This document shows, one piece after another, positions 1 through 64,000 of a stretch of DNA of 64,000 bases. The stretch spans positions 177 through 64,176 of the forward strand of contig URYZ01000001.1 of assembly GCA_900552235.1 (NCBI GenBank), written 5' to 3'. The DNA comes from an uncultured Mycoplasmatota bacterium. Lineage in GTDB: Bacteria; Bacillota_I; Bacilli_A; RF39; UBA660. Under the pieces are notes generated by a model. The model did no database searches. It was not told the DNA's origin and saw only the letters and a program-made list of their open reading frames with translations. How positions within the stretch are numbered: position 1 is the first letter of the stretch; every line of letters begins with the position of its first letter. The position numbers and the translations under genes are program-made.

Positions 1-339
1 ATAACTGATGATTGATATATTAATGATGAAGTAGTATATCTATCTAATACTATTAGTTTCCCTTTATCATATTCACTTTTTAAACCCGTAACCCAAGTAA
101 TAGCTCTATCTTGAGCATATAGACTATTTACAAAGTAAGGTGATAATTCTGAATGATTACCAAAATTACCTTTAAGATATTCTTCAACCGGTCTACCTTG
201 ATATGTTCCATAACTAGGAAAGTGATGTGAAGTAATATCATACTCTTTTTCATTAATTAATCTATCTATAAGTAGTTTATATTGAGTACTTTTTCCTACC
301 CCGTCACAAGAGCCTTCAATTACTATTAATTTACCCATT
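1..339 (-). CDS. tmk: Thymidylate (dTMP) kinase-like P-loop kinase, C-terminally truncated by the window edge
   Basis: Reverse translation from ATG at 337-339 gives MGKLIVIEGSCDGVGKSTQYKLL...VLDRYTTSSLIYQSS. The P-loop IEGxDGxGKST and the DRY motif are typical of the dTMP kinase family. It overlaps the dfrA stop by about 2 nt. Confidence 0.6.
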
Positions 340-832
340 ATTTCATCCTCTTTCTTACATAAATATTTCTTTCATAAGGAATATTTTCATCCATATAATC
401 TGCAATCTTAATACTATCCCACTGTCTAAAGTCGACATAAGGAAAATAAGCATCAGCGATAAATTCTTTGTATAATTCTGTTAAATACATAACATCTACA
501 TAAGGTAGAAACTCTTTATATACTTTTGCTCCTCCAACAACCATAAAGTCATCAGAACTATTTTCTATCATTCTTAATAAATTTTCTATATTATTATAAC
601 AAATAACATCAGCATATCTATCTATATCTTTACTACTTAGTACTATTGGGTTTCTTCCTTTAAGAGCATCTACTGGCATACTTTCAAAAGTATTTCTGCC
701 CATAATAATATTTTTACCCATAGTCATTTTTTTGTAAAAAGTTAAATCTTCAGGTATGTGCCATAATAATCTATTATCAAGTCCTAATTCATTATTATAA
801 CCAACTGCAGCAATTAAAGCTAAATTTTTCAT
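338..832 (-). CDS. folA: Dihydrofolate reductase
   Basis: 164 aa: MKNLALIAAVGYNNELG...LWHIPEDLTFYKKMTMGKNIIMGRNTFES. The N-terminus and size are canonical DHFR. It sits immediately downstream of thyA. Confidence 0.9.
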   Translation of the reverse strand: MKNLALIAAVGYNNELGLDNRLLWHIPEDLTFYKKMTMGKNIIMGRNTFESMPVDALKGRNPIVLSSKDIDRYADVICYNNIENLLRMIENSSDDFMVVGGAKVYKEFLPYVDVMYLTELYKEFIADAYFPYVDFRQWDSIKIADYMDENIPYERNIYVRKRMK

Positions 833-844
833 ATATATCCCCCC

Positions 845-2008
845 CTATTGTGCTATAGGCATTGGTATCTTACCCATATGCTTATATTTTACTAGTTTAA
901 CATCACTTAATTCTTTTGAATTATCAAAATCAAAGAAATCAGTAACTTCTTTATTAAGAATAAGTTCTGGAGTACTAGGATCTAATAATATATCAATTAT
1001 TTTATTATCAGAATCTAATATTTGATATTCTTTGCTGTTTTTATCTAAGTTCTTCATTTGAAGTAAATTACCTCTTTCTTCGCATAGTAATTCTAACTCA
1101 CTCTTATCTTTTAAATATTCATAAGTTTCTGCTCTTCTAAGTTGTTCTTTTATACCATCTAACTGATTTACATAAATATGTGGTTCATTGATAGAATAAG
1201 ATACAAAACCTGGTTCTAAATCTGTTACTTGTGCAATCATTTTTAACAATGTAGCATATTGTGTTACATTAAATGGAAGTCCTAATGGTACATCACAGCT
1301 TCTTTGATGTACTTCTAAGTTTAATGTATCTTTATATATATTCCATTCAGTACTCCAAACACAAGATGGAAGAACTGCTGTTCTTAAGAACTCATTTTGC
1401 CATAAGCTAAAGACTTTTCTTCTAGCAGTAGGACAATTCTTAATAGAGTTAATTAAAGATCTTGCCATACCATATCTTTTAGTAATATAACCATAAGCAG
1501 TACCTATAGTACCAGCATATCCTTTGCCATACCATTTAGCAGCTTTAATATTTTTACCAGGTATTCTACTTTTTGCAGTCATTAGTTTACCTTCGTCATT
1601 ATATTTAGGCTCAAAAGAAGTATATTCACCAAACGGATCGCTAAGTGGTACACTAAGTGGGTCCATAACAGTTACTTCCTTATCAGGATTATAATCTTTT
1701 GTATTTGGTTCATATATTCTATATATACCATCATCGTCTACCATCCATTCATCCCATATTTTAACATTTCTCTCATGTAACCATTCCACATCATTAGAAC
1801 TTGCTTGCCATATCCATAACATTTCTAATATAGCATTTTTATAAAATGTTTGCTTAGTAGATAAAATAGGATATTCATCTCTTAAATCAAACTTAAAGTA
1901 ATGTTCTGGTAATTTAACAGTATTAATACCAGTTCTATTTTCTACTTCTTCCCCTTCTTTTAATATCCTCTTTAATAATTTAATATATTCTTCATCAAAA
2001 TAAGTCAT
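845..2008 (-). CDS. thyA: Thymidylate synthase ThyA, long form (387 aa) with Val in place of the usual active-site His, as in B. subtilis TS-A
   Basis: The active-site region LPSCVWSTEW...HQRSCDVPLGLPFNVTQYATLLKMIAQ aligns to E. coli APCHAFFQFYV...[21 protein letters not shown]. The PFN (Asn) motif indicates dUMP specificity. There is a large internal insertion of about 70 aa and a C-terminal extension of about 60 aa. Confidence 0.85.
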   Translation of the reverse strand: MTYFDEEYIKLLKRILKEGEEVENRTGINTVKLPEHYFKFDLRDEYPILSTKQTFYKNAILEMLWIWQASSNDVEWLHERNVKIWDEWMVDDDGIYRIYEPNTKDYNPDKEVTVMDPLSVPLSDPFGEYTSFEPKYNDEGKLMTAKSRIPGKNIKAAKWYGKGYAGTIGTAYGYITKRYGMARSLINSIKNCPTARRKVFSLWQNEFLRTAVLPSCVWSTEWNIYKDTLNLEVHQRSCDVPLGLPFNVTQYATLLKMIAQVTDLEPGFVSYSINEPHIYVNQLDGIKEQLRRAETYEYLKDKSELELLCEERGNLLQMKNLDKNSKEYQILDSDNKIIDILLDPSTPELILNKEVTDFFDFDNSKELSDVKLVKYKHMGKIPMPIAQ

Positions 2009-2104
2009 AGTATTTTTACCTCCTGATTATCGCTAAATTAATAATATCATACTATAACTAATAAATCAATATTGTTTACTTTTTGTTTACAATGTATTAC
2101 ATAG

Positions 2105-2132
2105 AAAAAACAGACTAAATTAGCCTGTTTAT
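2105..2132 (-). terminator. Rho-independent terminator after yafQ (AAACAG...CTGTTT stem plus T-run on the minus strand); copy 1 of a 27-bp direct repeat
   Basis: aaaaaacagactaaattagcctgtttat. The minus strand reads AAACAGGCTAATTTAGTCTGTTTTTTC. Confidence 0.5.
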
Positions 2133-2144
2133 CATATATAATTC

Positions 2145-2435
2145 TTAAAATACTTCACTATGACTTCCAATATTTACTAATAAGAGAATTAATTCGTTTT
2201 CGTTGTACTTGTATATTAGTAACCAATCAGGATCAATGTGGCACTCAAAGCAATCAATATAGTATTTATCATTAACAAGTTTATGATTTTTAAATTTTCG
2301 TTCCAATTTTTCCATATTTGCTAACTTGTCAACAATATCTAATAATTTATTAATATCTTTTCCTTGCTTTAATGATTTTTTTAATCCTTTTTTAAATTGG
2401 TTAGAATACTGAACATCATATTTATAGTTATTCAT
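2145..2435 (-). CDS. yafQ: Type II toxin-antitoxin system YafQ/RelE-family toxin (mRNA interferase)
   Basis: 96 aa. The C-terminus HIDPDWLLIYKYNENELILLLVNIGSHSEVF matches the YafQ signature (HVEPDWILIYK...TGTHAALF). It overlaps the antitoxin gene by 8 nt. Confidence 0.8.
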   Translation of the reverse strand: MNNYKYDVQYSNQFKKGLKKSLKQGKDINKLLDIVDKLANMEKLERKFKNHKLVNDKYYIDCFECHIDPDWLLIYKYNENELILLLVNIGSHSEVF

Positions 2436-2718
2436 TATCTGATAGTAATGCTTTCTTTAAATCTTCTCTATTAGTATAACGCGGATAATCATTTGGATGT
2501 GATATCATTTCTTTTACTTCTTGAACTGCTTTTAACATTTCTTCATTCGGTTTATTGTTTACGATTTCAAATGGTATGCCATCTCTTTTTATTACCTGTT
2601 TTAAAAATATGTTAATTGCAGTACTCATACTTAAGCCTAGGTTATTTAAAATATCTGTGGCTTGTTTTTTGGTATCACTATCAACTTGAATATTTATAGC
2701 ACTGGTTAAATTTGCCAT
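2428..2718 (-). CDS. dinJ: RelB/DinJ-family antitoxin
   Basis: MANLTSAINIQVDSDTKKQATDILNNLGLSMSTAINIFLKQVIKRDGIPFEI is DinJ-like, with a ribbon-helix-helix N-terminus. It lies directly upstream of yafQ. Confidence 0.8.
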   Translation of the reverse strand: MANLTSAINIQVDSDTKKQATDILNNLGLSMSTAINIFLKQVIKRDGIPFEIVNNKPNEEMLKAVQEVKEMISHPNDYPRYTNREDLKKALLSDNE

Positions 2719-2824
2719 AGTATCATCTCCCAATATTAATTTTAGCACAATAAGTAGTAAAAGTCAATATACTTACTACAATATTACTACATATATTGTA
2801 TGCGCAAAGTGGATTTTTATACAC

Positions 2825-2851
2825 AAAAACAGACTGAATTAGCCTGTTTAT
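2825..2851 (-). terminator. Rho-independent terminator overlapping the stop of the upstream chimeric ORF; copy 2 of the 27-bp direct repeat (25/27 identical to 2105-2132)
   Basis: aaaaacagactgaattagcctgtttat. The stem is AAACAG/CTGTTT followed by TTTTTG on the minus strand. Confidence 0.5.
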
Positions 2852-3667
2852 TTATTCCACTGTTACAGATTTAGCAAGATTTCTAGGTTTATCGATATCG
2901 CAACCTTTTAATTTAGCTATATTATAAGCAAGTAATTGCATAGGTATTATTGCCATTAATGGATTTAGAACCTCATTATAATCATCTAATAATATTTTAT
3001 ACTTAGAAAAATCATCATCTTTAATATTATATTTCTTTTTAATTTCTTTTATTTTAGACTTTTTAATATTATCTATATTAAATTTATCTATATCAATACC
3101 ACTTGGAATAATACTTATGTTATGTTTTACTTTATAGTTTTTTATTATATTATTTTTTGTTTTTAAACTTGGTACGATAACTTCTTTTATTGTTTTTGAA
3201 AAATATACTTTCATATATGATTTTAAAATACTTTTTGTTACCTTAGAAGTAAAATGATCTAGCATTGTATCAAGATTTTGTTCATATAAAGAATGATAAG
3301 TATGAACCATTGGTATATCAAATTTTTTAGCCATTGACTTAGCAAAAAGTCCTATTCCAAATTCAGTATTAGAATGAATTAAATCTAAATGTAAATCCTT
3401 AATCATTTTAACAGCTTTTACAGGATATGTTATTCTTACTTTATAATCATATATATTAATTGGTAACCCTGGTATTCTAATAACATCATCTTTTTTTATA
3501 TATTTATTATTTTTAGGAATACTGTTAACTGTAATTATAAATACTTTACAGTTTTCGTATTTTTCTAATGCTTTTTTTAAATTTTCAACTGCGATTACTA
3601 CCCCGCTTATTGATGGATAATAAATATCTGTAAAAATTCCTATCCTAAGTTTTTTATTATTTTTCAT
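2852..3667 (-). pseudogene. Chimeric ORF: GT4 glycosyltransferase N-terminal domain (about 230 aa) fused in frame to the last 38 codons of glmS
   Basis: The N-terminus [24 protein letters not shown]... is a typical GT4 N-domain, but the Glycos_transf_1 catalytic half is absent. The C-terminus [38 protein letters not shown] is the conserved GlmS C-terminus (E. coli ...[30 protein letters not shown]). Confidence 0.6.
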
Positions 3668-3724
3668 AATTTTTTCCTTTCATATATATTATAGTATATA
3701 ATAAATATTAAAAAAAGATTAAAA

Positions 3725-4129
3725 TTATAAAATTTCAATCTCATCGATAAGTTCAAATTGTTTTGTTAAAACTTCCCTAACTTTAGATTTTAACTGCTTT
3801 ATATTTTTTTCTAACATTTCTTTTTTCATATCTAATTTTTGTGTTTCTATTAAAGCATCATTTATTATTTTATTAGCATTGTTTCTTGCCTCATTTATTA
3901 TTAATTCTGCTTCTTTTTTTGCATTTTCTTTTAGTTCTCTTCTTATTTGTTCTTCTTTTTCGTAATTATAATTATATGACATGTTATGTGCTTTTTCTAA
4001 TTCTTTTTTTAATCTATCAATTTCTATTTGTTGATCTTTAATTGTAGATATATTTTGTTCTATTTTTCTAATTGCATAATCTAATATTTCCTTTATTTCT
4101 TCTTTATCATAAGAATATGTGTCATTCAC
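3725..4129 (-). CDS. divIVA: DivIVA-domain coiled-coil cell-division protein (GTG start, atypical N-terminus)
   Basis: The C-terminal two-thirds (KEAELIINEARNNANKIINDALIETQKLDMKKEMLEKNIKQLK) align to the B. subtilis DivIVA coiled coil. It is located downstream of sepF, as in Bacillus. Confidence 0.55.
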   Translation of the reverse strand: MNDTYSYDKEEIKEILDYAIRKIEQNISTIKDQQIEIDRLKKELEKAHNMSYNYNYEKEEQIRRELKENAKKEAELIINEARNNANKIINDALIETQKLDMKKEMLEKNIKQLKSKVREVLTKQFELIDEIEIL

Positions 4130-4159
4130 AAAACATCACCACCTAATTATCCTTTTATC

Positions 4160-4576
4160 TTACCATTCGTATTCGTTATTTTCTTTATTTTCTTCTTCTT
4201 TTTTAACTTTTGGTTTTTCCCCTTCAGTCATTTTTCCTTCAACTGAAACATTATTTGGAGTACATAAAAATATTCCATTACCAAGTTTTTGTAATGTTCC
4301 ACTTATTGCATAAAGTGTTCCACTTAAAAAATCTATTATTCTTTTAGCTTGTTCAGGAGTTACTCTTTTTAAGTTTACTACTACTGTATTTCTTGCTTTT
4401 AAATAATCAGCGATTTGTTGTGATTCAGAAAATGCGCGTGGTTCAAGTAGAATCATTTTATTACCATTTCTTGTTGTTTCTTTAAATCCATCCTTTGTTA
4501 CACCATAATATTCATCATCTTTTGTATCTTCTCCAAAATCACTACCCATAAATTTTTTAAATTTATCAAAAGCCAT
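4160..4576 (-). CDS. sepF: Cell division protein SepF
   Basis: LLEPRAFSESQQIADYLKARNTVVVNLKRVTPEQAKRIIDFLSGTLYAISGTLQKLGNGIFLCTPNNVSVEG matches the SepF core. Confidence 0.85.
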   Translation of the reverse strand: MAFDKFKKFMGSDFGEDTKDDEYYGVTKDGFKETTRNGNKMILLEPRAFSESQQIADYLKARNTVVVNLKRVTPEQAKRIIDFLSGTLYAISGTLQKLGNGIFLCTPNNVSVEGKMTEGEKPKVKKEEENKENNEYEW

Positions 4577-4706
4577 ATAAATCCCTCCGTATTTTTAATT
4601 TATAACTATATTTTAACACAACAATATTTATTTTTAAATAGTTTTATTTAATTTATTTTAATTATAACGTAAAAAAGTACAAAATTTGTACCTTTATTTT
4701 ACTATT

Positions 4707-5744
4707 TTATTCTTCCACTACTTCAGCAGTTTCATCAATTACTTCTTTTTTAGAATAAAAATCTCTTACTTGTTTTTCAAGCTCATCTCTTAGTTTAGGA
4801 TTTGCTTTCAAATACATTTTTACATTTTCTTTACCTTGTCCTATTTTTTCACCCTTATAAGCATACCATGCACCACTTTTATCTAAGATATTAGCATTAG
4901 CCGCTAAATCTATTATTTCACTTTCTTTTGATATTCCTTGACCGTACATTATTTCAACAGTTGCAGTTTTAAATGGTGGAGCAACTTTATTTTTAACAAC
5001 TTTAATAACTGTTTTATTTCCTACAATTGCATCACCATTTTTAATTGATTCTGCTCTTCTTACATCAAGTCTTATTGTAGAATAAAATTTTAATGCTCTT
5101 CCTCCAGGAGTTGTTTCGGGATTTCCAAACATTACTCCAACTTTTTCTCTTAATTGATTAATAAAAATTGCTGTTGTTTTTGTTTTATTAATTGTTCCTG
5201 AAAGTTTCCTTAAAGCCTGTGACATAAGTCTTGCTTGAAGTCCTACATGAGAATCCCCCATATCTCCATCAATTTCTGCTTGAGGTACTAATGCTGCAAC
5301 TGAATCTATAACAACAATATTAACTGCTTCACTTCTAACTAAAGCTTCACATATTTCAAGTGCTTGTTCTCCTGTATCTGGTTGAGATAATAAAAGTTCA
5401 TTAATATCAACCCCTAATTTTTTAGCATAAATAGGATCAAGTGCATGTTCTGCATCTATAAATGCTGCCCTTCCACCTTGTTTTTGTACTTCTGCAATTG
5501 CATGCAATGCTACAGTTGTTTTACCACTTGATTCTGGTCCAAATATTTCAATTATTCTTCCTTTTGGATACCCCATAACACCAAGTGCTAAATCAAGAGC
5601 TAAGCTACCACTTGAAGTTGTTTCAACTTCCATATGAGGATTTTCTCCTAATTTCATTATTGAACCTTTTCCAAATTGCTTTTCTATTTCTTGTAAAACC
5701 GCCTCTAAATTCTTATCTTTTTCTTTTGTTACTTGTTTTGCCAT
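4707..5744 (-). CDS. recA: Recombinase RecA; the probable true start is [12 protein letters not shown], and the track ORF carries a 32-aa upstream extension
   Basis: [43 protein letters not shown]... is canonical RecA. Confidence 0.95.
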
Positions 5745-5905
5745 AACAATTCCTCCATTCATAAATCCATTATAAAATATAAAATTTAAAATGTCAATAC
5801 TTTTTTCAAACATTTGTTTGTTGACTGTTTTTTGTTTCAATTTTGACTTTTCGCCTTAAGATCAAAATTAAAAATTCAAGCTGTTTTAAGCCTGAATTTT
5901 CAAAA

Positions 5906-6523
5906 TTACTTTTCTTCAAATTCTTGAAAAATTATTTTTTTATTTAAATTATAATACTCAAACATTGAAACAACAGACATAATTGTTCCAAAATATAAGA
6001 AGAAATCACTTACTCTATAACCCCATATTTGGAATGGTAAGTTATAAAAAAATGTAAGAATAACACCAATCATCAAAGTAGCTGTTTTAATCTTTCCTGA
6101 TAATTTAGCTGCTTGAACTTTTCCGTTATTAGCACAAATCATTCTAATTGCATCAACAATAATATCTCTTACAATAATAACAACAGGAACAACGGCACTT
6201 ATAAATCCTTGACAAGCAAAAATAATTAAAACAGAATTTACTAAAACCTTATCTGCGATAGCATCAACTAATTTTCCAAAATTAGTTACTTCATTATTCT
6301 TTCTTGCAAGCTTTCCATCATAATAATCTGTAATACTTGCTATTATAAATAATACACCACTTATTAAATATCTTAAATCTATTAAAATATTTTTAAATAA
6401 AAACTGTGGAAAAGTTATTCCTACCCTATAAAAAGGAAAAATTAATAAGATTATTATAATAAGCGATAATATAAGTCTTACAAAAGTAAGCTTTGTTGGT
6501 AAATTAAATTTTATTTTTTTCAT
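5906..6523 (-). CDS. pgsA: CDP-diacylglycerol--glycerol-3-phosphate 3-phosphatidyltransferase
   Basis: It carries the CDP-alcohol phosphatidyltransferase motif DYYDGKLARKNNEVTNFGKLVDAIADK and is a multi-TM protein. It sits upstream of recA, as in Bacillus. Confidence 0.85.
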   Translation of the reverse strand: MKKIKFNLPTKLTFVRLILSLIIIILLIFPFYRVGITFPQFLFKNILIDLRYLISGVLFIIASITDYYDGKLARKNNEVTNFGKLVDAIADKVLVNSVLIIFACQGFISAVVPVVIIVRDIIVDAIRMICANNGKVQAAKLSGKIKTATLMIGVILTFFYNLPFQIWGYRVSDFFLYFGTIMSVVSMFEYYNLNKKIIFQEFEEK

Positions 6524-6532
6524 ATCTTACAC

Positions 6533-6970
6533 CTATCCTATAATAATTTTTTTAAGTACAAAAAGTATAAATAATAAAATTATTATAAAAACTACTATTA
6601 TTAATATAATGTTATATTTTTTATTAAAATCTACCATTTCTTTTGTATATGGTGATTTTATTTTTTTAACAACTTTTTCTTTATTTGTCTTTTCTAATCT
6701 TTCTTTTATATCATTAATACTTATTTTAGAAGTTTTTTCAAATAAATAATCATTATATTCATCCATTATTTTTTCCGTATCAAGTCCTAAATACTTAGAA
6801 TAACTTTCAATTGTGTCTTTTATTTCCAAAATATCTTTAAACACTTTAGCATTTCCCTCTTCTAAGTTTTCAAGTAATACTTCTTTTATTCCTAAATCTT
6901 TAGAAACCTCTTCTAAAGTAATTCCTATTTCTTCTCGTTTTTCTTTAAACGATTCTCCAATATCTTTCAA
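6533..6970 (-). CDS. rodZ: RodZ-like XRE-HTH membrane protein (ymfM homologue), TTG start
   Basis: There is an N-terminal HTH (ITLEEVSKDLGIKEVLLENLEEGN...YSKYLGLD) and a C-terminal TM helix. The ymfM-pgsA-recA synteny is preserved. Confidence 0.6.
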   Translation of the reverse strand: MKDIGESFKEKREEIGITLEEVSKDLGIKEVLLENLEEGNAKVFKDILEIKDTIESYSKYLGLDTEKIMDEYNDYLFEKTSKISINDIKERLEKTNKEKVVKKIKSPYTKEMVDFNKKYNIILIIVVFIIILLFILFVLKKIIIG

Positions 6971-6999
6971 AATAACACCTCTATTTATTTTAATAATAA

Positions 7000-7340
7000 C
7001 ATTTAATAAGCCATGTTCTGTACCTTAAAGGTGGCAAACATTTATCTATCTTTCGATCTCTAAATCAGTTTTTATTCCTTATTAGAGTTCCCCTACCATA
7101 ATTTGGGTTTCTCGCTTGTGGGGTTTACTTCGTTCCACTTTTATTATTTCTAATAAATTCGTCACTATAGCACTTTATAAAAAAGACACCATATCAAAAG
7201 ACTTAGGTTTCTTTTTAAGCCGTTAGAATACTCTACCTTAAGTTATTTATTCCTTAAGCACAAACACTAAAAGCATTACAGCTTTTGCGAGCATGGACTT
7301 TCCTCTATATAATAATTATACAGCGTTTGCCTAAAATATT
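7000..7340 (-). ncRNA. rnpB: RNase P RNA, bacterial type B
   Basis: The minus strand carries ATATAGAGGAAAGTCCATGCTCGCA (the type-B P4 hallmark). It also carries GTGACGAA...GTGGAACGAAGTAAACCCCACAAGCGAGAAACCCAAATTATGGTAGGGGAAC and, at the 3' end, ACAGAACATGGCTTA. Each block aligns to B. subtilis rnpB. It is adjacent to gpsB, as in B. subtilis. Confidence 0.85.
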
Positions 7341-7341
7341 A

Positions 7342-7689
7342 TTACTCTTTATCTTCTTTTTCACTACCATATATAACTTTTTCTAAGTTAGATAATCTTT
7401 TTAATACATCTAAATTATTTGTGTTTCCTGGACTAGCTTTAGCTATTTCTGTTTGAATAGATGCATCTCTTAAATCTTGTTTTAATTTAAGTATTTCATC
7501 ATTTAATTTTTGATTTTCTTTAGATAGTTGCTCAATTATTTTAATAAATGTTTCGTAATCTTGAATAATTAAATCAAGATATTGATCAACTTCTTTTAAT
7601 CTATAACCTCTAGTATCTATTTTAAATTCTTTTTCAAGTATTTCATTAGCAGTTAAATTCAAATTATTTTGAAACATACACTTCACCAA
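7342..7689 (-). CDS. gpsB: Cell-cycle protein GpsB (DivIVA-domain)
   Basis: LTANEILEKEFKIDTRGYRLKEVDQYLDLIIQDYETF...LDVLKRLSNLEKVIYGS matches GpsB (SAKEILEKEFKTGVRGY...FDILKRLSNLEKHVFG). Confidence 0.85.
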   Translation of the reverse strand: MVKCMFQNNLNLTANEILEKEFKIDTRGYRLKEVDQYLDLIIQDYETFIKIIEQLSKENQKLNDEILKLKQDLRDASIQTEIAKASPGNTNNLDVLKRLSNLEKVIYGSEKEDKE

Positions 7690-7744
7690 TCCTTACATAC
7701 TATATTTTAAGAAAAAAAAAGAAATTTGTCAATTATAATATAAC

Positions 7745-7852
7745 TTATTTCTTTTTTATTTCATTTAAATGATAAGTATTTAATTTTAATTTACTGTATC
7801 TTGTCCTACTTAATAAATCATTTAATACTAAACTTACATAATCATTATTCAT
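7745..7852 (-). CDS. Putative 36-aa small protein (MNNDYVSLVLNDLLSRTRYSKLKLNTYHLNEIKKK) behind a strong RBS; speculative
   Basis: AAAGAGGAATTTT-ATG gives a Shine-Dalgarno with 6-7 nt spacing. It lies in the gpsB-recU intergenic region. No family was recognised. Confidence 0.2.
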   Translation of the reverse strand: MNNDYVSLVLNDLLSRTRYSKLKLNTYHLNEIKKK

Positions 7853-7993
7853 AAAATTCCTCTTTTCATTCTTTCTATAATTAATATACTACAAAATGTA
7901 AATATTTCATTATATTCGACAAAAGATATCAAATTATGTTAAATATAATAAAAAAGAATAGAAATTTAATCACTTTTATAGTATAATTTTAAT

Positions 7994-8584
7994 ATGAACA
8001 AGAAGGGAAATAATATGAACATAAAATATCCTGTTGGGACAAATAAAGATAAAAAGATAAATAAAGTTAAAACCTTTGGTAATCGTGGGATGACCTTGGA
8101 AGATGATTTAAACCTAACAAATAATTATTACTTAGAAAAAAATATTGCTGTAATTCATAAGAAGCCTACACCAATTCAAGTAATTAAAACATCTTTAAAT
8201 AAAATAACACTTGCTTATTTTAAAGAACCATCTACAACTGATTATAATGGCCTTTATAAAGGAAAATATATTGATTTTGAAGCTAAAGAAACAACTTCTA
8301 AAACAAGTTTTCCTTTAGAAAATATACATAAACATCAAATAAAACATATAAGAAAAATTGATGAACATAATGGCATATGTTTTATTATAGTTAGATTTAA
8401 TAATTTAAATACAACATATCTTTTATTTGCTAAAGATTTCTTGAATTTTATTGATAATAATACAAGAAAATCTATTCCCCTTTCTTATTTTGAAGATAAA
8501 GGATATAAAATAAAATTTAATTTAAATCCTAGATTAGATTATTTAAAAATAGTTGATGAACATGGAGGTATTTATGAAAAATAA
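7994..8584 (+). CDS. recU: Holliday-junction resolvase RecU
   Basis: GNRGMTLEDDLNLTNNYY...IAVIHKKPTPIQV...DYNGLYKGKYIDFEAKET are RecU motifs. It sits upstream of ponA, as in Bacillus. Confidence 0.9.
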   Translation: MNKKGNNMNIKYPVGTNKDKKINKVKTFGNRGMTLEDDLNLTNNYYLEKNIAVIHKKPTPIQVIKTSLNKITLAYFKEPSTTDYNGLYKGKYIDFEAKETTSKTSFPLENIHKHQIKHIRKIDEHNGICFIIVRFNNLNTTYLLFAKDFLNFIDNNTRKSIPLSYFEDKGYKIKFNLNPRLDYLKIVDEHGGIYEK

Positions 8585-11576
8585 TACTGATAAAGTTAAA
8601 AAAGAAAAAAAAACTGATAATAATGAAATGAAAAAAATAAGGTTAAATATTGATTTTAAAAAAGTATTAAATAAACTGAAACCTAAAAAAGAAAAAGTTA
8701 AAGAGAATAAAAATATTAATATTAATGATATAAAACAAGAAAACATTGAAAATATTGATAATTTAGAAGGGACTGTAGCTAATATGAAAAAAGTAACAGT
8801 AAAAAAGAAAAAGAAGAAAAAAATTAAAAAAGCAAATGAAAACTTTAAAGGAAGAAGAGTTGATAAATTATTTATCTTAAGCTTAATTGTTTTGACTGCT
8901 TTAGTATTTGGTATTTGTTATTTACTTTTTGGTAAATTAATTGCTCTTGGAATGACATTTTTATTTGTCGTTGTAATGGCTTTTACACAAATACTTGATA
9001 ACACTGCTAGAAATAGTAAAATAAGAAAGATTATAAAAACAATTGTTATTATTGGTATAGTTTTCTGTATCGTTGGCGTTGTTGTGATGGTTGCTTTCTT
9101 TATATATATAGCGATTAAAGCACCCGAATTTGATTTAGAAAAATTCGAGAGAAATGAAACAACCCTTATTTATGATAATAAAAATGAACTTAAAGCAACA
9201 CTTGGAGAAGAAAAACGTGAAAAAGTTACATATGATGAAATACCGGAAGTATTAATTAATGCAATTATCGCTACAGAAGATTCAAGATTCTTCCAACATA
9301 ATGGATTTGATGCTCCAAGATTTATGAAGGCCGCAATCGGACATGTTTTAGGTCATGATTCTGGTGGTGCTTCCACTTTAACAATGCAAGTTTCAAAAAA
9401 TAATCTTACTAACTCTGATGTTAGTATAACTCGTAAATTTACAGATATATATTTATCTATCTTTAAAATAGAAAAAAATCTTTCTAAACAACAAATAATA
9501 GAATATTATGTAAATAATCCTTATTTAGGTAATTATTCATATGGAATAGAACAAGCATCTTTATCTTATTTTGATAAACATGCTTATGAACTTAACTTAG
9601 CTGAAGCATCATTAATCGCAGGGTTATTTCAAGCACCTGGAGAATATGATCCAACTGTAAATCCAGAATATGCTTATGAAAGAAGAGAAACAGTTTTAAA
9701 TTTAATGGTTAGACACGGATATATAACAAAAGAAGAAGCTGAAATTGCTAATAATATATCAATTGAATCAATTTTAAATGCTAATTCTAATTCTACTAGT
9801 ATTTATCAAGGATATATTGATTACGTTGTAAAAGAAGCTATTAAGAAAACTGGTCTTGATCCTTATTTCTATCCAATGGAAATATACACTAATATGGATA
9901 CAAAAAAACAAGAAGGCGTTAATAATGTAATGAATGAAAAAACATATACATGGCCTAGTGGAAAACCTACTCTTCAAGCTGGAGTTGCTGCTATTGAATC
10001 AACATCTGGAAAAATCTTAGCAATAGGTTCAGCAAGAAATAGAAAAGGTGAAAGGGTTTTAAGTTATGCAACTGATATAAATAAACAAATTGGTTCTACC
10101 GCTAAACCACTATTCGATTATGGTCCTGGTATGGAATATAATAACTGGAGTACATATACAATTTTTAGGGATGAAAGATATTCTTATACAAACGGTCCTG
10201 TAATGCAAAACTACGACTTTAGATATCTTGGCGATATAACTTTAAGATATGCTCTTAGTGACTCAAGAAACGTTCCTGCTTTAAAAGCTTTCCAACAAGT
10301 TGATAATAAAAAGATTTATGAATTTGTAACATCTCTTGGAATTGTACCAGAAACAACTGAAGGAAGTACATACTTACATGAAGCTCATTCAATTGGATCA
10401 TTTAATGGCTCTAACCCACTTACTATGGCAGGAGCTTATCAAGCATTCTCTAATGGTGGATATTTCTATGAACCATATTCTATAAATAAAATTGTATTAA
10501 GAGATACTGGTGAAACATTTAACTATTCATCAGACAAAACAAAAGTAATGAGTGATTCTACTGCTTATATGATTACTGATGTATTAAAAGCAGTTGCTGT
10601 TCAAACTGGTGTTCGTGGAGCAATCGGAACTCCTATAGCTTTAAAAACTGGATCAACTAATTATGATTCAGCAACAATACGAGAAATGGGATATCCTTCT
10701 ACAGCATCTCCGGATGGATGGATTGTTGGATATACGCCAAATATAGTCATGGCAATTTGGACTGGTTTTGATACTAATACTAAGGGTGAATATTTAACAA
10801 ACTCTCAAATGGCAACACATCGTAATGCAATTTATAGAGCACTTGCTAAGGCTGTATTTGATAGAACTGGGCAAGACTTTAAACGACCTTCAAGTGTTAT
10901 TTCGGTAACTATTGAAAAAGGAACAAATCCTGGACTTCTTCCAAGTGAAAACACACCAAGTAATATGAAGATTACTGAATTATTTAAAAGAGGGACAGAA
11001 CCTACTGATATTTCAAATGCTTATATTCCTTTAGAAAATGTAACAGGTTTAACTTCAAGCTATGCTAATGGTGAACTAACACTTACATGGAATGCTGTAA
11101 ATATTCCAACATTAAATAAAGGTGAAGACCAAAAATTTGGAAACTTTGGATATAAGGTTTATGCTGATGGTAAACTTCTTGGATTTACAAAAGATGCTAC
11201 CTACTCTATTACAACTGATAATCCATATGCAACATATGTTGTTTACACAGCATTCAAAAAAGTTGATACAAATAGATCTAGTGGTGAAACGCTTACCTTA
11301 TCACCTGATGTAACATTTAATTATTATGGTAATGATGTTACCCTTCACATTGGAGATACATATGTCGAAGATAATTTAAAAAATATTATTCGTGTTTATA
11401 TGGAAGGTAGTGATGTTACAAGTGAAGTTACAATAACAATAAAAATGACTGATGAAACAGGTGAAGTTGTTGATACTATTGACACAACAAAACTTGGAAC
11501 ATACAAAGTAGAATACTTAGTACAATATAAAAATGCAAGCAAGACATTTACAAAAAATATAACCGTTTTAGAATAA
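8574..11576 (+). CDS. ponA: Class A penicillin-binding protein PBP1A (glycosyltransferase GT51 plus transpeptidase) with a long C-terminal extension
   Basis: The GT51 motifs EDSRFFQHNGFD...RFMKAAIGH, a TM anchor and the transpeptidase SxxK/KTG region are present. GGAGG lies 5 nt upstream of ATG 8574. Confidence 0.9.
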   Translation: MKNNTDKVKKEKKTDNNEMKKIRLNIDFKKVLNKLKPKKEKVKENKNININDIKQENIENIDNLEGTVANMKKVTVKKKKKKKIKKANENFKGRRVDKLFILSLIVLTALVFGICYLLFGKLIALGMTFLFVVVMAFTQILDNTARNSKIRKIIKTIVIIGIVFCIVGVVVMVAFFIYIAIKAPEFDLEKFERNETTLIYDNKNELKATLGEEKREKVTYDEIPEVLINAIIATEDSRFFQHNGFDAPRFMKAAIGHVLGHDSGGASTLTMQVSKNNLTNSDVSITRKFTDIYLSIFKIEKNLSKQQIIEYYVNNPYLGNYSYGIEQASLSYFDKHAYELNLAEASLIAGLFQAPGEYDPTVNPEYAYERRETVLNLMVRHGYITKEEAEIANNISIESILNANSNSTSIYQGYIDYVVKEAIKKTGLDPYFYPMEIYTNMDTKKQEGVNNVMNEKTYTWPSGKPTLQAGVAAIESTSGKILAIGSARNRKGERVLSYATDINKQIGSTAKPLFDYGPGMEYNNWSTYTIFRDERYSYTNGPVMQNYDFRYLGDITLRYALSDSRNVPALKAFQQVDNKKIYEFVTSLGIVPETTEGSTYLHEAHSIGSFNGSNPLTMAGAYQAFSNGGYFYEPYSINKIVLRDTGETFNYSSDKTKVMSDSTAYMITDVLKAVAVQTGVRGAIGTPIALKTGSTNYDSATIREMGYPSTASPDGWIVGYTPNIVMAIWTGFDTNTKGEYLTNSQMATHRNAIYRALAKAVFDRTGQDFKRPSSVISVTIEKGTNPGLLPSENTPSNMKITELFKRGTEPTDISNAYIPLENVTGLTSSYANGELTLTWNAVNIPTLNKGEDQKFGNFGYKVYADGKLLGFTKDATYSITTDNPYATYVVYTAFKKVDTNRSSGETLTLSPDVTFNYYGNDVTLHIGDTYVEDNLKNIIRVYMEGSDVTSEVTITIKMTDETGEVVDTIDTTKLGTYKVEYLVQYKNASKTFTKNITVLE

Positions 11577-11663
11577 AAGTCACGACAAATGACTTTTATT
11601 TTTTGTTTAAATATTGATAGATTTAAATAAATATTGTATAATTAGTTTATGCTTTAATAAGGA

Positions 11664-13664
11664 GTGATTAAATTGGATAATGAACAAGAAAAACAAATAA
11701 AAAAAGGAAAGAAAAATAAATTTAAAAAAGTAATTAATATAACATCTATTTTAATGTTTATATCATTCTTATTTCTTTCATACTCTATCCTTTTAATAAG
11801 TGGAGTTGAAACAGAATTAAGATATATTGGTATAGGTATTTTATTACTTATAAATTTAATTGTAATATTCCTTTTAAGAAAAATAATTAAGAAGAAAAAA
11901 ATAAGTAGATATATTATATATTTTATTATTCTACTTATCTTAACTGTAGGACAAGCAACTTTAGGTTATTTTGTTTTTAAAACTTACTCTTCAATTAACA
12001 ATATAAATAAAGATAAAATAACTTACTCTACTTCATTAGTTGTAAGAACGGATAGTAAAATTGAAGAACTTAAAGATTTAAAAGATAAAAAAATAGGCAT
12101 TCTTAACGATAAAAATGATATTGATAATCATGTTTTAGGAATGCAGTTAATAAAAAATGAAAAGTTAAATGATAATAACACTATAGTTGATTATGATGAT
12201 TTGAGTTCTTTAATTAGTGATTTATATAAAAAGAAAGTTGACGCTATTATTGTTTCAAGTAACTATGTAACAATGTTTAAATCAATTGAAACTTATAGTA
12301 AAATTGAAGAAGAAACTAAAGTTATAAAATCTATAGAAAAGACATACAAAAAATCTGAAATTAGTAAAATAACTGGTGAAGATGATACAACACTAAATCA
12401 AAATTCAAGTATTAAAGAACCATTTACCCTTTTACTTATGGGAGTTGATGCTACTGGAGATAAACTAAATAAAAATGCTACAGGAAATGGTGATTCCTTA
12501 ATGCTTATTACATTTAATCCTAAAACATTAAATGCCACAATATTAAGCATTCCAAGAGATAGTTATGTATATATTCCAAATATGGGAACTGAAAATAAAA
12601 TAACACATGCTGCTTGGGGTGGTACTAATCATATGATTAGAACGATTGAAAACTTTACTGATGTTAAAATTAATTACTATATGAAAATCAACTTCCGTGG
12701 AGTTGTAAAACTAGTTGATGCTTTAGGTGGTGTATATATTGATGTTCCAACAGATATGTGTACCGATAATAGTTATAGATATGGAAAAATATGTTTAAAA
12801 GAAGGATACCAAAAATTAAATGGTGAACAAGCTTTATCATTTGCAAGAAATAGATATGCTTTTGCTACAGGAGACCTTCAAAGAGGAGTTAATCAACAAA
12901 TTGTTGTTCAAGCTATGTTAAATGAACTAAAAAATATTAAAAGTGCTAGTCAAGCTTTAAATATTCTTGATACAGTAAGTGAAAGTATGGATACAAACTT
13001 TACAACAAAACAACTCTTATCTTTCTATGATATATTTAAAACAGTTTTAGAAACAAGTAGTAATGATAGTAACTTAATAAATGTTCAACAACTTTACCTA
13101 GCAGGATCTGGACAAAATATCTATGATGAAAGAACTGGGTGGGTTTTATATAACTATATAATTAATCAAAGTAGTTTAAATAAAGTAAAAGATGCAATGA
13201 AAAAGAATTTAAGTACATCAACAAAAACAATGACTAAAGAAATGGACTTTGACATTGAAGACAAATTTGAAATGACTACAATTGGTAAAACTGGTTTAAG
13301 CGCCACAAAATTATATACCCTACTTCCTAACTTTGAAGGAAAAAGTATTGATTATGCAAAATCTTGGTTAAACAGTAATGGTATAACTGATATAAAAATA
13401 GAATATGTAGAAAGTGATAAAGATGATGGAACTATTCTATCACAAAGCTTACATTCTTCTAAAAGAGTTGATTTAATAAAAGGTTCTATTACATTTAAAG
13501 TAGCAGAGAAAAAAGAAGAAGTAGTTGATCCTACCCCAGTAGAACCAACTGACCCTACAGACCCTACTGAACCTAGTAACCCTGAAGAAGGAAATACTAC
13601 CGAAAACACTGAAAAACCAGAAACTCCAAGTACAGGAGAAAATACTGAAGAAACAAATAATTAA
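11664..13664 (+). CDS. LytR-CpsA-Psr (LCP) family cell-wall polymer transferase with a PASTA-like domain and a Pro/Thr/Glu-rich tail
   Basis: The LCP core is LLMGVDATGD...GDSLMLITFNPKTLNATILSIPRDSYVYIP...NFRGVVKLVDALGGVYIDVP...EQALSFARNRY. The C-terminus is PTPVEPTDPTDPTEPSNPEEG. Confidence 0.8.
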   Translation: MIKLDNEQEKQIKKGKKNKFKKVINITSILMFISFLFLSYSILLISGVETELRYIGIGILLLINLIVIFLLRKIIKKKKISRYIIYFIILLILTVGQATLGYFVFKTYSSINNINKDKITYSTSLVVRTDSKIEELKDLKDKKIGILNDKNDIDNHVLGMQLIKNEKLNDNNTIVDYDDLSSLISDLYKKKVDAIIVSSNYVTMFKSIETYSKIEEETKVIKSIEKTYKKSEISKITGEDDTTLNQNSSIKEPFTLLLMGVDATGDKLNKNATGNGDSLMLITFNPKTLNATILSIPRDSYVYIPNMGTENKITHAAWGGTNHMIRTIENFTDVKINYYMKINFRGVVKLVDALGGVYIDVPTDMCTDNSYRYGKICLKEGYQKLNGEQALSFARNRYAFATGDLQRGVNQQIVVQAMLNELKNIKSASQALNILDTVSESMDTNFTTKQLLSFYDIFKTVLETSSNDSNLINVQQLYLAGSGQNIYDERTGWVLYNYIINQSSLNKVKDAMKKNLSTSTKTMTKEMDFDIEDKFEMTTIGKTGLSATKLYTLLPNFEGKSIDYAKSWLNSNGITDIKIEYVESDKDDGTILSQSLHSSKRVDLIKGSITFKVAEKKEEVVDPTPVEPTDPTDPTEPSNPEEGNTTENTEKPETPSTGENTEETNN

Positions 13665-13668
13665 TGAA

Positions 13669-13693
13669 TAAAAACAGGTCAGCCTGTTTTTTT
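13669..13693. terminator. Bidirectional rho-independent terminator shared by the convergent LCP and AI-2E genes
   Basis: aaaaacaggtcagcctgtttttttt. The stem is AAACAGG/CCTGTTT, with an A-run on one side and a T-run on the other. Confidence 0.55.
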
Positions 13694-14677
13694 TATTAAT
13701 TCTTTTATTATCTCTTCTAGTATTATGTAAAATGGTATAGCTATTAATACACCAAGTATACCAAATAAATTACTACATATTACTAAAGCTAAGATAGCTT
13801 TTAAATTATCTATTTTATTTGTTTTTTCATATATTTTAGGATCTATTATATAACCATCTATTATAGGAACAACAATTGCTATTATTAAACATATAATAAA
13901 TAGCTTTTTTGATACACAAAATCCTGTAATAAGGGCAATAATATTAGTAAATAGTCCTCCAAAATAAGGAATAAATGTTGTTATACCTGCTAAAAAACCT
14001 AATAATAAATAATTAGGATGTCCTACAACTGAATAAATAATTGTATATTCAATTATTTCTACAATTACTATTATACTTGTTCCTTTTAAATAATTTGTTA
14101 AGGCTTTATCAATATTAATTATTATATTATATAGTTTTTTATTATTTAAAGATAATAAAAATAATCTTATTTTTTCTTTTATATAATCCATTTTAAAGGT
14201 AAAAAAAATACTTAATATAAATACAATAATTATATTAGTAATTGTATTTAATGATTTAGATAATAAATCAAATGATATAAATTTATTTATTATTTTATCT
14301 ATTTCTTTTACTAATATATCTTTTATATAACTAAAATCTATATTAGTATTATTAAAAAAGTACTCTATTTCATAAGATAAACTTATTATTTGATTTAAAA
14401 GTATTGGAATAGAAAAGTAGAAAATAATACTTATTATTAATAAAATTAATACAATTACAAATACTCTTGATATATTTTTATTTATCTTTATAAATTTAGA
14501 AAAAGCATTTATCACATATGAAATAACAAAAGATATTATTATTGGTAAAGTTATACTTTTTAATACAATAAAAATATCTTCTATAAAAAAGAATGATTTG
14601 GAAAAGAAAAAAAGAATAACAGTAATTAAAGCAAAATTAATTAATTTAAAATTAAGTTTGCTCAAAATTACCATCAT
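13679..14677 (-). CDS. AI-2E family transporter (UPF0118/PerM-like)
   Basis: It has 8 TM helices and ...TNYLKGTSIIVIVEIIEYTIIYSVVGHPNYLLLGFLAGITTFIPYFGG..., typical of the AI-2E family. Confidence 0.65.
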   Translation of the reverse strand: MMVILSKLNFKLINFALITVILFFFSKSFFFIEDIFIVLKSITLPIIISFVISYVINAFSKFIKINKNISRVFVIVLILLIISIIFYFSIPILLNQIISLSYEIEYFFNNTNIDFSYIKDILVKEIDKIINKFISFDLLSKSLNTITNIIIVFILSIFFTFKMDYIKEKIRLFLLSLNNKKLYNIIINIDKALTNYLKGTSIIVIVEIIEYTIIYSVVGHPNYLLLGFLAGITTFIPYFGGLFTNIIALITGFCVSKKLFIICLIIAIVVPIIDGYIIDPKIYEKTNKIDNLKAILALVICSNLFGILGVLIAIPFYIILEEIIKELIKKTG

Positions 14678-14687
14678 CCTTTCATAA

Positions 14688-15125
14688 CTATTTTTCTATT
14701 ATAATAGTAGTTGGTCCATCATTTATTAAACTTACTTTCATATCACTTCTAAAAATACCTGTTTCAACTTTTAAATTAGATTTTTTTAATTCTTCAACAA
14801 ATAAATCATATAAAACATTTGCCTCTTCATGTTTAAGTGAATTTATATAACTAGGTCTATTTCCTTTAGAAGTATCAGCATACAAAGTAAATTGTGACAC
14901 AACAAGTAATTCTTTATTAAGTTCTAAAGCACTTAAATTCATTACATTATTACTGTCTTCAAATACTCTTAAATTTACTATTTTATTAACAATATATTTT
15001 ATGTTAGATATATCATCATTATGTGTAAAACCTACAAAGATTAATAATCCTGAATTAATTTTACCAACTTCTTCTTTATTTACAACAACACTTGCATTTA
15101 ATACTTTTTGTACTACTACTTTCAT
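14688..15125 (-). CDS. dtd: D-aminoacyl-tRNA deacylase
   Basis: MKVVVQKVLNASVVV...GLLIFVGFTHND...SQFTLYADTSKGNRPSY. It lies downstream of relA, as in Firmicutes. Confidence 0.9.
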   Translation of the reverse strand: MKVVVQKVLNASVVVNKEEVGKINSGLLIFVGFTHNDDISNIKYIVNKIVNLRVFEDSNNVMNLSALELNKELLVVSQFTLYADTSKGNRPSYINSLKHEEANVLYDLFVEELKKSNLKVETGIFRSDMKVSLINDGPTTIIIEK

Positions 15126-15127
15126 TA

Positions 15128-17266
15128 TTAATCTACCTTTCTAACTGTTTCTGTTACATGTTTTACTTTATTTATTTCTTTTATACATCTATCTATTTCA
15201 GTTGTATTATTAACAAACAATGTTACTAAATATACATAATAAGATGATTTACTAATAATATTCATACTTTCTACTTGAATATTTATGTTATTAACAGCTT
15301 GCATTATATCAAATAAAATATTTTCATTTGATGAAGTGTACACAAGAAGTTCAGTATAATATTTATTTTTTGTAACACTATTAAATCTAGCATCAATTAC
15401 TTTTTCATCTAAAGTTTCAACATTTAAACAATTTTTTCTGTGAATACTAATGCCGTTATTTTTAGTGATAAATCCTATTATTTCATCACCAGGTACAGGA
15501 TAACAACAACTCGCAATATGTGTTTTTATATTATTTGTATCACCAACAATTATATCATTTTCAAAAGTTTTAGTAACAACTTTTTTAGGCTTTTCCTCTT
15601 CTTTTATTTCCTCTTCATCTTGTTTTTTCACAACACTTTTGGCACTATATTTACCATTACCTATATTAAGGTATAAATCTTCAAGATTATCTAATTTTAA
15701 TTCCTTTAAAACTTCATTTAAGTTTTCTTGTTTCATAAAATCAGTTATAGCTATTTTTTCTCTTCGTAATTCTTTTTCTAATAAATCTTTGCCACTTGTT
15801 ATATAATCTTCTTTACTTGTTTTATTAAAGAAAGCTTTTATTTTATTTTTAGCTTGAGTTGTTTTTGCAATATTTAACCATTCTCTTGAAGGTCCTTGAC
15901 TTGCTTTATTTGTTATTATCCTAATAACATCTGTATTTTTAAGCTCATATGATAAAGGTACCATATTATTATTCACAATAGCACCCACTGTTTTGTCCCC
16001 CACTTCACTATGAACACGATAAGCAAAATCAATTGGTGTAGAACCTTTAGGAAGTTCAAAGACATCTCCTTTTGGTGTATATACATAAATACTGTTATTT
16101 AAAACTTCATTTGTTACTGTATTAACAAAATCTTCATTACTTAATTTTTCTTCATTAAGCTCAATAATTGATTTATAAAACTGCAATTTTTGTTCTGTTA
16201 TGTTTTGCATTTCAACCGAAGCATTTTTTCCTTCCTTATAAGCCCAATGAGAAGCAATACCATTTTCAGCAATTTTATCCATATCATAAGTTCTTATTTG
16301 AATTTCAAAAAGGTTACCATCTGGTCCAATTACGGTTGTATGAAGAGTTTGATAAAGATTAGTTTTAGGCATAGCAATATAATCTTTAAATCTTTTAGGA
16401 ATAGGTTTATATTTTGAATGAATAAGTCCTAAAGCTAAATAACATTCTTGTTCTTTTTCGACAAGAATTCTAATAGCAAGAAGATCATATATATCATTAA
16501 AACTTCTACCTTTATCAAGTTTTTTATAAATACTATAAATACTTTTAGAACGTCCTTTTATTTCATGTTTTATTTTATTTTGCTTAAGTAAATTACTTAC
16601 TTCATCCATCATATTATTAACATAAGAATCTCTTTCCACTTTAGTTGTATTAAGTTTTTCGGCAATATCAAAATATATTTCAGGTTTTAAATATTTTAAA
16701 GATAAATCTTCTAGTTCACTTTTAATTTTATGCATTCCAAGTCTATGAGCTATCGGTGCAAGTATTTCTAGTGTTTCTTTTGCCTTTTTCTTTTGTTTTT
16801 CAACTGGTAAAGCATAAAGTGTTCTCATATTATGGAGTCTATCAGCTAGTTTTACAATAATAACTCTTACATCCTCACTCATTCCTACGATTATTTTTTT
16901 ATAATAACTTGTTAAATATTCATTCTCTGTTGAAATATTTATATTGTTAATTTTAGTAACACCATCAACAAGTTTTGTTATTTCTTTGCCAAATTCTTTT
17001 TCCATTTCATCCATACTTGTATCAGTATCTTCTAAAGTATCATGTAAAAGTCCTGCACATATTGTTTCTTTATCTGCTTTTATTGTTGTTAAAATATAAG
17101 CCACATTTAAAGGATGAATTATATATGGTTCACCAGTTCTTCTTCTTTGCCCATCATGCTTTTCTTTAGCAAAGTGATATGCTTTATCAATTAGTTTTAT
17201 ATCTTCATCATCTAAATATGTTAAATTATTTCTTACTGTTTCGTAACTAATATCCTCTTTTTTCAT
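15128..17266 (-). CDS. relA: Bifunctional (p)ppGpp synthetase/hydrolase RelA/SpoT
   Basis: It has an HD domain (HDGQRRRTGEPYIIHPLNVAYIL), a synthetase domain and TGS/ACT C-terminal domains, in 712 aa. Confidence 0.9.
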   Translation of the reverse strand: MKKEDISYETVRNNLTYLDDEDIKLIDKAYHFAKEKHDGQRRRTGEPYIIHPLNVAYILTTIKADKETICAGLLHDTLEDTDTSMDEMEKEFGKEITKLVDGVTKINNINISTENEYLTSYYKKIIVGMSEDVRVIIVKLADRLHNMRTLYALPVEKQKKKAKETLEILAPIAHRLGMHKIKSELEDLSLKYLKPEIYFDIAEKLNTTKVERDSYVNNMMDEVSNLLKQNKIKHEIKGRSKSIYSIYKKLDKGRSFNDIYDLLAIRILVEKEQECYLALGLIHSKYKPIPKRFKDYIAMPKTNLYQTLHTTVIGPDGNLFEIQIRTYDMDKIAENGIASHWAYKEGKNASVEMQNITEQKLQFYKSIIELNEEKLSNEDFVNTVTNEVLNNSIYVYTPKGDVFELPKGSTPIDFAYRVHSEVGDKTVGAIVNNNMVPLSYELKNTDVIRIITNKASQGPSREWLNIAKTTQAKNKIKAFFNKTSKEDYITSGKDLLEKELRREKIAITDFMKQENLNEVLKELKLDNLEDLYLNIGNGKYSAKSVVKKQDEEEIKEEEKPKKVVTKTFENDIIVGDTNNIKTHIASCCYPVPGDEIIGFITKNNGISIHRKNCLNVETLDEKVIDARFNSVTKNKYYTELLVYTSSNENILFDIMQAVNNINIQVESMNIISKSSYYVYLVTLFVNNTTEIDRCIKEINKVKHVTETVRKVD

Positions 17267-17504
17267 AATTAATCCTTTCTTTGTAATATCTTATATTTAA
17301 ATAATTACAATTTAATATATCATTTACTATTTCACTTAAAGATAAATCTTTTTTATTTTTCCAAGAATTAAAAAAATATGAAAATATATCTTCTTCAGTT
17401 ATATCATTCACACCTAACTTTTTAAAATAACTAACTCTATTTCTTAAAGCAGGATATATTCTTATTTTTAAATCTTCTAGTGATGTAAAATCCATATTAA
17501 CCAT
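17247..17504 (-). CDS. Hypothetical 85-aa protein overlapping the relA start by 20 nt
   Basis: It is an ORF only. No recognisable family was found. Confidence 0.3.
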   Translation of the reverse strand: MVNMDFTSLEDLKIRIYPALRNRVSYFKKLGVNDITEEDIFSYFFNSWKNKKDLSLSEIVNDILNCNYLNIRYYKERINYEKRGY

Positions 17505-17577
17505 CTTCTTTCTTATTTATATCTATATTATATATGATTATAAATAAAAATTAAAGAAAAATCTAACATTAGTTAGA

Positions 17578-18723
17578 TTAATTTAGTAAAGATTTTATTA
17601 TTTCTACTTTATCTAATTTTTCCCATGGTAAATTATCCTTTCCAAAATGTCCGAAACAAGTTGTTAAATGATATATTGGTTTTGAAAGTTCTAGTTCATT
17701 TATGATATTTTGTGGTTCAAAATTAAATACTTTATTTATGATTTCTAATATTTTATCTTCAGGTATTTTATTAGTGTTATAAGTATTTATATATAGTGAA
17801 ACTGGTTTTGACATACCTATTGCATATGATACTTGAAGTTCCATTTTAGAACAGATTTTAGACGCTACGATATTTTTACAAACATATCTTGCATAATAAG
17901 AAGCACTTCTGTCAACCTTTGTATAGTCTTTACCAGAAAAAGCACCTCCACCATGACCACAAACCCCTCCATATGTATCAACAACTATTTTTCTACCAGT
18001 TAAACCACTATCAGCAATCGGACCTCCAAGAACAAATCTACCTGTTGGGTTAATATAGATTTTAGTATTTTCATTTATCATTTCTTTTGGAATAGTTTTA
18101 TCTATAATTTTTTCTTTTATATCTTTTCTTAAAGTATCTAAATCTATTTCATCATGCTGTGCTGAAATAACTATTGTATCTACATATTTTGGTACATCAT
18201 CAATATAACATATTGTAACTTGTGTTTTACCATCTGTCCTTAGGTATGGGATTTTTTTTGTTTTAAAAGCATTATATAACTTTTCTGACAATTTATTTGC
18301 TAAATATATAGAATATGGCATAAAGTTTTCTGTTTCATCTGTAGCATAACCAAACATCATTCCTTGATCACCTGCCCCAAGAAGTTTAGAATCACTTGAT
18401 GTATTTACTCCCATAGCAATATCATTTGATTGAGTATTAATGTTTATACTAACTTTAACATTATTTCCATTAAAACCTAGATTATCATTATCATAACCAA
18501 CGTCAATAATGGTATTTCTAACAATTCTTTCAATGTCAATTTTTGCCTTACTTGTTACTTCACCCATAACTACTATTCCATTTTTATGGGCACATACTTC
18601 TACAGCCACTCTTGAAGAACTATCTTCTTTTAAATATGCATCTAATATCATATCTGCTATTTTGTCACATAACTTATCTGGATGTCCAGGTGTTACTGAT
18701 TCTGATGTAAATAATTTTTTCAT
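17578..18723 (-). CDS. metK: S-adenosylmethionine synthetase
   Basis: MKKLFTSESVTPGHPDKLCDKIADMILDAYL...GGGAFSGKDYTKVDRSASY is canonical MetK. Confidence 0.95.
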   Translation of the reverse strand: MKKLFTSESVTPGHPDKLCDKIADMILDAYLKEDSSSRVAVEVCAHKNGIVVMGEVTSKAKIDIERIVRNTIIDVGYDNDNLGFNGNNVKVSININTQSNDIAMGVNTSSDSKLLGAGDQGMMFGYATDETENFMPYSIYLANKLSEKLYNAFKTKKIPYLRTDGKTQVTICYIDDVPKYVDTIVISAQHDEIDLDTLRKDIKEKIIDKTIPKEMINENTKIYINPTGRFVLGGPIADSGLTGRKIVVDTYGGVCGHGGGAFSGKDYTKVDRSASYYARYVCKNIVASKICSKMELQVSYAIGMSKPVSLYINTYNTNKIPEDKILEIINKVFNFEPQNIINELELSKPIYHLTTCFGHFGKDNLPWEKLDKVEIIKSLLN

Positions 18724-18743
18724 AATATCCCTCCTTTTTACCT

Positions 18744-18885
18744 TAAAAAGAAAAGTACATAGAATAATCTATGTACTTGATTATCCTTATTTTTCGATTA
18801 TAACATCGCAGGAATTAGCACCTAATTTAATAGGTTGCCGGATTTCTTAGGGCCTGTCCCTCCATCACTCTTAATAAGGTAAATT
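18744..18885 (-). ncRNA. SAM-I (S-box) riboswitch with an intrinsic terminator in the metK leader
   Basis: The minus strand reads CTTATTAAGAGTGATGGAGGGACAGGCCCTAAGAAATCCGGCAACC...GGTGCTAATTCCTGC (SAM-I consensus core). It is followed by the hairpin AAGTACATAGA/TCTATGTACTT plus a T-run. Confidence 0.8.
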
Positions 18886-18937
18886 TTTATTTACATTTAT
18901 AATTTTAATCTTTTATTTATACTTTGTCAAATGTTTT

Positions 18938-19948
18938 TTATTTGAGTTTTTCAATTGCTTCATCAAAGGTAGAGGCTTTAATTATTTCAATATCATAGTT
19001 ATATCTATTTTTTAATTCCATGACTTCATCATAATTTTCATAAGGACATATAAAAATATCTGCCTTAGCTTTAACGGCTCCTTTTAGTTTATATTTAACT
19101 CCACCGATTTCACCAACATTACCATCTGCATCAATTGTACCTGTTCCCACTATTTTTCTACCCTTAGTTATATCTTCATCAACTAATTTATTATAAATAC
19201 TTAAAGTAAACATAAGTCCACCACTTGGTCCACTTTCTTTATTTCCAAATTTTAAAGAAACGTCATTACTAACATCATAATCATATATGGTAATAATTGA
19301 TACACCAAGTTTAACTTCATTATTAAGAAGAATAAGTTTAGAATTAACATCTATTTCTTTATTATTTCTTTTTACAGTTACTGTTATTAAATCATTTTCT
19401 TTGTAATTTAATAAAACCTTTTTAACATCATCTAAATTATATACTTTAATATTATTTATTTTTAATATTTCATCTTGAACTTTTAAATTACTATTACTAT
19501 TCTCATCAATATAAGTTACATACATACTAGAATTAACAATATTAACTTGCCTATTTGCTTTTTGATATGCTAATCTTATTGAAGAACTTATTGATTCTTT
19601 AAAATATAGTTTATTTCTAAAATTATAATCATCAATTGTTTCATTATCATATACTATTTCTTCATTCTTTTCTAAATCTATGTCTTTTATTATTTTTCCA
19701 AGAGTATACGTTAAAACATTTCCTTTAGCCTGTTTTACATAAGCACTGTTAAAACTACCATCTTTTTTTCTTTCATTTAAAACGCTTATTTTTTTATCTA
19801 TATTAATTGTACCTCCCGTTGGAAAAGTAACTGTATAATCAACTGGAATTAATAAAATAAGCATAATTACTATTGGTAAGAAAAAAGATATTACTTCTTT
19901 AGGATTTTTAAAAAAATCTTTAATATTTTTTTTTATTTTTTGTATCAT
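18938..19948 (-). CDS. ylbL: PDZ-domain Lon-like S16 protease (YlbL/SepM family)
   Basis: It has an N-terminal TM helix, a PDZ domain and a Lon C-terminal proteolytic region GPSGGLMFTLSIYNKL...GTGTIDADGNVGEIGGVKYK. Confidence 0.75.
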   Translation of the reverse strand: MIQKIKKNIKDFFKNPKEVISFFLPIVIMLILLIPVDYTVTFPTGGTINIDKKISVLNERKKDGSFNSAYVKQAKGNVLTYTLGKIIKDIDLEKNEEIVYDNETIDDYNFRNKLYFKESISSSIRLAYQKANRQVNIVNSSMYVTYIDENSNSNLKVQDEILKINNIKVYNLDDVKKVLLNYKENDLITVTVKRNNKEIDVNSKLILLNNEVKLGVSIITIYDYDVSNDVSLKFGNKESGPSGGLMFTLSIYNKLVDEDITKGRKIVGTGTIDADGNVGEIGGVKYKLKGAVKAKADIFICPYENYDEVMELKNRYNYDIEIIKASTFDEAIEKLK

Positions 19949-19992
19949 ATTCTGTCTCCTTAATATAATTATAACAGGAAAGAAGGATTTTT

Positions 19993-20952
19993 ATGAAAAA
20001 AAAGATATTTTGTTTTCTTATTGTCAGTTTTTTACTAGTTATTACTTTTAGTATTTTTTCTTATTCTAAAGAAATTAATGATACGATAAGTTTAAGTATT
20101 AATCTTTTTATTAAAAATGTCTTCCCTAGCTTATTTCCTATGTTTGTTATTTCAAATCTTCTGGTATCTATTAAAACTCCTAAATTTTTAGGTAATATTT
20201 TTAAAGATATATTTTATAAATTATTTAAAGTAAAAGGTGAAGGAAGTTTTGTTTTTTTTATGAGTATGATAAGTGGCTTTCCTAGTTCTTCAATTTATGT
20301 AAAAGATTTATTAGATAAAAAACTAATTGATATTTATGATGCTTCAAAAATATTAACTTTTACTTTCTTTTCTAATCCTTTATTTATTATAAATACTGTA
20401 GGTGTTATGTTTTTAAATAACAAAGTTTTTGGTTTTTATATTTTAATATCTCACATTATAAGTAATATTTTAACAGGAATACTATTTAGAAATATATATG
20501 AACCTATTAATAATGTTAAAAATATCAGTTTAAAAAATTCAATAAAAGATTTTTATTATGATATTAATAATACAAAAATATTTAAAGAATTATTAAATGG
20601 CATTAAAAAATCTTTAAATATTTTAATTAATATATTTGGTATCATTACTTGTTTTTTAATTATAACAAAAATTGTTACTTTAAAACTCAATTTAAATCCT
20701 TTTATTTCAAGTGTTTTATCTGGTATTTTAGAAATGACTACAGGACTTAAAAGTATAACAAGTCTTAATATAGCAGAAGAAACAAAACTTCTAATATCAA
20801 CATTTTTTATATCTTTTGGAGGATTAAGCGTCCATGCTCAAATATTTAGTATGTTAGATGATTATAAAGTAAATTATTTTCTTTTTCTAATATCAAGACT
20901 TATCCATGCTTCATTAAGTGTCTTTATTTGTTTATTTCTTTATAAATTATAA
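19993..20952 (+). CDS. YlbJ-like integral membrane protein (nucleoside-recognition/Gate-domain family)
   Basis: It is a polytopic membrane protein adjacent to ylbL, as in B. subtilis ylbJ-ylbL. Similarity is judged only from context and topology. Confidence 0.4.
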   Translation: MKKKIFCFLIVSFLLVITFSIFSYSKEINDTISLSINLFIKNVFPSLFPMFVISNLLVSIKTPKFLGNIFKDIFYKLFKVKGEGSFVFFMSMISGFPSSSIYVKDLLDKKLIDIYDASKILTFTFFSNPLFIINTVGVMFLNNKVFGFYILISHIISNILTGILFRNIYEPINNVKNISLKNSIKDFYYDINNTKIFKELLNGIKKSLNILINIFGIITCFLIITKIVTLKLNLNPFISSVLSGILEMTTGLKSITSLNIAEETKLLISTFFISFGGLSVHAQIFSMLDDYKVNYFLFLISRLIHASLSVFICLFLYKL

Positions 20953-21512
20953 GGATAGATTATTTTAAATCCTAAATTATATTTTGAAATATTTTCATAA
21001 AATTCTTTTTCAAAATCTTCATTAATTAATATTTCATCTAAAATAACTGTTTTAAAATATGGAACATCTATTATTAAATAATTATCTTCTTCTTTTATAC
21101 TAACACATGAATTATTACGTTCATTATCATAATTATTTAAAAAATTAACTTCCATACTGTATGGCAAAACATATTTATAACCATTAAATTCTATTTGTTT
21201 TGCTAATAAATCTATTTCAAATTTAGTTTTAGTATCATCTTTAAAAGTTATTTCTTTACAAATACTTGATGATGTACTACAATCAGTCATACTTTTATAA
21301 CCTTTTGTTAGCATTGTTTTATGAAAATCTTTATATAAATCATTTTTAAACTCTACTACTTTTTTCTCTTCCAATTTTTGATTTGCTAAAGATCTTATTT
21401 CATTAACAACATTTAACATTCCTATTGCTATTACCATAAGGAGTGTAAATGAGATAATTAATTCTACAATAGTTATTCCTTTATTATTTAATTTTTTCAT
21501 ATTACGCCTCAC
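20940..21512 (-). CDS. Prepilin-type (type IV pilin/ComG-like) minor pseudopilin
   Basis: The N-terminus KGITIVELIISFTLLMVIAIG gives a G-(I/F)-T-x-x-E prepilin peptidase site followed by a hydrophobic helix. Confidence 0.55.
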   Translation of the reverse strand: MRRNMKKLNNKGITIVELIISFTLLMVIAIGMLNVVNEIRSLANQKLEEKKVVEFKNDLYKDFHKTMLTKGYKSMTDCSTSSSICKEITFKDDTKTKFEIDLLAKQIEFNGYKYVLPYSMEVNFLNNYDNERNNSCVSIKEEDNYLIIDVPYFKTVILDEILINEDFEKEFYENISKYNLGFKIIYPYNL

Positions 21513-22458
21513 AATCTACAGAAAAGTTTGATATATCAATGGTGTTTTCTTTTCTTGTTCTATATTTATATCCATGAAGTCTACCTTCACATTTATTATT
21601 TCCTTCTGACATGCAAACCATTTCAGGATCACTTGTAAAAGTATTTTTTCTATAAAAAGTCCCTGTTTCTTGTTCACAAGTATCACTAACAACACAAGGT
21701 GTTTCTGTATATTCGCTCCATGTATCATTTATTTTTGTACGATATAAAGTTGTTACTGTTTCACAAAGATTTGGATTATCATCATTTACTTCACATACTT
21801 TCTCTCTAGTCCAAGGACCTATATTTATATATAATTGATTAACTTTTTCACACACACCCTCTTCTACATTACAGGGTTTAAAAGTGTAATTCCAATTACC
21901 ATAAATATATTTATTACATTTTTTTGAATAAAAATTACTGTTAGCGTACCCATAATCTGTTTTAATTATTAATCTATAAAGTTCATCATCACTATTGTAA
22001 TTTGGAATATAACTAATATATTTAGAAAGTCTTTCATCTGTAAAAGAAGATGTTTTTATTTTTTCAGGATTATATGATGTCAAAATAAGCGTTTTTATAT
22101 TAAACTTTTTAGCATTAATATTACATTTATTTAAAAATTCATTACTAAAATTATAATTATTACAAGTACCATTTTCAATTAATGTTACATAATTATTATT
22201 TGAAACATTTGTAAGTAAATTATTTTTAGTTGTAGTATTTGCTTTTAAATACTTTAGATACATTACTCTTGTGTAAAATAATGCATACTCTGTATCAATA
22301 TTATTATAGTAAAGTCTATTTTCATATTCTCCAATATTAGGATAAAAATTTGAATACACCGCGATAAATAAAACAAGTATTGCTACACTTACAACCATTA
22401 ATTCAGTTAACATAAAACCCTTATTATTTTTTTTCATAAAAAACTTCTCCTCAGTCAC
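21502..22458 (-). CDS. Prepilin-type pseudopilin with a Cys-rich C-terminal domain
   Basis: KGFMLTELMVVSVAILVLFIAV is a prepilin cleavage/methylation motif. The C-terminal 150 aa contain 12 Cys. Confidence 0.55.
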   Translation of the reverse strand: MTEEKFFMKKNNKGFMLTELMVVSVAILVLFIAVYSNFYPNIGEYENRLYYNNIDTEYALFYTRVMYLKYLKANTTTKNNLLTNVSNNNYVTLIENGTCNNYNFSNEFLNKCNINAKKFNIKTLILTSYNPEKIKTSSFTDERLSKYISYIPNYNSDDELYRLIIKTDYGYANSNFYSKKCNKYIYGNWNYTFKPCNVEEGVCEKVNQLYINIGPWTREKVCEVNDDNPNLCETVTTLYRTKINDTWSEYTETPCVVSDTCEQETGTFYRKNTFTSDPEMVCMSEGNNKCEGRLHGYKYRTRKENTIDISNFSVDCEA

Positions 22459-22533
22459 TTGATTATATTACAATATTATTATATAATATTTTTATAGTAA
22501 AAGTAAATAAAAAGAATAAAAGAGGAAGATATT

Positions 22534-24036
22534 ATGAGAGAATTTGATTTTACAAGTACACCAATTGTAAATATTGTAAATGACATTATTATTGATGCAG
22601 TTAATAAAAACGCCAGTGATATTCACTTCGATCCACATGAAAAATTTTTAAAAATTAGAGTTCGTGTCGATGGTGATTTACAAGATTATTCAATCGTAGA
22701 TAATAAATATAAAAGAAATTTAATAACTAGAGTAAAATTACTTTCAGGAATGAATATAACTGAATCAAGACTTCCTCAAGATGGTGCGATAAAAAGTAAT
22801 ATTAATGGAAAAGATTTAGACCTTCGTGTATCATGCTTACCTACTAATTTAGGGGAAAAAGTTGTTATAAGAATTCTTGATTATACAATGAGTTTTGAAG
22901 GTCTTGAAAAATTAGGATTTTCTAAAACAAATTACGAACATATTTTAAAAATGATTTCCAATCCAAATGGTATTGTATTAGTAACTGGTGCGACTGGTAG
23001 TGGTAAATCAACAACTGTTTACTCAATGTTACAAAAACTTAATAGAGAGGAAACAAATATAATTACTGTTGAAGACCCAGTTGAAATGAATATTGAAGGT
23101 GTAAACCAAATTCAAGTTAATAGTGATATTGGTTTAACTTTCGCTAATGTTTTAAGATCTATTTTAAGACAGGACCCAAATATTATATTAATCGGAGAAA
23201 TAAGAGATAGTGAAACTGCTAAAATAGCTATTAGAGCATCAATTACAGGACACTTAGTTTTATCAACACTTCATACCAATAATTCTTTAAACACTATTGA
23301 AAGACTTTTAGATATGGATGTTGAAAGATACCTACTTTCTTCTTCCTTAAAAGGAATTATATCTCAAAGTTTGGCTAAAAGACTATGTCCACATTGCAAA
23401 AAACTTGTTCCCACAACAGACTGGGAAAAACAAATATTTAGAAAATCATTAGGCATTGAAGTTAATGAAACATATAAAGCAATTGGTTGTGATAAATGCC
23501 ATAAAGGTTATAAAGGAAGAATAGCAATTCAAGAAGTTTTATATATTAATGAAGAAATAAGAAACGCTATTAATGAATCTAAACCTCGTGAAGAATTGCA
23601 TAAAATGATTTATAAACAAGGAACTTTAACAATTTTCCAAGATGGTCTTATGAAAGTACTTGATGGCATTACAACAATTGAAGAAATATTTAGAATTGTT
23701 GATGAAGATGATGATATTTATAGCAATGCTAAAGTTAAAAAACTCGAAGAAGAAAATCCTACGGAACAAAAAGTTACTAAAATAGAAAGAATACCTTTAG
23801 AAGAACAGAATAAAGATAATATAAAAAAACCTGAGATTATTAATAACAAAACACTTGATAAAGAAAAACAAAATGATAGTGATTTCAATTTAGATAACTT
23901 TATTAATGAAGATAATAAAGTTAATGAAGATAATAAAGTTAATGAATTTAATTTAGATAATTTCATTAACAAGGAAAAAGAAAAAACAGGAAATGATTTT
24001 ACACAAGATTTAATTAATTTAATAAATAACAATTAA
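22534..24036 (+). CDS. comGA: Type II/IV secretion-system ATPase (ComGA/PilB/GspE family) with a low-complexity repetitive C-terminal tail
   Basis: Walker A VTGATGSGKSTT, the Asp box, His box, and a tetracysteine motif CPHCKK...CDKCHKG are present. The tail is NLDNFINEDNKVNEDNKVNEFNLDNFINKEKEK, encoded by tandem 18-21 nt repeats at about 23880-23990. The gene is divergent from the two pseudopilin genes. Confidence 0.8.
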   Translation: MREFDFTSTPIVNIVNDIIIDAVNKNASDIHFDPHEKFLKIRVRVDGDLQDYSIVDNKYKRNLITRVKLLSGMNITESRLPQDGAIKSNINGKDLDLRVSCLPTNLGEKVVIRILDYTMSFEGLEKLGFSKTNYEHILKMISNPNGIVLVTGATGSGKSTTVYSMLQKLNREETNIITVEDPVEMNIEGVNQIQVNSDIGLTFANVLRSILRQDPNIILIGEIRDSETAKIAIRASITGHLVLSTLHTNNSLNTIERLLDMDVERYLLSSSLKGIISQSLAKRLCPHCKKLVPTTDWEKQIFRKSLGIEVNETYKAIGCDKCHKGYKGRIAIQEVLYINEEIRNAINESKPREELHKMIYKQGTLTIFQDGLMKVLDGITTIEEIFRIVDEDDDIYSNAKVKKLEEENPTEQKVTKIERIPLEEQNKDNIKKPEIINNKTLDKEKQNDSDFNLDNFINEDNKVNEDNKVNEFNLDNFINKEKEKTGNDFTQDLINLINNN

Positions 24037-24060
24037 AGATCAAGAAATTCTTGATCTTTT

Positions 24061-24351
24061 TTAATATTTACTTATATATTCGTTATATCCCCCTAAACAA
24101 TTAACTACATTATATCCTCTATTAGCAAGTGTTGTACATACTCTTGCACTTTGAAGACCTTTACTACAATAAACATAATAAGTTTCATCTTGTTTTAAAT
24201 AATCTTCAGGATTAGTAAGTAAAAAGTTCATAGGGATATTTCTAGAAGTTGGAATAGATCCTAATTTATATAAATAGTTATCTCTTATATCTATTATATT
24301 AACACGACCTATCATCTTTTTTAAATCACTAGTTGGTATACTTGAAAGCAT
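24061..24351 (-). CDS. Single-domain rhodanese-like sulfurtransferase
   Basis: 96 aa. The active-site loop is YVYCSKGLQSARV, and the rhodanese fold motifs IIDIRD...GSIPTSRNIP are present. Confidence 0.8.
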   Translation of the reverse strand: MLSSIPTSDLKKMIGRVNIIDIRDNYLYKLGSIPTSRNIPMNFLLTNPEDYLKQDETYYVYCSKGLQSARVCTTLANRGYNVVNCLGGYNEYISKY

Positions 24352-24508
24352 AACCTTCCCTCCTGATTTATTATATGAAAATAGATTTTCTTTAATAATT
24401 ATATATATACCAAAAAATAATAACTATAATTTATAAGATTCGTTACATTATTACAAACAAAATATAAATATTTTCATAAAGTATACTACATGTTAATGGA
24501 GGTATAAT

Positions 24509-25047
24509 ATGAACTTTAATGAAGATAATGATATTTATTTTAGAAAAAAACTATTAGAACTTGGCTTTTTCCTAGACCTGGTAGAACAAGATTAACTGGT
24601 CCGACTGGTTCTATTTATAACTCTCCTACTAGTTACGATAGTGTTTTGTTTATAAGTTTTGCCCAAGCCAACTATTCAAGAATTATGGCTTTCCAAGATT
24701 ATATAGAAATACCTAATAATAACGAAGTTTTTACTATAGGAAATGACGAAGTTGACATTTTACAAAAAGGTGTTTATGAAATAACATTCTGTGGACAAAT
24801 AACTGGAGTAGATCAAAACCATGGAGCAATATTTTATTTAACTGAAAAAAGTGGTGCTGTTGTTAAACATTTATCTTTTGAACTAAAAAGTGGAACAACT
24901 AATCGTATGGATTGTTCTGAAACAATTATTACAGAATTTGAAAATCCCACTACTCTTCTTGTAAGATGTGGTATCATCGGTGATAGTAGTACTGCTAATA
25001 TTGATTTTGCTAATGTAAATTTAATTATCAAAAAATATAATGTATAA
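24509..25047 (+). pseudogene. Small beta-rich protein (possible C1q/BclA-C-terminal-like jelly roll), interrupted by an A7 tract and needing a -1 or +1A frameshift
   Basis: GGAGGT-N5-ATG sits at 24509, and frame 1 reads MNFNEDNDIYFRKK then stops. After the A7 run (24544-24550), frame 2 continues TIRTWLFPRPGRTRLTGPTGSIYNS...ITFCGQITGV...LLVRCGIIGDSSTANIDFANVNLIIKKYNV. The listed track ORF 24646..25047 is its TTG-started C-terminal part. Confidence 0.4.
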
Positions 25048-25085
25048 AACTTATTTTAACGCCTATAATTTACTGAGGTGTTATT

Positions 25086-26060
25086 TTGAAAAAAATATTA
25101 ATTTTATTTGGTGGAAATTCTTATGAACATTTAGTTTCATGTAAATCTGCCAAAACAATAATGGAAAACATTGATAAGAAAAAATATGATGTCACTTTAG
25201 TAGGCATAACAAAAAGTAATACATGGTATATTTATAATGATTTATTAAAATATTTAGATAATGAATTATGGTATACAAAAAATGTTATAAAAATAGATAA
25301 TATTATTTCATTTTTAAAAACATTTGATAAAGTATTTCCTATCATACATGGCAATCCTTTAGAAAATGGTAATCTTCAAGGTTTATTAAACATGTTTAAT
25401 ATTAAATATGTAGGAAGTAATTTAGAAGAATCAAGTATCTGTTATGACAAAGAAATTACTAAAATTATTTTAAACAACTATAATATTAATCAAGTTCCAT
25501 ATAAAGTAATTTTAAATAAAAAAGATGATTTAAAGCTTAATTTTGATTTTCCTGTTATTGTAAAACCATCAAGGTGTGGTTCTTCAATTGGAATAAATAT
25601 AGCTTATAATAATAAAGAATTAAAAAAATATATAAAAGAAGCTTTCAAATATGATAATAAAGTAATTGTTGAAAAATATATAAAAGATAATTTAGAACTA
25701 GAATGTTCCATCTTAGAAAATAAAAAACTTTTAGTATCAACTGTAGGTATGATAAAACCTATAAATAAATTTTATGATTACGAAGCTAAATATGAAAAAA
25801 CATCTAACCTTATAATACCTGCTTTAATAAATAAAGAACTAGAAAAAGAAATAAAAATGTTATCTTTTAAAATATTTAAAATTTTAAATTTAAAAAATTT
25901 AGCAAGAATAGACTTTTTATATGATAATTCAGCCAACAAACTATATTTTAATGAAGTAAATACAATGCCAGGTTTTACAAATATTTCAATGTTTCCTTCT
26001 TTATTTAATTATGATAATATAAATATAAAAGAATTAATCTCTATTTTAATAGAAAATTAA
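25086..26060 (+). CDS. ddl: D-alanine--D-alanine ligase (ATP-grasp), TTG start
   Basis: MKKILILFGGNSYEHLVSCKSAKTI... is followed by an ATP-grasp C-terminal half (ARIDFLYD...NEVNTMPGFT). Confidence 0.85.
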   Translation: MKKILILFGGNSYEHLVSCKSAKTIMENIDKKKYDVTLVGITKSNTWYIYNDLLKYLDNELWYTKNVIKIDNIISFLKTFDKVFPIIHGNPLENGNLQGLLNMFNIKYVGSNLEESSICYDKEITKIILNNYNINQVPYKVILNKKDDLKLNFDFPVIVKPSRCGSSIGINIAYNNKELKKYIKEAFKYDNKVIVEKYIKDNLELECSILENKKLLVSTVGMIKPINKFYDYEAKYEKTSNLIIPALINKELEKEIKMLSFKIFKILNLKNLARIDFLYDNSANKLYFNEVNTMPGFTNISMFPSLFNYDNINIKELISILIEN

Positions 26061-26072
26061 TTCTTTTATTTT

Positions 26073-26918
26073 TTATAAATGAAGTGCCTTTTTAGGACAA
26101 TTATTAACACAATTTAAACATAATATACATTCTGTTTTATTTTTACCACTTCTTTTAGGATCAAGTATATCAACATTCATTGGACAATTTCTTAAACATT
26201 TTTTACATGAAATACATTTTGCTTTATCACACTTTACTCTCATAAAAGAATAATAACTAAATGGTTTTAAAAATATTGTGATTGGACAAATATATTTACA
26301 AAATGCCCTATTATCTTTTAGAATAAATGCTAAAACAATACCTACAGTATAATAAATAACATTTCCAACAATAAATGATATAAACATAATTTTATCTAAG
26401 TTTTTAACATGAAAAATAAATAATAAACTTACAAACACTAATGATAAAATAAACATTATATATCTAATAAATCCTATTTTCTTTCTAGGATTATTGTTAA
26501 CTTTATATGGTAATAAATCTAAAATCATACCAGTCCAACAAGCATATCCGCACCATCCTCTTCCAAAGAATAATGGTCCAAGTATTTTAGCTACTAAATA
26601 GTGAATAACTGCAGCTTCAAATACTCCAAGAAACAAATAATACCAAAAACCTTCAATTTGCATATTTTCTCTTGAGATAATACCTAAATAAACAAGCATA
26701 TAAAGTCCTACAGAAAACTGAACAACATTTCTAGCATATTTATATTTTTTAGAGTATAAATATACTCCTGATACTATACAAGTTCCTATATAAATAAAAT
26801 TAAATAAATAAAACTTGTTTTTTGTAAAATAATATAATAATACTGCTATAGTAACAAATATTAACCATATTATTATTAATTGATAATTATTTTTAAACCA
26901 TTTTTTCAATTTATTCAC
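26073..26918 (-). CDS. Polytopic membrane 4Fe-4S ferredoxin-type protein (NapH/MauN-like)
   Basis: It has 6-7 TM helices plus a C-terminal CxxCxxCxxxCP (CISCKKCLRNCP) and CILCLNCVNNCP, with CGYACWTG and CKYICP motifs. Confidence 0.55.
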   Translation of the reverse strand: MNKLKKWFKNNYQLIIIWLIFVTIAVLLYYFTKNKFYLFNFIYIGTCIVSGVYLYSKKYKYARNVVQFSVGLYMLVYLGIISRENMQIEGFWYYLFLGVFEAAVIHYLVAKILGPLFFGRGWCGYACWTGMILDLLPYKVNNNPRKKIGFIRYIMFILSLVFVSLLFIFHVKNLDKIMFISFIVGNVIYYTVGIVLAFILKDNRAFCKYICPITIFLKPFSYYSFMRVKCDKAKCISCKKCLRNCPMNVDILDPKRSGKNKTECILCLNCVNNCPKKALHL

Positions 26919-27998
26919 CTACTTCATTGAAATACTATCATTTAACAAGATAACACCATATATAAATAAAACATCTTTATTTTTAAAATCTATATAATTA
27001 TTTAATATTTTTGGTGAAATATATCTTGTATCTACAACAGTTATTTTCTTATAACCATTAATAAATAATGGTATTAAACTACTTCCATAAGAATCTCTAA
27101 ACACAATTAATTCTTTAGAAGAAGTACTATTTTCATTTACAATATCAATTAAAGATACTGCACCAGATAAATAAGTATCATATTTATCTAAGGAATTTAA
27201 TTTATTTAAATTATAAACACTTTCCTTTTTAGAAGTTTCATAATTATAAACATAACTATTACTAATAACGTCATTTGTTAATATTTTTATGTAATCTTTT
27301 TCAGTTTTAACAGGTAATTGATAATAATAAACTCCTTTAAATTCATCAAGTGTTTTAACATCATAACTAGAAGTAGCAAAATCCATTTTACCAGAAAAAT
27401 AATTTGCTACTTTTTCTAAAGACTCCTGTTTCCAATGTGTATCTGTTTTATAATAATCTTCTAAAGTTAACAAAGGAAATATATTTATATAATTTAATGA
27501 AGATAATCTATCTTTCATAATTTGTTGTAATTTATCATAATCAAGTTTTAAATTATTTTTATTTATAAAATAATTCTTATCTGGTATTATTGAATAATAA
27601 ACTCTAGAAGTTTCATCTAAATAATTATTTTTTATATAATTAATTTTATTAGTTACTCTAACAATAGATTTTTCATTTAAAGGATATGTATTAGATATAA
27701 TATAATCGTTATATAAATATAAATTATTATAATTAGCTTTTGTTTTAAGTTCAATTTTAGCTTTTAATAATCTAAACTCATCTCTTTTTATAAATTGATC
27801 TGTTGTATATTTATCAAATTTTTCAAAAAATGATTTATCTAATAAAGTAGTTAATGTTAATTTAGGGAATTGTTCTAGTTTTCTTCTTTCACTTATAGAT
27901 ATTTCATTATCTTTAGTGAATATATTAATAAACATAAGACCTATAATTAATCCTAAAAATAAAATACTCACAATAATATTTTTTAATTTATCGTTCAT
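26919..27998 (-). CDS. AlgJ/AlgX-like (DHHW-family) membrane-anchored O-acyltransferase partner protein
   Basis: It has an N-terminal signal anchor and a DTHW signature (YKTDTHWKQES). It is adjacent to the MBOAT gene. Confidence 0.55.
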   Translation of the reverse strand: MNDKLKNIIVSILFLGLIIGLMFINIFTKDNEISISERRKLEQFPKLTLTTLLDKSFFEKFDKYTTDQFIKRDEFRLLKAKIELKTKANYNNLYLYNDYIISNTYPLNEKSIVRVTNKINYIKNNYLDETSRVYYSIIPDKNYFINKNNLKLDYDKLQQIMKDRLSSLNYINIFPLLTLEDYYKTDTHWKQESLEKVANYFSGKMDFATSSYDVKTLDEFKGVYYYQLPVKTEKDYIKILTNDVISNSYVYNYETSKKESVYNLNKLNSLDKYDTYLSGAVSLIDIVNENSTSSKELIVFRDSYGSSLIPLFINGYKKITVVDTRYISPKILNNYIDFKNKDVLFIYGVILLNDSISMK

Positions 27999-28010
27999 AA
28001 AAGTCCTCCT

Positions 28011-29402
28011 TTAAAATCTAAAATATAAAAATGGATTATAAGAACTATCTATTAAATATGCTGTTACAAGAAGAAGTAATATTATTAAAAATATTGGTTC
28101 TAAAACATTTATAATTTTATTTAAACATTTACTTTTCTTTAATTTTTCTATTATATTTTTAAATAAAGGAGTTGCTCCGAAAATTGCTATAATTAAAACT
28201 ATTAAATAACTTTTTAAATAATAAATTGTATAATTATTTATAAATACTTCTTTATTTAATCCAAATAAACCTTTTATATTGAAAAATGCTTCATTTATAC
28301 TTCCGGCGTTAAACATTATAAAACTAATCATAATAATAAATAAAACATAAATATTTCTTAGAAATTTAGGTAATTTAGAAATATATTTACTTAACCATAA
28401 TTTTTCTATTACAAGAAAAACTCCGATAAATAATCCCCATAGAATAAAATTATATGCTGCACCATGCCATATTCCTGTAAGAAACCAGACAATTAAAATA
28501 TTTCTAACTAATTTAAGTGTTCCTTTTCTACTTCCTCCAAGAGGAATATATACATAATCTTTAAACCATGAACTTAAAGATATATGCCATCTACGCCAAA
28601 ATTCTGTTATACTTTTAGAAATAAATGGATAATTAAAGTTTTCTAAAAAAGTAAAACCAAACATTTTTCCAAGACCAATAGCCATATCACTATAAGCAGA
28701 AAAATCAAAATAAACTTGTAACATATAACTTATTGCAAAAATCCAATAAAATAAAACACTTCTTTCATCAACTAAACTAAATTTCGTACACAATTCTCCA
28801 AGCATATTAGCTATAAGTACTTTTTTAGCTAGTCCAATTATAAACCTTCTTACTCCTAAAGAAAACTTTTCAATTGTTTCATCTCTATTATCTAATTCAT
28901 CACAAATTGTTTCATATCTAACAATAGGACCTGCGATTAACTGAGGGAATAAAGACACATAAGTTGCTAGTTTTAAAATATTTTTTTGGACTTTTACTTT
29001 TCCTCGATAAACATCTATTACATAACTAAGTATTTGAAAAGTATAAAAAGATATTCCTATAGGAAGTGCAATATTCAAAAAACTAATATTGGATTTAAAT
29101 ATTGAATTAATCGTGCCAATAAAAAGATCTGTATATTTAAATACACAAAGAAGCCCGATATGTATAATTATGGTTATTAAAAAAATCTCTTTACTTTTAT
29201 ATTTATCTATTAATAAAGCATCAAAATACGCTACAAGAATCTCTACTAACATTAAAATAACATATTTAGGTTCACCATACATATAAAAAATAATAGAAAA
29301 TATAAGTAAAATATAATTTCTATATTTTTTAGGTGTTATAAAATATAATATTATTATCGTGGGTAAAAAATAATATAAAAAACTTATACTTGTAAATAAC
29401 AT
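28011..29402 (-). CDS. MBOAT-family membrane O-acyltransferase (AlgI/DltB-like)
   Basis: It is polytopic, with the conserved FWRRWHISLSSWFKDYVYIPLGGSRKG and the catalytic His region. Confidence 0.8.
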   Translation of the reverse strand: MLFTSISFLYYFLPTIIILYFITPKKYRNYILLIFSIIFYMYGEPKYVILMLVEILVAYFDALLIDKYKSKEIFLITIIIHIGLLCVFKYTDLFIGTINSIFKSNISFLNIALPIGISFYTFQILSYVIDVYRGKVKVQKNILKLATYVSLFPQLIAGPIVRYETICDELDNRDETIEKFSLGVRRFIIGLAKKVLIANMLGELCTKFSLVDERSVLFYWIFAISYMLQVYFDFSAYSDMAIGLGKMFGFTFLENFNYPFISKSITEFWRRWHISLSSWFKDYVYIPLGGSRKGTLKLVRNILIVWFLTGIWHGAAYNFILWGLFIGVFLVIEKLWLSKYISKLPKFLRNIYVLFIIMISFIMFNAGSINEAFFNIKGLFGLNKEVFINNYTIYYLKSYLIVLIIAIFGATPLFKNIIEKLKKSKCLNKIINVLEPIFLIILLLLVTAYLIDSSYNPFLYFRF

Positions 29403-29449
29403 AATTTCCTCCTTATAAATAAAGCACCAAATAAATGGTGTTTTATTTT

Positions 29450-30016
29450 TTAATTAGCTAATAATTCATCTGGTAATTCTATATTATTACTTTTAGTAAG
29501 TTCCTTACCTATATTATTATTAACATATTTTTTAAAATTATTATATACAGATGTAGCCCATTCTTCATTTGTCATAACTAGGAAAATAACATTTCCACTA
29601 TTTGTTATATATAACTTATCAGCACTAACACAAATCCACATATCCATATCAATATTATCTAACATTTCTTGTTTCATTTTTTCTACATTAGCACCATCTT
29701 TAACTTTAACAACTGACAATAAATAAGCTTGTGATGTCATAGTTGGAATAGAAACAACTAATGCTTCAACATCTTTATTAGACTGTAACCCTGTATAAGC
29801 AGTTACTTCATCTTCATTTTTAACATTAATTACAGATGTAGCAAGTTCTGGTAAATCTACTTGCTTATAAATAGTTTTAATCATACTTTTAATATTGCTT
29901 ACACTGTTAATTGTACCTGTTCCCTTTTTATTATTAAATAAAAATAATACTACTCCTACTAACACTACTAATACTAAAATAGATATAAAAACTAATTTTT
30001 GTTTATCTTCTTTCAT
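29450..30016 (-). CDS. Hypothetical membrane-anchored protein (DUF4358-like)
   Basis: It has an N-terminal TM helix followed by a soluble domain of about 150 aa. Its family is uncertain. Confidence 0.3.
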   Translation of the reverse strand: MKEDKQKLVFISILVLVVLVGVVLFLFNNKKGTGTINSVSNIKSMIKTIYKQVDLPELATSVINVKNEDEVTAYTGLQSNKDVEALVVSIPTMTSQAYLLSVVKVKDGANVEKMKQEMLDNIDMDMWICVSADKLYITNSGNVIFLVMTNEEWATSVYNNFKKYVNNNIGKELTKSNNIELPDELLAN

Positions 30017-30107
30017 TACTTATCCTCACTTTCTTTATTATATTTCTATTATATCAAAAAAAAATAATATTTCCAATTGTTTTTTAATAATTACATAATA
30101 AAAAGGC

Positions 30108-30455
30108 CTATGACCTTTTTATTTCGTTGTCTTTACTTATAATAACATTATTATCCAATGACTTTGGTGTATAATTTATTATATTTTGATTCTTTAACAA
30201 ATCATATATTGTAGGAGCCCCAATAAAACTAAAAATAGCCACCCAAATTCCACTTATTGTATCTAAATTATAAAATGTTTTAGAAAAGAAAACACCAAAT
30301 GTTAAAGATAATATTATATTAATTAACCATATTTGACATTTACTTTTAACTATTGTAGTTAATTTTATTTTTTGAATCAAAGCCATTAAAACAACAGATA
30401 ATACTGCACTTATAGATAAAAGATCTAATAACTTATCTGGGATAAATCCTTCCAT
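30108..30455 (-). CDS. Small 3-TM membrane protein (holin-like topology)
   Basis: It is 115 aa with three hydrophobic helices. No motif was recognised. Confidence 0.3.
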   Translation of the reverse strand: MEGFIPDKLLDLLSISAVLSVVLMALIQKIKLTTIVKSKCQIWLINIILSLTFGVFFSKTFYNLDTISGIWVAIFSFIGAPTIYDLLKNQNIINYTPKSLDNNVIISKDNEIKRS

Positions 30456-30463
30456 AAACCTCC

Positions 30464-30775
30464 TTATTTTATAGGTATGTTATCTAGTTTCTTTATTAAA
30501 TCTTCAATAATATCACAACATTCAAGTTTCTTATACACTTCATACATATCTATAATATTTTGTTTTTCATATATACTTATTTCTTTTTTTTCAATTAATA
30601 AATTATATTGTTCTATTATATTAGACTTTAACATAACAATAACACCCTTATTAGTGGCATCAAGTGTTTTTTTATAATTTTTTATAGTTTTTACAAAATA
30701 TGTTAAAAATGAAAATATTAATCCAAATAAAACCTCTATCCAATACTTTAATATAAACTCTATAATAATAACCAC
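30464..30775 (-). CDS. Hypothetical 103-aa protein with an N-terminal TM helix
   Basis: It is an ORF only. Confidence 0.3.
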   Translation of the reverse strand: MVIIIEFILKYWIEVLFGLIFSFLTYFVKTIKNYKKTLDATNKGVIVMLKSNIIEQYNLLIEKKEISIYEKQNIIDMYEVYKKLECCDIIEDLIKKLDNIPIK

Positions 30776-30860
30776 CTCTAGTATATATTATGAAATATTA
30801 AATATATTGAATAGAATAAGTATAATAAAAAATATAGCTAAATTAATAGCTACATTTATT

Positions 30861-31454
30861 TTATTCGTTTGTAAATGTAAAACGAGCAGAAATATTAGAA
30901 TAAGCAGTTCCATTTTGAGGATAAGATGAAAATACACCAGCACTTGAGCCATTACTATACTGAGAGCCACGTGAAAACCAAGGACTAGGAGAAACCACAA
31001 TTCCAAAATTATCATTATACCACCCATTTGTTTCTGTTAAAGCGTGGCCTTGATATGATGATGTTGTATAATTGTTGAAATATTTATCATTAGGGAATGT
31101 AGAAGAAGTAAAGCCTGAACTTCCTATAGTTTTTGAATAACTACCCATAACATAATCCCATGCTCCTCCACTCATATCATATATTCCATATATATTTCCT
31201 GTTGTTGATGCTCTCATTCCAAAAGCTGTATCATAAGAATTTGTTGTTGCTCCGGTATATGAACTTCCTGCTTCTGCACCTATTCCTGTTATATAAGTAC
31301 TATTATTATTTATTCCTACTTCAGTACTTACAAATCCAAAACTATTCCCTGTTTGTTCCATACTTCTACTTGCAAAAAAGAAATTACTTACACTATTATA
31401 CCTTAAACTCTTTACGCTTGGTTTTATTATTATTCCATTAGCATTACTTAACAC
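30861..31454 (-). pseudogene. 5'-truncated paralogue of the FGE/SUMF1-like (C-type-lectin-fold) C-terminal domain; GTG start immediately after an in-frame TGA, with no RBS or signal peptide
   Basis: NANGIIIKPSVKSLRYNSVSNFFFASRSMEQTGNSFGF...IYGIYDMSGGAWDYVMG...GHALTETNGWYND...WFSRGSQYSNGSSAGVFS...ISARFTFTNE is about 70-90% identical to residues about 372-622 of CDS 33577..35445 and to 62632..63909. The FGE motifs IYDMSGxxWE and RGGS-W are recognisable. Confidence 0.55.
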
Positions 31455-31493
31455 TCAAATATTTAATAATTAGACTTATTAACATTTTTCAAA

Positions 31494-31524
31494 ACTTCCC
31501 GCAGGATTTCACCCTGCAGGGAAG
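31494..31524 (-). other. GC-rich hairpin (11-12 bp stem with one bulge) immediately after the orphan repeat copy
   Basis: The minus strand reads TGA-TTTTT-CTTCCCTGCAGGG-TGAAAT-CCTGCGGGAAG-TTTTG. Confidence 0.6.
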
Positions 31525-31530
31525 AAAAAT

Positions 31531-31709
31531 CATAATCCAAGTGTATATGGATTACTTTCAGTTCCATCACCACCAGTGATTTGTACTGCAGATGTTAGAT
31601 AAACAACTGGCCTGACCGCAAAGTGGTAGGCGCCGACGTTGTTGTTGTTAACGTTCCCATCCGAATTGACATTGAACGCATTGTTACTGTTACTGCTATT
31701 CTGGGGCAA
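31531..31709 (-). repeat. Orphan repeat copy: DGR-like template-repeat (TR) candidate rich in AAC/AAT codons
   Basis: In-frame translation gives LPQNSSNSNNAFNVNSDGNVNNNNVGAYHFAVRPVVYLTSAVQITGGDGTESNPYTLGL*. It has no start codon. It is homologous to the 3' end of CDS 31858..33390, and the differences there are at its adenines. Confidence 0.6.
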
Positions 31710-31820
31710 TCAAACATACCTTATATATATAAATAATTTAATTATAACTTTTATTATTATAATTAATTATATATACCTTTACTACTTCTTTTTATAATTT
31801 ATACTTATTAACAATTTTTT

Positions 31821-31851
31821 TACTTCCCGCAAGATGTTACCTTGCAGGGAA
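31821..31851 (-). other. GC-rich hairpin immediately after the stop of CDS 31858..33390 (VR-flanking), with compensatory base changes relative to the 31494-31524 copy
   Basis: The minus strand reads TAG-AATAG-CTTCCCTGCAAGG-TAACAT-CTTGCGGGAAG. AAG/CTT here corresponds to AGG/CCT in the other copy. Confidence 0.6.
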
Positions 31852-31857
31852 GCTATT

Positions 31858-33390
31858 CTAAACACCAAGTTGATATGGATTACTTTCAGTTCCATCACCG
31901 CCAGTGATTTGTACTGCAGATGTTAGATATAGGACTGGCCTGACCGCAAAAGGGGTGATGCTGACGTAGAGGCGGTTGTAAACGTTCCCATCCGAATGGA
32001 CAAGGAACGCATCGCTACTGCCACTGCTACCCTGGGGCAATAACCATTCAGTTTCTTTTATATTATATAACCAGTTTGTATCATTACATGCTCGTAAATC
32101 TGTTGTTTCTGTATCATTTAATTTCTTTGTTTCACAATTAGCGCTTGCATATCCATAATCACTTTCATACATTAATGCTAGTTTTCCAACCCAACTATTT
32201 GGATTTGTAGAGTAATAATAATCACTTCCACTTATCTTTCTTTCATAACTATACATATCTTGTGATGTTTGAGAAGTAGCATTATATCCACCTAAATAGT
32301 ATTTTGAACTACTTATCATACTTTGTGCTTCACTTGTTAACGTATTATAATAATCTCCATTTAAATAGGTATTTAGTGTTGCTGGTCTTGCCCAATTATT
32401 TGTACAACTAGAACACTGTTCAGGTGCAGTCATCATAATATTATATTTGTCTTTTTCTTCTAAATATTTAACTTTTATTTTATTGTCATCTTGTAATAAT
32501 AATAAATTATCATTTTTACTATCATAATTATATGCTGTTGTTCCATCATCCCAAGAATAAGTTCCTATACTTTCGTTTCTTATTAGTTTTATTCTATTTT
32601 CTATGTTGCCATTTTCATCTTCTGTTGGAAATACTCCAATTATTCTCCATATTTCATTATTAAATGTTACATAGTTTTTTGGACTTGCTCCACGATATCT
32701 ATACTCTGTTACACTTTCTGTTGTTCCTATTTGAAGGGTACTATCTGCACTATGAACTATTGTATATAATCCACTATCATTTAGGTTATCTGTTTGTGAT
32801 ATTAATGTTTCTGTTCCTATTGGAATACTTTCTATATTTTGTATTCCATTTATTTTTAATGTAAGAAATATTTTTTGTCCCACTAATGCTTCTTTTGCTT
32901 CATCTTCTAAGTTTCCAAAATCTAACCATAATCTTAATTTATAATTAACTGTATCTTCGACATCTAATGTTACTTTGTCTATTAATCTATTTACATCTTT
33001 TAAATTTACGATTATTTCTTTACTATTATTTTTTAATAATCCTACTTTTATATATTTTTCATTTAATATTGTTCCTGTATAACTTGAATTAGGTTTATCT
33101 ACTAATGATATTTCATAATCTGTTATTGTATTTCCTGTATTTTTTATTGTAAATTCATAATATTCTTCTTGGGCCATTCCTTCATAATCTGTTAATTCTT
33201 GTAAATTATTTAAAACTAGTCCATTTGTACTTTCTGTTAATGTAAAATTTACTACTCCTGTTTTTATAATATGATTTTTATTTGTATTTATTGTATTTTC
33301 ATATATTGCAAATGTTGTACCTATTACAATTGATGTTACTCCTAATAAAGTAAGTAACATTGCTATTTTTCTTTTCATATTTTCTTTCAT
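31858..33390 (-). CDS. Secreted protein: SipW-type signal peptide plus TasA/camelysin-like N-domain, with a C-terminal DUF1566/Lcl-like C-type-lectin-fold domain carrying the candidate DGR variable repeat (VR, about 31860-32039)
   Basis: The N-terminus MKRKIAMLLTLLGVTSIVIGTTFAIYENT...IIKTGVVNFTLTES...NLQELTDYEG...EYYEFTIKNTG aligns to the TasA N-region (GGGTWAAFND...GTLDLS...NLKPGD...FQFENNGS). The C-terminus ...TEWLLPQGSSGSSDAFLVHSDGNVYNRLYVSITPFAVRPVLYL resembles the DUF1566 W-LP...AVRxV motif. The 3' 180 nt are GC-rich. Confidence 0.7.
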   Translation of the reverse strand: MKENMKRKIAMLLTLLGVTSIVIGTTFAIYENTINTNKNHIIKTGVVNFTLTESTNGLVLNNLQELTDYEGMAQEEYYEFTIKNTGNTITDYEISLVDKPNSSYTGTILNEKYIKVGLLKNNSKEIIVNLKDVNRLIDKVTLDVEDTVNYKLRLWLDFGNLEDEAKEALVGQKIFLTLKINGIQNIESIPIGTETLISQTDNLNDSGLYTIVHSADSTLQIGTTESVTEYRYRGASPKNYVTFNNEIWRIIGVFPTEDENGNIENRIKLIRNESIGTYSWDDGTTAYNYDSKNDNLLLLQDDNKIKVKYLEEKDKYNIMMTAPEQCSSCTNNWARPATLNTYLNGDYYNTLTSEAQSMISSSKYYLGGYNATSQTSQDMYSYERKISGSDYYYSTNPNSWVGKLALMYESDYGYASANCETKKLNDTETTDLRACNDTNWLYNIKETEWLLPQGSSGSSDAFLVHSDGNVYNRLYVSITPFAVRPVLYLTSAVQITGGDGTESNPYQLGV

Positions 33391-33471
33391 AATATCAACA
33401 CCTTATTAACTTTATAAATTAATTATATAAAACACCCTCCCCAGGTTGTCAATATTTTTTATACATTTTAA

Positions 33472-33501
33472 CAAAAAAGACGAAGTTTTAAAGTTCGTCT
33501 T
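33472..33501 (-). terminator. Rho-independent terminator after CDS 33577..35445
   Basis: agacgaagttttaaagttcgtct. The stem is AGACGAA/TTCGTCT and is followed by TTTTTTG on the minus strand. Confidence 0.55.
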
Positions 33502-33576
33502 AAAGTAATTTTTCTTTTTAAATATTATTTTTATTAATTATTAGTAACTCATTCTAAAATCAAAATTTTATTTTGA

Positions 33577-35445
33577 TTATTCATTTATTATTACGAATCG
33601 TGAAGATAGATTTTTGTCTCCTCCTCCAGGAGAACCAATAAAATTAAATATTATTGCTGATAAAGACATATTGTATCCTCCACCTCTATAAAAACAAGGT
33701 TGACTTTTGTCAGCAAAAAATGCAAAAGAACCATACCAATCTTGTGTTTCAGTTAATGCATGACCTGTATAAGATGATCCTGTATATAGATTATAATACT
33801 TACTATCTGGAAACGCTATTCCTGTATAGGTTGTTCCATCACTCAACATTCCTGTAAATCCTGAATTAGAACTAATAGTATATCCTGATCTTGGTTTTCC
33901 ATTTGTATCTGCAAATATTCCCATAACAAATTCATAACTTCCACCTGCCATATCATATATTCCATATATTGTTCCTGTTGTTGAGGCATCTTTTCCAAGT
34001 GTTGTATTATATGCTCCATTTGTTGCAGAATCATTGCTTCCTGCAGGCGCTCCATATCCTGTTATTGTATTTTGATTATTATTAATTCCTACTGCCGCAC
34101 ATGTTGTACTATTAGTGCATCTTCCATATATACTTTGAGTTAAATATGCTACTGCCCCCCATTCATTATTTTTACTCATATGAGTATCTACTTCATCCTT
34201 TATAAATCCAAAACTATTTCCTGTTTGTTCCATACTTCTACTTGCAAAGAAGAAATTACTTAAATTATTATATTGTAAACTTGTTACATTTGGTTTTATT
34301 ATTATTCCATTAGCATTACTACATGTTTCATTTGTACATCCTAAATTATTTTTTGTCGTATTTGATGCTAAAGTTGCATGTCCTGTTTCAAACTTACCAT
34401 ACCAAAATCCGCTTAACTCTTTATTTCCAAAAGTAAATGCATCGATTGCAGGTTCATTTTGTTTAGCAAATGTTACATCTATTGCATTTGGTTTAGTTTT
34501 TGTTCCTCCATTATAATTACTTGGTGTTACAGCTTTAAATCTTGGTATCCATACCCACATTGTATTTATGTCATCCATACTTATTGTTGTACCTGGTGTT
34601 GCATTTAAATAAGTTTGTCTATTTGTATCTTTTACTGTTACAGCATTTGCCCACATTCCTTTATTTTCTCCACTTGATTCATAACTATACCATCTATAAT
34701 CTTTTTGTGAATTATTCTTATCTGCTTTTTTCCATACATTATTTGATTCATCATAATATACTGGAATCATATTTGATGCTAAAACTGGTTTATTTGCTCC
34801 ACTTGTATCTAAATTTTGTTCTATTGTACTTACATTAACTTTAAACTTAAAAGTACAACCTGTTAAAGAAATATTAGTTTTACTATCATCTATTTCTTGT
34901 TTTACTGTATATTTACTCATATTAATATCACTTTTTAACCATACTCTTAATCTATATGTATGTGTTTGTATTTCATTTGAATTATTATACATAAAACTAT
35001 TATTATATATTACTTTAGCATTAGCTATTTTTTTACTATTTCCTAAATTACTTATTAATATAGGATTTACTAATGCATTATCATTACCATCAGTTAAATA
35101 TGCTTTAACATCATTTTCTTCAAAACTATTAGTAGTACTTGTTTTAAGTATAGATATTTCATAATTAATACTCATATCTTTAACTAAATTACTTGCTACA
35201 TTAAACTCAAAATAATTTTCTTTAATTCCTTCTGTATCACTTTTTGGTTCCATATTAGTTATAGATATTTTATCTTCACTTTCTTTATATGTAAATGATA
35301 TTACATCTGTTGATACAAAATGTGTTTTTTGTCCTTCTAATTTTATTTTATAATAAGCATAACTTACTAATATAATACAACTTAATAAAGTTATAAATAA
35401 AGGTATTAATTTTATAAACAATTCTTTTTTATTAACATTTTTCAT
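33577..35445 (-). CDS. Secreted protein: SipW-type signal peptide plus TasA/camelysin-like N-domain, with a C-terminal FGE/SUMF1-like C-type-lectin-fold domain
   Basis: The N-terminus MKNVNKKELFIKLIPLFITLLSCIILVSYAYYKIK...HFVSTDVISFTYKES...ITNMEPKSDTEG...ENYFEFNVASN is TasA-like. The C-terminal FGE-like motifs are IYGIYDMAGGSYEFVMG, GHALTETQDWYG and FYRGGGY...LSSRFVIINE. Confidence 0.7.
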   Translation of the reverse strand: MKNVNKKELFIKLIPLFITLLSCIILVSYAYYKIKLEGQKTHFVSTDVISFTYKESEDKISITNMEPKSDTEGIKENYFEFNVASNLVKDMSINYEISILKTSTTNSFEENDVKAYLTDGNDNALVNPILISNLGNSKKIANAKVIYNNSFMYNNSNEIQTHTYRLRVWLKSDINMSKYTVKQEIDDSKTNISLTGCTFKFKVNVSTIEQNLDTSGANKPVLASNMIPVYYDESNNVWKKADKNNSQKDYRWYSYESSGENKGMWANAVTVKDTNRQTYLNATPGTTISMDDINTMWVWIPRFKAVTPSNYNGGTKTKPNAIDVTFAKQNEPAIDAFTFGNKELSGFWYGKFETGHATLASNTTKNNLGCTNETCSNANGIIIKPNVTSLQYNNLSNFFFASRSMEQTGNSFGFIKDEVDTHMSKNNEWGAVAYLTQSIYGRCTNSTTCAAVGINNNQNTITGYGAPAGSNDSATNGAYNTTLGKDASTTGTIYGIYDMAGGSYEFVMGIFADTNGKPRSGYTISSNSGFTGMLSDGTTYTGIAFPDSKYYNLYTGSSYTGHALTETQDWYGSFAFFADKSQPCFYRGGGYNMSLSAIIFNFIGSPGGGDKNLSSRFVIINE

Positions 35446-35512
35446 AATATATACGCTCCTTTATCTTTCATATTAATTTTAACATATATTTATTATAAAA
35501 AAAAGAACTTTT

Positions 35513-36133
35513 TTAAAATTCTTTCTTACAATATATTTGTAATTTACATTTATTACAACTTGGTTTTTTAGAAGTACAATAATACCTTCCAAATAATACA
35601 AATTGTTTATGTAATTTACTCCATATATTCTTATCAAATTTTCTTTTTAATTTTTCTTCTATTTTTATTACATCATCATCTTTTTTAACTAACCCTAATC
35701 TTTTACTTACTCTTTCTACATGAGTATCTACTGCGATAGTTGGTTCATTAAACAATTCACTTAAAACAACATTTGTTGTTTTTCTTCCTACCATTGGTAA
35801 GTTTTCTAAAACCTTTCTATTATTAACTACTTTACCATTATACTTTTCATCTAATATTTTAGCAATGTTTATAATAGCTTCACTTTTTTTATGATAATTT
35901 CCAAGTTCTTTTATAATATTTTCTATATCTTTTATATTTGCTTCTTTTAATTTTTTTAAACTATCATATTTATTAAATAATACTTTTGTTACTTTATTTA
36001 CTCTAGCATCTTTAGTTTGTGCACTTAACATTACTGCTAATAATAATTCATAATCTTTATTATAATTTAATTCACAAACAGGATTAGGTATTATTTCATT
36101 TAAATAATTTAAAATTTCTTTTTCTTTATTCAT
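35513..36133 (-). CDS. nth: Endonuclease III (DNA glycosylase/AP lyase)
   Basis: The HhH-GPD region LPMVGRKTTNVVLSELFNEPTIAVDTHVERV and the C-terminal [4Fe-4S] motif CTSKKPSCNKCKLQIYC are present. Confidence 0.9.
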   Translation of the reverse strand: MNKEKEILNYLNEIIPNPVCELNYNKDYELLLAVMLSAQTKDARVNKVTKVLFNKYDSLKKLKEANIKDIENIIKELGNYHKKSEAIINIAKILDEKYNGKVVNNRKVLENLPMVGRKTTNVVLSELFNEPTIAVDTHVERVSKRLGLVKKDDDVIKIEEKLKRKFDKNIWSKLHKQFVLFGRYYCTSKKPSCNKCKLQIYCKKEF

Positions 36134-36771
36134 TCTTCATCTAACCAATCATAATCAAATAAATCAATTTTTTCTTCTTTTACTTGTCTTTTTTTAACAA
36201 CATCACTTGGTTTTTTATATCCTTTTTTATTCCATTCATATAAAATTCTATCAATATATTTTAAATTATTAACCCCATTTAAAATAGCTTCTTTTAAAGC
36301 TTCTTTTATTAAGTCTTCACTTATATTAGAATCTAACCAACCTTTTATTGTTTCATATTCAATAGGACTTAAACATCTACCAAATTCTTTTTCTATAACA
36401 TCATATATTGTAGAAGTTTCTTTACTTTCAGTTTCACTTTCATTTAAAATCATAACAATTATTTTATCATATAAACTACTTATATCTAAATATTCCCTTA
36501 TCATCCCTGTTTCTTTTTTATCTGTTACCATAGTTATAATATTTTTAGAAGTTAAACTATCTATAAGTTCCATTATTTCTGGTATACTAAGTGATGTACT
36601 AATAGAAAACTTATTTATATCAAATAATATTTTATCATTAAATGTAATTAAATAAGATAAAAAAATCAACTCTTTTTCACTTATATTAAGTTTTTTATAA
36701 GTTTTTAACAAATAAGAAGGTATTACTATATTATTTGTTTTCATTATATCTAATATATTTTTTGTTTTCAA
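36130..36771 (-). CDS. dnaD: DnaD-domain replication initiation/membrane attachment protein
   Basis: It has a DnaD-like C-terminal domain (...IEYETIKGWLDSNISEDLIKEALKEAILNGVNNLKYIDRILYEWNKKG). The dnaD-nth synteny matches B. subtilis. Confidence 0.7.
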   Translation of the reverse strand: MKTKNILDIMKTNNIVIPSYLLKTYKKLNISEKELIFLSYLITFNDKILFDINKFSISTSLSIPEIMELIDSLTSKNIITMVTDKKETGMIREYLDISSLYDKIIVMILNESETESKETSTIYDVIEKEFGRCLSPIEYETIKGWLDSNISEDLIKEALKEAILNGVNNLKYIDRILYEWNKKGYKKPSDVVKKRQVKEEKIDLFDYDWLDEE

Positions 36772-36809
36772 AAAACATCACTTCCTAACAATTGTTTTTT
36801 ATTATAACA

Positions 36810-37898
36810 CTATTTATAGTTATTTAATATATATTTTTCTATTTCTTCTTTATTATTTTTAACATTTTTAAGTAATATATTTTTTTCTAAATCATTATAT
36901 ATTTCCTTTAAAAAACAACCTGGTTCTTTATTTAATAATATACATATATCTTCAGTTGTTATATCTATTTCATTTTTATCTTTAATAACTAATTTTTCAT
37001 ATTTATTACTATATTTTTTCTTAGATAATTTTTTTAAATCACATACAATATTAATTTCATATAAACCTGTTTTATATAAAACAAATATATCATTTAAATC
37101 TTCTTTTAAAAGTTTATTTATATTATTAATAAGATCTTTTTCTTTTTTAGTAAATGGGTAATTATCATTTATTGTAATTGTACTCCACATACCTATTAAA
37201 TCTTTTGTTCTTAAAACATTATCTATATTAGTTAATTCTAAAACATCAAGTAAATCAAGTTCTTTTAAAAGTTTTACACCATAAGCTTTATTATCACTTG
37301 TAAATATTTTAGTTAATTCTTCTTTTTTTCTTTCATAAGATAAATCTTTAAGTAAATCTTTATTTTCTTTAATAGCTTTTTTTAAATTATCTTCTATTTT
37401 AAAATTTAAACAACTTGCAAATCTAATAGCTCTAAGTATTCTTAAAGAATCTTGTTTTATTTTAAAGGAAGCATCCCCGATTGTTCTTATTATTTTTTTA
37501 TTTAAATCTTTTTTACCATTTAATAAATCAATTATTTTTCCATCTTTATCCATACATATAGAATTAACTGTAAAGTCCCTTCTTGTTATATCTTCTTCTA
37601 AAGTATCGACATACTCTATTATGGGTTTTCTATTATTTATATAATCTATGTCTTTTCTAAAGGTTGTTATTTCAAATAAATAATCTTTTGTTTCTAATAA
37701 AATATTTCCATATTCTAAAGATGTTATTTTATAATCTTTAAATATTTCCATTAAATCTTTTACTCTAGCATTAGTACATATATCAACATCAATTGATTTT
37801 ATTTTTCTTAAATAATCTCTAACATAACCACCTACTACATAAGCTTTAAAACCTTTATTAGTTATCATTTCTAATATTTCTTTTATTTTATCATTCAT
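36810..37898 (-). CDS. cca: CCA-adding tRNA nucleotidyltransferase / poly(A) polymerase family
   Basis: KAYVVGGYVRDYLRK...DVDICTNARVKDLMEIF...RRDFTVNSICMD are polymerase-beta-like head motifs. Confidence 0.8.
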   Translation of the reverse strand: MNDKIKEILEMITNKGFKAYVVGGYVRDYLRKIKSIDVDICTNARVKDLMEIFKDYKITSLEYGNILLETKDYLFEITTFRKDIDYINNRKPIIEYVDTLEEDITRRDFTVNSICMDKDGKIIDLLNGKKDLNKKIIRTIGDASFKIKQDSLRILRAIRFASCLNFKIEDNLKKAIKENKDLLKDLSYERKKEELTKIFTSDNKAYGVKLLKELDLLDVLELTNIDNVLRTKDLIGMWSTITINDNYPFTKKEKDLINNINKLLKEDLNDIFVLYKTGLYEINIVCDLKKLSKKKYSNKYEKLVIKDKNEIDITTEDICILLNKEPGCFLKEIYNDLEKNILLKNVKNNKEEIEKYILNNYK

Positions 37899-37981
37899 AA
37901 GTGTACTTCCCTTCATACTAATTATAACAAAAAATATAAAATAAAAAAAGAAGAAAAAGAAAAAAGCCCTAAGGCTTCTTA

Positions 37982-38254
37982 TTAGTTTACTGATTCTTTT
38001 AATGCTGCCCCAGCTTTAAATGTAACAGCGTTTCTAGCAGCGATATTAACTACAGCTCCAGTTTGAGGATTACGTCCTGTTCTAGCAGCTCTTTTTGAAA
38101 CAGCGAATGTTCCAAATCCAACTAGTGGTACTTTATCTCCTTTTGCAAGTGCTCCAGTTATTACTTCAAATGTTGCATCAACTGCACGTGCAGCATCTGC
38201 TTTTGTAAGTCCTGCTTTTGTAGCTACTGCTTCAACTAATTCTACTTTTTTCAT
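37982..38254 (-). CDS. hup: DNA-binding protein HU
   Basis: MKKVELVEAVATKAGLTKADAARAVDATFEVITGALAKGDKVPLVGFGTFAVSKRAARTGRNPQTGAVVNIAARNAVTFKAGAALK is canonical HU. Confidence 0.95.
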   Translation of the reverse strand: MKKVELVEAVATKAGLTKADAARAVDATFEVITGALAKGDKVPLVGFGTFAVSKRAARTGRNPQTGAVVNIAARNAVTFKAGAALKESVN

Positions 38255-38401
38255 TTAAATTTACCTCCCTATAAATTTATAAGCAATTTATTCTCATACG
38301 ATGCTTACATATATAAAGTAACATAGTTAGCTTGTAAAATCAAGAAATTTGACTATTTTTTATAAATTTTTCACATTTTTTACAAAATTTGTTTTATATG
38401 T

Positions 38402-38430
38402 TTGATAAAAATAAAATAATATGATATTAT
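38402..38430 (+). promoter_or_regulatory. Sigma-A-type promoter for CDS 38455..39153
   Basis: TTGATA, then 17 bp, then TATTAT, about 25 nt upstream of the start codon. Confidence 0.45.
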
Positions 38431-38454
38431 TTTATTGAATAGGAAGGTATGAAT

Positions 38455-39153
38455 ATGGAAAAAGAAAATGTTGAAAAACAAAAAACTATTATTACAATAA
38501 TTATAGTAATATTATTATCAGTACTCATATTAGGAATATCATATGCGTTTTTTACTGCAGTAATTCATAGTAATAGTGAAAATAAAATAACTACTGGTGT
38601 TATTAATTTTTCATACACGGAAAACGAGAATGTTATTAATTTAGAAAATGTTTCAAGTATGACAGATGAAGAAGGTATTGCAAGTGAAAATTATTTTGGA
38701 TTTAATTTAAGTGTTACTGCAACAGGTACAATAAAGTTATATTATTATATTTACTTTACTGTAGATCCTACTAGTACATTAGGTAAAGATGCTGTTAAAG
38801 TAAACTTAACACAAGCAGAAAGTGATTCATCTACTATTGCAAGTGAAAGTCAAATCGTTAATCCAACTTACATTAGTGATTTAACATCTTTTAATTTAGA
38901 AACATTCAAATATGATAAAACTTCAAATGATTATTTACTTTATTTAGATAATTTTGAATTTGCAAATAGCTCTACTGCTAAAAAAAGATATTATAGATTT
39001 AGAATGTGGTATTCACCAAAAGGTACAAGTAATGTTAATATAACTGAAACAGAAGATGGAAACCATCAAGCAGTAATTTCAGGTGGAAACTTAAAATTAA
39101 AAGTTAATATCTATAGTAGTCAAACTGAATTAAAAATGATTACAAAGTCATAG
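38455..39153 (+). CDS. Stand-alone TasA/camelysin/CotN-like secreted protein (SipW-type signal peptide), with no C-terminal lectin domain
   Basis: TIITIIIVILLSVLILGISYAFFTAV...KITTGVINFSYTENENVINLENVSSMTDEEGIASENYFGFNLSV...KRYYRFRMWYSP. It shares the N-domain pattern with CDS 31858..33390 and 33577..35445. Confidence 0.6.
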   Translation: MEKENVEKQKTIITIIIVILLSVLILGISYAFFTAVIHSNSENKITTGVINFSYTENENVINLENVSSMTDEEGIASENYFGFNLSVTATGTIKLYYYIYFTVDPTSTLGKDAVKVNLTQAESDSSTIASESQIVNPTYISDLTSFNLETFKYDKTSNDYLLYLDNFEFANSSTAKKRYYRFRMWYSPKGTSNVNITETEDGNHQAVISGGNLKLKVNIYSSQTELKMITKS

Positions 39154-39230
39154 AAATATGGCTTTTTTCTTTTAATGATTATTGACTTATTAATATTAAC
39201 ATAATATAATTTGATTAACGGAGTGGAAGT

Positions 39231-40715
39231 ATGTTAGAAAATATAATTAGTGCAATTGGACAAAGTTATGAAACTAGTAGAACTATCTATAATATATTTG
39301 GTAGTGTATTAGGAATAATGACAATATATAAAACAGTTTATTTCTTAATAGGTCTTTTTTTTACAAGAAAGTTTAAACCTGCTAAAAATAAACATAAATA
39401 TGGAATATTAATAGCAGCAAGAAATGAAGAAGCTGTTATTGGTAATTTATTAGATAGTATTAATAAACAAGATTATCCTAAAAATCTAGTAGATGTTTTT
39501 GTTGTAGCAGATAACTGTAATGATAATACAGCAAAAATTGCAAGAAGTTATGGTGCAAAATGTTATGAAAGATTTGATAACGAACATAAAACAAAAGGAT
39601 TTGCCCTACAATTTTTATTTGAAAATATAAAAAAAGATTATGGTATAGAAAGTTATGAAGGTTACTTTATATTTGATGCCGATAACTTATTAAATAAAAA
39701 TTATATTACTAAAATGAATGATGCTTTTGATAGTGGTGAGAAAATAATTACTTCATATAGAAACACAAAAAACTTCGATGAAAACTGGATAGCGTCAACA
39801 TATGCAATACACTGGTTAAGAAGTATTCGTGCTAATCATAGAGCACGTAGTGTTTTACATCTTGCTACAAATATTCAAGGAACAGGTTTTTTATTTGCTA
39901 ATGAAGTAGTTAGAAATGGTTGGAAATATACAGGATTAACAGAAGACAGAGCATTAACTGCTGATGCTGTTAGTCGTGGTTATGAAATAACTTATCAAGA
40001 TGAAGCAGAATTTTTTGATGAACAACCAATTAGTTTAAAAGTTGCTTTAAGACAAAGACTACGTTGGAGTAAAGGTCACTTAATGGCGTTTTGTGAATCT
40101 GGCCCTCAACTATTTGTTAATATTTTCTTTGGTAAATTATTTATAAAAGATAACTGGGGAAAAGTTGAAAAAGAAAGAAGCTTTTTTGGAAAAATAGTTG
40201 AATCAATTAGACATAGATTTGCGTCTTATGATACTTTAATGCAACTTACTCCCCTAGTTGTTATTAACTTAATTAGATGGTTAATTGTCAGTGTATTTAT
40301 TTATGCATGTTACTCATATTTAAATGGAATTAATAACCTATATATCTTTGGAGGAAGTACATTTGTTGCAAAACTATTATCAATGTTATTTAATAAGCCT
40401 TATATAAATGTTGAGCCTGGTGTAAAAGCATTCTTTATATCAATGTTAATGGCAATTTGGTTAAGGTTATTATACCGAATTGGTAGATATTTTATTAATA
40501 TGTGGGTAGCTGTTTATGTCTTTATTATAGAAAGAAAAAGAATTAAAAAGATCCCATTTAAAAAGAAAGTTTTATATACATTAACATGGCCTACTTTTGA
40601 TATTATAGGAAGATATACAATTTATTTAGCTTTATTTGTTAAAGTAACTTGGAAACCAATTCCACATGTTAGTAAAGTTACTATTGATGAAGTTGATACA
40701 TCAAAAAAAGAATGA
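39231..40715 (+). CDS. Processive family-2 glycosyltransferase (polysaccharide synthase; cellulose-synthase/PgaC-like)
   Basis: It has an N-terminal TM helix, a GT2 domain with DxD (FDADN) and RQRLRWSKGH (QxxRW), then 4-5 C-terminal TM helices. Confidence 0.7.
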   Translation: MLENIISAIGQSYETSRTIYNIFGSVLGIMTIYKTVYFLIGLFFTRKFKPAKNKHKYGILIAARNEEAVIGNLLDSINKQDYPKNLVDVFVVADNCNDNTAKIARSYGAKCYERFDNEHKTKGFALQFLFENIKKDYGIESYEGYFIFDADNLLNKNYITKMNDAFDSGEKIITSYRNTKNFDENWIASTYAIHWLRSIRANHRARSVLHLATNIQGTGFLFANEVVRNGWKYTGLTEDRALTADAVSRGYEITYQDEAEFFDEQPISLKVALRQRLRWSKGHLMAFCESGPQLFVNIFFGKLFIKDNWGKVEKERSFFGKIVESIRHRFASYDTLMQLTPLVVINLIRWLIVSVFIYACYSYLNGINNLYIFGGSTFVAKLLSMLFNKPYINVEPGVKAFFISMLMAIWLRLLYRIGRYFINMWVAVYVFIIERKRIKKIPFKKKVLYTLTWPTFDIIGRYTIYLALFVKVTWKPIPHVSKVTIDEVDTSKKE

Positions 40716-40730
40716 TTTTTTCATTCTTTT

Positions 40731-42206
40731 TTATATTACTATTGCTATTAAATTATTTGAACCTTTATTTACAACTTTAGACATTGTTTGTTGAATTTTA
40801 TATCTAATATTTTCAGGCATCATAGCTATTTTAGATTGGATACCCTCTTGAACAATTACATCAAGGCTTCTTCCAAATATTTCACTATTCCAAATATTCT
40901 TAGGGTCAGTTTCGCTGCCCTTCATTAGATAGTCTATTAATTCTTTACTTTGTACTTCGCTACCTATAATTGGTTCGAATGTACTTTCAACATCTACCCT
41001 AATCATATGAATTGAAGGTGCAGTTGCTTTAAGCTTAATTCCATATCTGCTTCCTTGTTTCGTTATTTCAGGTGTATCTAATTTCATATCATTTAATGTT
41101 GGATTAGCAACACCATAACCAGTTGTTTTAACCATTTTAAGAGCAACTTTTATTTGTTCATACTCTTCTTTAGATTCTTTATAATCTTGAAACATTGCAA
41201 GTAAATCAGCTTTTGTTGTTATGTCTTGCCCCATCATTTCATTTAAAACATTTGTAAATAATTCGTCTGGAGCTTCAAGTTTTACAATAACTGTTCCTGT
41301 TGAAGGATCAACTTTTGACATATAAGCATTTGTAATGTATTCGTTATTTTTAAAGTGTCCTGTTATATTTTCAACATCACGTAATTTATCAACTTCAATA
41401 ACGCTTTCTTTTATTGATTCAATATAAGCTTTTTTAACATAATGATCTTTTTTAAGTACCCCAATCCAACTTGGAAGTTCAACTTTAACTTCACATATAG
41501 GAAATTCATATAAAGCTTCCCTTAAAATATCAAATGTATCTTTTTCATTCATATTTAATACATCCATTGGTAGTACTGGAACGTTGTAACTTTCTCTTAA
41601 AGAATTAGCAAGACTTCTTGCTTCATTACTATTAGGAGTAGTTGAATTAAGAACTATTATAAATGGTTTATTTATACTTTTTAATTCTTGAACAACTTTT
41701 TCTTCTGCTTTTACATAATCATTTCTATCAAATTCTCCAATTGAGCCATCTGTTGTAACAATAATTCCTATTGTAGAATGATCTTTTATAACCTTTTCTG
41801 TTCCTATTTCAGCTGCTTCCACAAAAGGTATTTCATCAGTATACCATGGTGTTTTAACCATTCTTGGACCATTTTCATCTTCATATCCTTTAGCATTATC
41901 GATAACATAACCTACACAGTCAACAAGCCTCATATTACATTCAAGGTCATCTATTTTTACTTTAGCAACGTTATTTGGAACAAATTTAGGTTCAATTGTC
42001 ATAATAGTTTTACCACCAGATGATTGTGGTGTTTCATCAAGAGCTCTTTTCTTTTCAAATTCATCACTAATATTAGGAATTATTAAATTTTCTAATACTT
42101 TCTTAATAAAAGTTGATTTACCTGTTCTTACTGCTCCAACAACACCTAAATAAATATCTCCACCCGTTCTTAAAGCAATATTTTTTATTATTTCTTGTTT
42201 ATCCAT
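40731..42206 (-). CDS. spoIVA: Stage IV sporulation protein A (spore-coat morphogenetic ATPase)
   Basis: TGGDIYLGVVGAVRTGKSTFIKK...TPQSSGGKTIMTIEPKFVPN...RLVDCVGYVIDNAKGYEDENGPRMVKTPWY...IPFVEAAEIGTEKVIKDHSTIGIIVTTDG is near-identical in pattern to B. subtilis SpoIVA. Confidence 0.9.
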   Translation of the reverse strand: MDKQEIIKNIALRTGGDIYLGVVGAVRTGKSTFIKKVLENLIIPNISDEFEKKRALDETPQSSGGKTIMTIEPKFVPNNVAKVKIDDLECNMRLVDCVGYVIDNAKGYEDENGPRMVKTPWYTDEIPFVEAAEIGTEKVIKDHSTIGIIVTTDGSIGEFDRNDYVKAEEKVVQELKSINKPFIIVLNSTTPNSNEARSLANSLRESYNVPVLPMDVLNMNEKDTFDILREALYEFPICEVKVELPSWIGVLKKDHYVKKAYIESIKESVIEVDKLRDVENITGHFKNNEYITNAYMSKVDPSTGTVIVKLEAPDELFTNVLNEMMGQDITTKADLLAMFQDYKESKEEYEQIKVALKMVKTTGYGVANPTLNDMKLDTPEITKQGSRYGIKLKATAPSIHMIRVDVESTFEPIIGSEVQSKELIDYLMKGSETDPKNIWNSEIFGRSLDVIVQEGIQSKIAMMPENIRYKIQQTMSKVVNKGSNNLIAIVI

Positions 42207-42312
42207 ATTATTTCACTCACTTTCCTTTTTCTTTCATTTAAATTTATGAGAAAAAACAATATATATGAAAAAAAGTTCAAATTTTGAACTTTTTTATCAA
42301 TTTAATATAAAC

Positions 42313-42921
42313 CTATCTTGCTTTACTACCTTGAATTATACAAGTGTCAAATATTTCATTAATTCTATCACCTTTTACTTGAACACAAACTTCATCAGCC
42401 TTATTTATTTCTTCGAAAGTCAATAAACCATGTTGTCTTAATTCACTATCAGAATTAAAAATCGTTTTTAAAGCATCTTTAGCTGTAATTATTTTATTAT
42501 TTTTAATATCATAAAAATAATTATAATGTTTTAAATAATTAGTTTCATATGCAATAACACTATTTTTATTAGTTTCCCATGCTTCTGTTTCAATATCTAT
42601 TATGACTATATCTTTTTCTGTAACTGATGCTATTCTTACATTAATTAAATCATTTGTTTTACCTATTTCTTGTATAACATCTTTTTTTATAGTTTCATTT
42701 AACTCATCTGTTACACTAGTGCCGTTAACTAATTTAGGAATATTAATAACTACATTACCATTTGTTACAACTTCTTTATCGTAAACAAATTCAATATTCT
42801 TATTATCATCAACAGTCCCATTATCCTTATTATCATATGCTTTCCATAAACAAAATCCTAAAATAGATAATGCTAAACCAAGAATCACCCCAATTAAAAC
42901 TCTTTTCATATAAACATTCAT
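42313..42921 (-). CDS. Hypothetical signal-anchored protein
   Basis: It has an N-terminal TM helix. No family was recognised. Confidence 0.3.
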   Translation of the reverse strand: MNVYMKRVLIGVILGLALSILGFCLWKAYDNKDNGTVDDNKNIEFVYDKEVVTNGNVVINIPKLVNGTSVTDELNETIKKDVIQEIGKTNDLINVRIASVTEKDIVIIDIETEAWETNKNSVIAYETNYLKHYNYFYDIKNNKIITAKDALKTIFNSDSELRQHGLLTFEEINKADEVCVQVKGDRINEIFDTCIIQGSKAR

Positions 42922-42985
42922 TCCCTTCTTATATAGTTAATTATATCACGAATTTTATATATTTAAAAATAACAGTTTAATATTT

Positions 42986-44128
42986 TTATGCCAAAAAGAA
43001 ATTTACATATATTAGAAAAGCTAATACCATAATACTTATTATTATGCCATTTATTTTTAGTCTTTTATTTTCTCTATATTTAAGTCCTACAAGCATAGAT
43101 GAAAGTATTCCTCCAACTAATCCTCCAATATGAGCAAAATTATCAATTCCAGTTGATGCAAACCCAATTACAAGATTTATTATAATAATTGGTAACATTT
43201 GTCTAATTACAGTATTACCTAAATATACTCTATAATTATATCCAAAATATAACATTGCTCCAAATAATCCAAAAATAGCACCACTTGCTCCGATACTAGG
43301 GACATTACCATTAAACATAATTGACAATAAACTAGATATTATGATACTGAAAAAATAAATAAATAAATATTTTGTTTTTCCATAAAAACTTTCAACTTGA
43401 CTTCCTATAATATACAAAGCATACATATTAAATAAAATATGAAACAACTCTATATGAACAAATGCACCAGTAAAAATACGATAAATATCTCCATGAACGA
43501 TACTTGGCCCATGCGTTGAAAATAAGTTTATAAGTAAAGCTGTTTTATCAAATAGTACACCATATAAAAACACTAAAACATTTATAGCTATTAAAATATA
43601 TGTTATATAAGGAGTTTTTGGTTTAAAAATACTTTCTGCTTTTTCACTTTCTTCTTGATTTTTCTTAGCAATATCTGATGTTATCTTCATAAATAATTCC
43701 ATCCCATCTTCATTAAAAACCAATTTGTTTTTTATATCTGTAAAATAATTCTTAAATACTTCATATTTACTAATATCTTTTTCATTAGTTAGATTAACAC
43801 ATGTAATTGTATTATTTTTATTAGTATCTAAATTAACATTATCTCCTAAATCAACATAAATACTTAAAACATTCATATTTAAATTTAGAGTTTTCTTTTT
43901 AATATTACTAACTATTTTTTGTGTTTTAAATAAATCGAAATCTAATTGTTCGTTATTATGAATGTAATTTGACACGATACGAACTATTTTATAATCATTG
44001 TCCATATTTTCAAGCCAAATTTCTTCTTGCGCACCATGAAGAACAACAGGATTATAATTTTTTTCTGTTATAAAATAATGAAGTAATTTCATTACCATTT
44101 CATCTTTAACATTAATTTCCATTGTCAT
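42986..44128 (-). CDS. Rhomboid-family intramembrane serine protease with an N-terminal cytoplasmic domain
   Basis: The C-terminal 6-TM core carries GASGAIFGLFGAML (catalytic Ser) and AHIGGLVGGIL (catalytic His). Confidence 0.8.
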   Translation of the reverse strand: MTMEINVKDEMVMKLLHYFITEKNYNPVVLHGAQEEIWLENMDNDYKIVRIVSNYIHNNEQLDFDLFKTQKIVSNIKKKTLNLNMNVLSIYVDLGDNVNLDTNKNNTITCVNLTNEKDISKYEVFKNYFTDIKNKLVFNEDGMELFMKITSDIAKKNQEESEKAESIFKPKTPYITYILIAINVLVFLYGVLFDKTALLINLFSTHGPSIVHGDIYRIFTGAFVHIELFHILFNMYALYIIGSQVESFYGKTKYLFIYFFSIIISSLLSIMFNGNVPSIGASGAIFGLFGAMLYFGYNYRVYLGNTVIRQMLPIIIINLVIGFASTGIDNFAHIGGLVGGILSSMLVGLKYRENKRLKINGIIISIMVLAFLIYVNFFLA

Positions 44129-44163
44129 ACTTTCACCACCTTTTTAATTATTATACTATAAAA

Positions 44164-46309
<2,146 letters not shown>

Positions 46310-46421
46310 ATTACTTAAAAAAACTACTAAAAGTAGTCTCCTTTCCTTAACAACTTTCTGTGACAAATTATATCATATTTTATTTATATCTTCAAGAAAA
46401 TTTAAAATATTCCAAATAAAA

Positions 46422-46451
46422 GATTAGAGCAAACCCTCTAATCAACTTTTT
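46422..46451. terminator. Hairpin terminator downstream of ruvB
   Basis: GATTAGAG-caaacc-CTCTAATC is flanked by T/A runs on both sides. Confidence 0.45.
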
Positions 46452-46517
46452 TAACTGCCATTTATATATAGGCTGATTTCACCTGCTTTTTTGTTATTAC
46501 TTATTATTTAACAATAA

Positions 46518-47489
46518 CTAATTTCTACCAAAATAATTATATGCCTTTTCGGTAGCAATTCTACCTCTATTAGTTCTTTTTAAAAGACCTATTTGAATCA
46601 AATATGGTTCATTCATATCTTCAATTGTACTTGTTTCTTCTCCTAAAGATGTAGCAAGTGTTTCAATACCAACTGGTCCGCCATTAAACTTATCTATAAT
46701 AGTTAAAATAAGTTCTTTATCTGTTTCATCAAGGCCAATTTTATCTATTTTTAAACGATCTAATGCTTTATTTGTTATATCAATATCTATATGATCTTTA
46801 TTTTCCACTAAAGCAAAATCTCTTACTCTTCTAAATAATTTATTAGCAATTCTTGGAGTACCACGACTTCTTCTTGCTATTTCAACTGCTGCATCATCAT
46901 CTATTTCAAAATTAAGCACATTACTTGTTCTTTTGACAATTAATGTTAATTCTTCTTCCGTATAATATTGAAGTTTATTTACAATTCCAAATCTATCCCT
47001 TAAAGGATTAGTTATATCACCTGCTCTTGTTGTTGCTCCAACTAAAGTAAACGGTGGTAAATCTATTTTAATATTTCTTGTTTGTCCTTCACTACCAATT
47101 ACAATATCTAAAGTAAAATCTTCCATTGCAGGATAAAGAATTTCTTCAATAAATCTTGGCATACGATGTATTTCATCAATAAATAAAACATCGCCTGGTT
47201 CTAAGCTTGATAAAATAGCAGCTAAATCTCCACTTTTTTCGATTGATGGTCCACTTGCTGTTTTTATATTTACACCAAGTTCATTAGCAATTATATAAGC
47301 CATTGTTGTTTTTCCAAGTCCAGGAGGACCATATAATAAAACATGATCCAAACTTTCGCCACGCATTTTAGCAGCCTCAATAAATATTTTCATATTTTCT
47401 TTTACTTCTGTTTGTCCAATATATTCATCTATTTTAGATGGTCTTATATTTTTTATATCAACTTCTTTTTCTTCAATCATCTCATTCAT
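46518..47489 (-). CDS. ruvB: Holliday junction branch-migration helicase RuvB
   Basis: [22 protein letters not shown]...LFIDEIHRM. Confidence 0.95.
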
Positions 47490-47500
47490 AAGAAATCCCC

Positions 47501-48064
47501 CTATTTAAGTAATAATTTTAACGCTTCTTTTACTTGAAGTTCAATTGGTAATGTACTATCAACCTTATTTATAATGTTTTTATAATCTTTATCCTTATAA
47601 CCAAGACCTTTTAATACTTCTTGTAATTCTTCATAATTACTATCTTGAACTTCTATTCCATCAATCTTAATCTTACCTTTTAAATCAAGAATTATTTGTC
47701 TAGCAGCTTTTTCTCCTATTTTAGGAAATTTTTTCAAGTATAATATATTTTCCCTTTCAATTGCATCAACTATTCCATTTATACTACCAGTTGCTAAAAT
47801 AGGAAGCGCCATTTTAGGCCCTATTCCTTTTACACTAATAAGTTTTAAAAACAAATCCTTTTCTTCAAGAGTCTTAAATCCATATAAACTATTTTCATCT
47901 TCTCTTATTTGTTGATAAATAAAAACCTTATATTCTTTATTTAATTCAAATGAATAAGGATTAGCAACATTTATCAAATATCCTATATTATCCTTATCTA
48001 ATACAATATAACTTCCATATTGTTCTACTACTGTTCCTTTTATATAAAAATACATACATTTCAA
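47501..48064 (-). CDS. ruvA: Holliday junction DNA helicase RuvA
   Basis: [29 protein letters not shown]...[16 protein letters not shown]. Confidence 0.9.
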
Positions 48065-48206
48065 CTCCTAACTTAATTATATAACATTTATTATTTTTAA
48101 TCTATAGCTAAGTTTTTCTTACAACTCAATACTATCACACAAAACAAATGTTTGTCAATAAAATTATTAAAAAATTGTTACTATTTTAATAACAATCTTT
48201 TAAACT

Positions 48207-48872
48207 TTATTTAGCAAATGGATCAGTTATATTTTCATTTGAAATAACAAAACCAGTTGTATTTCTACCTAAATGTTTAACATTATTATTTTCATCTTTA
48301 AACATTATTTCTGTAGAAATACTTGTATAACCTCCTACTTGATACATAAGAGTTTTAACATTTGATGCTACTTTTGTCATATTAATACTTGTTACAATTT
48401 TCATTTCACCATCAACTATTTCACCATAAGCAAATTGTTTATTTGATAAAGAATAGTAAAGATTACCCTTATCATCTAATACTGCAAATGTATAATAAGC
48501 TGTACCTACTTTTACAGAAACCTCAACAGGTGTACCTTCAATACCTATAACTGGTATTTCATTATTGTCGTATCCTAAATATACTTTTTTATCCTTTATG
48601 TATAGTTTATTTGTTTCATTTGAAATAGAAATAGCATTACTATAATTTGTTTTTACATTAATAACATTTCCATCCAAATCCTTTTCTTCTTTACTATCAA
48701 GTAAAACACCAACAACACCATCATTTGGATAATAAGATAATTTTACTTCATCTTTTGTATCATTATCTTTATTAGGTTCATTAACCTCTTTTTTGTTTAA
48801 TAATTCATATCCTAAAAATACCAAACAACATAAAATAATTCCAATCAAAATCCCCACAACAGTTTTTTTCAT
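48207..48872 (-). CDS. Hypothetical secreted/membrane-anchored protein
   Basis: It has a signal peptide or anchor. No family was recognised. Confidence 0.3.
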   Translation of the reverse strand: MKKTVVGILIGIILCCLVFLGYELLNKKEVNEPNKDNDTKDEVKLSYYPNDGVVGVLLDSKEEKDLDGNVINVKTNYSNAISISNETNKLYIKDKKVYLGYDNNEIPVIGIEGTPVEVSVKVGTAYYTFAVLDDKGNLYYSLSNKQFAYGEIVDGEMKIVTSINMTKVASNVKTLMYQVGGYTSISTEIMFKDENNNVKHLGRNTTGFVISNENITDPFAK

Positions 48873-48968
48873 AACAATTCCTCCTAATTAAATAATATTA
48901 ACTTTATAAGGTTATTATATAATATATCCCTCCATGTCAATAATTTTATTATCATTTTTTAACAATAG

Positions 48969-49634
48969 TCATATCTTTACATTTTTTATTATTTTATATA
49001 TTCCTAAAGAATCTTTTATACATCTATAATGTGATGTTTCATTCTTTTTAGTTTCATATATTGTAGCAATAGGTATTTCTTTTATATTAATATTGTTCTT
49101 TAAAAAATATAATAAAATATTTATTTCATACTCATACCTACTACCTTCAAGATTAATAATATCTTTTATATATTTATATGGAATTAATCTTAATCCTGAT
49201 TGTGTATCTTTTATATATTTTTTAGTTTTATTGTACACAATTAAAGATGTTAACCTATTACCAAACCTAGAACTAAAAGGAACATGTTTTAAATTAAAAT
49301 CTCTTGTTCCTATTATTAATGAAAAGTTATCATCTAATAAAGAAAGTTTTATTATATCATCACTACTATGTTGTCCATCAGCATCAGCAAAAATAACACT
49401 TTCATCTTTAAAATTATTTAAAACATAATTAAGTCCTGTTTTCATAGCAATTCCTTTTCCTAAATTAATATCATGTTTAAGAATTATAACATCATTTTTA
49501 ATCTTATTAAAAACTTCATCACTACTACTTCCATCATTAACTACAATTAATTTTAAGTTTTTCTCTTTTTTTAAAGACTTTACTAAATTTTCTAATCTAT
49601 AATCTGGCTCATATGCCGGAATTATTACTATCAT
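48969..49634 (-). CDS. Family-2 glycosyltransferase (Dpm1/GtrB/CsbB-like catalytic domain)
   Basis: IVIIPAYEPDYRLENLV...IVVNDGSSSDE...VIFADADGQHSSDD. Confidence 0.7.
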   Translation of the reverse strand: MIVIIPAYEPDYRLENLVKSLKKEKNLKLIVVNDGSSSDEVFNKIKNDVIILKHDINLGKGIAMKTGLNYVLNNFKDESVIFADADGQHSSDDIIKLSLLDDNFSLIIGTRDFNLKHVPFSSRFGNRLTSLIVYNKTKKYIKDTQSGLRLIPYKYIKDIINLEGSRYEYEINILLYFLKNNINIKEIPIATIYETKKNETSHYRCIKDSLGIYKIIKNVKI

Positions 49635-49642
49635 AAAAACTC

Positions 49643-49939
49643 CTATCCCATAATCTTTTTTATTTCTTCAACTATTTTTTTATCATCTATCTTTTCTAAT
49701 AATTGTTCTAGCTTTTTATCCTTTTCATACAAATGTAAAATACTTTCATAATGTAGTAATTTTTCTTCAATAACTTTTAATTGCTTATGAACACCATTTC
49801 TTGAAATATTTAAATTTTCCTTAATTTCTCCCAAAGACAAATCATCAAAATAATAAGATGAAAAATATTTTTGTTGGTTTTCTGTTAATAATTTACCATA
49901 ATAATCAAATAAAATTGTTAAATAAACTTCTTTTTCCAT
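49643..49939 (-). CDS. ylxM: YlxM/UPF0122 putative HTH protein (SRP-operon associated)
   Basis: It is 98 aa with a sigma-70-region-4-like HTH, LSLGEIKENLNISRNGVHKQLK. It lies directly downstream of ftsY, as in Firmicutes (smc-ftsY-ylxM-ffh). Confidence 0.7.
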   Translation of the reverse strand: MEKEVYLTILFDYYGKLLTENQQKYFSSYYFDDLSLGEIKENLNISRNGVHKQLKVIEEKLLHYESILHLYEKDKKLEQLLEKIDDKKIVEEIKKIMG

Positions 49940-49940
49940 A

Positions 49941-50936
49941 TTACATCATATCCTTAAATAATCCATATATATATTTTTCTATATCAAATGTTATTAAATC
50001 TTCTTCTTTTTCTCCAAGTCCTACATATTTAACAGGTAATCCTACTTCTTGTTTTATTGCAAGAACTATTCCCCCTTTAGCAGTTCCATCAAGTTTTGTT
50101 AAAACTATACCAGTTATTTTAATAAGTTTACTAAATTCTTTAGCTTGACTAATACCATTTTGACCTGTTGTTGCATCAATTACTAAAAGTGTTTCATGTG
50201 GAGCATCACTAATAAATGAAGAAATAACCCTGTTAATTTTTTCTAATTCATTCATTAAGTTAACCTTATTTTGAAGACGACCTGCAGTATCTATAAAAAC
50301 AACATCAACATCTTCATCAATAGCCATTTTTAACCCATCATAAACAACACTTGCAGGATCACTATTTTCTTTACCATAAAATTTACTACCTATTTTATCT
50401 GCCCATAACTTTAATTGCTCGTAAGCACCTGCTCTAAAGGTATCACCTGCGATTAAAAGTGTTTTTTTACCTTCCTTATTTAATTTAGAAGCAAGTTTAG
50501 CAATCGTAGTAGTTTTACCTACACCATTTACTCCTACAAAAAGAATAACTGTAGGTTTTTTACTAGCATAATTTATTTTACTTGATATAACTTCACCATT
50601 AACATAAATAATAAATAATTCATCAACAATTATCTCTTTTAAATAAGAAGTAGATGTAATATTTTCATGTTTAATTCTTTGTCTTAATCTATCCATAAAT
50701 TCCATAACTGTATTAACCCCAATATCAGCCATGATAAGTATTTCTTCTAGTTCATCTAAATATTCTTCAGTTACTTTACTATATTTATTTGTTAAATTAA
50801 CTAATTTAGACACAAAATTTTCTCTTGACTTAGTTAATCCTTGATTATATATTTTTATTTCATTTGAAGAAACATCATTTATTTCTTCTTTTTCATTCTT
50901 TCTAAATGTATTTTTTATTTTGTCAAATATTCCCAT
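49941..50936 (-). CDS. ftsY: Signal recognition particle receptor FtsY
   Basis: ILFVGVNGVGKTTTIAKLA...LLIAGDTFRAGA...VIDTAGRL are SRP GTPase motifs. Confidence 0.9.
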   Translation of the reverse strand: MGIFDKIKNTFRKNEKEEINDVSSNEIKIYNQGLTKSRENFVSKLVNLTNKYSKVTEEYLDELEEILIMADIGVNTVMEFMDRLRQRIKHENITSTSYLKEIIVDELFIIYVNGEVISSKINYASKKPTVILFVGVNGVGKTTTIAKLASKLNKEGKKTLLIAGDTFRAGAYEQLKLWADKIGSKFYGKENSDPASVVYDGLKMAIDEDVDVVFIDTAGRLQNKVNLMNELEKINRVISSFISDAPHETLLVIDATTGQNGISQAKEFSKLIKITGIVLTKLDGTAKGGIVLAIKQEVGLPVKYVGLGEKEEDLITFDIEKYIYGLFKDMM

Positions 50937-51113
50937 ATAAACTCATCCTTTCATATATAAGTATATCATAGATTTAAAAAAGAAAAAATTATATTTTATA
51001 AATTACCTTTATAAACGTGAATTTTAAATGAAAATTCACGATAAATTAATATATTCAAAGTTTTTCTTTCATAAAAAGAATATATATTATATAATTATAA
51101 TGTGAGGTGTAAT

Positions 51114-52304
51114 ATGAAACATATAGGAACAGTAGTAAGGGGTATTAAAACTCCTATTATAAGTAAGGATATGAATTTAAAAGAAGTTGTTGTAAATTCT
51201 TTAATTGATGCAAGTAATGAAGGCAATTTTACATTTAATGATAAGGATGTTGTTGCTATAACTGAATCAGTTGTAGCAAGATGTGAAAATAATTATGTTA
51301 ATATGGATGATATTTGTTATGATATTAAAAGAAAATTTCATACAAATCATATAGGACTTGTCTTACCTACTCCTGTTAGTAGAAATAGATTTTCTTTAAT
51401 TCTTAAAGGAATTGCAAGAGCTATGGATAAGATAACAATGTTATTAAGTTATCCTGATGATGAAGTCGGAAATTGTTTATTTGATCCAAATTTAATTTAT
51501 GAAAATAAATTAAACCCTTTTAGTGATGTTTTAAATGAAAAAGAATACAGATTTTACTTTAAAGATGCAACCCATATATTTACAGGTGTTGATTATATAA
51601 AATATTTTAGAGATGTATGTGAAAGTGAAAATTGTGAAATTGAATATGTATTTACAACTAATCCTCTTGAAATACTAAATTATACAAAAGATGTTTTAGT
51701 TTGTAATATTCATAATAGAAAAAGAACAAAGGAAATATTAAAAGAACATGGAGCATTAACAATCTATGGTACAGATGATATTTTAACAGAAAGTGTAAAT
51801 GGAAGTGGTTTTAATCCTAAATATGGTTTATTAGGTTCTAATATGGCTACAGATGATACTTTAAAATTATTCCCTAAAGATGGAGAAAAACTTGTTTATG
51901 AAATACAAAAAATGTTAAAAGAAAAGACAAATAAAAATATTGAAGTTATGGTTTATGGTGATGGTGCTTTTAAAGATCCTGTTGGTAAGATATGGGAACT
52001 TGCTGACCCTGTTGTTTCTCCTTTTTATACAAAAGGTTTAGAAGGAACACCAAATGAATTAAAACTTAAATATTTAGCTGATAATAAATATAGTTCATTA
52101 AATGATGAAGAACTAAACAATGCTTTAACTGAAGAAATTAAAAATAAAAATAAAAATTTAGTAGGAGAAAACGTATCTTTAGGTACTACTCCAAGAAGAT
52201 ATACTGACCTTCTTGGGTCTTTAGCAGATTTAACATCAGGTTCAGGAGATAAAGGTACACCAGTTGTTCTTATTCAACACTATTTTGATAATTATTCTGA
52301 CTAA
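51114..52304 (+). CDS. F420-0:gamma-glutamyl ligase (CofE)-family protein
   Basis: CofE-like segments are present (IGTVVRGIKTPIISKDMNL...DVVAITESVVAR and YGDGAFKDPVGKIWELADPVV). The assignment is tentative. Confidence 0.45.
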   Translation: MKHIGTVVRGIKTPIISKDMNLKEVVVNSLIDASNEGNFTFNDKDVVAITESVVARCENNYVNMDDICYDIKRKFHTNHIGLVLPTPVSRNRFSLILKGIARAMDKITMLLSYPDDEVGNCLFDPNLIYENKLNPFSDVLNEKEYRFYFKDATHIFTGVDYIKYFRDVCESENCEIEYVFTTNPLEILNYTKDVLVCNIHNRKRTKEILKEHGALTIYGTDDILTESVNGSGFNPKYGLLGSNMATDDTLKLFPKDGEKLVYEIQKMLKEKTNKNIEVMVYGDGAFKDPVGKIWELADPVVSPFYTKGLEGTPNELKLKYLADNKYSSLNDEELNNALTEEIKNKNKNLVGENVSLGTTPRRYTDLLGSLADLTSGSGDKGTPVVLIQHYFDNYSD

Positions 52305-52316
52305 TTTTAGATATAT

Positions 52317-52344
52317 AAAAGAGTTTTTAAAAGCTCTTTTATTT
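52317..52344 (+). terminator. Hairpin terminator after the CofE-like gene
   Basis: AAAAGAG-tttttaaaag-CTCTTTT-ATTT. Confidence 0.4.
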
Positions 52345-52587
52345 GATTTTAAATAAAAAACACCATTTTATACAAGAAAATATCATGTTTTATTTGACAA
52401 ATTCATATAATTTGTTATAATTATTACTGCATAGACAAAAGAAACAGCATTTATTTATAGACTTGTAATGTGTTTTTTAAATTATTAGTAACTTTGCTGT
52501 TAAGCGAAAATATTAAAGAAAAACTCCCTATAAGTTATATGAATAACATTTCGATTGTTATGTAATAAATCGAAAGGAGAAAAATTT

Positions 52588-53190
52588 ATGTCAAGATATA
52601 CAGGTTCTAGTTACAAACAAGCTCGTCGTACTAATTTTTCATTACTTGAAAATGGTAAAGAACTTGCACGTCGTCCTTATGGACCAGGTCAACATGGAAA
52701 TGATCGTAAAAAAAGACAATCTACATATGGTGAACAATTAAAAGAAAAAAATAAAGTTCGTTTTATGTATGGTCTTAACGAAAGACAATTCCATAAAACT
52801 TTCGTTGAAGCTGGTAAATTATCTGGTGTTCATGGTACAAACTTCTTAGTTTTACTTGAATCAAGACTTGATAATTTAGTTTATCGTTTAGGATTTGCTC
52901 CAACAAGACGTGCTGCAAGACAACTTGTTAATCATGGTCATATTACTGTTAATGGTAATAAAGTAGATATTCCTTCTTACAGAGTTAAAGTTGGATCTAC
53001 TATTGCTATTAAAGAAAGTGATAAAGATTTAAAAGTTGTTAAAGATTCATTAGAAAAAGTTTTAAAAAGAGTTGAATATGTAACATTTAACGATAAAGAT
53101 CTTTCTGGTGTTTATGTTAGAACTCCTGATAGAAGTGAACTTAACCCAGAAATTAACGAAGCATTAATCGTTGAATTCTATAACAGATAA
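52588..53190 (+). CDS. rpsD: 30S ribosomal protein S4
   Basis: MSRYTGSSYKQARRTNFSLLENGKELARRPYGPGQHG... is canonical. AGGAG lies upstream of ATG 52588. The leader contains a hairpin, TTTCGATT...AATCGAAA, next to the RBS. Confidence 0.95.
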   Translation: MSRYTGSSYKQARRTNFSLLENGKELARRPYGPGQHGNDRKKRQSTYGEQLKEKNKVRFMYGLNERQFHKTFVEAGKLSGVHGTNFLVLLESRLDNLVYRLGFAPTRRAARQLVNHGHITVNGNKVDIPSYRVKVGSTIAIKESDKDLKVVKDSLEKVLKRVEYVTFNDKDLSGVYVRTPDRSELNPEINEALIVEFYNR

Positions 53191-53235
53191 TAAAAATAAA
53201 AAAATCACAATTTCAAATTGTGGTTTTTTTATTAT

Positions 53236-53877
53236 CTAATACATTTTTATTACTTCTAATTTTTTAGCATTATCTTTATTATGAACCATAACTACAGTTA
53301 CTTCTTTGGGATAACCTAAATCTTTTTCATAAGCAACAGTAACAACAGCTTTATATGCTTTAGAATCAGTAATATCTTTATACTTATAAGTTGTTGTATT
53401 TATGCTTTTTATATCAACACTTGATACAACTGGTAATACTTGTGTACGGTCATTATATACATTAAGTTCAATATATTTATAAACTGTTTCACTAGCTTCA
53501 AAAATAAAATTATTTCTATAATCTTCTTTTATAAATTGAACTCCACCGATATCATTTTTAGAAACTTTATTATCTAAATTATAAAAGTCTGCCACCAACA
53601 TTTTAGCAACAAGTGAAGCATATTTTTCTTCATCTACTTCTTCTTTATTTAATGTTTTCTTTAATTCTGCAAACATTTCCTTATCTAATTTAGTAGCATC
53701 TTTTTCTAATGAATATCCATAATCATCAAGTTTATCAACTATTTCAGGTTTAACTACTTCTTTTCCTTTATCAAAGAATCTTTTATAACCTAATATACCT
53801 ACTCCTACTAATATAATTACTACTGCTACGATAAATACAATTCTAAATAATCTTTTAGCACCTTTTTTTACTTTCAT
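53236..53877 (-). CDS. Hypothetical signal-anchored protein
   Basis: It has an N-terminal TM helix. No family was recognised. Confidence 0.3.
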   Translation of the reverse strand: MKVKKGAKRLFRIVFIVAVVIILVGVGILGYKRFFDKGKEVVKPEIVDKLDDYGYSLEKDATKLDKEMFAELKKTLNKEEVDEEKYASLVAKMLVADFYNLDNKVSKNDIGGVQFIKEDYRNNFIFEASETVYKYIELNVYNDRTQVLPVVSSVDIKSINTTTYKYKDITDSKAYKAVVTVAYEKDLGYPKEVTVVMVHNKDNAKKLEVIKMY

Positions 53878-55865
53878 TCTTTTTCAAACCTCTCTTCCGA
53901 CAATTCCTTTCTAAAATAATTATACACTATTATGTCATTTGATACATCTAAAATTTCTTTTGCATATTCTTTACAATTTTCAATATAGTTTTCTTCAATT
54001 GGAACATCTTTTAATAATTTATATTCATTTTTAAGTTCACTATAGTAAACTTTATCTGTAACAAAGTTTCCGTTTGGAAATACTACAATATTATTTTCTT
54101 TATTAAGCAAATCATTTCCTAAAGAATATTTATTATGAATACCAAGTAAATTCATAATTGTAGGTCCTACATCAACCATACCACCTACTGTAGTTATTTC
54201 ACCACTTAAACTTGTTTTAAACTTTTCATCATTTGACCATATAATAAATGGTACTTTTTTATTTAATTCATAAAAATAATAATCTATATTAATGTAGGTT
54301 TCATCTGAAGAACTTTTAACATCATTAGTTCTATAATCATAATTATAAAATCTATCCCACTCACTTTTAGATATTCTAGCATCATGATCGCCATATATTA
54401 CAATAACTGTATCATCAAGCATATTTTCTTTTTCTAACTCTTCAATTAAAAGACCAATCTGTTCATCAGCATAATGAACTGATTTAAAATAATTACCAAG
54501 TTTAGTATTTTCCATATAGTCATATTTCACACCATCAACAGTCATACTAACATCATAATAACCATATTTATCAGTATCTTCAAATGGTGTATGATTACTT
54601 AAGGTAATTAAAGTTGCATAAAACTTTCCTTTTTCTTCTTTTAACTGTTTTAATTTTTGAACTGACTGAAGAACAAATGACCTATCAGAAAGTCCAAACC
54701 CTATTGTTTCATCTATTTCATAGGAATCTCTATCATAAAAATAATCATAACCAAGCTTAGTATACATTTTATTTCTATTCCAAAAATTTCCTACATTAGC
54801 ATGCATACTTACAGTTGTATAACCTTCTTCTTTTAAAAGATTATACATACTTACATACTCTCTATCAGCATAATTTATAAATACCGTTCCAACCTTACTT
54901 GGAAGAAGTCCCGTTGCTACGCTGAATTCAGTATCACTACTTGTTCCCCCACTTACTTGCGAATAAAAATTACTAAAATATACTCCATCTTTGGCAAGCT
55001 TATTTAAATTAGGGGTTACATCTATTCCATTAAAACTAATATCCATATTAACTTGTTGCATACTTTCAGCATGAATAGCTATAACATTTTTACCTTCAAA
55101 AAACTTTGTATATTCATTATAATAATTATTATCCTTTTTATTATCATAATAATCATTTATTTCTTTTCTAGCTTTATCGCTTCCAAATAAACTAGCCATT
55201 GAAGGTTCAATACATTTTAAAACATCACTAATTTGATATGTATAAATACCAAAACTATTAACAATATACTCCCTATTCCATTGCATTACAAGTCTTGCAT
55301 ACGAAACATATTCTAAACTACAAACAGAAACAATAAGTGCTATTAAAGCCCATTTTAAAGTAAATTTAAAACTTTCCTTACCATATTTTTCTTTAACATT
55401 ACCATTTTTTTTCTTATTTACAATATATAAGCATATTGGTAACCAAATAAAGATAAAATATTCTAATCTTAATAAATTACCTACAACATCAGCATCTCCT
55501 GTTTCTGTGTTTGTAAAAGCAAATGATAGAAATGTAACAGAAATAAAACTACTATAATAACTATAATATATCGAATTTGCTATACAAATAATCGTAGATA
55601 TAATAGAAAGAATAAATAAATATTTAAATCTATTTTTTTCTTTTATTAAAAAATATACGCTAGCAAAAAGTAAAGTAACAAATAAGTCTACTGCAAAAGG
55701 TGCAATTCTATAAAATTTTCCTACAGTAAATGCTCTTAAAAGTATATCATTTAATAAGGTACCAACAATAAAAATGAATAATAAAGGATTATCTTTAATT
55801 ATTTTCTTAGTTTGTTTTAAAAATTTAATTATACTTTCCTTAAACTTTTTTATTTTTGTTTTCAT
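53874..55865 (-). CDS. LtaS-family polyglycerolphosphate synthase / phosphoglycerol transferase (sulfatase superfamily)
   Basis: It has 5 N-terminal TM helices plus an extracellular sulfatase-like domain (VIAIHAESMQQ...YSQVSGGTSSDTEFSVATGLLP). Confidence 0.8.
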   Translation of the reverse strand: MKTKIKKFKESIIKFLKQTKKIIKDNPLLFIFIVGTLLNDILLRAFTVGKFYRIAPFAVDLFVTLLFASVYFLIKEKNRFKYLFILSIISTIICIANSIYYSYYSSFISVTFLSFAFTNTETGDADVVGNLLRLEYFIFIWLPICLYIVNKKKNGNVKEKYGKESFKFTLKWALIALIVSVCSLEYVSYARLVMQWNREYIVNSFGIYTYQISDVLKCIEPSMASLFGSDKARKEINDYYDNKKDNNYYNEYTKFFEGKNVIAIHAESMQQVNMDISFNGIDVTPNLNKLAKDGVYFSNFYSQVSGGTSSDTEFSVATGLLPSKVGTVFINYADREYVSMYNLLKEEGYTTVSMHANVGNFWNRNKMYTKLGYDYFYDRDSYEIDETIGFGLSDRSFVLQSVQKLKQLKEEKGKFYATLITLSNHTPFEDTDKYGYYDVSMTVDGVKYDYMENTKLGNYFKSVHYADEQIGLLIEELEKENMLDDTVIVIYGDHDARISKSEWDRFYNYDYRTNDVKSSSDETYINIDYYFYELNKKVPFIIWSNDEKFKTSLSGEITTVGGMVDVGPTIMNLLGIHNKYSLGNDLLNKENNIVVFPNGNFVTDKVYYSELKNEYKLLKDVPIEENYIENCKEYAKEILDVSNDIIVYNYFRKELSEERFEKE

Positions 55866-55879
55866 TTTTTCACTTCCAA

Positions 55880-56677
55880 CTATTTTTTATAATAAGCATT
55901 AATATTTATAGCCATTCCCATTACAAAAAGATATGCAAGTAAATATATCCAAAGAAGTAATATAAGAATGTTAGCAAAATTACCATATAATAAAGTATAA
56001 TTTGCTATTTTTGTTATGTAAAAGCTAAAAATCGAAGTTGCAATAATCCAAGTAATACTACAAAATAAGGCACCCTTTGTTGCTTTTTTTGTTTCTATCT
56101 TAGAATTAGGAGCAATTGTATATAATGCTTTTACACTTATATATATAAATATAAATGATATTAAAAATTTAATTATATCATACACAAATTTATACTTAGA
56201 AAACATAAATGATGAATTAAATAAATCAAGTATAAATTTTATTATTGTTTCTCCAAATATTGGTATTATTATCATAAAGATAAATAATATAATCATAAAT
56301 ATTGTCATTACAAATGATTTTATATATAAATCAATCGTACTAGGTTGTTCTAATTTATATAATTCATTTGACGCAATACAAATTGATCTTGGTCCATTTG
56401 ACGCTAAAACTAAGTAACAAACAAGTAAAAACGTAAATGGTACATTAGAAATATTTATATTTACAAGAGGCAATATCAGTTTTGATAAAGCCTCAGGTAA
56501 AGTTTTAGATATTGTTTCTATTAAATTGAAATCAATAGTCAAACGAGAAACAAGAAGAAATACTAACATAATAATAGGTATTATTGACATAAGAAAGTAA
56601 AAAGCAAGTTGACCTGGTAAAATACGAAGTTCTGGTGTTTTTAATACTTCCATAAATCTTTTTAATATTTTCTTCAT
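55880..56677 (-). CDS. YihY/BrkB-family membrane protein
   Basis: LRILPGQLAFYFLMSIIPIIMLV..., with 6 TM helices. Confidence 0.7.
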   Translation of the reverse strand: MKKILKRFMEVLKTPELRILPGQLAFYFLMSIIPIIMLVFLLVSRLTIDFNLIETISKTLPEALSKLILPLVNINISNVPFTFLLVCYLVLASNGPRSICIASNELYKLEQPSTIDLYIKSFVMTIFMIILFIFMIIIPIFGETIIKFILDLFNSSFMFSKYKFVYDIIKFLISFIFIYISVKALYTIAPNSKIETKKATKGALFCSITWIIATSIFSFYITKIANYTLLYGNFANILILLLWIYLLAYLFVMGMAININAYYKK

Positions 56678-56694
56678 TTTTTATGTTTCTCCTT

Positions 56695-58746
56695 TTATTT
56701 ATAGTTTTCCTTATCTTTTCGCATTTCAATAGTTGCTTCATTTATTGCATCATCAATTGTTTTTATTTCATCTTCAATCATACTATAACCTATCGCAGCT
56801 CCAAAATTATAAGGTAATTTTTCAAATTCTTTAGATAACTTAGATATATAAGTAGATATTTGACTCTTACTATAACCAATTAAATATATTAAGAATTCAT
56901 TTCCATCAGTTCTTATAATTTCACTTTTTTCTAGTTGAGTATTAATTAATATAGCACCAGCCTTTTTAATTAAATTATTTCCTTCTTCATGTCCATAATT
57001 ATCATTAACATATTTTAAATTATTTAAATCTATCATTATAATAGTTCTTGGATATACTTTAGTATCATCCCATTTTTCAATATTAGCATTTAAATAATTT
57101 CTATTTTTTAAATTAGTTAACATATCATTATATTTTAAGAATTCTTCTTTTCTTGTTATCTTTAACTTTCTTGTTCCTTTTAAAACCACTATACTAAATA
57201 AACTTATTATAATTGGAACAAGTATAATAGCAAGTATTATTATATATAATCCTCTTAAATTACTATCATCTGTTGTTGTTACAATAACATTACTTAAACC
57301 AATATTTTTATATTCTTTATTATCTGTATTATTTAAAATAAAGTTAAATAAATTATATAATACTTCATCATTATTTTTTATAACAAAGTGATAATTTCCT
57401 TCAAAAGAATCACTAAATAAATATTTATAGTTTTTAAGCTCATTTTCTTTTAAATATAAATAATCATTTTCATCTAAGACCATTATTCCATCTGGATCTA
57501 TATTAGATGTATATGATTTTATTTCTTTAATACTAGCATTTATATTATTTTTAATATACTCATATAATAAATCATCACTTTTTAAATATAATTTATTATT
57601 TATCAAACCATTTTTATTATCAATATTTTTATAATTCTTACTAATAGCAACAAATCTTTCAATAAAAGGACTTGATGTTTTCTTATAAGCATCATTTTCA
57701 TAATTAAAATTAACAAAAGCAATATCAACTTTATTGTTACTTATCGCATCTTTTAAAGCTTGTTTATCTTTATATTCAACAAACTCAATATCCATATTTG
57801 TCATATTTATTAAAGTATTAATATATTCACCACTTATACCATATAAGTCTTTATTTCTAACAAAGTTATATGCTGAATCTTTAACATAACCATATTTATA
57901 CACTTTACTAGTTAAAGTTGATTTTTCAAGTGATGTTATATTTCCACTTTCTTCATAATAAGTCATTAAAGATGATTCCAAATCTTTTCTATATCTATCA
58001 TTTAACCATATTTCTAATAATTTACTAACAATAGTATTTAATTTTTCATCATTACCCATTCTTAAAACTATTTTATTAGATAAATTATTTAAATAATAAT
58101 TAATGTAAGTATCACTTGTTTTAACAATTGAATCAAAGTTAGCATATCTAGGAACAATTATATAATTAATACTTCCTTGTTTTAACATTGAAATAAGTGC
58201 ATCATAATTAGCTCCTGTTTTGATAGTTACTCTTGATTCTTTAAAATATGAACTAACAACATCATTATCATTAGATAAAACCCCAACAATTGTATTATTT
58301 AAGAACTTTTCATCATTATAAGATGAAGAAGTTTTGCCTATTACAACATAAGCATCTTCTAAAATTAACATATCGTTTTCTTTAATTGTAGCATTATTCT
58401 TTAATGTTGCAATTGACAAAATATTTTCATTTTTTTCTTCATAATTAGGATAATCATATGATATTTTATTAAACTTTAAAGATGTTGTTCTTTCTAAATA
58501 ATCAAGTAAATTAAAGATAACACCCTTACCATTATTAGATATTATCCCCAAATTATTAGGAACTTCGATATCAATTAATGTTTCTTTATTATTTTCAATC
58601 CATTGTTTTTCAAGAATTGTTAAACTATTTTCTTCATCTTCACTTGTTAAAAAATAATATATTCCAAGTCCAACGATAAGTAAGACAAAAAGAACAACTA
58701 GTAATCTTACTATTTTTTTAGGACTTTTTTTCTTAGTTTTTTTCAT
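56695..58746 (-). CDS. Membrane sensor protein with extracytoplasmic ligand-binding domains and a degenerate GGDEF domain (DGNEF)
   Basis: In the C-terminal GGDEF fold, the RxGGDEF site reads RTDGNEF, so it is probably non-catalytic. There is an N-terminal TM helix plus two solute-binding-like domains. Confidence 0.55.
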   Translation of the reverse strand: MKKTKKKSPKKIVRLLVVLFVLLIVGLGIYYFLTSEDEENSLTILEKQWIENNKETLIDIEVPNNLGIISNNGKGVIFNLLDYLERTTSLKFNKISYDYPNYEEKNENILSIATLKNNATIKENDMLILEDAYVVIGKTSSSYNDEKFLNNTIVGVLSNDNDVVSSYFKESRVTIKTGANYDALISMLKQGSINYIIVPRYANFDSIVKTSDTYINYYLNNLSNKIVLRMGNDEKLNTIVSKLLEIWLNDRYRKDLESSLMTYYEESGNITSLEKSTLTSKVYKYGYVKDSAYNFVRNKDLYGISGEYINTLINMTNMDIEFVEYKDKQALKDAISNNKVDIAFVNFNYENDAYKKTSSPFIERFVAISKNYKNIDNKNGLINNKLYLKSDDLLYEYIKNNINASIKEIKSYTSNIDPDGIMVLDENDYLYLKENELKNYKYLFSDSFEGNYHFVIKNNDEVLYNLFNFILNNTDNKEYKNIGLSNVIVTTTDDSNLRGLYIIILAIILVPIIISLFSIVVLKGTRKLKITRKEEFLKYNDMLTNLKNRNYLNANIEKWDDTKVYPRTIIMIDLNNLKYVNDNYGHEEGNNLIKKAGAILINTQLEKSEIIRTDGNEFLIYLIGYSKSQISTYISKLSKEFEKLPYNFGAAIGYSMIEDEIKTIDDAINEATIEMRKDKENYK

Positions 58747-58749
58747 GTA

Positions 58750-59235
58750 TTACTCCTTATTAGTACTTTCTTTTCCAATAGAATATGTAAAATCACTAGC
58801 AGTTTTATTCTTATATCCTATTATAGAGTTTTCTTTATAATCTTCTTTTTCACTTTTTACAAATAATTGATAATCAAAATAATTTATTTGTTCTTTAGTA
58901 GAATTATCTAAAATTATTTTAGCAAACTTACTTGCATCTTCTTTTTTAGGTTTCTCACTAACAGTAACAATAACATTAATTATTTTACCATTTTCATTAA
59001 TTTCAGCATTAACAACCTTTTCTTCTTTAATCTTTTCTGCAATTACATTTAAACTATCTTTTGTGTAATTTACTTCTTCAATACCATCTAACCTATTTCC
59101 ATAAATTGGTGTACCTGTATTTGGAAATAATAATTTGTATAAAAGAAAACCCACGATAATTAAGACAATAAATATTCCAATTGCTAAACAAGAATATTTA
59201 TTATTTTTTAACGTTTTTTTTATATCCATAATCAA
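58750..59235 (-). CDS. Hypothetical signal-anchored protein
   Basis: It has an N-terminal TM helix. No family was recognised. Confidence 0.3.
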   Translation of the reverse strand: MIMDIKKTLKNNKYSCLAIGIFIVLIIVGFLLYKLLFPNTGTPIYGNRLDGIEEVNYTKDSLNVIAEKIKEEKVVNAEINENGKIINVIVTVSEKPKKEDASKFAKIILDNSTKEQINYFDYQLFVKSEKEDYKENSIIGYKNKTASDFTYSIGKESTNKE

Positions 59236-59282
59236 TCACTCCTTATTTTATGTAATTATTATACATTATTATTAAATAATAA

Positions 59283-60710
59283 TCAATTTACATCCTTTGA
59301 CAGTAAATCAAGTAACATATCATTAACTATTTTAGGATTAGCACTGCCCTTTGTTTCTTTCATAATCATTCCCATAAGAAATTTTAAGGCATTTTGTTTT
59401 CCTGATTTATAATCATTAACTGATGTTTCATTTTCTTCTAATACTTTTTTTATAATTTCTTCTAGTTTACTTGTATCAGACATTAATGATATATTTTTTT
59501 CTTTTAATATTTCTTCAACACTTAAATTACTTGTTAATAATTCTTCTAGTATATCTTTAAATATTTTAGAAGATATGCTACCTTTACTTAACATATTTAC
59601 AATGTTTACAAAGTTTTTATCTAATTTAGTATCATAAATAGACATATTATTTTTATTTAAATAACTTGTTATATCACCAAGTAATATATTACTAGCTATT
59701 TTAAAATCAATATCAAAATCTATATATTTATTTAAATAATCAGATAAAGATTTATTAGCGATTAGTTTTTCTATATTAATATCACTTATATTTTTACTTT
59801 TATAAATATTTCTTCTTTCATTAGGTAAAAGTTTTATACTTTCTTTAACTTCATTTATATAAGAATCTTCTAAATATAAATATGGAATATCAGGTTCAGG
59901 AAAATATCTATAATCATTTCCAACTTCTTTCTTACGCATAAGAATAGTTGAAGATGTTTTAGCATCAAATCTTCTTGTTTCTTCTTCAATTTTTACACCT
60001 TTTTCAAGAAGATCTATTTGACGGTTTATTTCATAATCAATCGCTGTTTTAACACTTGAAATTGAACCAATATTTTTAACTTCACACTTTGTTCCAAGTT
60101 TATTATCTTTGCTAACTGATACATTAACATCCGCTCTCATTGAACCTTCTTCTATTTTACAGTCACTAACTCCTAAATAAAATAAAGTTTCTTTTAATTC
60201 TTCAAGGTACTTAACAGCTTCATCTCCATTTGAAATACATGGTTTTGTTACTATTTCAATTAATGGAACACCTGCTCTATTATAATTTAAAAGCGTTTTA
60301 TTATTTATATGAATACTTTTACAAGTATCTTCTTCCATATGTATTCTTTCTATTTCTATTTTTTTAACACCATCATTTGTATTTATTAAAACATAACCAT
60401 CATAACCAATCGGAGTTTTATTTTGTGTTATTTGATAACCTTTTGGTAAATCAGGATAATAATAATTTTTACGATCAAAATGCATTTTTTTATTAATTAA
60501 ACAATTTAATGCTAAAGATGCCTTTAATGCTTTTTCAACCACTTCACTATTAACTGTAGGTAAAACACCAGGATATGCTAAATCTATTTCATTTATATTA
60601 ACATTAACACATTCATCGTAACTGTTTTTACTAGGACTAAATATCTTAGTATTTGTTTTAAGTTCAACATGAACTTCAATTCCTATCGTAGGTACATAAC
60701 TATTTTTCAT
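59283..60710 (-). CDS. gatB: Asp-tRNA(Asn)/Glu-tRNA(Gln) amidotransferase subunit B
   Basis: PTIGIEVHVELKTNTKIFSP... is canonical. Confidence 0.95.
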   Translation of the reverse strand: MKNSYVPTIGIEVHVELKTNTKIFSPSKNSYDECVNVNINEIDLAYPGVLPTVNSEVVEKALKASLALNCLINKKMHFDRKNYYYPDLPKGYQITQNKTPIGYDGYVLINTNDGVKKIEIERIHMEEDTCKSIHINNKTLLNYNRAGVPLIEIVTKPCISNGDEAVKYLEELKETLFYLGVSDCKIEEGSMRADVNVSVSKDNKLGTKCEVKNIGSISSVKTAIDYEINRQIDLLEKGVKIEEETRRFDAKTSSTILMRKKEVGNDYRYFPEPDIPYLYLEDSYINEVKESIKLLPNERRNIYKSKNISDINIEKLIANKSLSDYLNKYIDFDIDFKIASNILLGDITSYLNKNNMSIYDTKLDKNFVNIVNMLSKGSISSKIFKDILEELLTSNLSVEEILKEKNISLMSDTSKLEEIIKKVLEENETSVNDYKSGKQNALKFLMGMIMKETKGSANPKIVNDMLLDLLSKDVN

Positions 60711-62163
60711 AAAAACCTCCTGGAATTAAATTTAAATCTAGTTCTTTTTCTATATAACTTGCTAGTTTATATATTGTTTTTTCATCATATTTATTACCAA
60801 TTATTTGAAGTCCAATTGGTAAATTATTAACAGAAAAACCAATTGGCATACTAAGTGCAGGATTACCTGTCATATTAACAGGATTAGTTAAAATATCATC
60901 ATAGAAACTCTTTAAAGCATCATTATTATTACTATTTAAATCATAAGCATATGATGTTGTTGTAGGTCCTATCATAAGATCATATGAAGAAAATATATTT
61001 TTAAAAGAATTATCAATACTTTTTCTTATTTTTAAAGCTTTTTCATAATACTTTCTAGCATTAACACCACTTAATAAATAAGAACCTACCATTATTCTTC
61101 TTTTAACTTCTTCCCCAAAACCTTCACTTCTTGTTTTTGTATAAACTTCTTCCATACAACCAGCATTTAAACTTGAATAACCATATTTTATACCATCAAA
61201 CCTAGCTAAATTACTACTTAATTCTCCAAGTGCTATTATTTGATATAAACTAACTGAATTTTCTAAATAAGGAACGTCCACTATATCAATAGTTACACCA
61301 CTTTTTTTTAACATAGAACACACTTCATTAAATTTATTTAATATTTCTTCATTAATTATATCTGATAGATAAAATTTAGGAATAGCTATTTTTAAATCTT
61401 TTATGTCTTCTCCAATTAAAGATGTAAAATCTTCATAAGTATCAAAACTTGTTAAATCACGATTATCTTTTCCACTAATAGCATTTAATAAAAGAGCATT
61501 TTCATATACATTTCTTGTCATTGGTCCAATTTGATCAAGTGAAGATGAAAAAGCAATTAAACCATATCTTGATACCCTACCATATGTTGGCTTTAAACCT
61601 ACTATTCCACACATTGAAGAAGGTTGTCTTATACTTCCTCCTGTATCAGTTCCTAAAGCAAATGGTGTAAGTCTTGCACTAACACAAGCTGCAGCACCAC
61701 CACTTGAACCACCTGGAATACATGTTTTATCCCATGGATTTAAAACATTTCCAAAATAACTTGTCCTGTTAGTAGAACCACATGCAAACTCATCCATATT
61801 AAGCTTTCCAATAATAATCATACCTTTTTCTTTAAGCTTAGATATTACAAAAGCATCATATATTGGAACAAAATTTTCTAACATTTTAGAAGCACAAGTT
61901 GTTCTTATATTCTTAGTACAAATATTATCTTTAATAGCTATAGGAAGACCAAATAAAAGATTATCAACTTCTTTATTTTCAAGTTCTTTAGCACATTTTA
62001 AAGCTTCTTCTTTATTTAATGTAATAAAACAATTTAAATCACTATTTTTTTCAATACGATCAATTGCTTCGTTAACTAAATCAATAGGTAATATTTTCTT
62101 TTCTTTTAATAATTTATTTATTTCTGTTATATTTAAATCTAAATAATTATTCATCAAAAACAC
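60700..62163 (-). CDS. gatA: Glu-tRNA(Gln) amidotransferase subunit A (amidase)
   Basis: It carries the amidase signature GGSSGGAAACVSA. Confidence 0.95.
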   Translation of the reverse strand: MFLMNNYLDLNITEINKLLKEKKILPIDLVNEAIDRIEKNSDLNCFITLNKEEALKCAKELENKEVDNLLFGLPIAIKDNICTKNIRTTCASKMLENFVPIYDAFVISKLKEKGMIIIGKLNMDEFACGSTNRTSYFGNVLNPWDKTCIPGGSSGGAAACVSARLTPFALGTDTGGSIRQPSSMCGIVGLKPTYGRVSRYGLIAFSSSLDQIGPMTRNVYENALLLNAISGKDNRDLTSFDTYEDFTSLIGEDIKDLKIAIPKFYLSDIINEEILNKFNEVCSMLKKSGVTIDIVDVPYLENSVSLYQIIALGELSSNLARFDGIKYGYSSLNAGCMEEVYTKTRSEGFGEEVKRRIMVGSYLLSGVNARKYYEKALKIRKSIDNSFKNIFSSYDLMIGPTTTSYAYDLNSNNNDALKSFYDDILTNPVNMTGNPALSMPIGFSVNNLPIGLQIIGNKYDEKTIYKLASYIEKELDLNLIPGGFYEK

Positions 62164-62440
62164 CCCTTACTTCGATATAATCTTCATATACATCTGGTGC
62201 ATTAGCTAAAACAGGTTTTTTATCTATTTCATATACATAAGATTTATCCCTTAAACTACAAGGATTATCACAAGGACTAATTAATAATTCATCTGTACTT
62301 TCATTAACTAAAAGTATTTTTTCTATTTCATCAAATAAATCCTTTAAATCTTTTCTATACTTTTCTATCTCTTCATCACTAAGTTCTAATCTTGCAAGTT
62401 TAGCAACATGTAAAACTTCTTCCTTACTTAACTTATCCAT
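62147..62440 (-). CDS. gatC: Glu-tRNA(Gln) amidotransferase subunit C
   Basis: It is 97 aa and lies upstream of gatA/gatB, which is the canonical operon. Confidence 0.9.
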   Translation of the reverse strand: MDKLSKEEVLHVAKLARLELSDEEIEKYRKDLKDLFDEIEKILLVNESTDELLISPCDNPCSLRDKSYVYEIDKKPVLANAPDVYEDYIEVRGVFDE

Positions 62441-62631
62441 AATTTCCTTCTTTCTAATTACTAAATAATTAAACTCTTAAATATTATACCAAAAAATATA
62501 CACTTTTTCCATATTTTTATTAAAATAAAAGAACTATGACTAATCATAATTCTAAAGTTTTATTAATTACTTAATTTCTACTTCTTCCATTTTGGGTTTT
62601 TTAATTTTTTCCAACGAATACCCATGTGAGG

Positions 62632-64000
62632 CTATTCATTGGAAATTACAAGACGCGAAGAGTAGCCAGAAGCCGAAATACCATAGCTGCCGGCGAAGCC
62701 AAACACTCCTGCACCTGCAGTCGCACCAAAGTAGTAGCTGCCGCCACGATAGAACCATGGGTAAATCGTATTAGCGAAGTAAACGCTATCACTATACCAG
62801 CCAGCTGTTTCTGTTAAGGCATGACCTGTATAAGATGATTCTGTATATAAATTATAATATTTACTATCCGGAAAAGAAACTCCTGTATATGTTGTTCCAT
62901 CTTTTAACATACCAGTAAAGCCTGAATTATATGATGAACTATCGCCAGATCTTGGGTTACCATTTGTATCTGCAAGTACTCCCATGACATATTCACTTGC
63001 TCCACCACTCATATCATATATTCCATATATATTCTTTGTTGTTGAAGCTCCTGTTCCTTTTCCCTTTGCCTTTTTTCCTTTTGTATTTGTATCATAGTTT
63101 AATAAATAATCATCATATGTATAAAATCCATATGTATTATAATTTGTTGTACTTGTTTGATCGGTATATGTTCCATTTATTGGTGTCTTCCCTGCTGCTC
63201 CTCCACTTCGCCCTGTATAATATCCTTCACTATTATTTATATATACTTCAGTACATGTTGTACTAGTAGTACATCTTCCATAGATACTTTGAGTTAAGTA
63301 AGCTACTGCTCCCCATTCATTATTTTTACTCATATGGGTATCTACTTCGCTTGAAACAAATCCAAAACTATTTCCTGTTTGTTCCATACTTCTACTTGCA
63401 AAAAAGAAATTACTTACATTATTATATCTTAAACTTTTTACATTTGGTTTTATTATTATGCCATTTGCGTTACTACATGTTGTAGTTGTACACCCTAAAT
63501 TATTGTTAGTTGTACTTGATGATAAGGTACTGTGACTCACTTCAAACTTAGCATACCAAAATCCACTTAACTCTTTTGTTCCAAAAGTAAAGGCATCAAT
63601 TGCTGTTTCATTTTGTTTTACAAATGTTACATCTATTGCTCCAGGATTATCTTTTGTTCCTCCATTATAATTACTTGGTGTTACTACATTAAATCTTGGT
63701 ATCCATACCCACATTGTTGTTATATCATTCATACTTATTGCTGTACCTATACTTGCATTTAAATATTTACTTCTACTTGAACTTGTTACAGTTACCGCAT
63801 TAGCCCACATCCCATTATTATAATTATACCATTTATAAGTATTATTAGGATTAGCTAAATCTGCTTTTTTCCATGTTTCTGTTGTTTCATCATAATAAAC
63901 TGGGAGCATGTTTGATACTAGAACTGGTGCATTTGGTTTTTTTTCTATTTTCCCTACAGTAGCTTCAATTACATTACTACTTGTTTTTGTAAAACTAAAT
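62632..64000 (-). CDS. Paralogue of 33577..35445 (TasA-like N-region plus FGE/SUMF1-like C-type-lectin-fold domain), 5' end beyond the window; it has a GC-rich, A-depleted 3' end
   Basis: The reading frame stays open to position 64000 (FSFTKTSSNVIEATVGKIEKKPNAPVLVSNMLPVYYDE...). It is about 90% identical to gene 33577..35445 through NANGIIIKPNVKSLRYNNVSNFFFASRSMEQTGNSFGF...DTHMSKNNEWGAVAYLTQSIYGRC. Its C-terminal 40 aa (FYRGGSYYFGATAGAGVFGFAGSYGISASGYSSRLVISNE) are unique. Confidence 0.7.
   Translation of the reverse strand, partial: FSFTKTSSNVIEATVGKIEKKPNAPVLVSNMLPVYYDETTETWKKADLANPNNTYKWYNYNNGMWANAVTVTSSSRSKYLNASIGTAISMNDITTMWVWIPRFNVVTPSNYNGGTKDNPGAIDVTFVKQNETAIDAFTFGTKELSGFWYAKFEVSHSTLSSSTTNNNLGCTTTTCSNANGIIIKPNVKSLRYNNVSNFFFASRSMEQTGNSFGFVSSEVDTHMSKNNEWGAVAYLTQSIYGRCTTSTTCTEVYINNSEGYYTGRSGGAAGKTPINGTYTDQTSTTNYNTYGFYTYDDYLLNYDTNTKGKKAKGKGTGASTTKNIYGIYDMSGGASEYVMGVLADTNGNPRSGDSSSYNSGFTGMLKDGTTYTGVSFPDSKYYNLYTESSYTGHALTETAGWYSDSVYFANTIYPWFYRGGSYYFGATAGAGVFGFAGSYGISASGYSSRLVISNE

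Follow-up and report, generated by a model that had tools for sequence, protein, structure and literature searches.

The window, that is the whole 64-kb stretch of DNA analysed here, comes from a spore-forming gut Firmicute that is a relative of 'Mycoplasma sp. CAG:611', and codes for several proteins, secreted or at the surface, that belong to a modular and very large family. An earlier note had described four paralogous ORFs (A to D), with C-terminal tails diversified by a diversity-generating retroelement (DGR). The four ORFs are present, all on the minus strand. The note overlooked a template repeat (TR) remnant at 31495-31710 and a fifth family member at 38449-39153 on the plus strand; both are included below, together with the variable regions (VRs).

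30861..31454, minus strand: fragment C, 197 aa; copy of the A/D-type head, N-terminally truncated and internally deleted
31495..31524, minus strand: hairpin 2, of a presumably lost second target gene (dG -11.7 kcal/mol, z -4.9); the conserved junction to C follows
31530..31637, minus strand: 3' half of the TR chimera, with mutagenised NNC codons GTC GGC GCC TAC CAC and a second B-type target 3' end (ending in FAVRPVVYLTSAVQITGGDGTESNPYTLGL and a stop)
31638..31703, minus strand: pristine 5' half of the TR remnant (repeat families D6 and D13; TR/VR comparison)
31823..31852, minus strand: hairpin 1, GC-rich, 6 nt past the stop of B (dG -10.5 kcal/mol, z -5.6)
31858..33390, minus strand: gene B, 510 aa; N-module in common with A, CLec2-like head ('DUF1566-like' type), DGR VR at the end
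31931..32034, minus strand: VR of B; variable codons at 31951-32031, then a conserved GC-rich 3' segment, TTTGCGGTCAGGCCAGTC
33577..35445, minus strand: gene A, 622 aa; signal peptide, N-terminal beta-sandwich module (residues ~1-214), A/D-type (FGE-like) head
38449..39153, plus strand: stand-alone N-module protein, 234 aa; matched over its full length by hmmsearch with a 54-sequence profile (E 3.8e-51)
62632..64000, minus strand: gene D, with an A/D-type head, a short leader and no beta-sandwich module; ~38 N-terminal residues lie beyond the window
62641..62805, minus strand: VR-like tail of D, A-poor and GC-rich; variable codons nearly all NNC or NNT

As the note had it, A, C and D (62632->64000) have one C-terminal domain in common and that of B is unlike it. 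The N-terminal module attributed to all full-length members is shared by A and B (~190 aa, ~25% identical, each matching the family profile at E 1e-48 to 1e-51) but is missing from D. A full-length homologue of D (P0121, 493 aa, 98% identical) consists of a leader, ~20 residues and then the head. Fragment C lacks a leader and has a stop codon immediately upstream; its exact 197-aa ORF recurs in at least 21 contigs, and longer fragments stand in its place in three others (L004-L006). It is probably a truncated remnant, whose tail has also decayed or drifted. The exact A protein was found on 4 contigs, and exact-protein look-ups of B matched no record.

The FGE-like copies had been given as about 90% identical, but the protein-level values are 67-74% and the nucleotide blocks 75-89%. 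The hypervariability of the tails is nevertheless clear and the tail peptides had been quoted correctly. The hypervariable stretch covers ~50 C-terminal residues in the paralogues, and identity falls sharply from the body of the protein to the last 50 residues, both within the window (A-D 74 to 44%, A-C 67 to 30%, D-C 73 to 35%) and between orthologues (A-P0216 87 to 36%, D-P0122 91 to 46%). The GC-rich, adenine-poor 3' ends reported for B and D are also there. Positions 31921-32040 of B have 52-57% GC and 17-23% A, against ~29% GC and ~43% A in the remainder of the gene; positions 62681-62800 of D have 45-58% GC and 15-20% A. The tail of A is AT-rich, at background composition (GC 27-35%), and A orthologues carry different, VR-like tails; that of A looks like a decayed former VR which has drifted back to genomic AT-richness.

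The VR of gene B differs from the adjacent template remnant at adenines

In DGRs generally, the reverse transcriptase (RT) and Avd copy the transcript of a TR and adenines are misread; the resulting cDNA then takes the place of the VR with which the target gene ends. At gene B the VR lies at the 3' end of the ORF and is followed by the conserved GC-rich segment and hairpin 1. The TR remnant (31623-31703) is directly downstream of the gene, and the two regions form a repeat pair (31494-31710 and 31822-32041). Its 5' half reads CAG AAT AGC AGT AAC AGT AAC AAT GCG TTC AAT GTC AAT TCG GAT GGG AAC GTT (AAC)4. Over these codons 1-22, which hold 27 A in 66 nt, all 14 mismatches between the VR of B and the remnant fall on remnant adenines. 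For the orthologous VRs, in L004 and L005, the count is 13/13 each, so that the 40 differences between the remnant and the three VRs are all on adenines. The VR of B thus relates to the adjacent remnant as adenine-specific DGR mutagenesis predicts. In this mechanism scaffold residues stay fixed because they are coded without adenines, while AAY codons can become any of about 15 residues.

Only half of the TR/VR pair is intact, since mutagenesis has also affected the 3' half of the TR copy in the window. The nine codons after codon 22 are NNC throughout, in every VR compared. The B-type profile matches 31533-31709 at E 2.6e-17, and segment 31530..31637 shares 86.6% identity with the target 3' end in Mycoplasma sp. 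CAG:611. The TR of the window sits at the same position, and after the same spacer, as the TR of that strain. Hairpin 1, which would be either a target-side element of the DGR or a terminator, is kept after the B-type targets of L004, L007 and L017; one A-T pair has become G-C through a compensatory change.

Cassettes in relatives and the probable loss of the enzymatic core

The cassette of Mycoplasma sp. CAG:611 (L007) is complete and comprises, in order, the target end, the same hairpin, the same spacer, the TR, a MutS_I-like ORF, bAvd (E 1.4e-9) and an RT that bears the motifs IGNMTSQ and YMDD. Two other loci (L008 and L009) have an identical TR but diverge in their VRs, where 17/18 and 18/20 changes fall on TR adenines. 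A DGR RT adjoins homologous targets in L007-L009 and L013-L015. The RTs of L013 and L014 are 72-76% identical to that of L007 and adjoin ~895-aa targets with the same N-module, and MutS-like and Avd-like ORFs resembling those of L007 occur in L014 and L015. Full cassettes (target, hairpin, TR, MutS-like gene, Avd, RT) were thus found both for the B type, in CAG:611 and gut contigs, and for the A/C/D type. In the latter case two IMG/VR contigs (L015 and L016) bear the TR YGDNANFVNSNNPWFNRGGNYSNTGNAGVFNFNNNNGNSNTNYGSRLSV; in L015 the neighbours of this TR are a homologous A/C/D-type target, an RT and ORFs that resemble MSL and Avd, and 23 A->N changes are seen. On the long contigs L003-L006 no RT adjoins the B-type homologues within 10 kb. 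One further RT match (L010, 30% identical) belongs to an unrelated phage DGR and was set aside.

When 75 unique tails are aligned, 23 columns stand out as the most variable, and these columns (22 in the tail) use the residue set derived from AAY. In these columns K, E, Q, M and W account for 4.8% of residues, against 15.4% in the protein bodies. The residue repertoire fits mutagenesis of AAY codons. With the cassettes of relatives and the 14/14 result for B, the reading of the tails as DGR variable regions was essentially right overall.

The earlier note had assumed a working system, but RT, Avd and MSL (the MutS-like gene) are all missing from the window, where the TR survives as a TR::VR fusion. 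Neither an RT with a TR nor an accessory gene (Avd, HRDC or MSL) lies within the 64 kb: tblastn of the L007 RT, Avd and MSL gave nothing better than E 0.5, no ORF in the window carries YxDD, and nothing there corresponds to the spacer (323-560) that follows the TR in L007. We therefore favour, at a probability of roughly three in four, the explanation that the lectin tails were written by a DGR whose enzymatic core has since been deleted. As parts of this same explanation, each protein would consist of a cleavable leader ending in (S/T)(Y/F)A, an optional ~170-aa beta-sandwich and one of two putative ligand-binding heads; the last 35-50 residues of each head would be the DGR variable region; and the VR of D would have been written recently and now be static between strains.

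The TR-to-VR copying described above would have acted on the proteins of the window in the same way. The ancestral order may have been B(VR1), hairpin, spacer, TR, MSL, avd, RT, a second B-type target (VR2), hairpin, C. A homologous recombination event joining the TR to VR2 would then have deleted the 3' part of the TR, the RNA spacer behind it, the MSL, avd and RT genes and the larger portion of the second target, and would have produced a TR::VR fusion. The fusion of the TR remnant to the 3' end of another target fits such a core-deleting recombination. Homology between the window and L017 (99.2%) starts ~164 nt upstream of C, within an intact B-type gene that ends in hairpin 2; L017-L019 and L022 have intact genes at the position of segment 31530..31637, and hairpin 2 with the junction to C is identical in L017 and L022. 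The two-target ancestor, which is seen in no single contig, is itself inferred. The TR::VR junction recurs in another assembly, L020, whose sequence is 100% identical across 8060 nt; L020 may share the sample of the window, so that the junction is confirmed across assemblies though perhaps not across samples. The contexts upstream of B-type genes vary between contigs, and part of this variation could be assembly chimerism at repeated genes. With its core lost, B would be frozen, unless a matching TR and RT lie elsewhere in the genome.

For D, two candidate templates were rejected. Fragment C does not qualify as a TR for A or D, because the mismatches are not adenine-specific and its tail is not AAY-rich. 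The TR of L015 is not cognate to D, because only 32 of the 66 mismatches fall on TR adenines. No cognate TR for the exact VR of D was found in the window or in the fetched loci (blastn returned only paralogous genes), and scans of viral contigs with the D-specific VR/TR backbone pattern and with a B-type TR 21-mer gave no match. Between D and L011, 2 nt differ in the VR and 15/1369 nt across the gene, against 6.3% in the flanks (93.7% identical).

These observations bear on the possibility that a split DGR is still working, with RT, Avd and TR elsewhere on the chromosome, on a prophage or on an ICE, and generates diversity in B, D or both in trans, which would make the local TR::VR fusion a by-product. 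DGRs are known to act on remote targets, and a second DGR with matching TRs could lie outside the 64-kb window. The D-type VRs, in D as in L012, are strongly adenine-depleted with no TR nearby and would therefore have been written from a distance; the DGR cassette of an A/D-type target is on a mobile-looking contig with a serine recombinase, and RT homologues are plentiful in the same habitat. We still hold a split system to be possible but unlikely, given that the 3' half of the VR of B fails to match the local remnant, that no RT lies within 64 kb, that the VR of D is almost identical between strains whose flanks are 6% apart, that the exact A protein recurs on 4 contigs, and that the A tail has lost the VR composition.

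Two other explanations were considered. The proteins could come from a decayed prophage and act in receptor binding or as tail fibres, with the DGR serving a phage tropism switch like that of BPP-1 and not a bacterial adhesin system. Two small ORFs directly 3' of C do match phrog_4105 (E 3.4e-14) and a holin (phrog_1299, E 2.3e-6), and L015 and L016 both come from IMG/VR, with a large serine recombinase encoded on L015. But all full-length members have Sec-type leaders, the flanks are housekeeping genes (nth, dnaD, gatCAB, gyrB-like, tRNA synthetases) with no phage structural genes, and the N-module family counts >6000 clusters, many of them fused to bacterial adhesin domains, all of which makes a phage origin very improbable. 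Cassette gene conversion in the style of pilE/pilS or vlsE, with C and the 31530-31710 fragment as silent donors, would account for promoterless partial copies directly 3' of expressed paralogues and for the conservation of the exact C ORF in many contigs, and recombination between paralogues clearly happens at this locus. It is, however, hardly credible as the source of the tails: gene conversion does not produce a pattern in which 40/40 differences between the fragment and three VRs are on adenines, the C tail matches neither that of A nor that of D, and RT, Avd and TR are present at homologous loci. A DGR that wrote the tails and then lost its core thus remains our preferred explanation.

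Head domains and the N-terminal module

The domain names proposed for the heads did not hold at family level. FGE-sulfatase (PF03781) stays below the Pfam gathering score of 23.3 bits (C 17.6, D 16.2, no match for A); the L015 target reaches 16.5 bits and 3/55 homologues match at E<0.05. DUF1566 (PF07603) matches neither B nor eight relatives, and the B-type heads match only DUF6273, below the cut-off (E 0.002-0.06). An A/D-head profile (15 sequences) gave nothing significant against PDB sequences, and the AlphaFold model of the D head is unusable (pLDDT 33). From motifs and sub-threshold Pfam matches, a C-type-lectin fold is putative for either head.

At 50% identity the N-module family resolves into 6146 clusters, and in many of these the module is fused to bacterial adhesin domains. 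The 'signal anchor' proposed for it was dropped in favour of a predicted cleavable leader, since the conserved (S/T)(Y/F)A is compatible with cleavage by SPase I. The TasA/camelysin assignment is unproven, all signals being weak and sub-threshold. A, B and the stand-alone paralogue have no Peptidase_M73 (PF12389) match at E<=1, while 6/54 distant relatives match (best E 6.9e-4, all below threshold) and 2/54 match the NCBIfam TasA and SipW-cognate models (E>0.01). With hhalign, the family profile aligns to TasA at 64% probability over 59 columns, covering the leader and first strands alone. N-module profiles (7 and 54 sequences) gave nothing significant against PDB sequences, TasA included, Foldseek returned no TasA match, and generic CBM-like beta-sandwiches outscore TasA. 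The sipW-type gene that the assignment would lead one to expect had no match within the window, with a B. subtilis SipW sequence and S26 motifs as query.

It is rather doubtful that the N-module is a donor-strand fibre subunit of the TasA superfamily, with the 38449-39153 protein as shaft, A and B as head-bearing subunits and D as the terminal one. In such a fibre D, made of a leader, a first-strand-like segment and a head with no beta-sandwich, would donate a strand and could not accept one. If true, this would be a Gram-positive fibre with DGR-diversified tips, independent of the Bacteroides type V pilus.

Comparison with known systems

Rewriting of binding tips by a DGR is a known mechanism; here only a broken copy of the template is left. 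The window would represent a natural DGR end-state, reached by recombination between TR and VR, with the RT gone, one VR frozen and the TR pristine over half its length. DGR finders that start from the RT will readily overlook orphan VRs and TR remnants of this kind, which could serve as tracers of past DGR activity. The analysis also adds two divergent head types, unrecognised by Pfam, to the bona fide DGR targets. The two occur in an uncultured lineage of gut Firmicutes and are carried by a single N-module family, very large and uncharacterised.

Among FGE-type (CLec1) DGR targets are TvpA of Treponema denticola and Mtd of the Bordetella phage BPP-1. For comparison with them we used published DGR target categories (PMC5758913). 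Like these targets, the A/C/D heads have a YDMSGG..E(Y/F)VMG block, aligned by Pfam to FGE-sulfatase ~150-217, and a tail of the form ...RGG.Y.....AGVF.F....G.S....SSR.V in which fixed and AAY-derived positions are interleaved. They differ in their sub-threshold Pfam scores, in a size of ~400 aa with long insertions, and in that their fold is putative.

The B-type head can be compared with LdtA of Legionella pneumophila, a 'category d' (CLec2) target in an MSL-containing cassette of architecture D (Wu et al. 2018, PMC5758913). In both cases the VR is at the extreme C-terminus of a surface protein and mutagenesis is adenine-specific. Pfam matches to the head are weak and mixed in both, as is described for category d heads (DUF1566, DUF823, Fib_succ_major; PMC5758913), although DUF1566 itself has no match here. 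The cassettes of the relatives hold MutS-like, Avd and RT genes, as in architecture D. Disparities nevertheless exist: the host is Gram-positive, a Sec leader replaces the lipoprotein anchor, the head is on an uncharacterised beta-sandwich module, and the window has no enzymatic core.

The resemblance to TasA/CalY (camelysin, Peptidase_M73), which form Bacillus biofilm fibres, lies in a leader with small-aromatic-Ala, x-F and then a (T/S)G(T/V)(L/I/V) first strand, in the many stand-alone members of ~180-230 aa, and in sub-threshold Peptidase_M73, TasA and SipW-cognate matches in a minority of distant members. However, A, B and the stand-alone paralogue have no family-level match, no sipW was found in the window, and the TasA-like leader motif is also an ordinary SPase I site.

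A parallel in architecture exists with the type V pili of Bacteroides, whose adhesins are DGR-diversified (Macadangdang et al., bioRxiv 10.1101/2024.11.15.621889) and which weaken the suggestion that the present architecture had not been described. Both systems occur in gut commensals, with horizontally mobile cassettes, and in both the diversified, putatively ligand-binding tips sit on a conserved module that non-diversified paralogues also have. They differ in phylum and in scaffold, and polymerisation of the N-module is hypothetical here; if it does polymerise, the family would parallel the DGR-diversified pilus adhesins of Bacteroides.

Four family ORFs and their variable tails

The four genes proposed in the earlier note were all found as minus-strand ORFs where it had placed them, in a window of ~25% GC:

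33577-35445, minus strand: gene A, 622 aa
31858-33390, minus strand: gene B, 510 aa
30861-31454, minus strand: fragment C, 197 aa
62632 to past 64000 (window edge), minus strand: gene D

A, C and D have a single C-terminal domain in common, that of B being another one. A and B share an N-terminal module of ~190 aa (N-module), where they are ~25% identical and each match the family profile with E 1e-48 to 1e-51. The protein bodies of the A/C/D type are 74% (A-D), 67% (A-C) and 73% (D-C) identical, i.e. below the “about 90%” first proposed, and these values fall to 44%, 30% and 35% over the last 50 residues. Thus the hypervariable C-terminal tail is real. GC-rich, adenine-poor 3' ends were confirmed by base composition for B (31921-32040: A 17–23%, GC 52–57%) and D (62681-62800: A 15–20%, GC 45–58%) relative to the gene background (A ~43%, GC ~30%), but do not extend to A: its tail, with K, Q, M and ATA/AAA codons, has the genomic composition, while the tails of its orthologues resemble variable regions (VRs).

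The domain names fared less well in direct Pfam and NCBIfam scans of the ORFs. Peptidase_M73/TasA gave no match. FGE-sulfatase appeared below threshold in Pfam, on C and D only. DUF1566, expected on B, did not match, the sole signal there being a sub-threshold DUF6273.

Template repeats and the two head types

Between B and C, which are 404 nt apart, lies a near copy of the 3' end of B (repeat search, families D6 and D13), a feature absent from the earlier note. Its coding-strand sequence is CAG AAT AGC AGT AAC AGT AAC AAT GCG TTC AAT GTC AAT TCG GAT GGG AAC GTT AAC AAC AAC AAC ..., and this AAY-rich sequence is the signature of a template repeat (TR) of a diversity-generating retroelement (DGR). 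Over 22 codons the VR of B differs from the copy at 14 positions, 14/14 at adenines of the copy (27 of its 66 nt are adenines); the orthologous VRs of contigs L004 and L005 have 13 mismatches each, every one at adenines. The nine codons that follow are NNC throughout in every VR, the outcome to be expected where a template has consecutive AAC codons. At this place the copy has GTC GGC GCC TAC CAC, codons that are themselves already mutagenised. Past them it runs through the end of a B-type gene (...FAVRPVVYLTSAVQITGGDGTESNPYTLGL*) to a stop codon, beyond which a second GC-rich hairpin follows. The copy is therefore a chimera, with a pristine TR as 5' half and a VR with the 3' end of a target gene as 3' half.

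A 21-mer of the pristine half, scanned against species-representative genomes, matched one of them, Mycoplasma sp. CAG:611. The order of its locus is target 3' end, hairpin, AT-rich spacer (hairpin and spacer being those of the window), TR, MutS_I-like ORF, bAvd (E 1.4e-9) and a 373-aa reverse transcriptase (RT) with the motifs IGNMTSQ and YMDD. The window is colinear with it from the 3' end of B through the TR, then turns to a target 3' end. Two metagenome contigs carry an RT and a TR identical to those of CAG:611 with different VRs, whose changes lie at TR adenines in 17/18 and 18/20 cases. In two more cassettes the RTs are 72–76% identical and adjoin targets of ~895 aa with the N-module found in the window and a B-type head. 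Having a MutS-like (MSL) gene and weakly matching “DUF1566/Fib_succ_major” targets, the cassettes of these relatives correspond to categories in Wu et al. 2018 (PMC5758913).

The A/C/D head belongs to a large family (7067 matches among 8000 candidates scored). For 75 unique tails, 22 of the 23 most variable alignment columns fall in the tail; between them W, Y, D, F, V, PWF, RGG, AGVF, G, S and SSR.VI are invariant. The variable columns contain S, N, Y, D, G, I, A, L, F, T and V, and K/E/Q/M/W amount to 4.8% there versus 15.4% in the protein bodies, which is the repertoire of AAY codons. A degenerate TR-like pattern built from the tail consensus matched two IMG/VR contigs. One of them, L015, comprises an A/D homologue, an MSL-like ORF, a TR encoding YGDNANFVNSNNPWFNRGGNYSNTGNAGVFNFNNNNGNSNTNYGSRLSV, an Avd-like ORF, a 340-aa RT and a serine recombinase, and its VR shows 23 A->N changes relative to its TR. 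The A/C/D head is thus a DGR target as well. As D's own template the L015 TR was rejected, adenines accounting for 32/66 mismatches only, and the searches run found no TR for D.

State and history of the locus

A tblastn search of the window with RT, Avd and MSL from the CAG:611 relative found nothing (best E 0.5); the window has no YxDD ORF and no counterpart of the non-coding segment 3' of the CAG:611 TR. At least 21 contigs have the exact C ORF, and in all of them the same genes follow it. Immediately upstream of C, L017-L019 and L022 have a B-type gene that is intact (479–504 aa), and at its end come hairpin 2 and the junction seen in the window; homology between L017 and the window (99.2%) sets in ~164 nt upstream of C, within the 3' end of the B-type gene. 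The junction is also present in a second assembly, L020 (100% identity over 8060 nt), possibly from the same sample. ERR1190952 and SAMEA3708878, candidates for the source samples, have identical sequence. In the simplest history, the ancestral state would be one cassette with a target on either side, collapsed by a TR x VR2 recombination that would have removed MSL, avd, RT and most of the second target.

C has no leader, is immediately preceded by a stop codon and is internally deleted relative to the L004 fragment. At the start junctions, SNAN is followed by GIIIKP in C (31454) and by APVLASNM in L004 (~11640). This is consistent with a microhomology-mediated (GCTAATG) deletion of ~160 codons. 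Directly 3' of C lie:

30464-30775, minus strand: small membrane ORF
30108-30455, minus strand: small membrane ORF

The pair matches phage families (phrog_4105, E 3.4e-14; holin phrog_1299, E 2.3e-6), has neither an endolysin nor phage structural genes close by, and is kept in 6/6 listed C-bearing contigs (L017-L022).

Upstream neighbours of the B-type gene and C vary (smpB/RNase R, rmuC, tRNA genes, nth with gene A; L017, L018 and L004 contexts), a variation that stems either from recombination between the multi-copy paralogues or from repeats at which the assemblies are chimeric. Downstream of C, all loci with the exact ORF (L017-L022 and the window) agree, the L004 fragment preceding instead cdsA and rseP.

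D differs from the allele of contig L011 at 15/1369 nt, of which 2 in the VR, for flanks 6.3% different; its VR is therefore not undergoing rewriting between these two strains. The identity of D (62632-64000 versus L011 52-1533) is 98.9%, that of flanking housekeeping genes (gatCAB, others) only 93.7%, which suggests that the D allele was exchanged recently or is under unusually strong constraint.

The N-module, TasA and known systems

The N-module family is very large, with 6146 clusters at 50% identity (E<=0.001). Many relatives stand alone, at 180–230 aa; in others, adhesin-type domains are fused to the module. One stand-alone member, a fifth paralogue that the earlier note had missed, is in the window:

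38449-39153, plus strand: stand-alone N-module protein, 234 aa (family profile E 3.8e-51)

A family-2 glycosyltransferase lies 3' of it (39231-40715, plus strand). P0121, a full-length D homologue, has a leader and ~20 residues without the beta-sandwich.

Peptidase_M73 matches 6/54 N-module relatives (best E 6.9e-4), the NCBIfam TasA and SipW-cognate models 2/54 each, and hhalign aligns the family profile with TasA (sequence verified identical to PDB 8aur) over 59 columns, those of the leader and first strands, at 64% probability. As evidence for a relationship with TasA, these matches are weak but recurrent. TasA was not among the listed Foldseek matches, HMM searches against PDB sequences were empty, and the window contains no sipW-like gene. 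Membership of the TasA/camelysin family is not established, and a TasA-like fibre displaying DGR-diversified tips has a low probability. The A/D-type head also occurs behind an ALK/LTK-type glycine-rich domain (PF12810; P0125, P0130, others) or alongside dockerin (PF00404; P0170, P0228), so that the head is a shuffled module.

The gene content includes SpoIVA, a PBP transpeptidase and Mur ligases (window 40731-42206, minus strand; L001 and L004 locus tables). The host is therefore a walled Firmicute, probably spore-forming, and “Mycoplasma/Tenericutes” is a misleading label for its relatives.

Three points are new: an uncultured lineage of gut Firmicutes has two divergent head types, both share a single N-module, and the RT was probably lost by recombination, leaving a TR::VR fusion behind. 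Mechanism and target logic are the same as in the known DGRs of BPP-1 Mtd, Treponema TvpA and Legionella LdtA (Wu et al. 2018). The view of an undescribed architecture is softened: in Bacteroides, the type V pili are a described counterpart in which tips carried on a conserved module of a surface organelle are diversified by DGRs (bioRxiv 10.1101/2024.11.15.621889).

Follow-up and report, generated by a model that had tools for sequence, protein, structure and literature searches.

Two copies of a probable DGR target-gene stem-loop, one of them behind a template/target chimera, in an RT-less locus

Mismatches which are confined to template adenines, as seen when a template (TR) is compared with its variable repeat (VR), are the signature of a diversity-generating retroelement (DGR). 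IMH stands for initiation of mutagenic homing. In the Bordetella phage BPP-1, efficient homing depends on an inverted repeat just 3' of the VR, and the stem structure counts, not its sequence (PMC3240598). In supercoiled DNA this repeat adopts a hairpin or cruciform structure; it influences how efficiently homing proceeds, not where the cDNA integrates (PMC3240598). In a 2026 reconstitution in E. coli the VR stem-loop was important, not essential (PMC12875486). Again, structure rather than sequence mattered (PMC3240598, PMC12875486). The hairpins of phage DGRs have a stem of 7-10 bp and a 4-nt GRNA loop, and a distance of 4-34 bp separates them from the VR 3' end (Guo et al. 2011, PMC3240598); a search rule built on these published limits is used in myDGR (PMC6602519). 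The TR is without inverted repeat, an absence which helps to tell donor from recipient (PMC5758913). A survey of 372 DGRs reported terminators after only a minority of the IMH sequences (PMC5758913).

Here we examined a stretch of 64,000 nucleotides (the window) in which a first-pass annotation had described a VR and a TR, each followed by a similar GC-rich hairpin. Our preferred reading, with a probability of about 0.7, is that both hairpins are copies of one DGR target-gene stem-loop, that the second copy stands behind a TR/VR chimera, and that the locus is a DGR remnant without reverse transcriptase (RT).

The hairpins and their relatives

All genes of the hairpin region are on the minus strand. 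The DGR target gene (31858..33390, 510 aa) carries its VR near the 3' end; a Pfam search returned a weak DUF6273 match and nothing more. VR1 (31935..32041, ATTGCCCCAG...GCGGTCAGGCCAG) was delimited by alignment to the local TR part and is homologous to the canonical TRs of the clade described below. It contains a GC-rich, IMH-like run at 31935-31947. A translated 74-nt tail of the target gene follows (31861..31934); how far VR end and stop codon are apart in related loci places it outside canonical TRs. Behind the stop codon and hairpin 1, an AT-rich spacer (31711..31822) leads to the TR; by colinear alignment with locus L040 it is orthologous to the VR-TR spacer of the CAG:611 type. Further downstream a 5'-truncated FGE-sulfatase-like ORF is present (30861..31454). 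In the related locus L001 an intact FGE-sulfatase-like gene of 333 aa directly follows target gene and hairpin. The neighbours of the target gene (DnaD, endonuclease III, MBOAT and similar) are housekeeping or unrelated. Because the target gene is on the strand with most window genes and the GC skew of the plus strand is negative, it is probably co-directional with replication.

Both hairpins are 30 nt long and lie on the minus strand. Hairpin 1 (31823..31852, CTTCCCTGCAAGGTAACATCTTGCGGGAAG), the VR-side target-site stem-loop, has an AAC loop and carries the A-U allele of one base pair. Hairpin 2 (31495..31524, CTTCCCTGCAGGGTGAAATCCTGCGGGAAG), likewise of the VR type, has a GAA loop and carries the G-C allele. 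Their scores in a covariance model were 43 and 45 bits, respectively. The first-pass annotation had quoted two sequences 5 nt past stop codons, and exactly these are present, behind the TAG at 31858-31860 (hairpin 1) and the TGA at 31530-31532 (hairpin 2). At up to three mismatches the hairpin pattern matched only these two sites in 64 kb, with 0 expected. The stem is GC-rich and consists of 6 bp, a bulged T and 5 bp, or 7 bp if G.U and U-A are counted; thus it reaches 13 bp, interrupted by the bulge. As RNA the hairpins have 3-nt loops and folding energies of -19.1 and -19.2 kcal/mol (z = -5.4 and -4.0; 0 of 200 shuffles were as stable). As DNA, with loops of 5-7 nt, either strand gave -10 to -11.7 kcal/mol (z = -4.9 to -5.8). 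Stable folds are therefore predicted as RNA and on both DNA strands, far above chance. The overall GC content of the window is 24.9%, and among the 40-nt folds with at least 35% GC in these 64 kb the two hairpins ranked 2nd and 3rd in stability. The compensated pair between the copies is real, A-U versus G-C.

The sequence 3' of hairpin 1 is TAAAAAAA, and that 3' of hairpin 2 is TTTTGAAAAA, with TTTT behind the hairpin 2 allele. The 3' flank of hairpin 2 (31462..31494, minus strand, TTTTGAAAAATGTTAATAAGTCTAATTATTAAA) recurs as a motif behind hairpin 1 and behind the hairpins of L001 and L023. L001 and L199 each have an identical copy of hairpin 1 behind their diversified target. Hairpin 2 has the very sequence which is found on the VR side in the DGRs of Mycoplasma sp. 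CAG:611 (L023), L040 and L041. An Rfam scan of 30800-32300 at E ≤ 1 gave no match.

Related loci were collected via RT homologues (L037, L038) and by a metagenome scan (L039-L118). This yielded about 40 loci with adenine-biased TR/VR pairs, 35 of which were analysed in detail. An RT alignment against IMG/VR found only RTs of about 30% identity, which were left unused. Among the 35 loci, which belong to one RT clade, 34 have a hairpin within 90 nt past the target stop codon which folds at -15 kcal/mol or below, with a stem GC of 0.5-0.96. Close variants keep the architecture and differ in sequence: TCTCC-A-GCAAGG...CTTGC-GGAGA in L038, GTCCCC-T-GTAAGG...CTTAC-GGGGAC in L068, GTCGTG-T-GCAGG... 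in L113, and GTGTCC-T-GCAGGG...CCTGC-GGACAC in L043. The covariance model was built from seven variants; L043 was found independently. When eight distinct variants, partly picked for folding, were aligned, 97.1% of the cells were paired and 9 of 13 pairs had changed on both sides. None of 500 shuffles reached the observed value, and slid controls paired in 37-50% of the cells. The A-U and the G-C allele of the compensated pair are each present in four of the eight variants. The family loops include AAA, GTAA and ACGG; a conserved G.U next to the loop pairs on the sense strand only. Selection on structure had originally been argued from the single compensated pair between the two copies. This is thin evidence, yet the covariation in the family alignment of eight variants carries the same claim.

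Could the hairpins be terminators or 3' stabilisers of target-gene mRNAs, with no role in homing? Their position just past stop codons, the TTTT(T) behind the hairpin 2 allele and the L043 hairpin, and the loop-adjacent G.U pairs restricted to the sense strand are what one would then expect. A U-tract is usually missing, however. At least five T within the 8 nt after the stem were found behind only 1 of the 35 clade hairpins, and many continue with A-runs. A terminator scan of 30500-34000 called neither copy. This agrees with the earlier statement that the VR-side hairpin, with its tail TAAAAAAA, lacks a T-run and is not a simple terminator. In addition, terminators after the IMH were in the minority among the 372 surveyed DGRs (PMC5758913), and non-diversified paralogues in the same genomes use hairpins of another kind, i.e. 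AT-only stems plus T-runs. We consider a pure terminator or stabiliser role unlikely; some terminator activity of the TTTT-tailed hairpin 2 allele is possible.

The paralogues provided a natural contrast. The search with the 510-aa target found 3565 homologues. Most have about 837 aa and a fixed VR-like peptide, one such peptide recurring in 53 protein clusters and another in 19; the relatives of about 513 aa each have a unique VR peptide. We examined four homologues without GC hairpin (L200, L207, L208 and L003), and all four end in AT-only hairpins followed by T-runs. L200, L207 and L208 are of the fixed peptide types. The VR-like peptide of L003 was seen once only, so its static status is not established. 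L001 and L199 represent one chromosomal site in different samples. Hairpin 1 is unchanged in both, and the differences between the two are at TR-adenine positions. Since static paralogues end in AT-only terminators, the GC hairpin goes with diversification and not with gene ends in the sample examined. On these sequences, the contrast speaks for the hairpin marking genes open to DGR action. Taken with the conserved structure, the covariation and the usual lack of a T-run, its absence from non-diversified paralogues upholds the proposal that the VR-side hairpin behaves like a DGR target-site stem-loop.

Neither a TR nor an RT was found within 10 kb of the L001 and L199 targets. VR1 could be served remotely as these targets are.

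Two copies with conserved flanks less than 330 nt apart might also point to a dispersed REP-like or mobile repeat family, the alternative which the first-pass annotation had itself named. The copy numbers say otherwise. The 64 kb contain two copies. A degenerate hairpin pattern was searched in 185,579 species, each represented by a single genome, resulting in 20 matches. Of these, 19 were chance matches in high-GC genomes and the only related one was the single copy of Mycoplasma sp. CAG:611 (L023, 22% GC). In IMG/VR viral contigs the same pattern matched 13 times, always by chance and in contigs of 51-71% GC. Across 693 kb of related loci the covariance model gave a single match in each DGR locus, invariably on the VR side, and two matches in the window alone. 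The collections searched thus refute a REP or terminator family, and we rate the chance of any such dispersed family as negligible.

The downstream repeat

The contig of CAG:611 (HF999781.1, L023), the reference example of the family, begins within a VR. This is followed by the stop codon, a hairpin which matches hairpin 2 exactly, the flank included, an AT-rich spacer and a TR which ends in ...GGCCAG. After the TR comes a 250-nt region, and then a MutS_I-like protein, bAvd and an RVT_1 RT are encoded. L037, L038 and L043 have the same layout with other hairpin sequences. TR/VR homology covers about 100 nt in most of the 35 loci and stops at ...CCAG in L023, L037, L038 and L043; 33 of the 35 have 66-87 nt between VR end and target stop codon. 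Canonical TRs end about 80 nt before the point at which the repeat of the window ends, and conserved spacer RNA, Avd and RT follow. The spacer behind the TR is structured and contains AAAGGACAAAACATATCTTTGAG. In CAG:611 and about 35 related loci no such hairpin as in the window was found after the TR, the one match of the covariance model per locus being on the VR side. The notion of a TR-side hairpin as a regular DGR feature therefore had to be given up, the more so as the copy in the window follows a VR-type end.

In the window, the end of the 510-aa ORF recurs as a repeat 330 nt downstream, which had been taken for a plain TR. Its 5' part has template character. Compared with VR1, all 17 mismatches between 31640 and 31710 are at adenines of the downstream copy. 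The template part (31635..31710, minus strand) has all adenines intact, in AAY codons, and its peptide matches the canonical TR ORF P0243 as far as NNNNV. VR, tail, hairpin, spacer and TR are colinear with L040 up to AAC AAC AAC AAY GTC. Past ...CCAG, L040 enters the spacer RNA and the window enters a gene tail. The 3' part (31530..31634, minus strand) is of the VR type, with non-adenine mismatches and a 3-nt indel compared to VR1. At the position where canonical TRs read GTC AAC AAC AAC SAG the window reads GTC GGC GCC TAC CAC. The last four of these codons (31623-31634, minus strand), to judge by the comparison, are already changed at adenine positions. Within 31602-31634, eight non-adenine mismatches and the indel of one codon separate the repeat from VR1. 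An IMH-like GC run is located at 31607-31619 (minus strand), and the 74-nt gene tail and the TGA stop codon (31530-31532) belong to this part as well.

The two copies remain homologous beyond this, over the coding tail with its stop codon, the hairpin and some 35 nt of its flank. Behind the chimera the tail is a mosaic. Its middle is identical to the VR1 copy in 58 of 62 positions. The last 25 nt of the tail, the stop codon, the hairpin and the proximal flank are of the CAG:611 type, and the distal flank matches L001. As read from its sequence, the "TR" of the window is a template/target chimera, the 5' two-thirds TR and the 3' third the end of a VR-bearing gene. Because it ends as a VR does, both hairpins are VR-type. 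The description of the second repeat as a plain TR did not survive: mutated codons, gene tail, stop codon and hairpin at its 3' side are those of a VR.

Could the local repeat be the cognate template from which VR1 was diversified? We rejected this. VR1, L001 and L199 have ten codons in the relevant stretch, fitting a template of AAC x6, AGC, AAC, AAC and CAT. Only nine are present in the local repeat, and non-adenine differences are present in the last five.

The first-pass annotation had assumed an intact DGR in which VR and TR are both normally flanked by a hairpin, the one at the TR being a cis element, for example a 3' structure of the template RNA. Such a model accommodates the near-identical hairpins with their compensated pair, each 5 nt past the stop codon of its repeat, and it accommodates the 5' part of the local repeat as a true template with mismatches at adenines only. 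It does not explain why the 3' part is adenine-mutated and differs from VR1 at non-adenine positions, nor why about 35 related DGRs lack a TR hairpin and have TRs which end some 80 nt earlier and continue into spacer RNA. Further, the window lacks the expected genes. An RT-type YxDD motif was absent from all ORFs of the 64 kb, the spacer motif was absent from the window at up to three mismatches, and bAvd had no match among the neighbouring ORFs scanned. With no RT in the window, local DGR activity is unproven; the window is nearly the whole of a 64,208-nt contig of a metagenome-assembled genome (MAG), and an RT may sit on another contig. A search with the 59-aa ORF of the chimera returned the canonical TR ORF P0243 and a second TR/tail fusion, P0245, which is present in 12 independent contigs (L201-L205). 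Neither an RT within 8 kb nor a hairpin behind the tail accompanies this fusion, again at variance with hairpins as normal companions of template repeats. From these sequence comparisons the intact-DGR model appears largely refuted, and we regard it as very improbable. L206 was tried as a second chimera and discarded: the contig has 681 nt, bears direct repeats of 120 nt at its ends and is probably an assembly collapse.

This raises the question whether the chimera itself is an assembly artefact, in which a true TR was joined to the VR end of another target and hairpin 2 came from another locus. VR/TR repeats do break or collapse metagenome assemblies, as in L206 with its terminal repeats; many DGR contigs start inside VRs, and the window is nearly an entire MAG contig. 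A mis-join, however, needs an exact junction k-mer, and the roughly ten unmutated adenines before the junction are unlikely in a VR. Both copies, with exact matches of 29 nt, were resolved 330 nt apart in one contig, and a similar RT-less TR/tail fusion was assembled in 12 independent contigs. Mainly on account of the run of unmutated adenines at the junction, mis-assembly is quite unlikely. Hairpin 2 would be VR-type either way.

A model for the locus

According to our preferred reading, the inverted repeat would form a hairpin or cruciform in the target DNA as in BPP-1. It would raise the efficiency with which the VR is replaced by adenine-mutagenised cDNA copied from the TR, and it would mark the recipient apart from the donor. 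Hairpin 1 would serve the intact VR of the 510-aa gene, and hairpin 2 would belong to the end of another VR-bearing gene. The ancestral order may have been target 1, VR1, hairpin, spacer, TR, spacer RNA, Avd, RT, target 2, VR2, hairpin and FGE-like gene. Homologous recombination of the TR with the downstream VR2 in the same orientation would have deleted spacer RNA, Avd and RT. With these gone, the locus would be an RT-less DGR remnant, and VR1 could be diversified further only in trans, by a DGR at another place in the genome. Judged from the order of the parts, a deletion between the TR and a second VR is the simplest origin of the chimera; the second VR-bearing gene itself was not seen. Unequal sister-chromatid exchange between VR and TR was considered as well. 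It would leave a second spacer-TR-RT unit downstream, which is not seen, and the TR/second-VR deletion fits better.

Independent RT-less fusions of template and gene tail have been seen twice, in the window and in the P0245 lineage with its 12 contigs. One may speculate that such fusions are a recurrent, retained module rather than debris, the unmutated template fragment beside the target serving either as donor for a reset of the VR by gene conversion or as decoy or secondary recipient for a DGR which acts in trans. In the latter case homing could be directed at the template itself, owing to the hairpin which follows the chimera. We consider this a long shot.

If the locus is the remnant which we propose, the chimera illustrates one way in which DGRs may be lost, i.e. 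by recombination between template and variable repeat. It also calls for caution: an adenine-biased TR/VR pair is no proof of an active cassette. Beyond this locus, the data would extend the known target-site stem-loop of DGRs to chromosomal DGRs of low-GC gut Bacilli, and the GC hairpins of diversified paralogues versus the AT terminators of fixed ones offer a contrast made by nature. The element of this clade is bulged, longer and about 80 nt beyond the VR. Finders which expect 7-10 bp, a GRNA loop and a distance of 4-34 bp would miss it.

Comparison with known systems

How does the hairpin compare with terminators? It shares with the Rho-independent terminators of low-GC Firmicutes the stem-loop directly after a stop codon. 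Yet the clade hairpins are mostly without U-tract and are GC-rich in a genome of 25% GC, whereas the local terminators have AT-only stems and T-runs.

The CAG:611 cassette (HF999781.1, L023; also L037-L043) is orthologous to and colinear with the window in VR, tail, hairpin, AT-rich spacer and the 5' part of the TR. Missing in the window are the TR 3' end past ...CCAG, the spacer RNA, the MutS-like gene, Avd and RT. In their place, i.e. instead of the CAG:611-type TR end and the RT genes, a VR-type 3' end and the second hairpin are present. L001 and L199 resemble the remote DGR targets of Treponema denticola (Wu et al. 2018, PMC5758913; myDGR, PMC6602519) in that they have no nearby TR or RT and differ at adenine sites. 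The window is unlike remote targets of this type as it keeps a template fragment beside the target.

The likeness to the hairpins of BPP-1 and other phage DGRs concerns position and structure. In both, the target gene ends with a GC-rich inverted repeat 3' of the VR and of an IMH-like GC run; the sequence varies and the structure is kept; the element is absent after canonical TRs, can form on both DNA strands and usually has no T-run. The geometry differs. The stem in the clade has 11-13 bp with a conserved 1-nt bulge in the 5' arm versus 7-10 uninterrupted bp in phage DGRs, and the loops have 3-7 nt (AAC, GAA, AAA, GTAA) versus a GRNA tetraloop. In the window the hairpin begins 82 nt past the end of TR/VR homology (31935 to 31852), after the 74-nt coding tail, versus 4-34 bp in phages. 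Thus, of the properties by which published VR hairpins are recognised, the window hairpins have neither the GRNA loop nor the short distance; they do have an inverted repeat 3' of an adenine-variable VR and a structure conserved with varying sequence. By analogy, both hairpins may be VR-end homing elements of a DGR family of low-GC gut Bacilli, and position, conservation and likeness to the phage element suggest a role in homing. In comparison with described systems, the hairpins are a known kind of DGR cis element with variant geometry in a decayed locus.

Diversified and fixed homologues of the target gene

Two relatives of the 510-residue target gene, both carrying a hairpin, were compared at positions 11360-11470 of their loci, L001 and L199. 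They come from two samples and share an identical chromosomal context and hairpin, yet their variable repeats (VRs) are unlike at many positions where the template repeat (TR) has an adenine. Neither a TR nor a reverse transcriptase (RT) was found within 10 kb of either gene. Taken together, these data suggest that both VRs were diversified in trans by a distant diversity-generating retroelement (DGR).

The majority of target homologues (proteins P0002-P0105; loci L003, L200, L207 and L208) are proteins of about 837 residues. Their VR-like segment is identical over dozens of clusters which elsewhere differ by more than 10%, and those that were checked end in AT-only terminators. They look like fossil or never-targeted paralogues.

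A truncated reading frame and TR/tail fusions

Immediately 3' of hairpin 2 of the window lies an ORF of 197 codons (30861-31454, minus strand). Truncated at its 5' end, it is paralogous to the C-terminal domain of the upstream 622-residue ORF (33577-35445, minus strand; 45% identity) and, likewise, to the 333-residue FGE-sulfatase-like gene which comes next after the target homologue in L001 (11690-12691; 50% identity). The truncation appears to be located between the AATGCTAATG and AATGCCAATG repeats.

A second, independent fusion was encountered outside the window in the P0245 lineage (L201-L205). Here an unmutated TR is joined to a gene tail of 24 codons, e.g. at 247-426 of L201. Across different samples, 12 contigs share this arrangement, which sits 3' of a target-gene hairpin belonging to another subclade and is followed by a gene of 1481 codons. 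The tail has no hairpin behind it and an RT was not found within 8 kb. A further contig of 681 nt (L206, 1-681) has direct repeats of 120 nt at its ends; a template-like 5' part is joined to a mutated 3' part, followed by the tail and two GC hairpins. This is probably a VR/TR assembly collapse, a warning that TR/VR chimeras can arise as artefacts.

Folds, spacer and accessory genes

The most stable 40-nt fold of the window (62608-62647, minus strand; -20.2 kcal/mol) is a mostly AT 13-bp stem, AATTTCCAATGAATAG...TATTCGTTGGAAA, and is unrelated to the DGR hairpins. Within the VR (31972-32011, minus strand) and the matching TR stretch an inverted repeat was noted, GCGTTCC...GGGAACG (-14.7 kcal/mol).

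In related DGRs a conserved, structured spacer separates the TR from the accessory genes (L023, the Mycoplasma sp. CAG:611 DGR, 330-470; L037, 9470-9600; L038, 4320-4440; also 3' of the TR in L053, L063, L086 and L113). One of its hairpins has the loop TTAAGG, another, distal one contains ...CATACGTG..., and the spacer also carries the motif AAAGGACAAAACATATCTTTGAG; presumably it is the DGR spacer RNA which recruits RT-Avd. In L043, target, VR, hairpin, spacer and TR are inverted as one block (4828-5330, minus strand) with respect to the accessory genes and the RT (3239-4363, plus strand), the two parts being convergent. Upstream of Avd we observed a small gene in L023 (562-942), L043 (2553-2933) and L038 (4508-4867), the L023 copy with a weak Pfam match to MutS domain I; this gene fits the MSL accessory class of Wu et al. 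(2018).

Follow-up and report, generated by a model that had tools for sequence, protein, structure and literature searches.

A diversity-generating retroelement target gene beside a probable template–target hybrid in an uncultured gut bacterium

Two similar sequence modules lie on the minus strand of the 64-kb stretch of DNA analyzed here (the window), one closing a secreted-protein gene (B) and the other, copy 2, an orphan downstream of it. The pair raises the question of whether a diversity-generating retroelement (DGR) shaped the gene and, if so, what became of its machinery. A preliminary description proposed that mutagenic retrohoming from a template repeat (TR), represented by copy 2, had produced a variable repeat (VR) at the C terminus of B, and that the partner genes act in trans, lie just beyond the window, or have been lost in a decayed relic.

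Adenine-specific mismatches and the target gene

B (31858..33390, minus strand; 510 aa, a listed ORF) begins with a hydrophobic signal-like segment at its N terminus and ends, after a middle region, in a DUF6273-like/C-type-lectin-like domain bearing the VR. The VR (31935..32041, minus strand) forms the C terminus of B, is opened by ATTGCCCCAG and closed by TTTGCGGTCAGGCCAG, and has diversified codons (31951-32031) that are all NNC or NNT. On aligning 73 nt of the VR (31969-32041) with copy 2 (31638-31710) on the minus strand, with one 3-nt gap, we found mismatches at 14 of the 28 adenine sites of copy 2 and at none of the 45 non-A sites (Fisher p = 1.1e-7). Exact alignment and tabulation thus confirm the original count of 14 mismatches, all at adenines of copy 2, and every one of the AAY codon changes listed with it is correct. 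The adenine-only pattern does not extend into the next block of 15–18 nt or into the 3′ tail. In the block, copy 2 has GTCGGCGCCTACCAC (31623-31637) where the VR has TAC GTCAGCATCACCCCT, and the changes are not confined to adenines and include a difference of one codon in length, a real discrepancy of which the preliminary description had warned. The final 92 nt of the pair show ordinary divergence: 4 of the 27 A sites are changed, as are 7 of the 65 non-A sites (p = 0.41). The existence of two module copies holds, but their extent had been put too low at ~180 nt; the homology covers ~280 nt (32041->31790 vs 31710->31462) and spans the stop codon, a conserved 12-bp hairpin (31822-31853/31495-31524), and ~30 nt of flank. 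VR and copy 2, with GC contents of 57% and 50%, are two of the three GC-richest spots in the window, which has 24.9% overall.

The same pattern is seen in further VR alleles. Five alleles (the window, L013, L014, L017, and L035), of which the last four come from other samples and the first is the one allele representing the window's exact strain, differ from the 5′ part of copy 2 at 13–15 of 28 A sites and 0–3 of 45 non-A sites. Among the four window-type alleles (the window, L013, L014, and L017), 21 of 22 variable columns lie at TR adenines, which is the outcome anticipated when a cross-strain comparison of the VR was proposed. Judged by sequence comparison, the adenine-only mismatch pattern is the work of a DGR, and the core claim that mutagenic retrohoming shaped the C-terminal VR is supported because the adenine-specific statistics, the four further alleles, and an intact colinear cassette in relatives (described below) all bear it out.

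The target domain had been assigned to the DUF1566/Lcl-type class of C-type-lectin targets. We retain the lectin-like fold and replace the family: DUF1566 (PF07603) has no match at E ≤ 0.1 in B or in sets of 24 and 50 relatives, and the domain is DUF6273-like instead. Pfam DUF6273 scores 22.2 bits (E = 1.4e-4) on the C-terminal domain of B alone, against a gathering threshold of 23.5 bits, and matches 32 of 50 representatives of the B family, with a best E of 2.5e-10. DUF6273 and DUF1566 are related folds. An AF2 model of the target domain built from a 50-sequence alignment of cluster representatives reached a pLDDT of 85.8 and a pTM of 0.81 and was accepted, a shallow 24-sequence alignment having given a pLDDT of only 36; it places the VR in the C-terminal strands and loops of a predicted C-type-lectin-like fold. 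The nearest solved structure to the diversified domain is a DUF6273 domain, the N-terminal domain of a gut-bacterial IgA peptidase (9QA6). Family matches and model together identify the target domain of B as DUF6273-like with a C-type-lectin-like fold. The C terminus is hypervariable among homologues of B. An exact look-up of protein B found no record, and a profile search of PDB sequences with the target domain gave no match.

Upstream, B adjoins A (33577..35445, minus strand; 622 aa, a listed ORF), one of a family of paralogous secreted proteins, supported by repeats D1-D8, in which the C-terminal domain is FGE-sulfatase-like. The same protein is encoded beside the endonuclease III gene in L004, L009, and L012. 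A search of NCBIfam returned nothing for B or for the A family.

The intact cassette of relatives and the two parts of copy 2

When the window's ORFs of 150 aa or more were scanned for the motif [YF]xDD, two unrelated ones alone were returned (15128..17266 and 17578..18723), and tblastn of the cognate RT, Avd, and MutS-like proteins against the 64 kb gave no match better than E = 0.5; for the cognate MutS-like (MSL) and Avd proteins the best value was E = 1.3, and no accessory protein was recognized in the window. The initial observation that no RT or avd ORF is present is thereby confirmed for the window. Two downstream ORFs of 103 and 115 aa were considered as Avd and rejected, as they have no Pfam match, are membrane-protein-like, and are kept at the MBOAT locus (see below) in TR-less strains.

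An intact cassette is carried by “Mycoplasma sp. CAG:611” (L024, HF999781.1) and eight metagenome contigs (L025-L032), all with the same order on one strand: target with VR, hairpin, AT spacer of ~110 nt, TR, ~245 nt, MutS-like ORF, bAvd, and RT. In L024, VR tail, hairpin, spacer, and TR are followed by a 126-aa MutS_I-like ORF, bAvd, and a 373-aa RT. The bAvd protein matches PF22296 (1.4e-9) and NF033474 DivGenRetAVD (1.5e-9), and the RT matches RVT_1 (5e-18) and has the motifs GLPIGNMTSQ and YMDD; throughout L024-L032 it lies 0.9 kb downstream of a TR homologous to copy 2. The TR is identical in L024, L025, and L028-L031, and no two of the VRs in L025, L029, L030, and L031 are alike, with 18–21 of 35 A sites and 0 of 70 non-A sites changed; by this record the canonical cassette has been active in the relatives. 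Three carriers (L026, L027, and L032) have an A-depleted TR with flanks otherwise intact. The exact protein of the cognate RT is indexed in 338 blocks, and its cluster has 58 members.

Searches for a window-type template were also made. An N-masked VR/TR pattern, which required TGGG..CGTT and was over-specific in that it missed the canonical TR, found nothing in species-representative genomes or IMG/VR and one extra VR (L017) in JGI metagenomes. The shorter pattern AATGCGTTCAATGTCAATTCGGA found CAG:611 and had no match in viral contigs, and a translated TR peptide search found the canonical TR ORF (P0123) and no intact window-type TR. The RT cluster next in similarity (P0143, 72% identity), considered as the missing window-type cassette, comes from another organism that shares the architecture (L043), and an N-rich TR-like ORF at contig starts in L020-L023, from another lineage, has no VR or RT downstream.

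The window is colinear with the cassette from 31938 to 31599 (L024 1-322; also L025 8469-9055) and departs from it past GGCCAG (31607). The colinear stretch includes an AT-rich spacer (31711..31821, minus strand) between the first hairpin and copy 2 that is homologous to the canonical VR-to-TR spacer. The orphan copy itself (31607-31710, minus strand) was compared with both the VR and the canonical TR. Its 5′ part (31638..31710, minus strand) is genuine TR sequence with unmutated AAY codons, reading ...AAT AGC AGT AAC AGT AAC AAT GCG TTC AAT GTC AAT TCG GAT GGG AAC GTT AAC AAC AAC AAC, and has the same upstream flank as the canonical TR. At non-A positions the VR agrees with copy 2 and not with the CAG:611 TR (AGC AGT vs GCT AGC). 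The VR is one codon longer than copy 2, so that its exact parental TR has not yet been seen.

In the junction zone (31607..31637, minus strand) copy 2 reads GTC GGC GCC TAC CAC TTT GCG GTC AGG CCA G, at the position where the canonical TR reads GTC AAC AAC AAC CAG TTT GCC GTT CGG CCA G. The block GTC GGC GCC TAC CAC aligns with GTC AAC AAC AAC CAG and looks like mutagenized AAC codons, GGC, GCC, and TAC being products of A-mutagenesis of AAC; the block codons are NNC in all VRs, as an (AAC)n template predicts. The final codon of the block, CAC against CAG in the canonical TR, is a non-A difference. Homology to the canonical TR ends at GGCCAG (31607), where the alignment with L025 stops.

Beyond this point the 3′ part of copy 2 (31530..31606, minus strand) encodes the C-terminal tail (VVYLTSAVQITGGDGTESNPYTLGL and stop) of a second target paralogue, B2, and is VR-type, not TR-type. 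It has one mismatch to the B2 tail of L035 before the last three codons. High-identity homology to the B2 genes of the MBOAT locus begins at 31637 in L041, 31619 in L033, and 31582 in L042, and from 31582-31637 downward the MBOAT loci are 97–99% identical to the window. Past the junction, canonical TRs continue as ACCTTTATAAAATGTG toward the RT genes; immediately after GGCCAG the canonical TR has the IMH*-like ACCTTTATAAAATG, whereas copy 2 has TTGTTTATCTAACATCTGCAG, which is VR-type and shared with the true VRs of L014 and L035. In place of an IMH*, copy 2 therefore carries VR-type sequence and then a target-type hairpin. The suggestion that the 3′ mismatches reflect IMH versus IMH* is rejected for GTTGTT versus GTCCTA, since GTTGTT is found in true VRs (L014 and L035). 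Copy 2 is thus a template repeat, as first described, over its 5′ 73 nt but not at its 3′ end, a B2 VR-type region that matches the canonical TR up to 31607 only. These alignments establish the B2 origin of the 3′ part, the colinearity, and the breakpoint.

Both VR-type sequences are followed by a hairpin. The first (31822..31853, minus strand), directly after the stop codon of B, has a stem of 12–13 bp interrupted by one bulge, with TAACA as its loop; it folds as DNA at -10.5 kcal/mol (z = -5.6) and is kept after every VR of the B family. It was not scored as an intrinsic terminator and is without a T-run after the stem. The second (31495..31524, minus strand; CTTCCCTGCAGGG TGAAA TCCTGCGGGAAG; -11.1 kcal/mol, z = -4.4) is the target-type hairpin of the B2 remnant and is identical to the hairpin behind the VRs of L024, L018, L019, and L042; its loop includes GAAA, fitting the GRNA loop consensus (PMC3240598). 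Between the two hairpin alleles, a compensatory change turns an A-T pair into G-C. One element of the VR consists of a GC-rich 13-mer, GCGGTCAGGCCAG, and the next 21 nt, TCCTATATCTAACATCTGCAG (31914..31947, minus strand), a layout that parallels the (GC)14 and 21-bp IMH of BPP-1 (PMC3240598). In canonical cassettes TR/VR identity stops exactly after GGCCAG and is then partial for ~17 nt. By analogy, this element would have an IMH-like role and the hairpins may take part in homing. An Rfam scan of the locus found no known RNA.

Downstream of the B2 remnant is A′ (30861..31454, minus strand), a 197-aa ORF and 5′-truncated member of the A family with a weak Pfam FGE-sulfatase match (E = 0.003). 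It is the same 197-aa gene that lies behind B2 at the MBOAT locus of L041 and L042 and is ~316 bp shorter than the 333-aa gene of L013. In L033-L042 the MBOAT locus comprises RmuC, a 292-aa gene, B2 with its VR, hairpin, flank, A′, genes of 103, 115, and 188 aa, and MBOAT. The canonical position of the accessory genes is accordingly occupied by B2 remnant sequence, contrary to the suggestion that they lie just outside the window. Neither a TR nor an RT lies within 10 kb of the B-like genes with mutagenized VRs at the MBOAT locus (L033-L042) and at the S1-CdsA locus (L013-L015); the VRs imply at least three template skeletons, only one of which was found together with its RT.

Origin of the orphan copy

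We consider it fairly probable that this is a DGR target locus whose local template was broken by a switch into the 3′ end of B2 and whose RT cassette is absent. Copy 2 is best read as a TR::VR2 recombinant lacking that cassette, which matches the decayed relic among the options originally offered. An intact element would copy TR RNA into cDNA, inserting random bases opposite adenines, and this cDNA would take the place of the VR, with the GC-rich IMH-like element and the hairpin behind it probably guiding the exchange. Copy 2 preserves such a TR in its 5′ 73 nt, of the template lineage by which the window VR and several VRs of other genomes were written. Its passage into the 3′ end of B2 falls at the GC-rich element or directly ahead of it; what follows is, on this reading, the mutagenized GGC GCC TAC of B2, then a VR-type IMH, tail, hairpin, and flank, and A′. 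The simplest cause, we infer, would be that the TR recombined with the homologous VR of B2. In this event the TR may have lost its own 3′ end (IMH* and spacer RNA region), and the MutS-like/Avd/RT genes may have been displaced from this position or deleted. The hybrid is probably unable to serve as a template, so that the VR of B would be frozen unless a compatible DGR acts in trans.

Against this reading, the mutated block may stem from self-homing or short-patch homing into the template and not from B2 (compare L026, L027, and L032), and an RT may be encoded elsewhere in the genome, outside the 64 kb covered. In addition, the contig links loci that are separate in all other strains examined, endoIII-A-... 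(L001-L010) and RmuC-...-B2-A′-MBOAT (L033-L042), and may therefore contain an assembly error across a repeated gene family. The true genome would then have an intact cassette and a separate B2-A′-MBOAT locus, the assembler having jumped between similar repeats. The contig is metagenome-derived, the B-family and A-family genes are multicopy, the same-strain contigs L009, L012, and L016 break inside B (L009 being 100% identical to the window on the left), and more than 15 other assemblies show the two flanks unlinked. We nevertheless think such a jump unlikely. A de Bruijn jump needs a shared k-mer, and true VRs almost never keep four unmutated AAC codons beside the junction; two assemblies cross the junction unbroken, which argues that the reads held no competing path from this TR allele; and A′ has an independent 316-bp loss relative to L013, which fits a genuinely decaying region. 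The second of these assemblies (L016), with an identical junction and 100% identity to the window over 13.4 kb, is from the same strain and possibly the same sample, and is thus neither independent support for the junction nor informative on VR variation.

Copy 2 could instead be a working TR, served in trans by an RT and Avd encoded elsewhere in the genome, with the VR of B still diversifying. In its favor, this lineage often has remote targets, as at the S1-CdsA and MBOAT loci, the cognate RT occurs very widely, and the VR follows copy 2 at non-A positions; it is established that DGR targets can be remote and that avd, TR, and brt can be complemented in trans (PMC5758913). We regard this as distinctly improbable, given that copy 2 is without the TR-type 3′ flank present between TR and accessory genes in every intact cassette. 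In BPP-1, spacer RNA between TR and accessory genes is needed for priming. Moreover, the VR block is not derivable from copy 2, owing to the 3-nt length difference and the non-A changes, and the VR-type IMH and hairpin make copy 2 target-like rather than donor-like. The 5′ half of the hybrid is still template-type, and its 3′ half, with IMH and hairpin, is target-type. Speculatively, and with as little probability, the hybrid might remain functional within a multi-locus DGR network, where a trans-acting RT would use it as a template or as a decoy target that lacks a gene; the GGC GCC TAC block would then perhaps be a scar of short-patch homing. TR-by-VR recombination and the self-mutagenesis of templates, of which the A-depleted TR of L026, L027, and L032 would be an example, might in that case be routes that DGRs of gut bacteria regularly take to rearrange genomes and to switch themselves off.

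That no retroelement was involved, the pair being a partial gene duplication or a silent cassette for antigenic variation with an adenine bias due to chance or codon drift, is scarcely credible: recombination clearly shuffles tails, hairpins, and flanks among B paralogues (GTTGTT versus GTCCTA; two hairpin alleles), and the truncated A′ and copy 2 resemble such cassettes, but an adenine specificity at p = 1e-7 is repeated in four further alleles, drift in coding sequence cannot yield an AAY-rich copy, and a colinear homologous cassette includes Avd and a DGR-type RT.

The locus is a known kind of system, an ordinary DGR target in a decayed state, and leaves the known DGR mechanism unchanged. 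For annotation, the DGR footprint is clear, yet tools that search outward from an RT would overlook it, there being no RT within 64 kb; the locus also cautions that an “orphan TR” can be a recombinant of a template and the VR of another target. Biologically, the favored recombinant reading would provide a concrete route of template loss, and possibly of RT loss, leaving a frozen hypervariable surface protein. The locus also puts a family of four or more paralogous secreted proteins with the DUF6273/C-type-lectin fold under DGR diversification; their host, a low-GC spore former prevalent in the human gut, is related to “Mycoplasma sp. CAG:611.”

Comparison with known systems

DGRs with MSL and Avd accessory genes have been termed “Architecture D” (Wu et al. 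2018, PMC5758913), and L024-L032 share this architecture (target, TR, MSL, a bAvd-family avd, and an RT with IGxxxSQ and YMDD). The window has the target, hairpin, spacer, and TR portion of this layout in common with it but differs in being without MSL, avd, and RT and in having the TR fused to the 3′ end of another target gene.

With BPP-1 (mtd VR/TR, IMH/IMH*, and hairpin/cruciform; PMC3240598) the locus shares adenine-specific substitutions, a VR at the C terminus of a C-type-lectin-fold protein, a GC-rich element at the 3′ end of the diversified stretch, and a GC-rich hairpin downstream of the VR, here with a compensatory change and with one allele having a GAAA-containing loop. It differs in that the hairpin lies ~80 nt past the GC-rich element and after the stop codon, compared with reported distances of 4–34 bp (PMC3240598), in its 12-bp stem with a bulge and 5-nt loop, in the ~30 conserved undiversified codons behind the VR, and in being chromosomal and not phage.

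The DUF6273 DGR targets of gut Firmicutes phages (tentaclins, PMC10743442; Faecalibacterium prophages, PMC11792537) belong to the same domain family as B by transitive Pfam evidence, the window protein itself falling just under the Pfam threshold (22.2 vs 23.5 bits). They likewise have the VR at the C-terminal end of the domain, in the strands and loops of a C-type-lectin-like fold. Unlike these phage targets, B is not a phage tail or capsid protein but a chromosomal, multi-paralogue, signal-peptide-bearing protein of a spore-forming host.

The multi-target DGRs of Treponema denticola and Legionella (PMC5758913) differ from the present case in the number of template skeletons, the three or more implied here including the one found with an RT; they too have several paralogous targets at distant loci with mutagenized VRs and no local TR or RT.

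The variable repeat of gene B and its protein

Gene B (31858..33390, minus strand) encodes a 510-aa protein with the C-terminus ...EWLLPQGSSGSSDAFLVHSDGNVYNRLYVSITPFAVRPVLYLTSAVQITGGDGTESNPYQLGV*, and an orphan second copy of its 3' end, copy 2, lies ~330 nt downstream on the same strand. The preliminary description recognized a module present twice; both copies are real, but the length ascribed to them was too short, as exact alignment extends the similarity to ~280 nt in total (32041 to ~31790 vs. 31710 to ~31462), spanning the stop codon, a hairpin, and ~30 nt of flank. Across the first 73 nt (32041-31969 vs. 31710-31638) the variable repeat (VR) of B differs from copy 2 at 14 positions, all adenines of copy 2; 14 of its 28 A sites and none of its 45 non-A sites are affected (Fisher p = 1.1e-7), in agreement with the earlier claim of mismatches only at template adenines over the first codons. 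The caveats attached to that claim, a block not explained by A-only changes, a 3-nt length difference, and further 3' mismatches, were also borne out: the next block reads GTC GGC GCC TAC CAC in copy 2 versus TAC GTC AGC ATC ACC CCT in the VR, a one-codon difference that is not A-only, and mismatches in the final 92 nt have no A bias (4/27 A vs. 7/65 non-A sites; p = 0.41). Against a window average of 24.9% GC, the VR and copy 2 both rank among the top three 90-nt stretches by GC content.

DUF6273 was the only Pfam match to B (E = 2e-3 with the complete protein as query; 1.4e-4 with its last 180 aa, the latter at 22.2 bits against a cut-off of 23.5). An HMMER search of cluster representatives returned 3,247 relatives, with DUF6273 present in 32 of 50 sampled (best E = 2.5e-10); Pfam gave no DUF1566 match for B or the sampled relatives. 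An AF2 model built on a shallow alignment had a pLDDT of 36, and one built with 50 representatives aligned reached 85.8 (pTM 0.81), placing the VR residues in the last beta-strands and loops. The C-type-lectin fold proposed for this C-terminus thus holds in the model, whereas the proposed DUF1566 family gives way to a DUF6273-like domain. In published work, DUF6273 is a C-type-lectin-fold target of diversity-generating retroelements (DGRs), and its C-terminal end contains the VR (PMC10743442, PMC11792537). In alignment A7, 4 of 50 domain-family representatives have a prokaryotic N-terminal methylation (type IV pilin-like) motif, so that some relatives of the DGR-target domain are pilin-like fusions.

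Homologues of B (510-840 aa, from human-gut assemblies) share the frame WLLPQ..S.S..AF.V.SDG.V.......AVRPVLYL, in which the dotted residues vary among lineages. At the DNA level, VRs with the non-A skeleton of the copy 2 5' part (window-type) occur at three places: L013/L014, a different chromosomal locus; L017; and L035, in B2, a second target paralogue at an MBOAT locus. Relative to the copy 2 5' part, 13-15 of the 28 A sites are changed in these VRs, against 0-3 of the 45 non-A sites. The comparison of strains suggested in the preliminary description gave 22 variable columns among four VR alleles, 21 of them template adenines; the family is hypervariable exactly at template AAY codons. L016, the one further assembly of the window's strain, shows no difference from it over 13.4 kb, so the strain is represented by a single VR allele. 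Most of the close homologues among those of ~790-840 aa (P0001-P0105) have two tandem DUF6273-like domains, with the hypervariable WLLPQ...AVRPV frame in the C-terminal copy only; a conserved ...KQIFPT.YLKSNVLITGGDGTS closes the inner one.

A second candidate VR, of FGE type, lies at 62632-62830 (minus strand), at the C-terminus of a third gene of the family of A, the neighbour of B (33577..35445, minus strand). This 425-aa ORF (62632..63909) has a weak FGE-sulfatase match, and no other 90 nt in the window reach the GC content of its C-terminal stretch (62672-62761; 58%). Compared with the A gene of strain L004, its C-terminus differs mainly at codon positions 1-2, with NNC/NNT codons, and looks like a VR. 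Neither the window nor the other loci examined contained a template matching it.

Intact cassettes in related genomes

A six-frame scan for [YF]xDD in window ORFs of >=150 aa gave only two unrelated ORFs (15128..17266 and 17578..18723), and tblastn of the reverse transcriptase (RT), Avd, and MutS-like (MSL) proteins of the homologous cassette against the window gave a best E of 0.5, both in line with the absence of RT and avd from the 64 kb reported earlier. Rfam matches in the window were confined to class B RNase P RNA (7002-7338) and a SAM riboswitch (18784-18880), both on the minus strand and distant from the DGR locus. They are ordinary housekeeping features, the riboswitch lying directly upstream of ORF 17578..18723 (minus strand).

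Use of the translated template as query identified a small N-rich ORF, P0123, which has the upstream flank of copy 2 at its start and departs from the B reading frame directly after AVRP. Its contigs (L018 and L019) contain, in order, a VR, stop, hairpin, AT spacer, and template repeat (TR), and the VRs differ between the two samples. A 23-nt template pattern matches “Mycoplasma sp. CAG:611” (HF999781.1, L024), in which a VR tail, hairpin, and spacer lie upstream of a TR ending in ...AAC AAC AAC AAT GTC AAC AAC AAC CAG TTT GCC GTT CGG CCA G, followed after a gap of ~245 nt by a MutS_I-like ORF (126 aa), bAvd (115 aa; PF22296 1.4e-9, NF033474 1.5e-9), and an RT (373 aa; RVT_1 5e-18) with GLPIGNMTSQ and YMDD motifs. 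The exact RT protein occurs in 338 blocks of the indexed collection, and clustering at 90% identity groups 58 members with it. In eight complete loci (L025-L032) the cassette is chromosomal, between asnS and the gpmI/sigma-factor/S10 region. The TR is identical across L024, L025, and L028-L031, and L025, L029, L030, and L031 each have a VR of their own, changed at 18-21 of 35 A sites and at none of 70 non-A sites. The L024-type cassette is an active MSL + Avd-type DGR.

Three of these loci from different studies (L026, L027, and L032; ~8952-9060) have the canonical TR, that of intact L024-type cassettes, with ~22 substitutions and a 1-nt insertion. The substitutions are exclusively A->T, whereas VRs mix T, G, and C; the TR flanks and the exact RT protein are intact, and the adjacent VR is nearly the same in all three (one T/A difference, in L027). 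Their template is adenine-depleted and apparently self-silenced. The L018 VR (25-130) agrees with the L024-type TR (GAT GGG NNT GCG) at four non-A positions and is unlike the TR of its own contig (335-440; GAC GGT AAT GTC), which suggests either turnover of template alleles or a contig of mixed strains. Four samples of a different, higher-GC lineage (L020-L023) have a conserved 59-aa N-rich TR-like ORF (...NNAFNVNSTGNVNNNNVTNSYAVRPV...; ~170-430), ~200 nt from the contig start and followed by a 1481-aa dockerin protein. Neither a VR nor an RT was found within 7-10 kb downstream, and its partners presumably lie upstream, past the assembly break.

Composition and origin of copy 2

The window from 31938 to 31599 is colinear with L024 1-322, and colinearity with L025 ends at 31607, the end of the GC-rich GGCCAG closing the TR. 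Past GGCCAG, the canonical TR continues as ACCTTTATAAAATGTG... in the direction of the MSL, avd, and RT genes; copy 2 continues as TTGTTTATCTAACATCTGCAG..., then the remainder of a B-type C-terminal tail, a stop, a target-type hairpin, and flank. The window-type TR skeleton is CAG AAT AGC AGT AAC AGT AAC AAT ... GGG AAC GTT (AAC)n, and in an intact parental cassette it would be expected to run on into ACCTTTAT.

A look-up of the downstream 115-aa protein located the MBOAT locus in ten other assemblies (L033-L042), in the order RmuC, a 292-aa gene, B2 with its own mutagenised VR, hairpin, flank, A' (a truncated A-family member, 169 or 197 aa), 103-aa, 115-aa, and 188-aa genes, MBOAT, and DHHW. 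From 31582-31637 downward, identity between the window and these loci is 97-99%. The copy 2 tail is almost the same as the L035 B2 tail, with 1 mismatch ahead of the last three codons, and the copy 2 hairpin and flank are identical to those of L042. On the other side, L009 (run ERR1190952, PRJEB12124), which may derive from the window's own source sample, matches the window at 100% identity between 40000 and 33305, an interval that covers the endonuclease III gene, A, and the beginning of B. Given the colinearity break at 31607 and the B2-locus identity downstream, copy 2 is most plausibly a hybrid: the upstream flank and first 73 nt are template, and the part from the junction zone (31607-31637) on is the 3' end of the B2 target gene. 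The block GTC GGC GCC TAC CAC fits this reading: GGC, GCC, and TAC are expected adenine-mutagenesis products of the canonical AAC AAC AAC, and the block codons are NNC in every VR examined. A difference between IMH* and IMH, the 3' elements of TR and VR, had been considered for GTTGTT versus GTCCTA; it is ruled out by GTTGTT in true VRs of L014 and L035.

Between A' (30861..31454, minus strand) and the DUF4358/MBOAT/DHHW genes are two small ORFs of 103 and 115 aa (30108-30775, minus strand) that resemble membrane proteins. They are conserved at the MBOAT locus, the exact 115-aa protein occurring in 264 blocks of the indexed collection; as Avd candidates they were rejected, being membrane-protein-like and having no Pfam match.

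At ~31600 the contig joins the endonuclease III-A region (33305-40000) to the B2-tail-A'-MBOAT region (26000-31582). In all other strains fetched these are separate contigs with different neighbours, Polysacc_synt and MutS following the former and RmuC and the 292-aa gene preceding the latter. The link reflects either a rearrangement specific to this strain or a join made during assembly. We regard an artefactual junction as unlikely: the separation of the two loci elsewhere and the repetitive gene families would favour one, but a k-mer jump would need four unmutated AAC codons, almost never kept in real VRs, and two assemblies, which may share reads, cross the junction unbroken.

The simplest account of the hybrid is homologous recombination between the TR behind gene B and the VR of B2, linking the endoIII-A-B and B2-tail-A'-MBOAT regions. 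The TR's own 3' end would have been lost and MSL, avd, and RT displaced from this position, by deletion if the repeats were direct or by inversion if they were inverted, in which case a reciprocal RT-bearing hybrid would be expected elsewhere in the genome.

Copy 2 is without the TR-proximal spacer that separates TR from accessory genes in all intact cassettes. In BPP-1, the TR-proximal spacer region is required for priming. With target-type cis elements in place of the spacer, the hybrid is unlikely to function as a template. That copy 2 is nonetheless a working template served by an RT in trans is an improbable alternative, since its 3' anatomy and the block mismatch argue against it, even though remote targets are clearly present in the lineage (L013-L015, L033-L042). 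A duplication unrelated to DGR activity can be dismissed, being excluded by the A-site statistics and the homologous cassette.

The VR of B still has a GC-rich IMH-like element and hairpin, and could in principle be rewritten by a compatible trans DGR. Its non-A skeleton (AGC AGT...GGG AAC GTT...GCG GTC AGG) is that of copy 2 and not of the CAG:611 TR (GCT AGC...GGG AAT GCG...GCC GTT CGG), placing its last homing from a window-type template lineage. The VR is one codon longer than copy 2, so the exact parental TR is not among the sequences examined. The B2 VRs of L033, L040, L041, and L042 share non-A features unlike either the CAG:611 or the window-type TR (e.g., CAG NNT GGC GTT CGG for CAG TTT GCC GTT CGG, and GCC for GCT); such skeletons imply at least a third template variant.

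Comparison with known retroelements

The locus bears a genuine DGR footprint, and its host is a spore-forming, low-GC bacterium of the human gut related to “Mycoplasma sp. CAG:611”. The particular feature of the locus is probably a local template that has become a TR::VR hybrid without an RT cassette, a decay state. Its interest is modest, as an annotation lesson and an example of DGR breakage.

Downstream of each VR in the family is a GC-rich hairpin of 12 bp (-10.5 and -11.1 kcal/mol; z = -5.6 and -4.4), in two alleles distinguished by a compensatory A-T to G-C pair. No T-run follows it, and terminator scoring was negative. DGR targets need a downstream hairpin-type structure (PMC3240598), and by analogy we infer that this hairpin may act in DGR targeting. 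It differs from those reported in lying ~80 nt beyond the GC-rich element rather than 4-34 bp (PMC3240598), and has a 5-nt loop with a GRNA-like GAAA in one allele only. Both the architecture and the target-domain class of the locus are already known, the L024-type cassettes corresponding to “Architecture D” of Wu et al. 2018 (PMC5758913).
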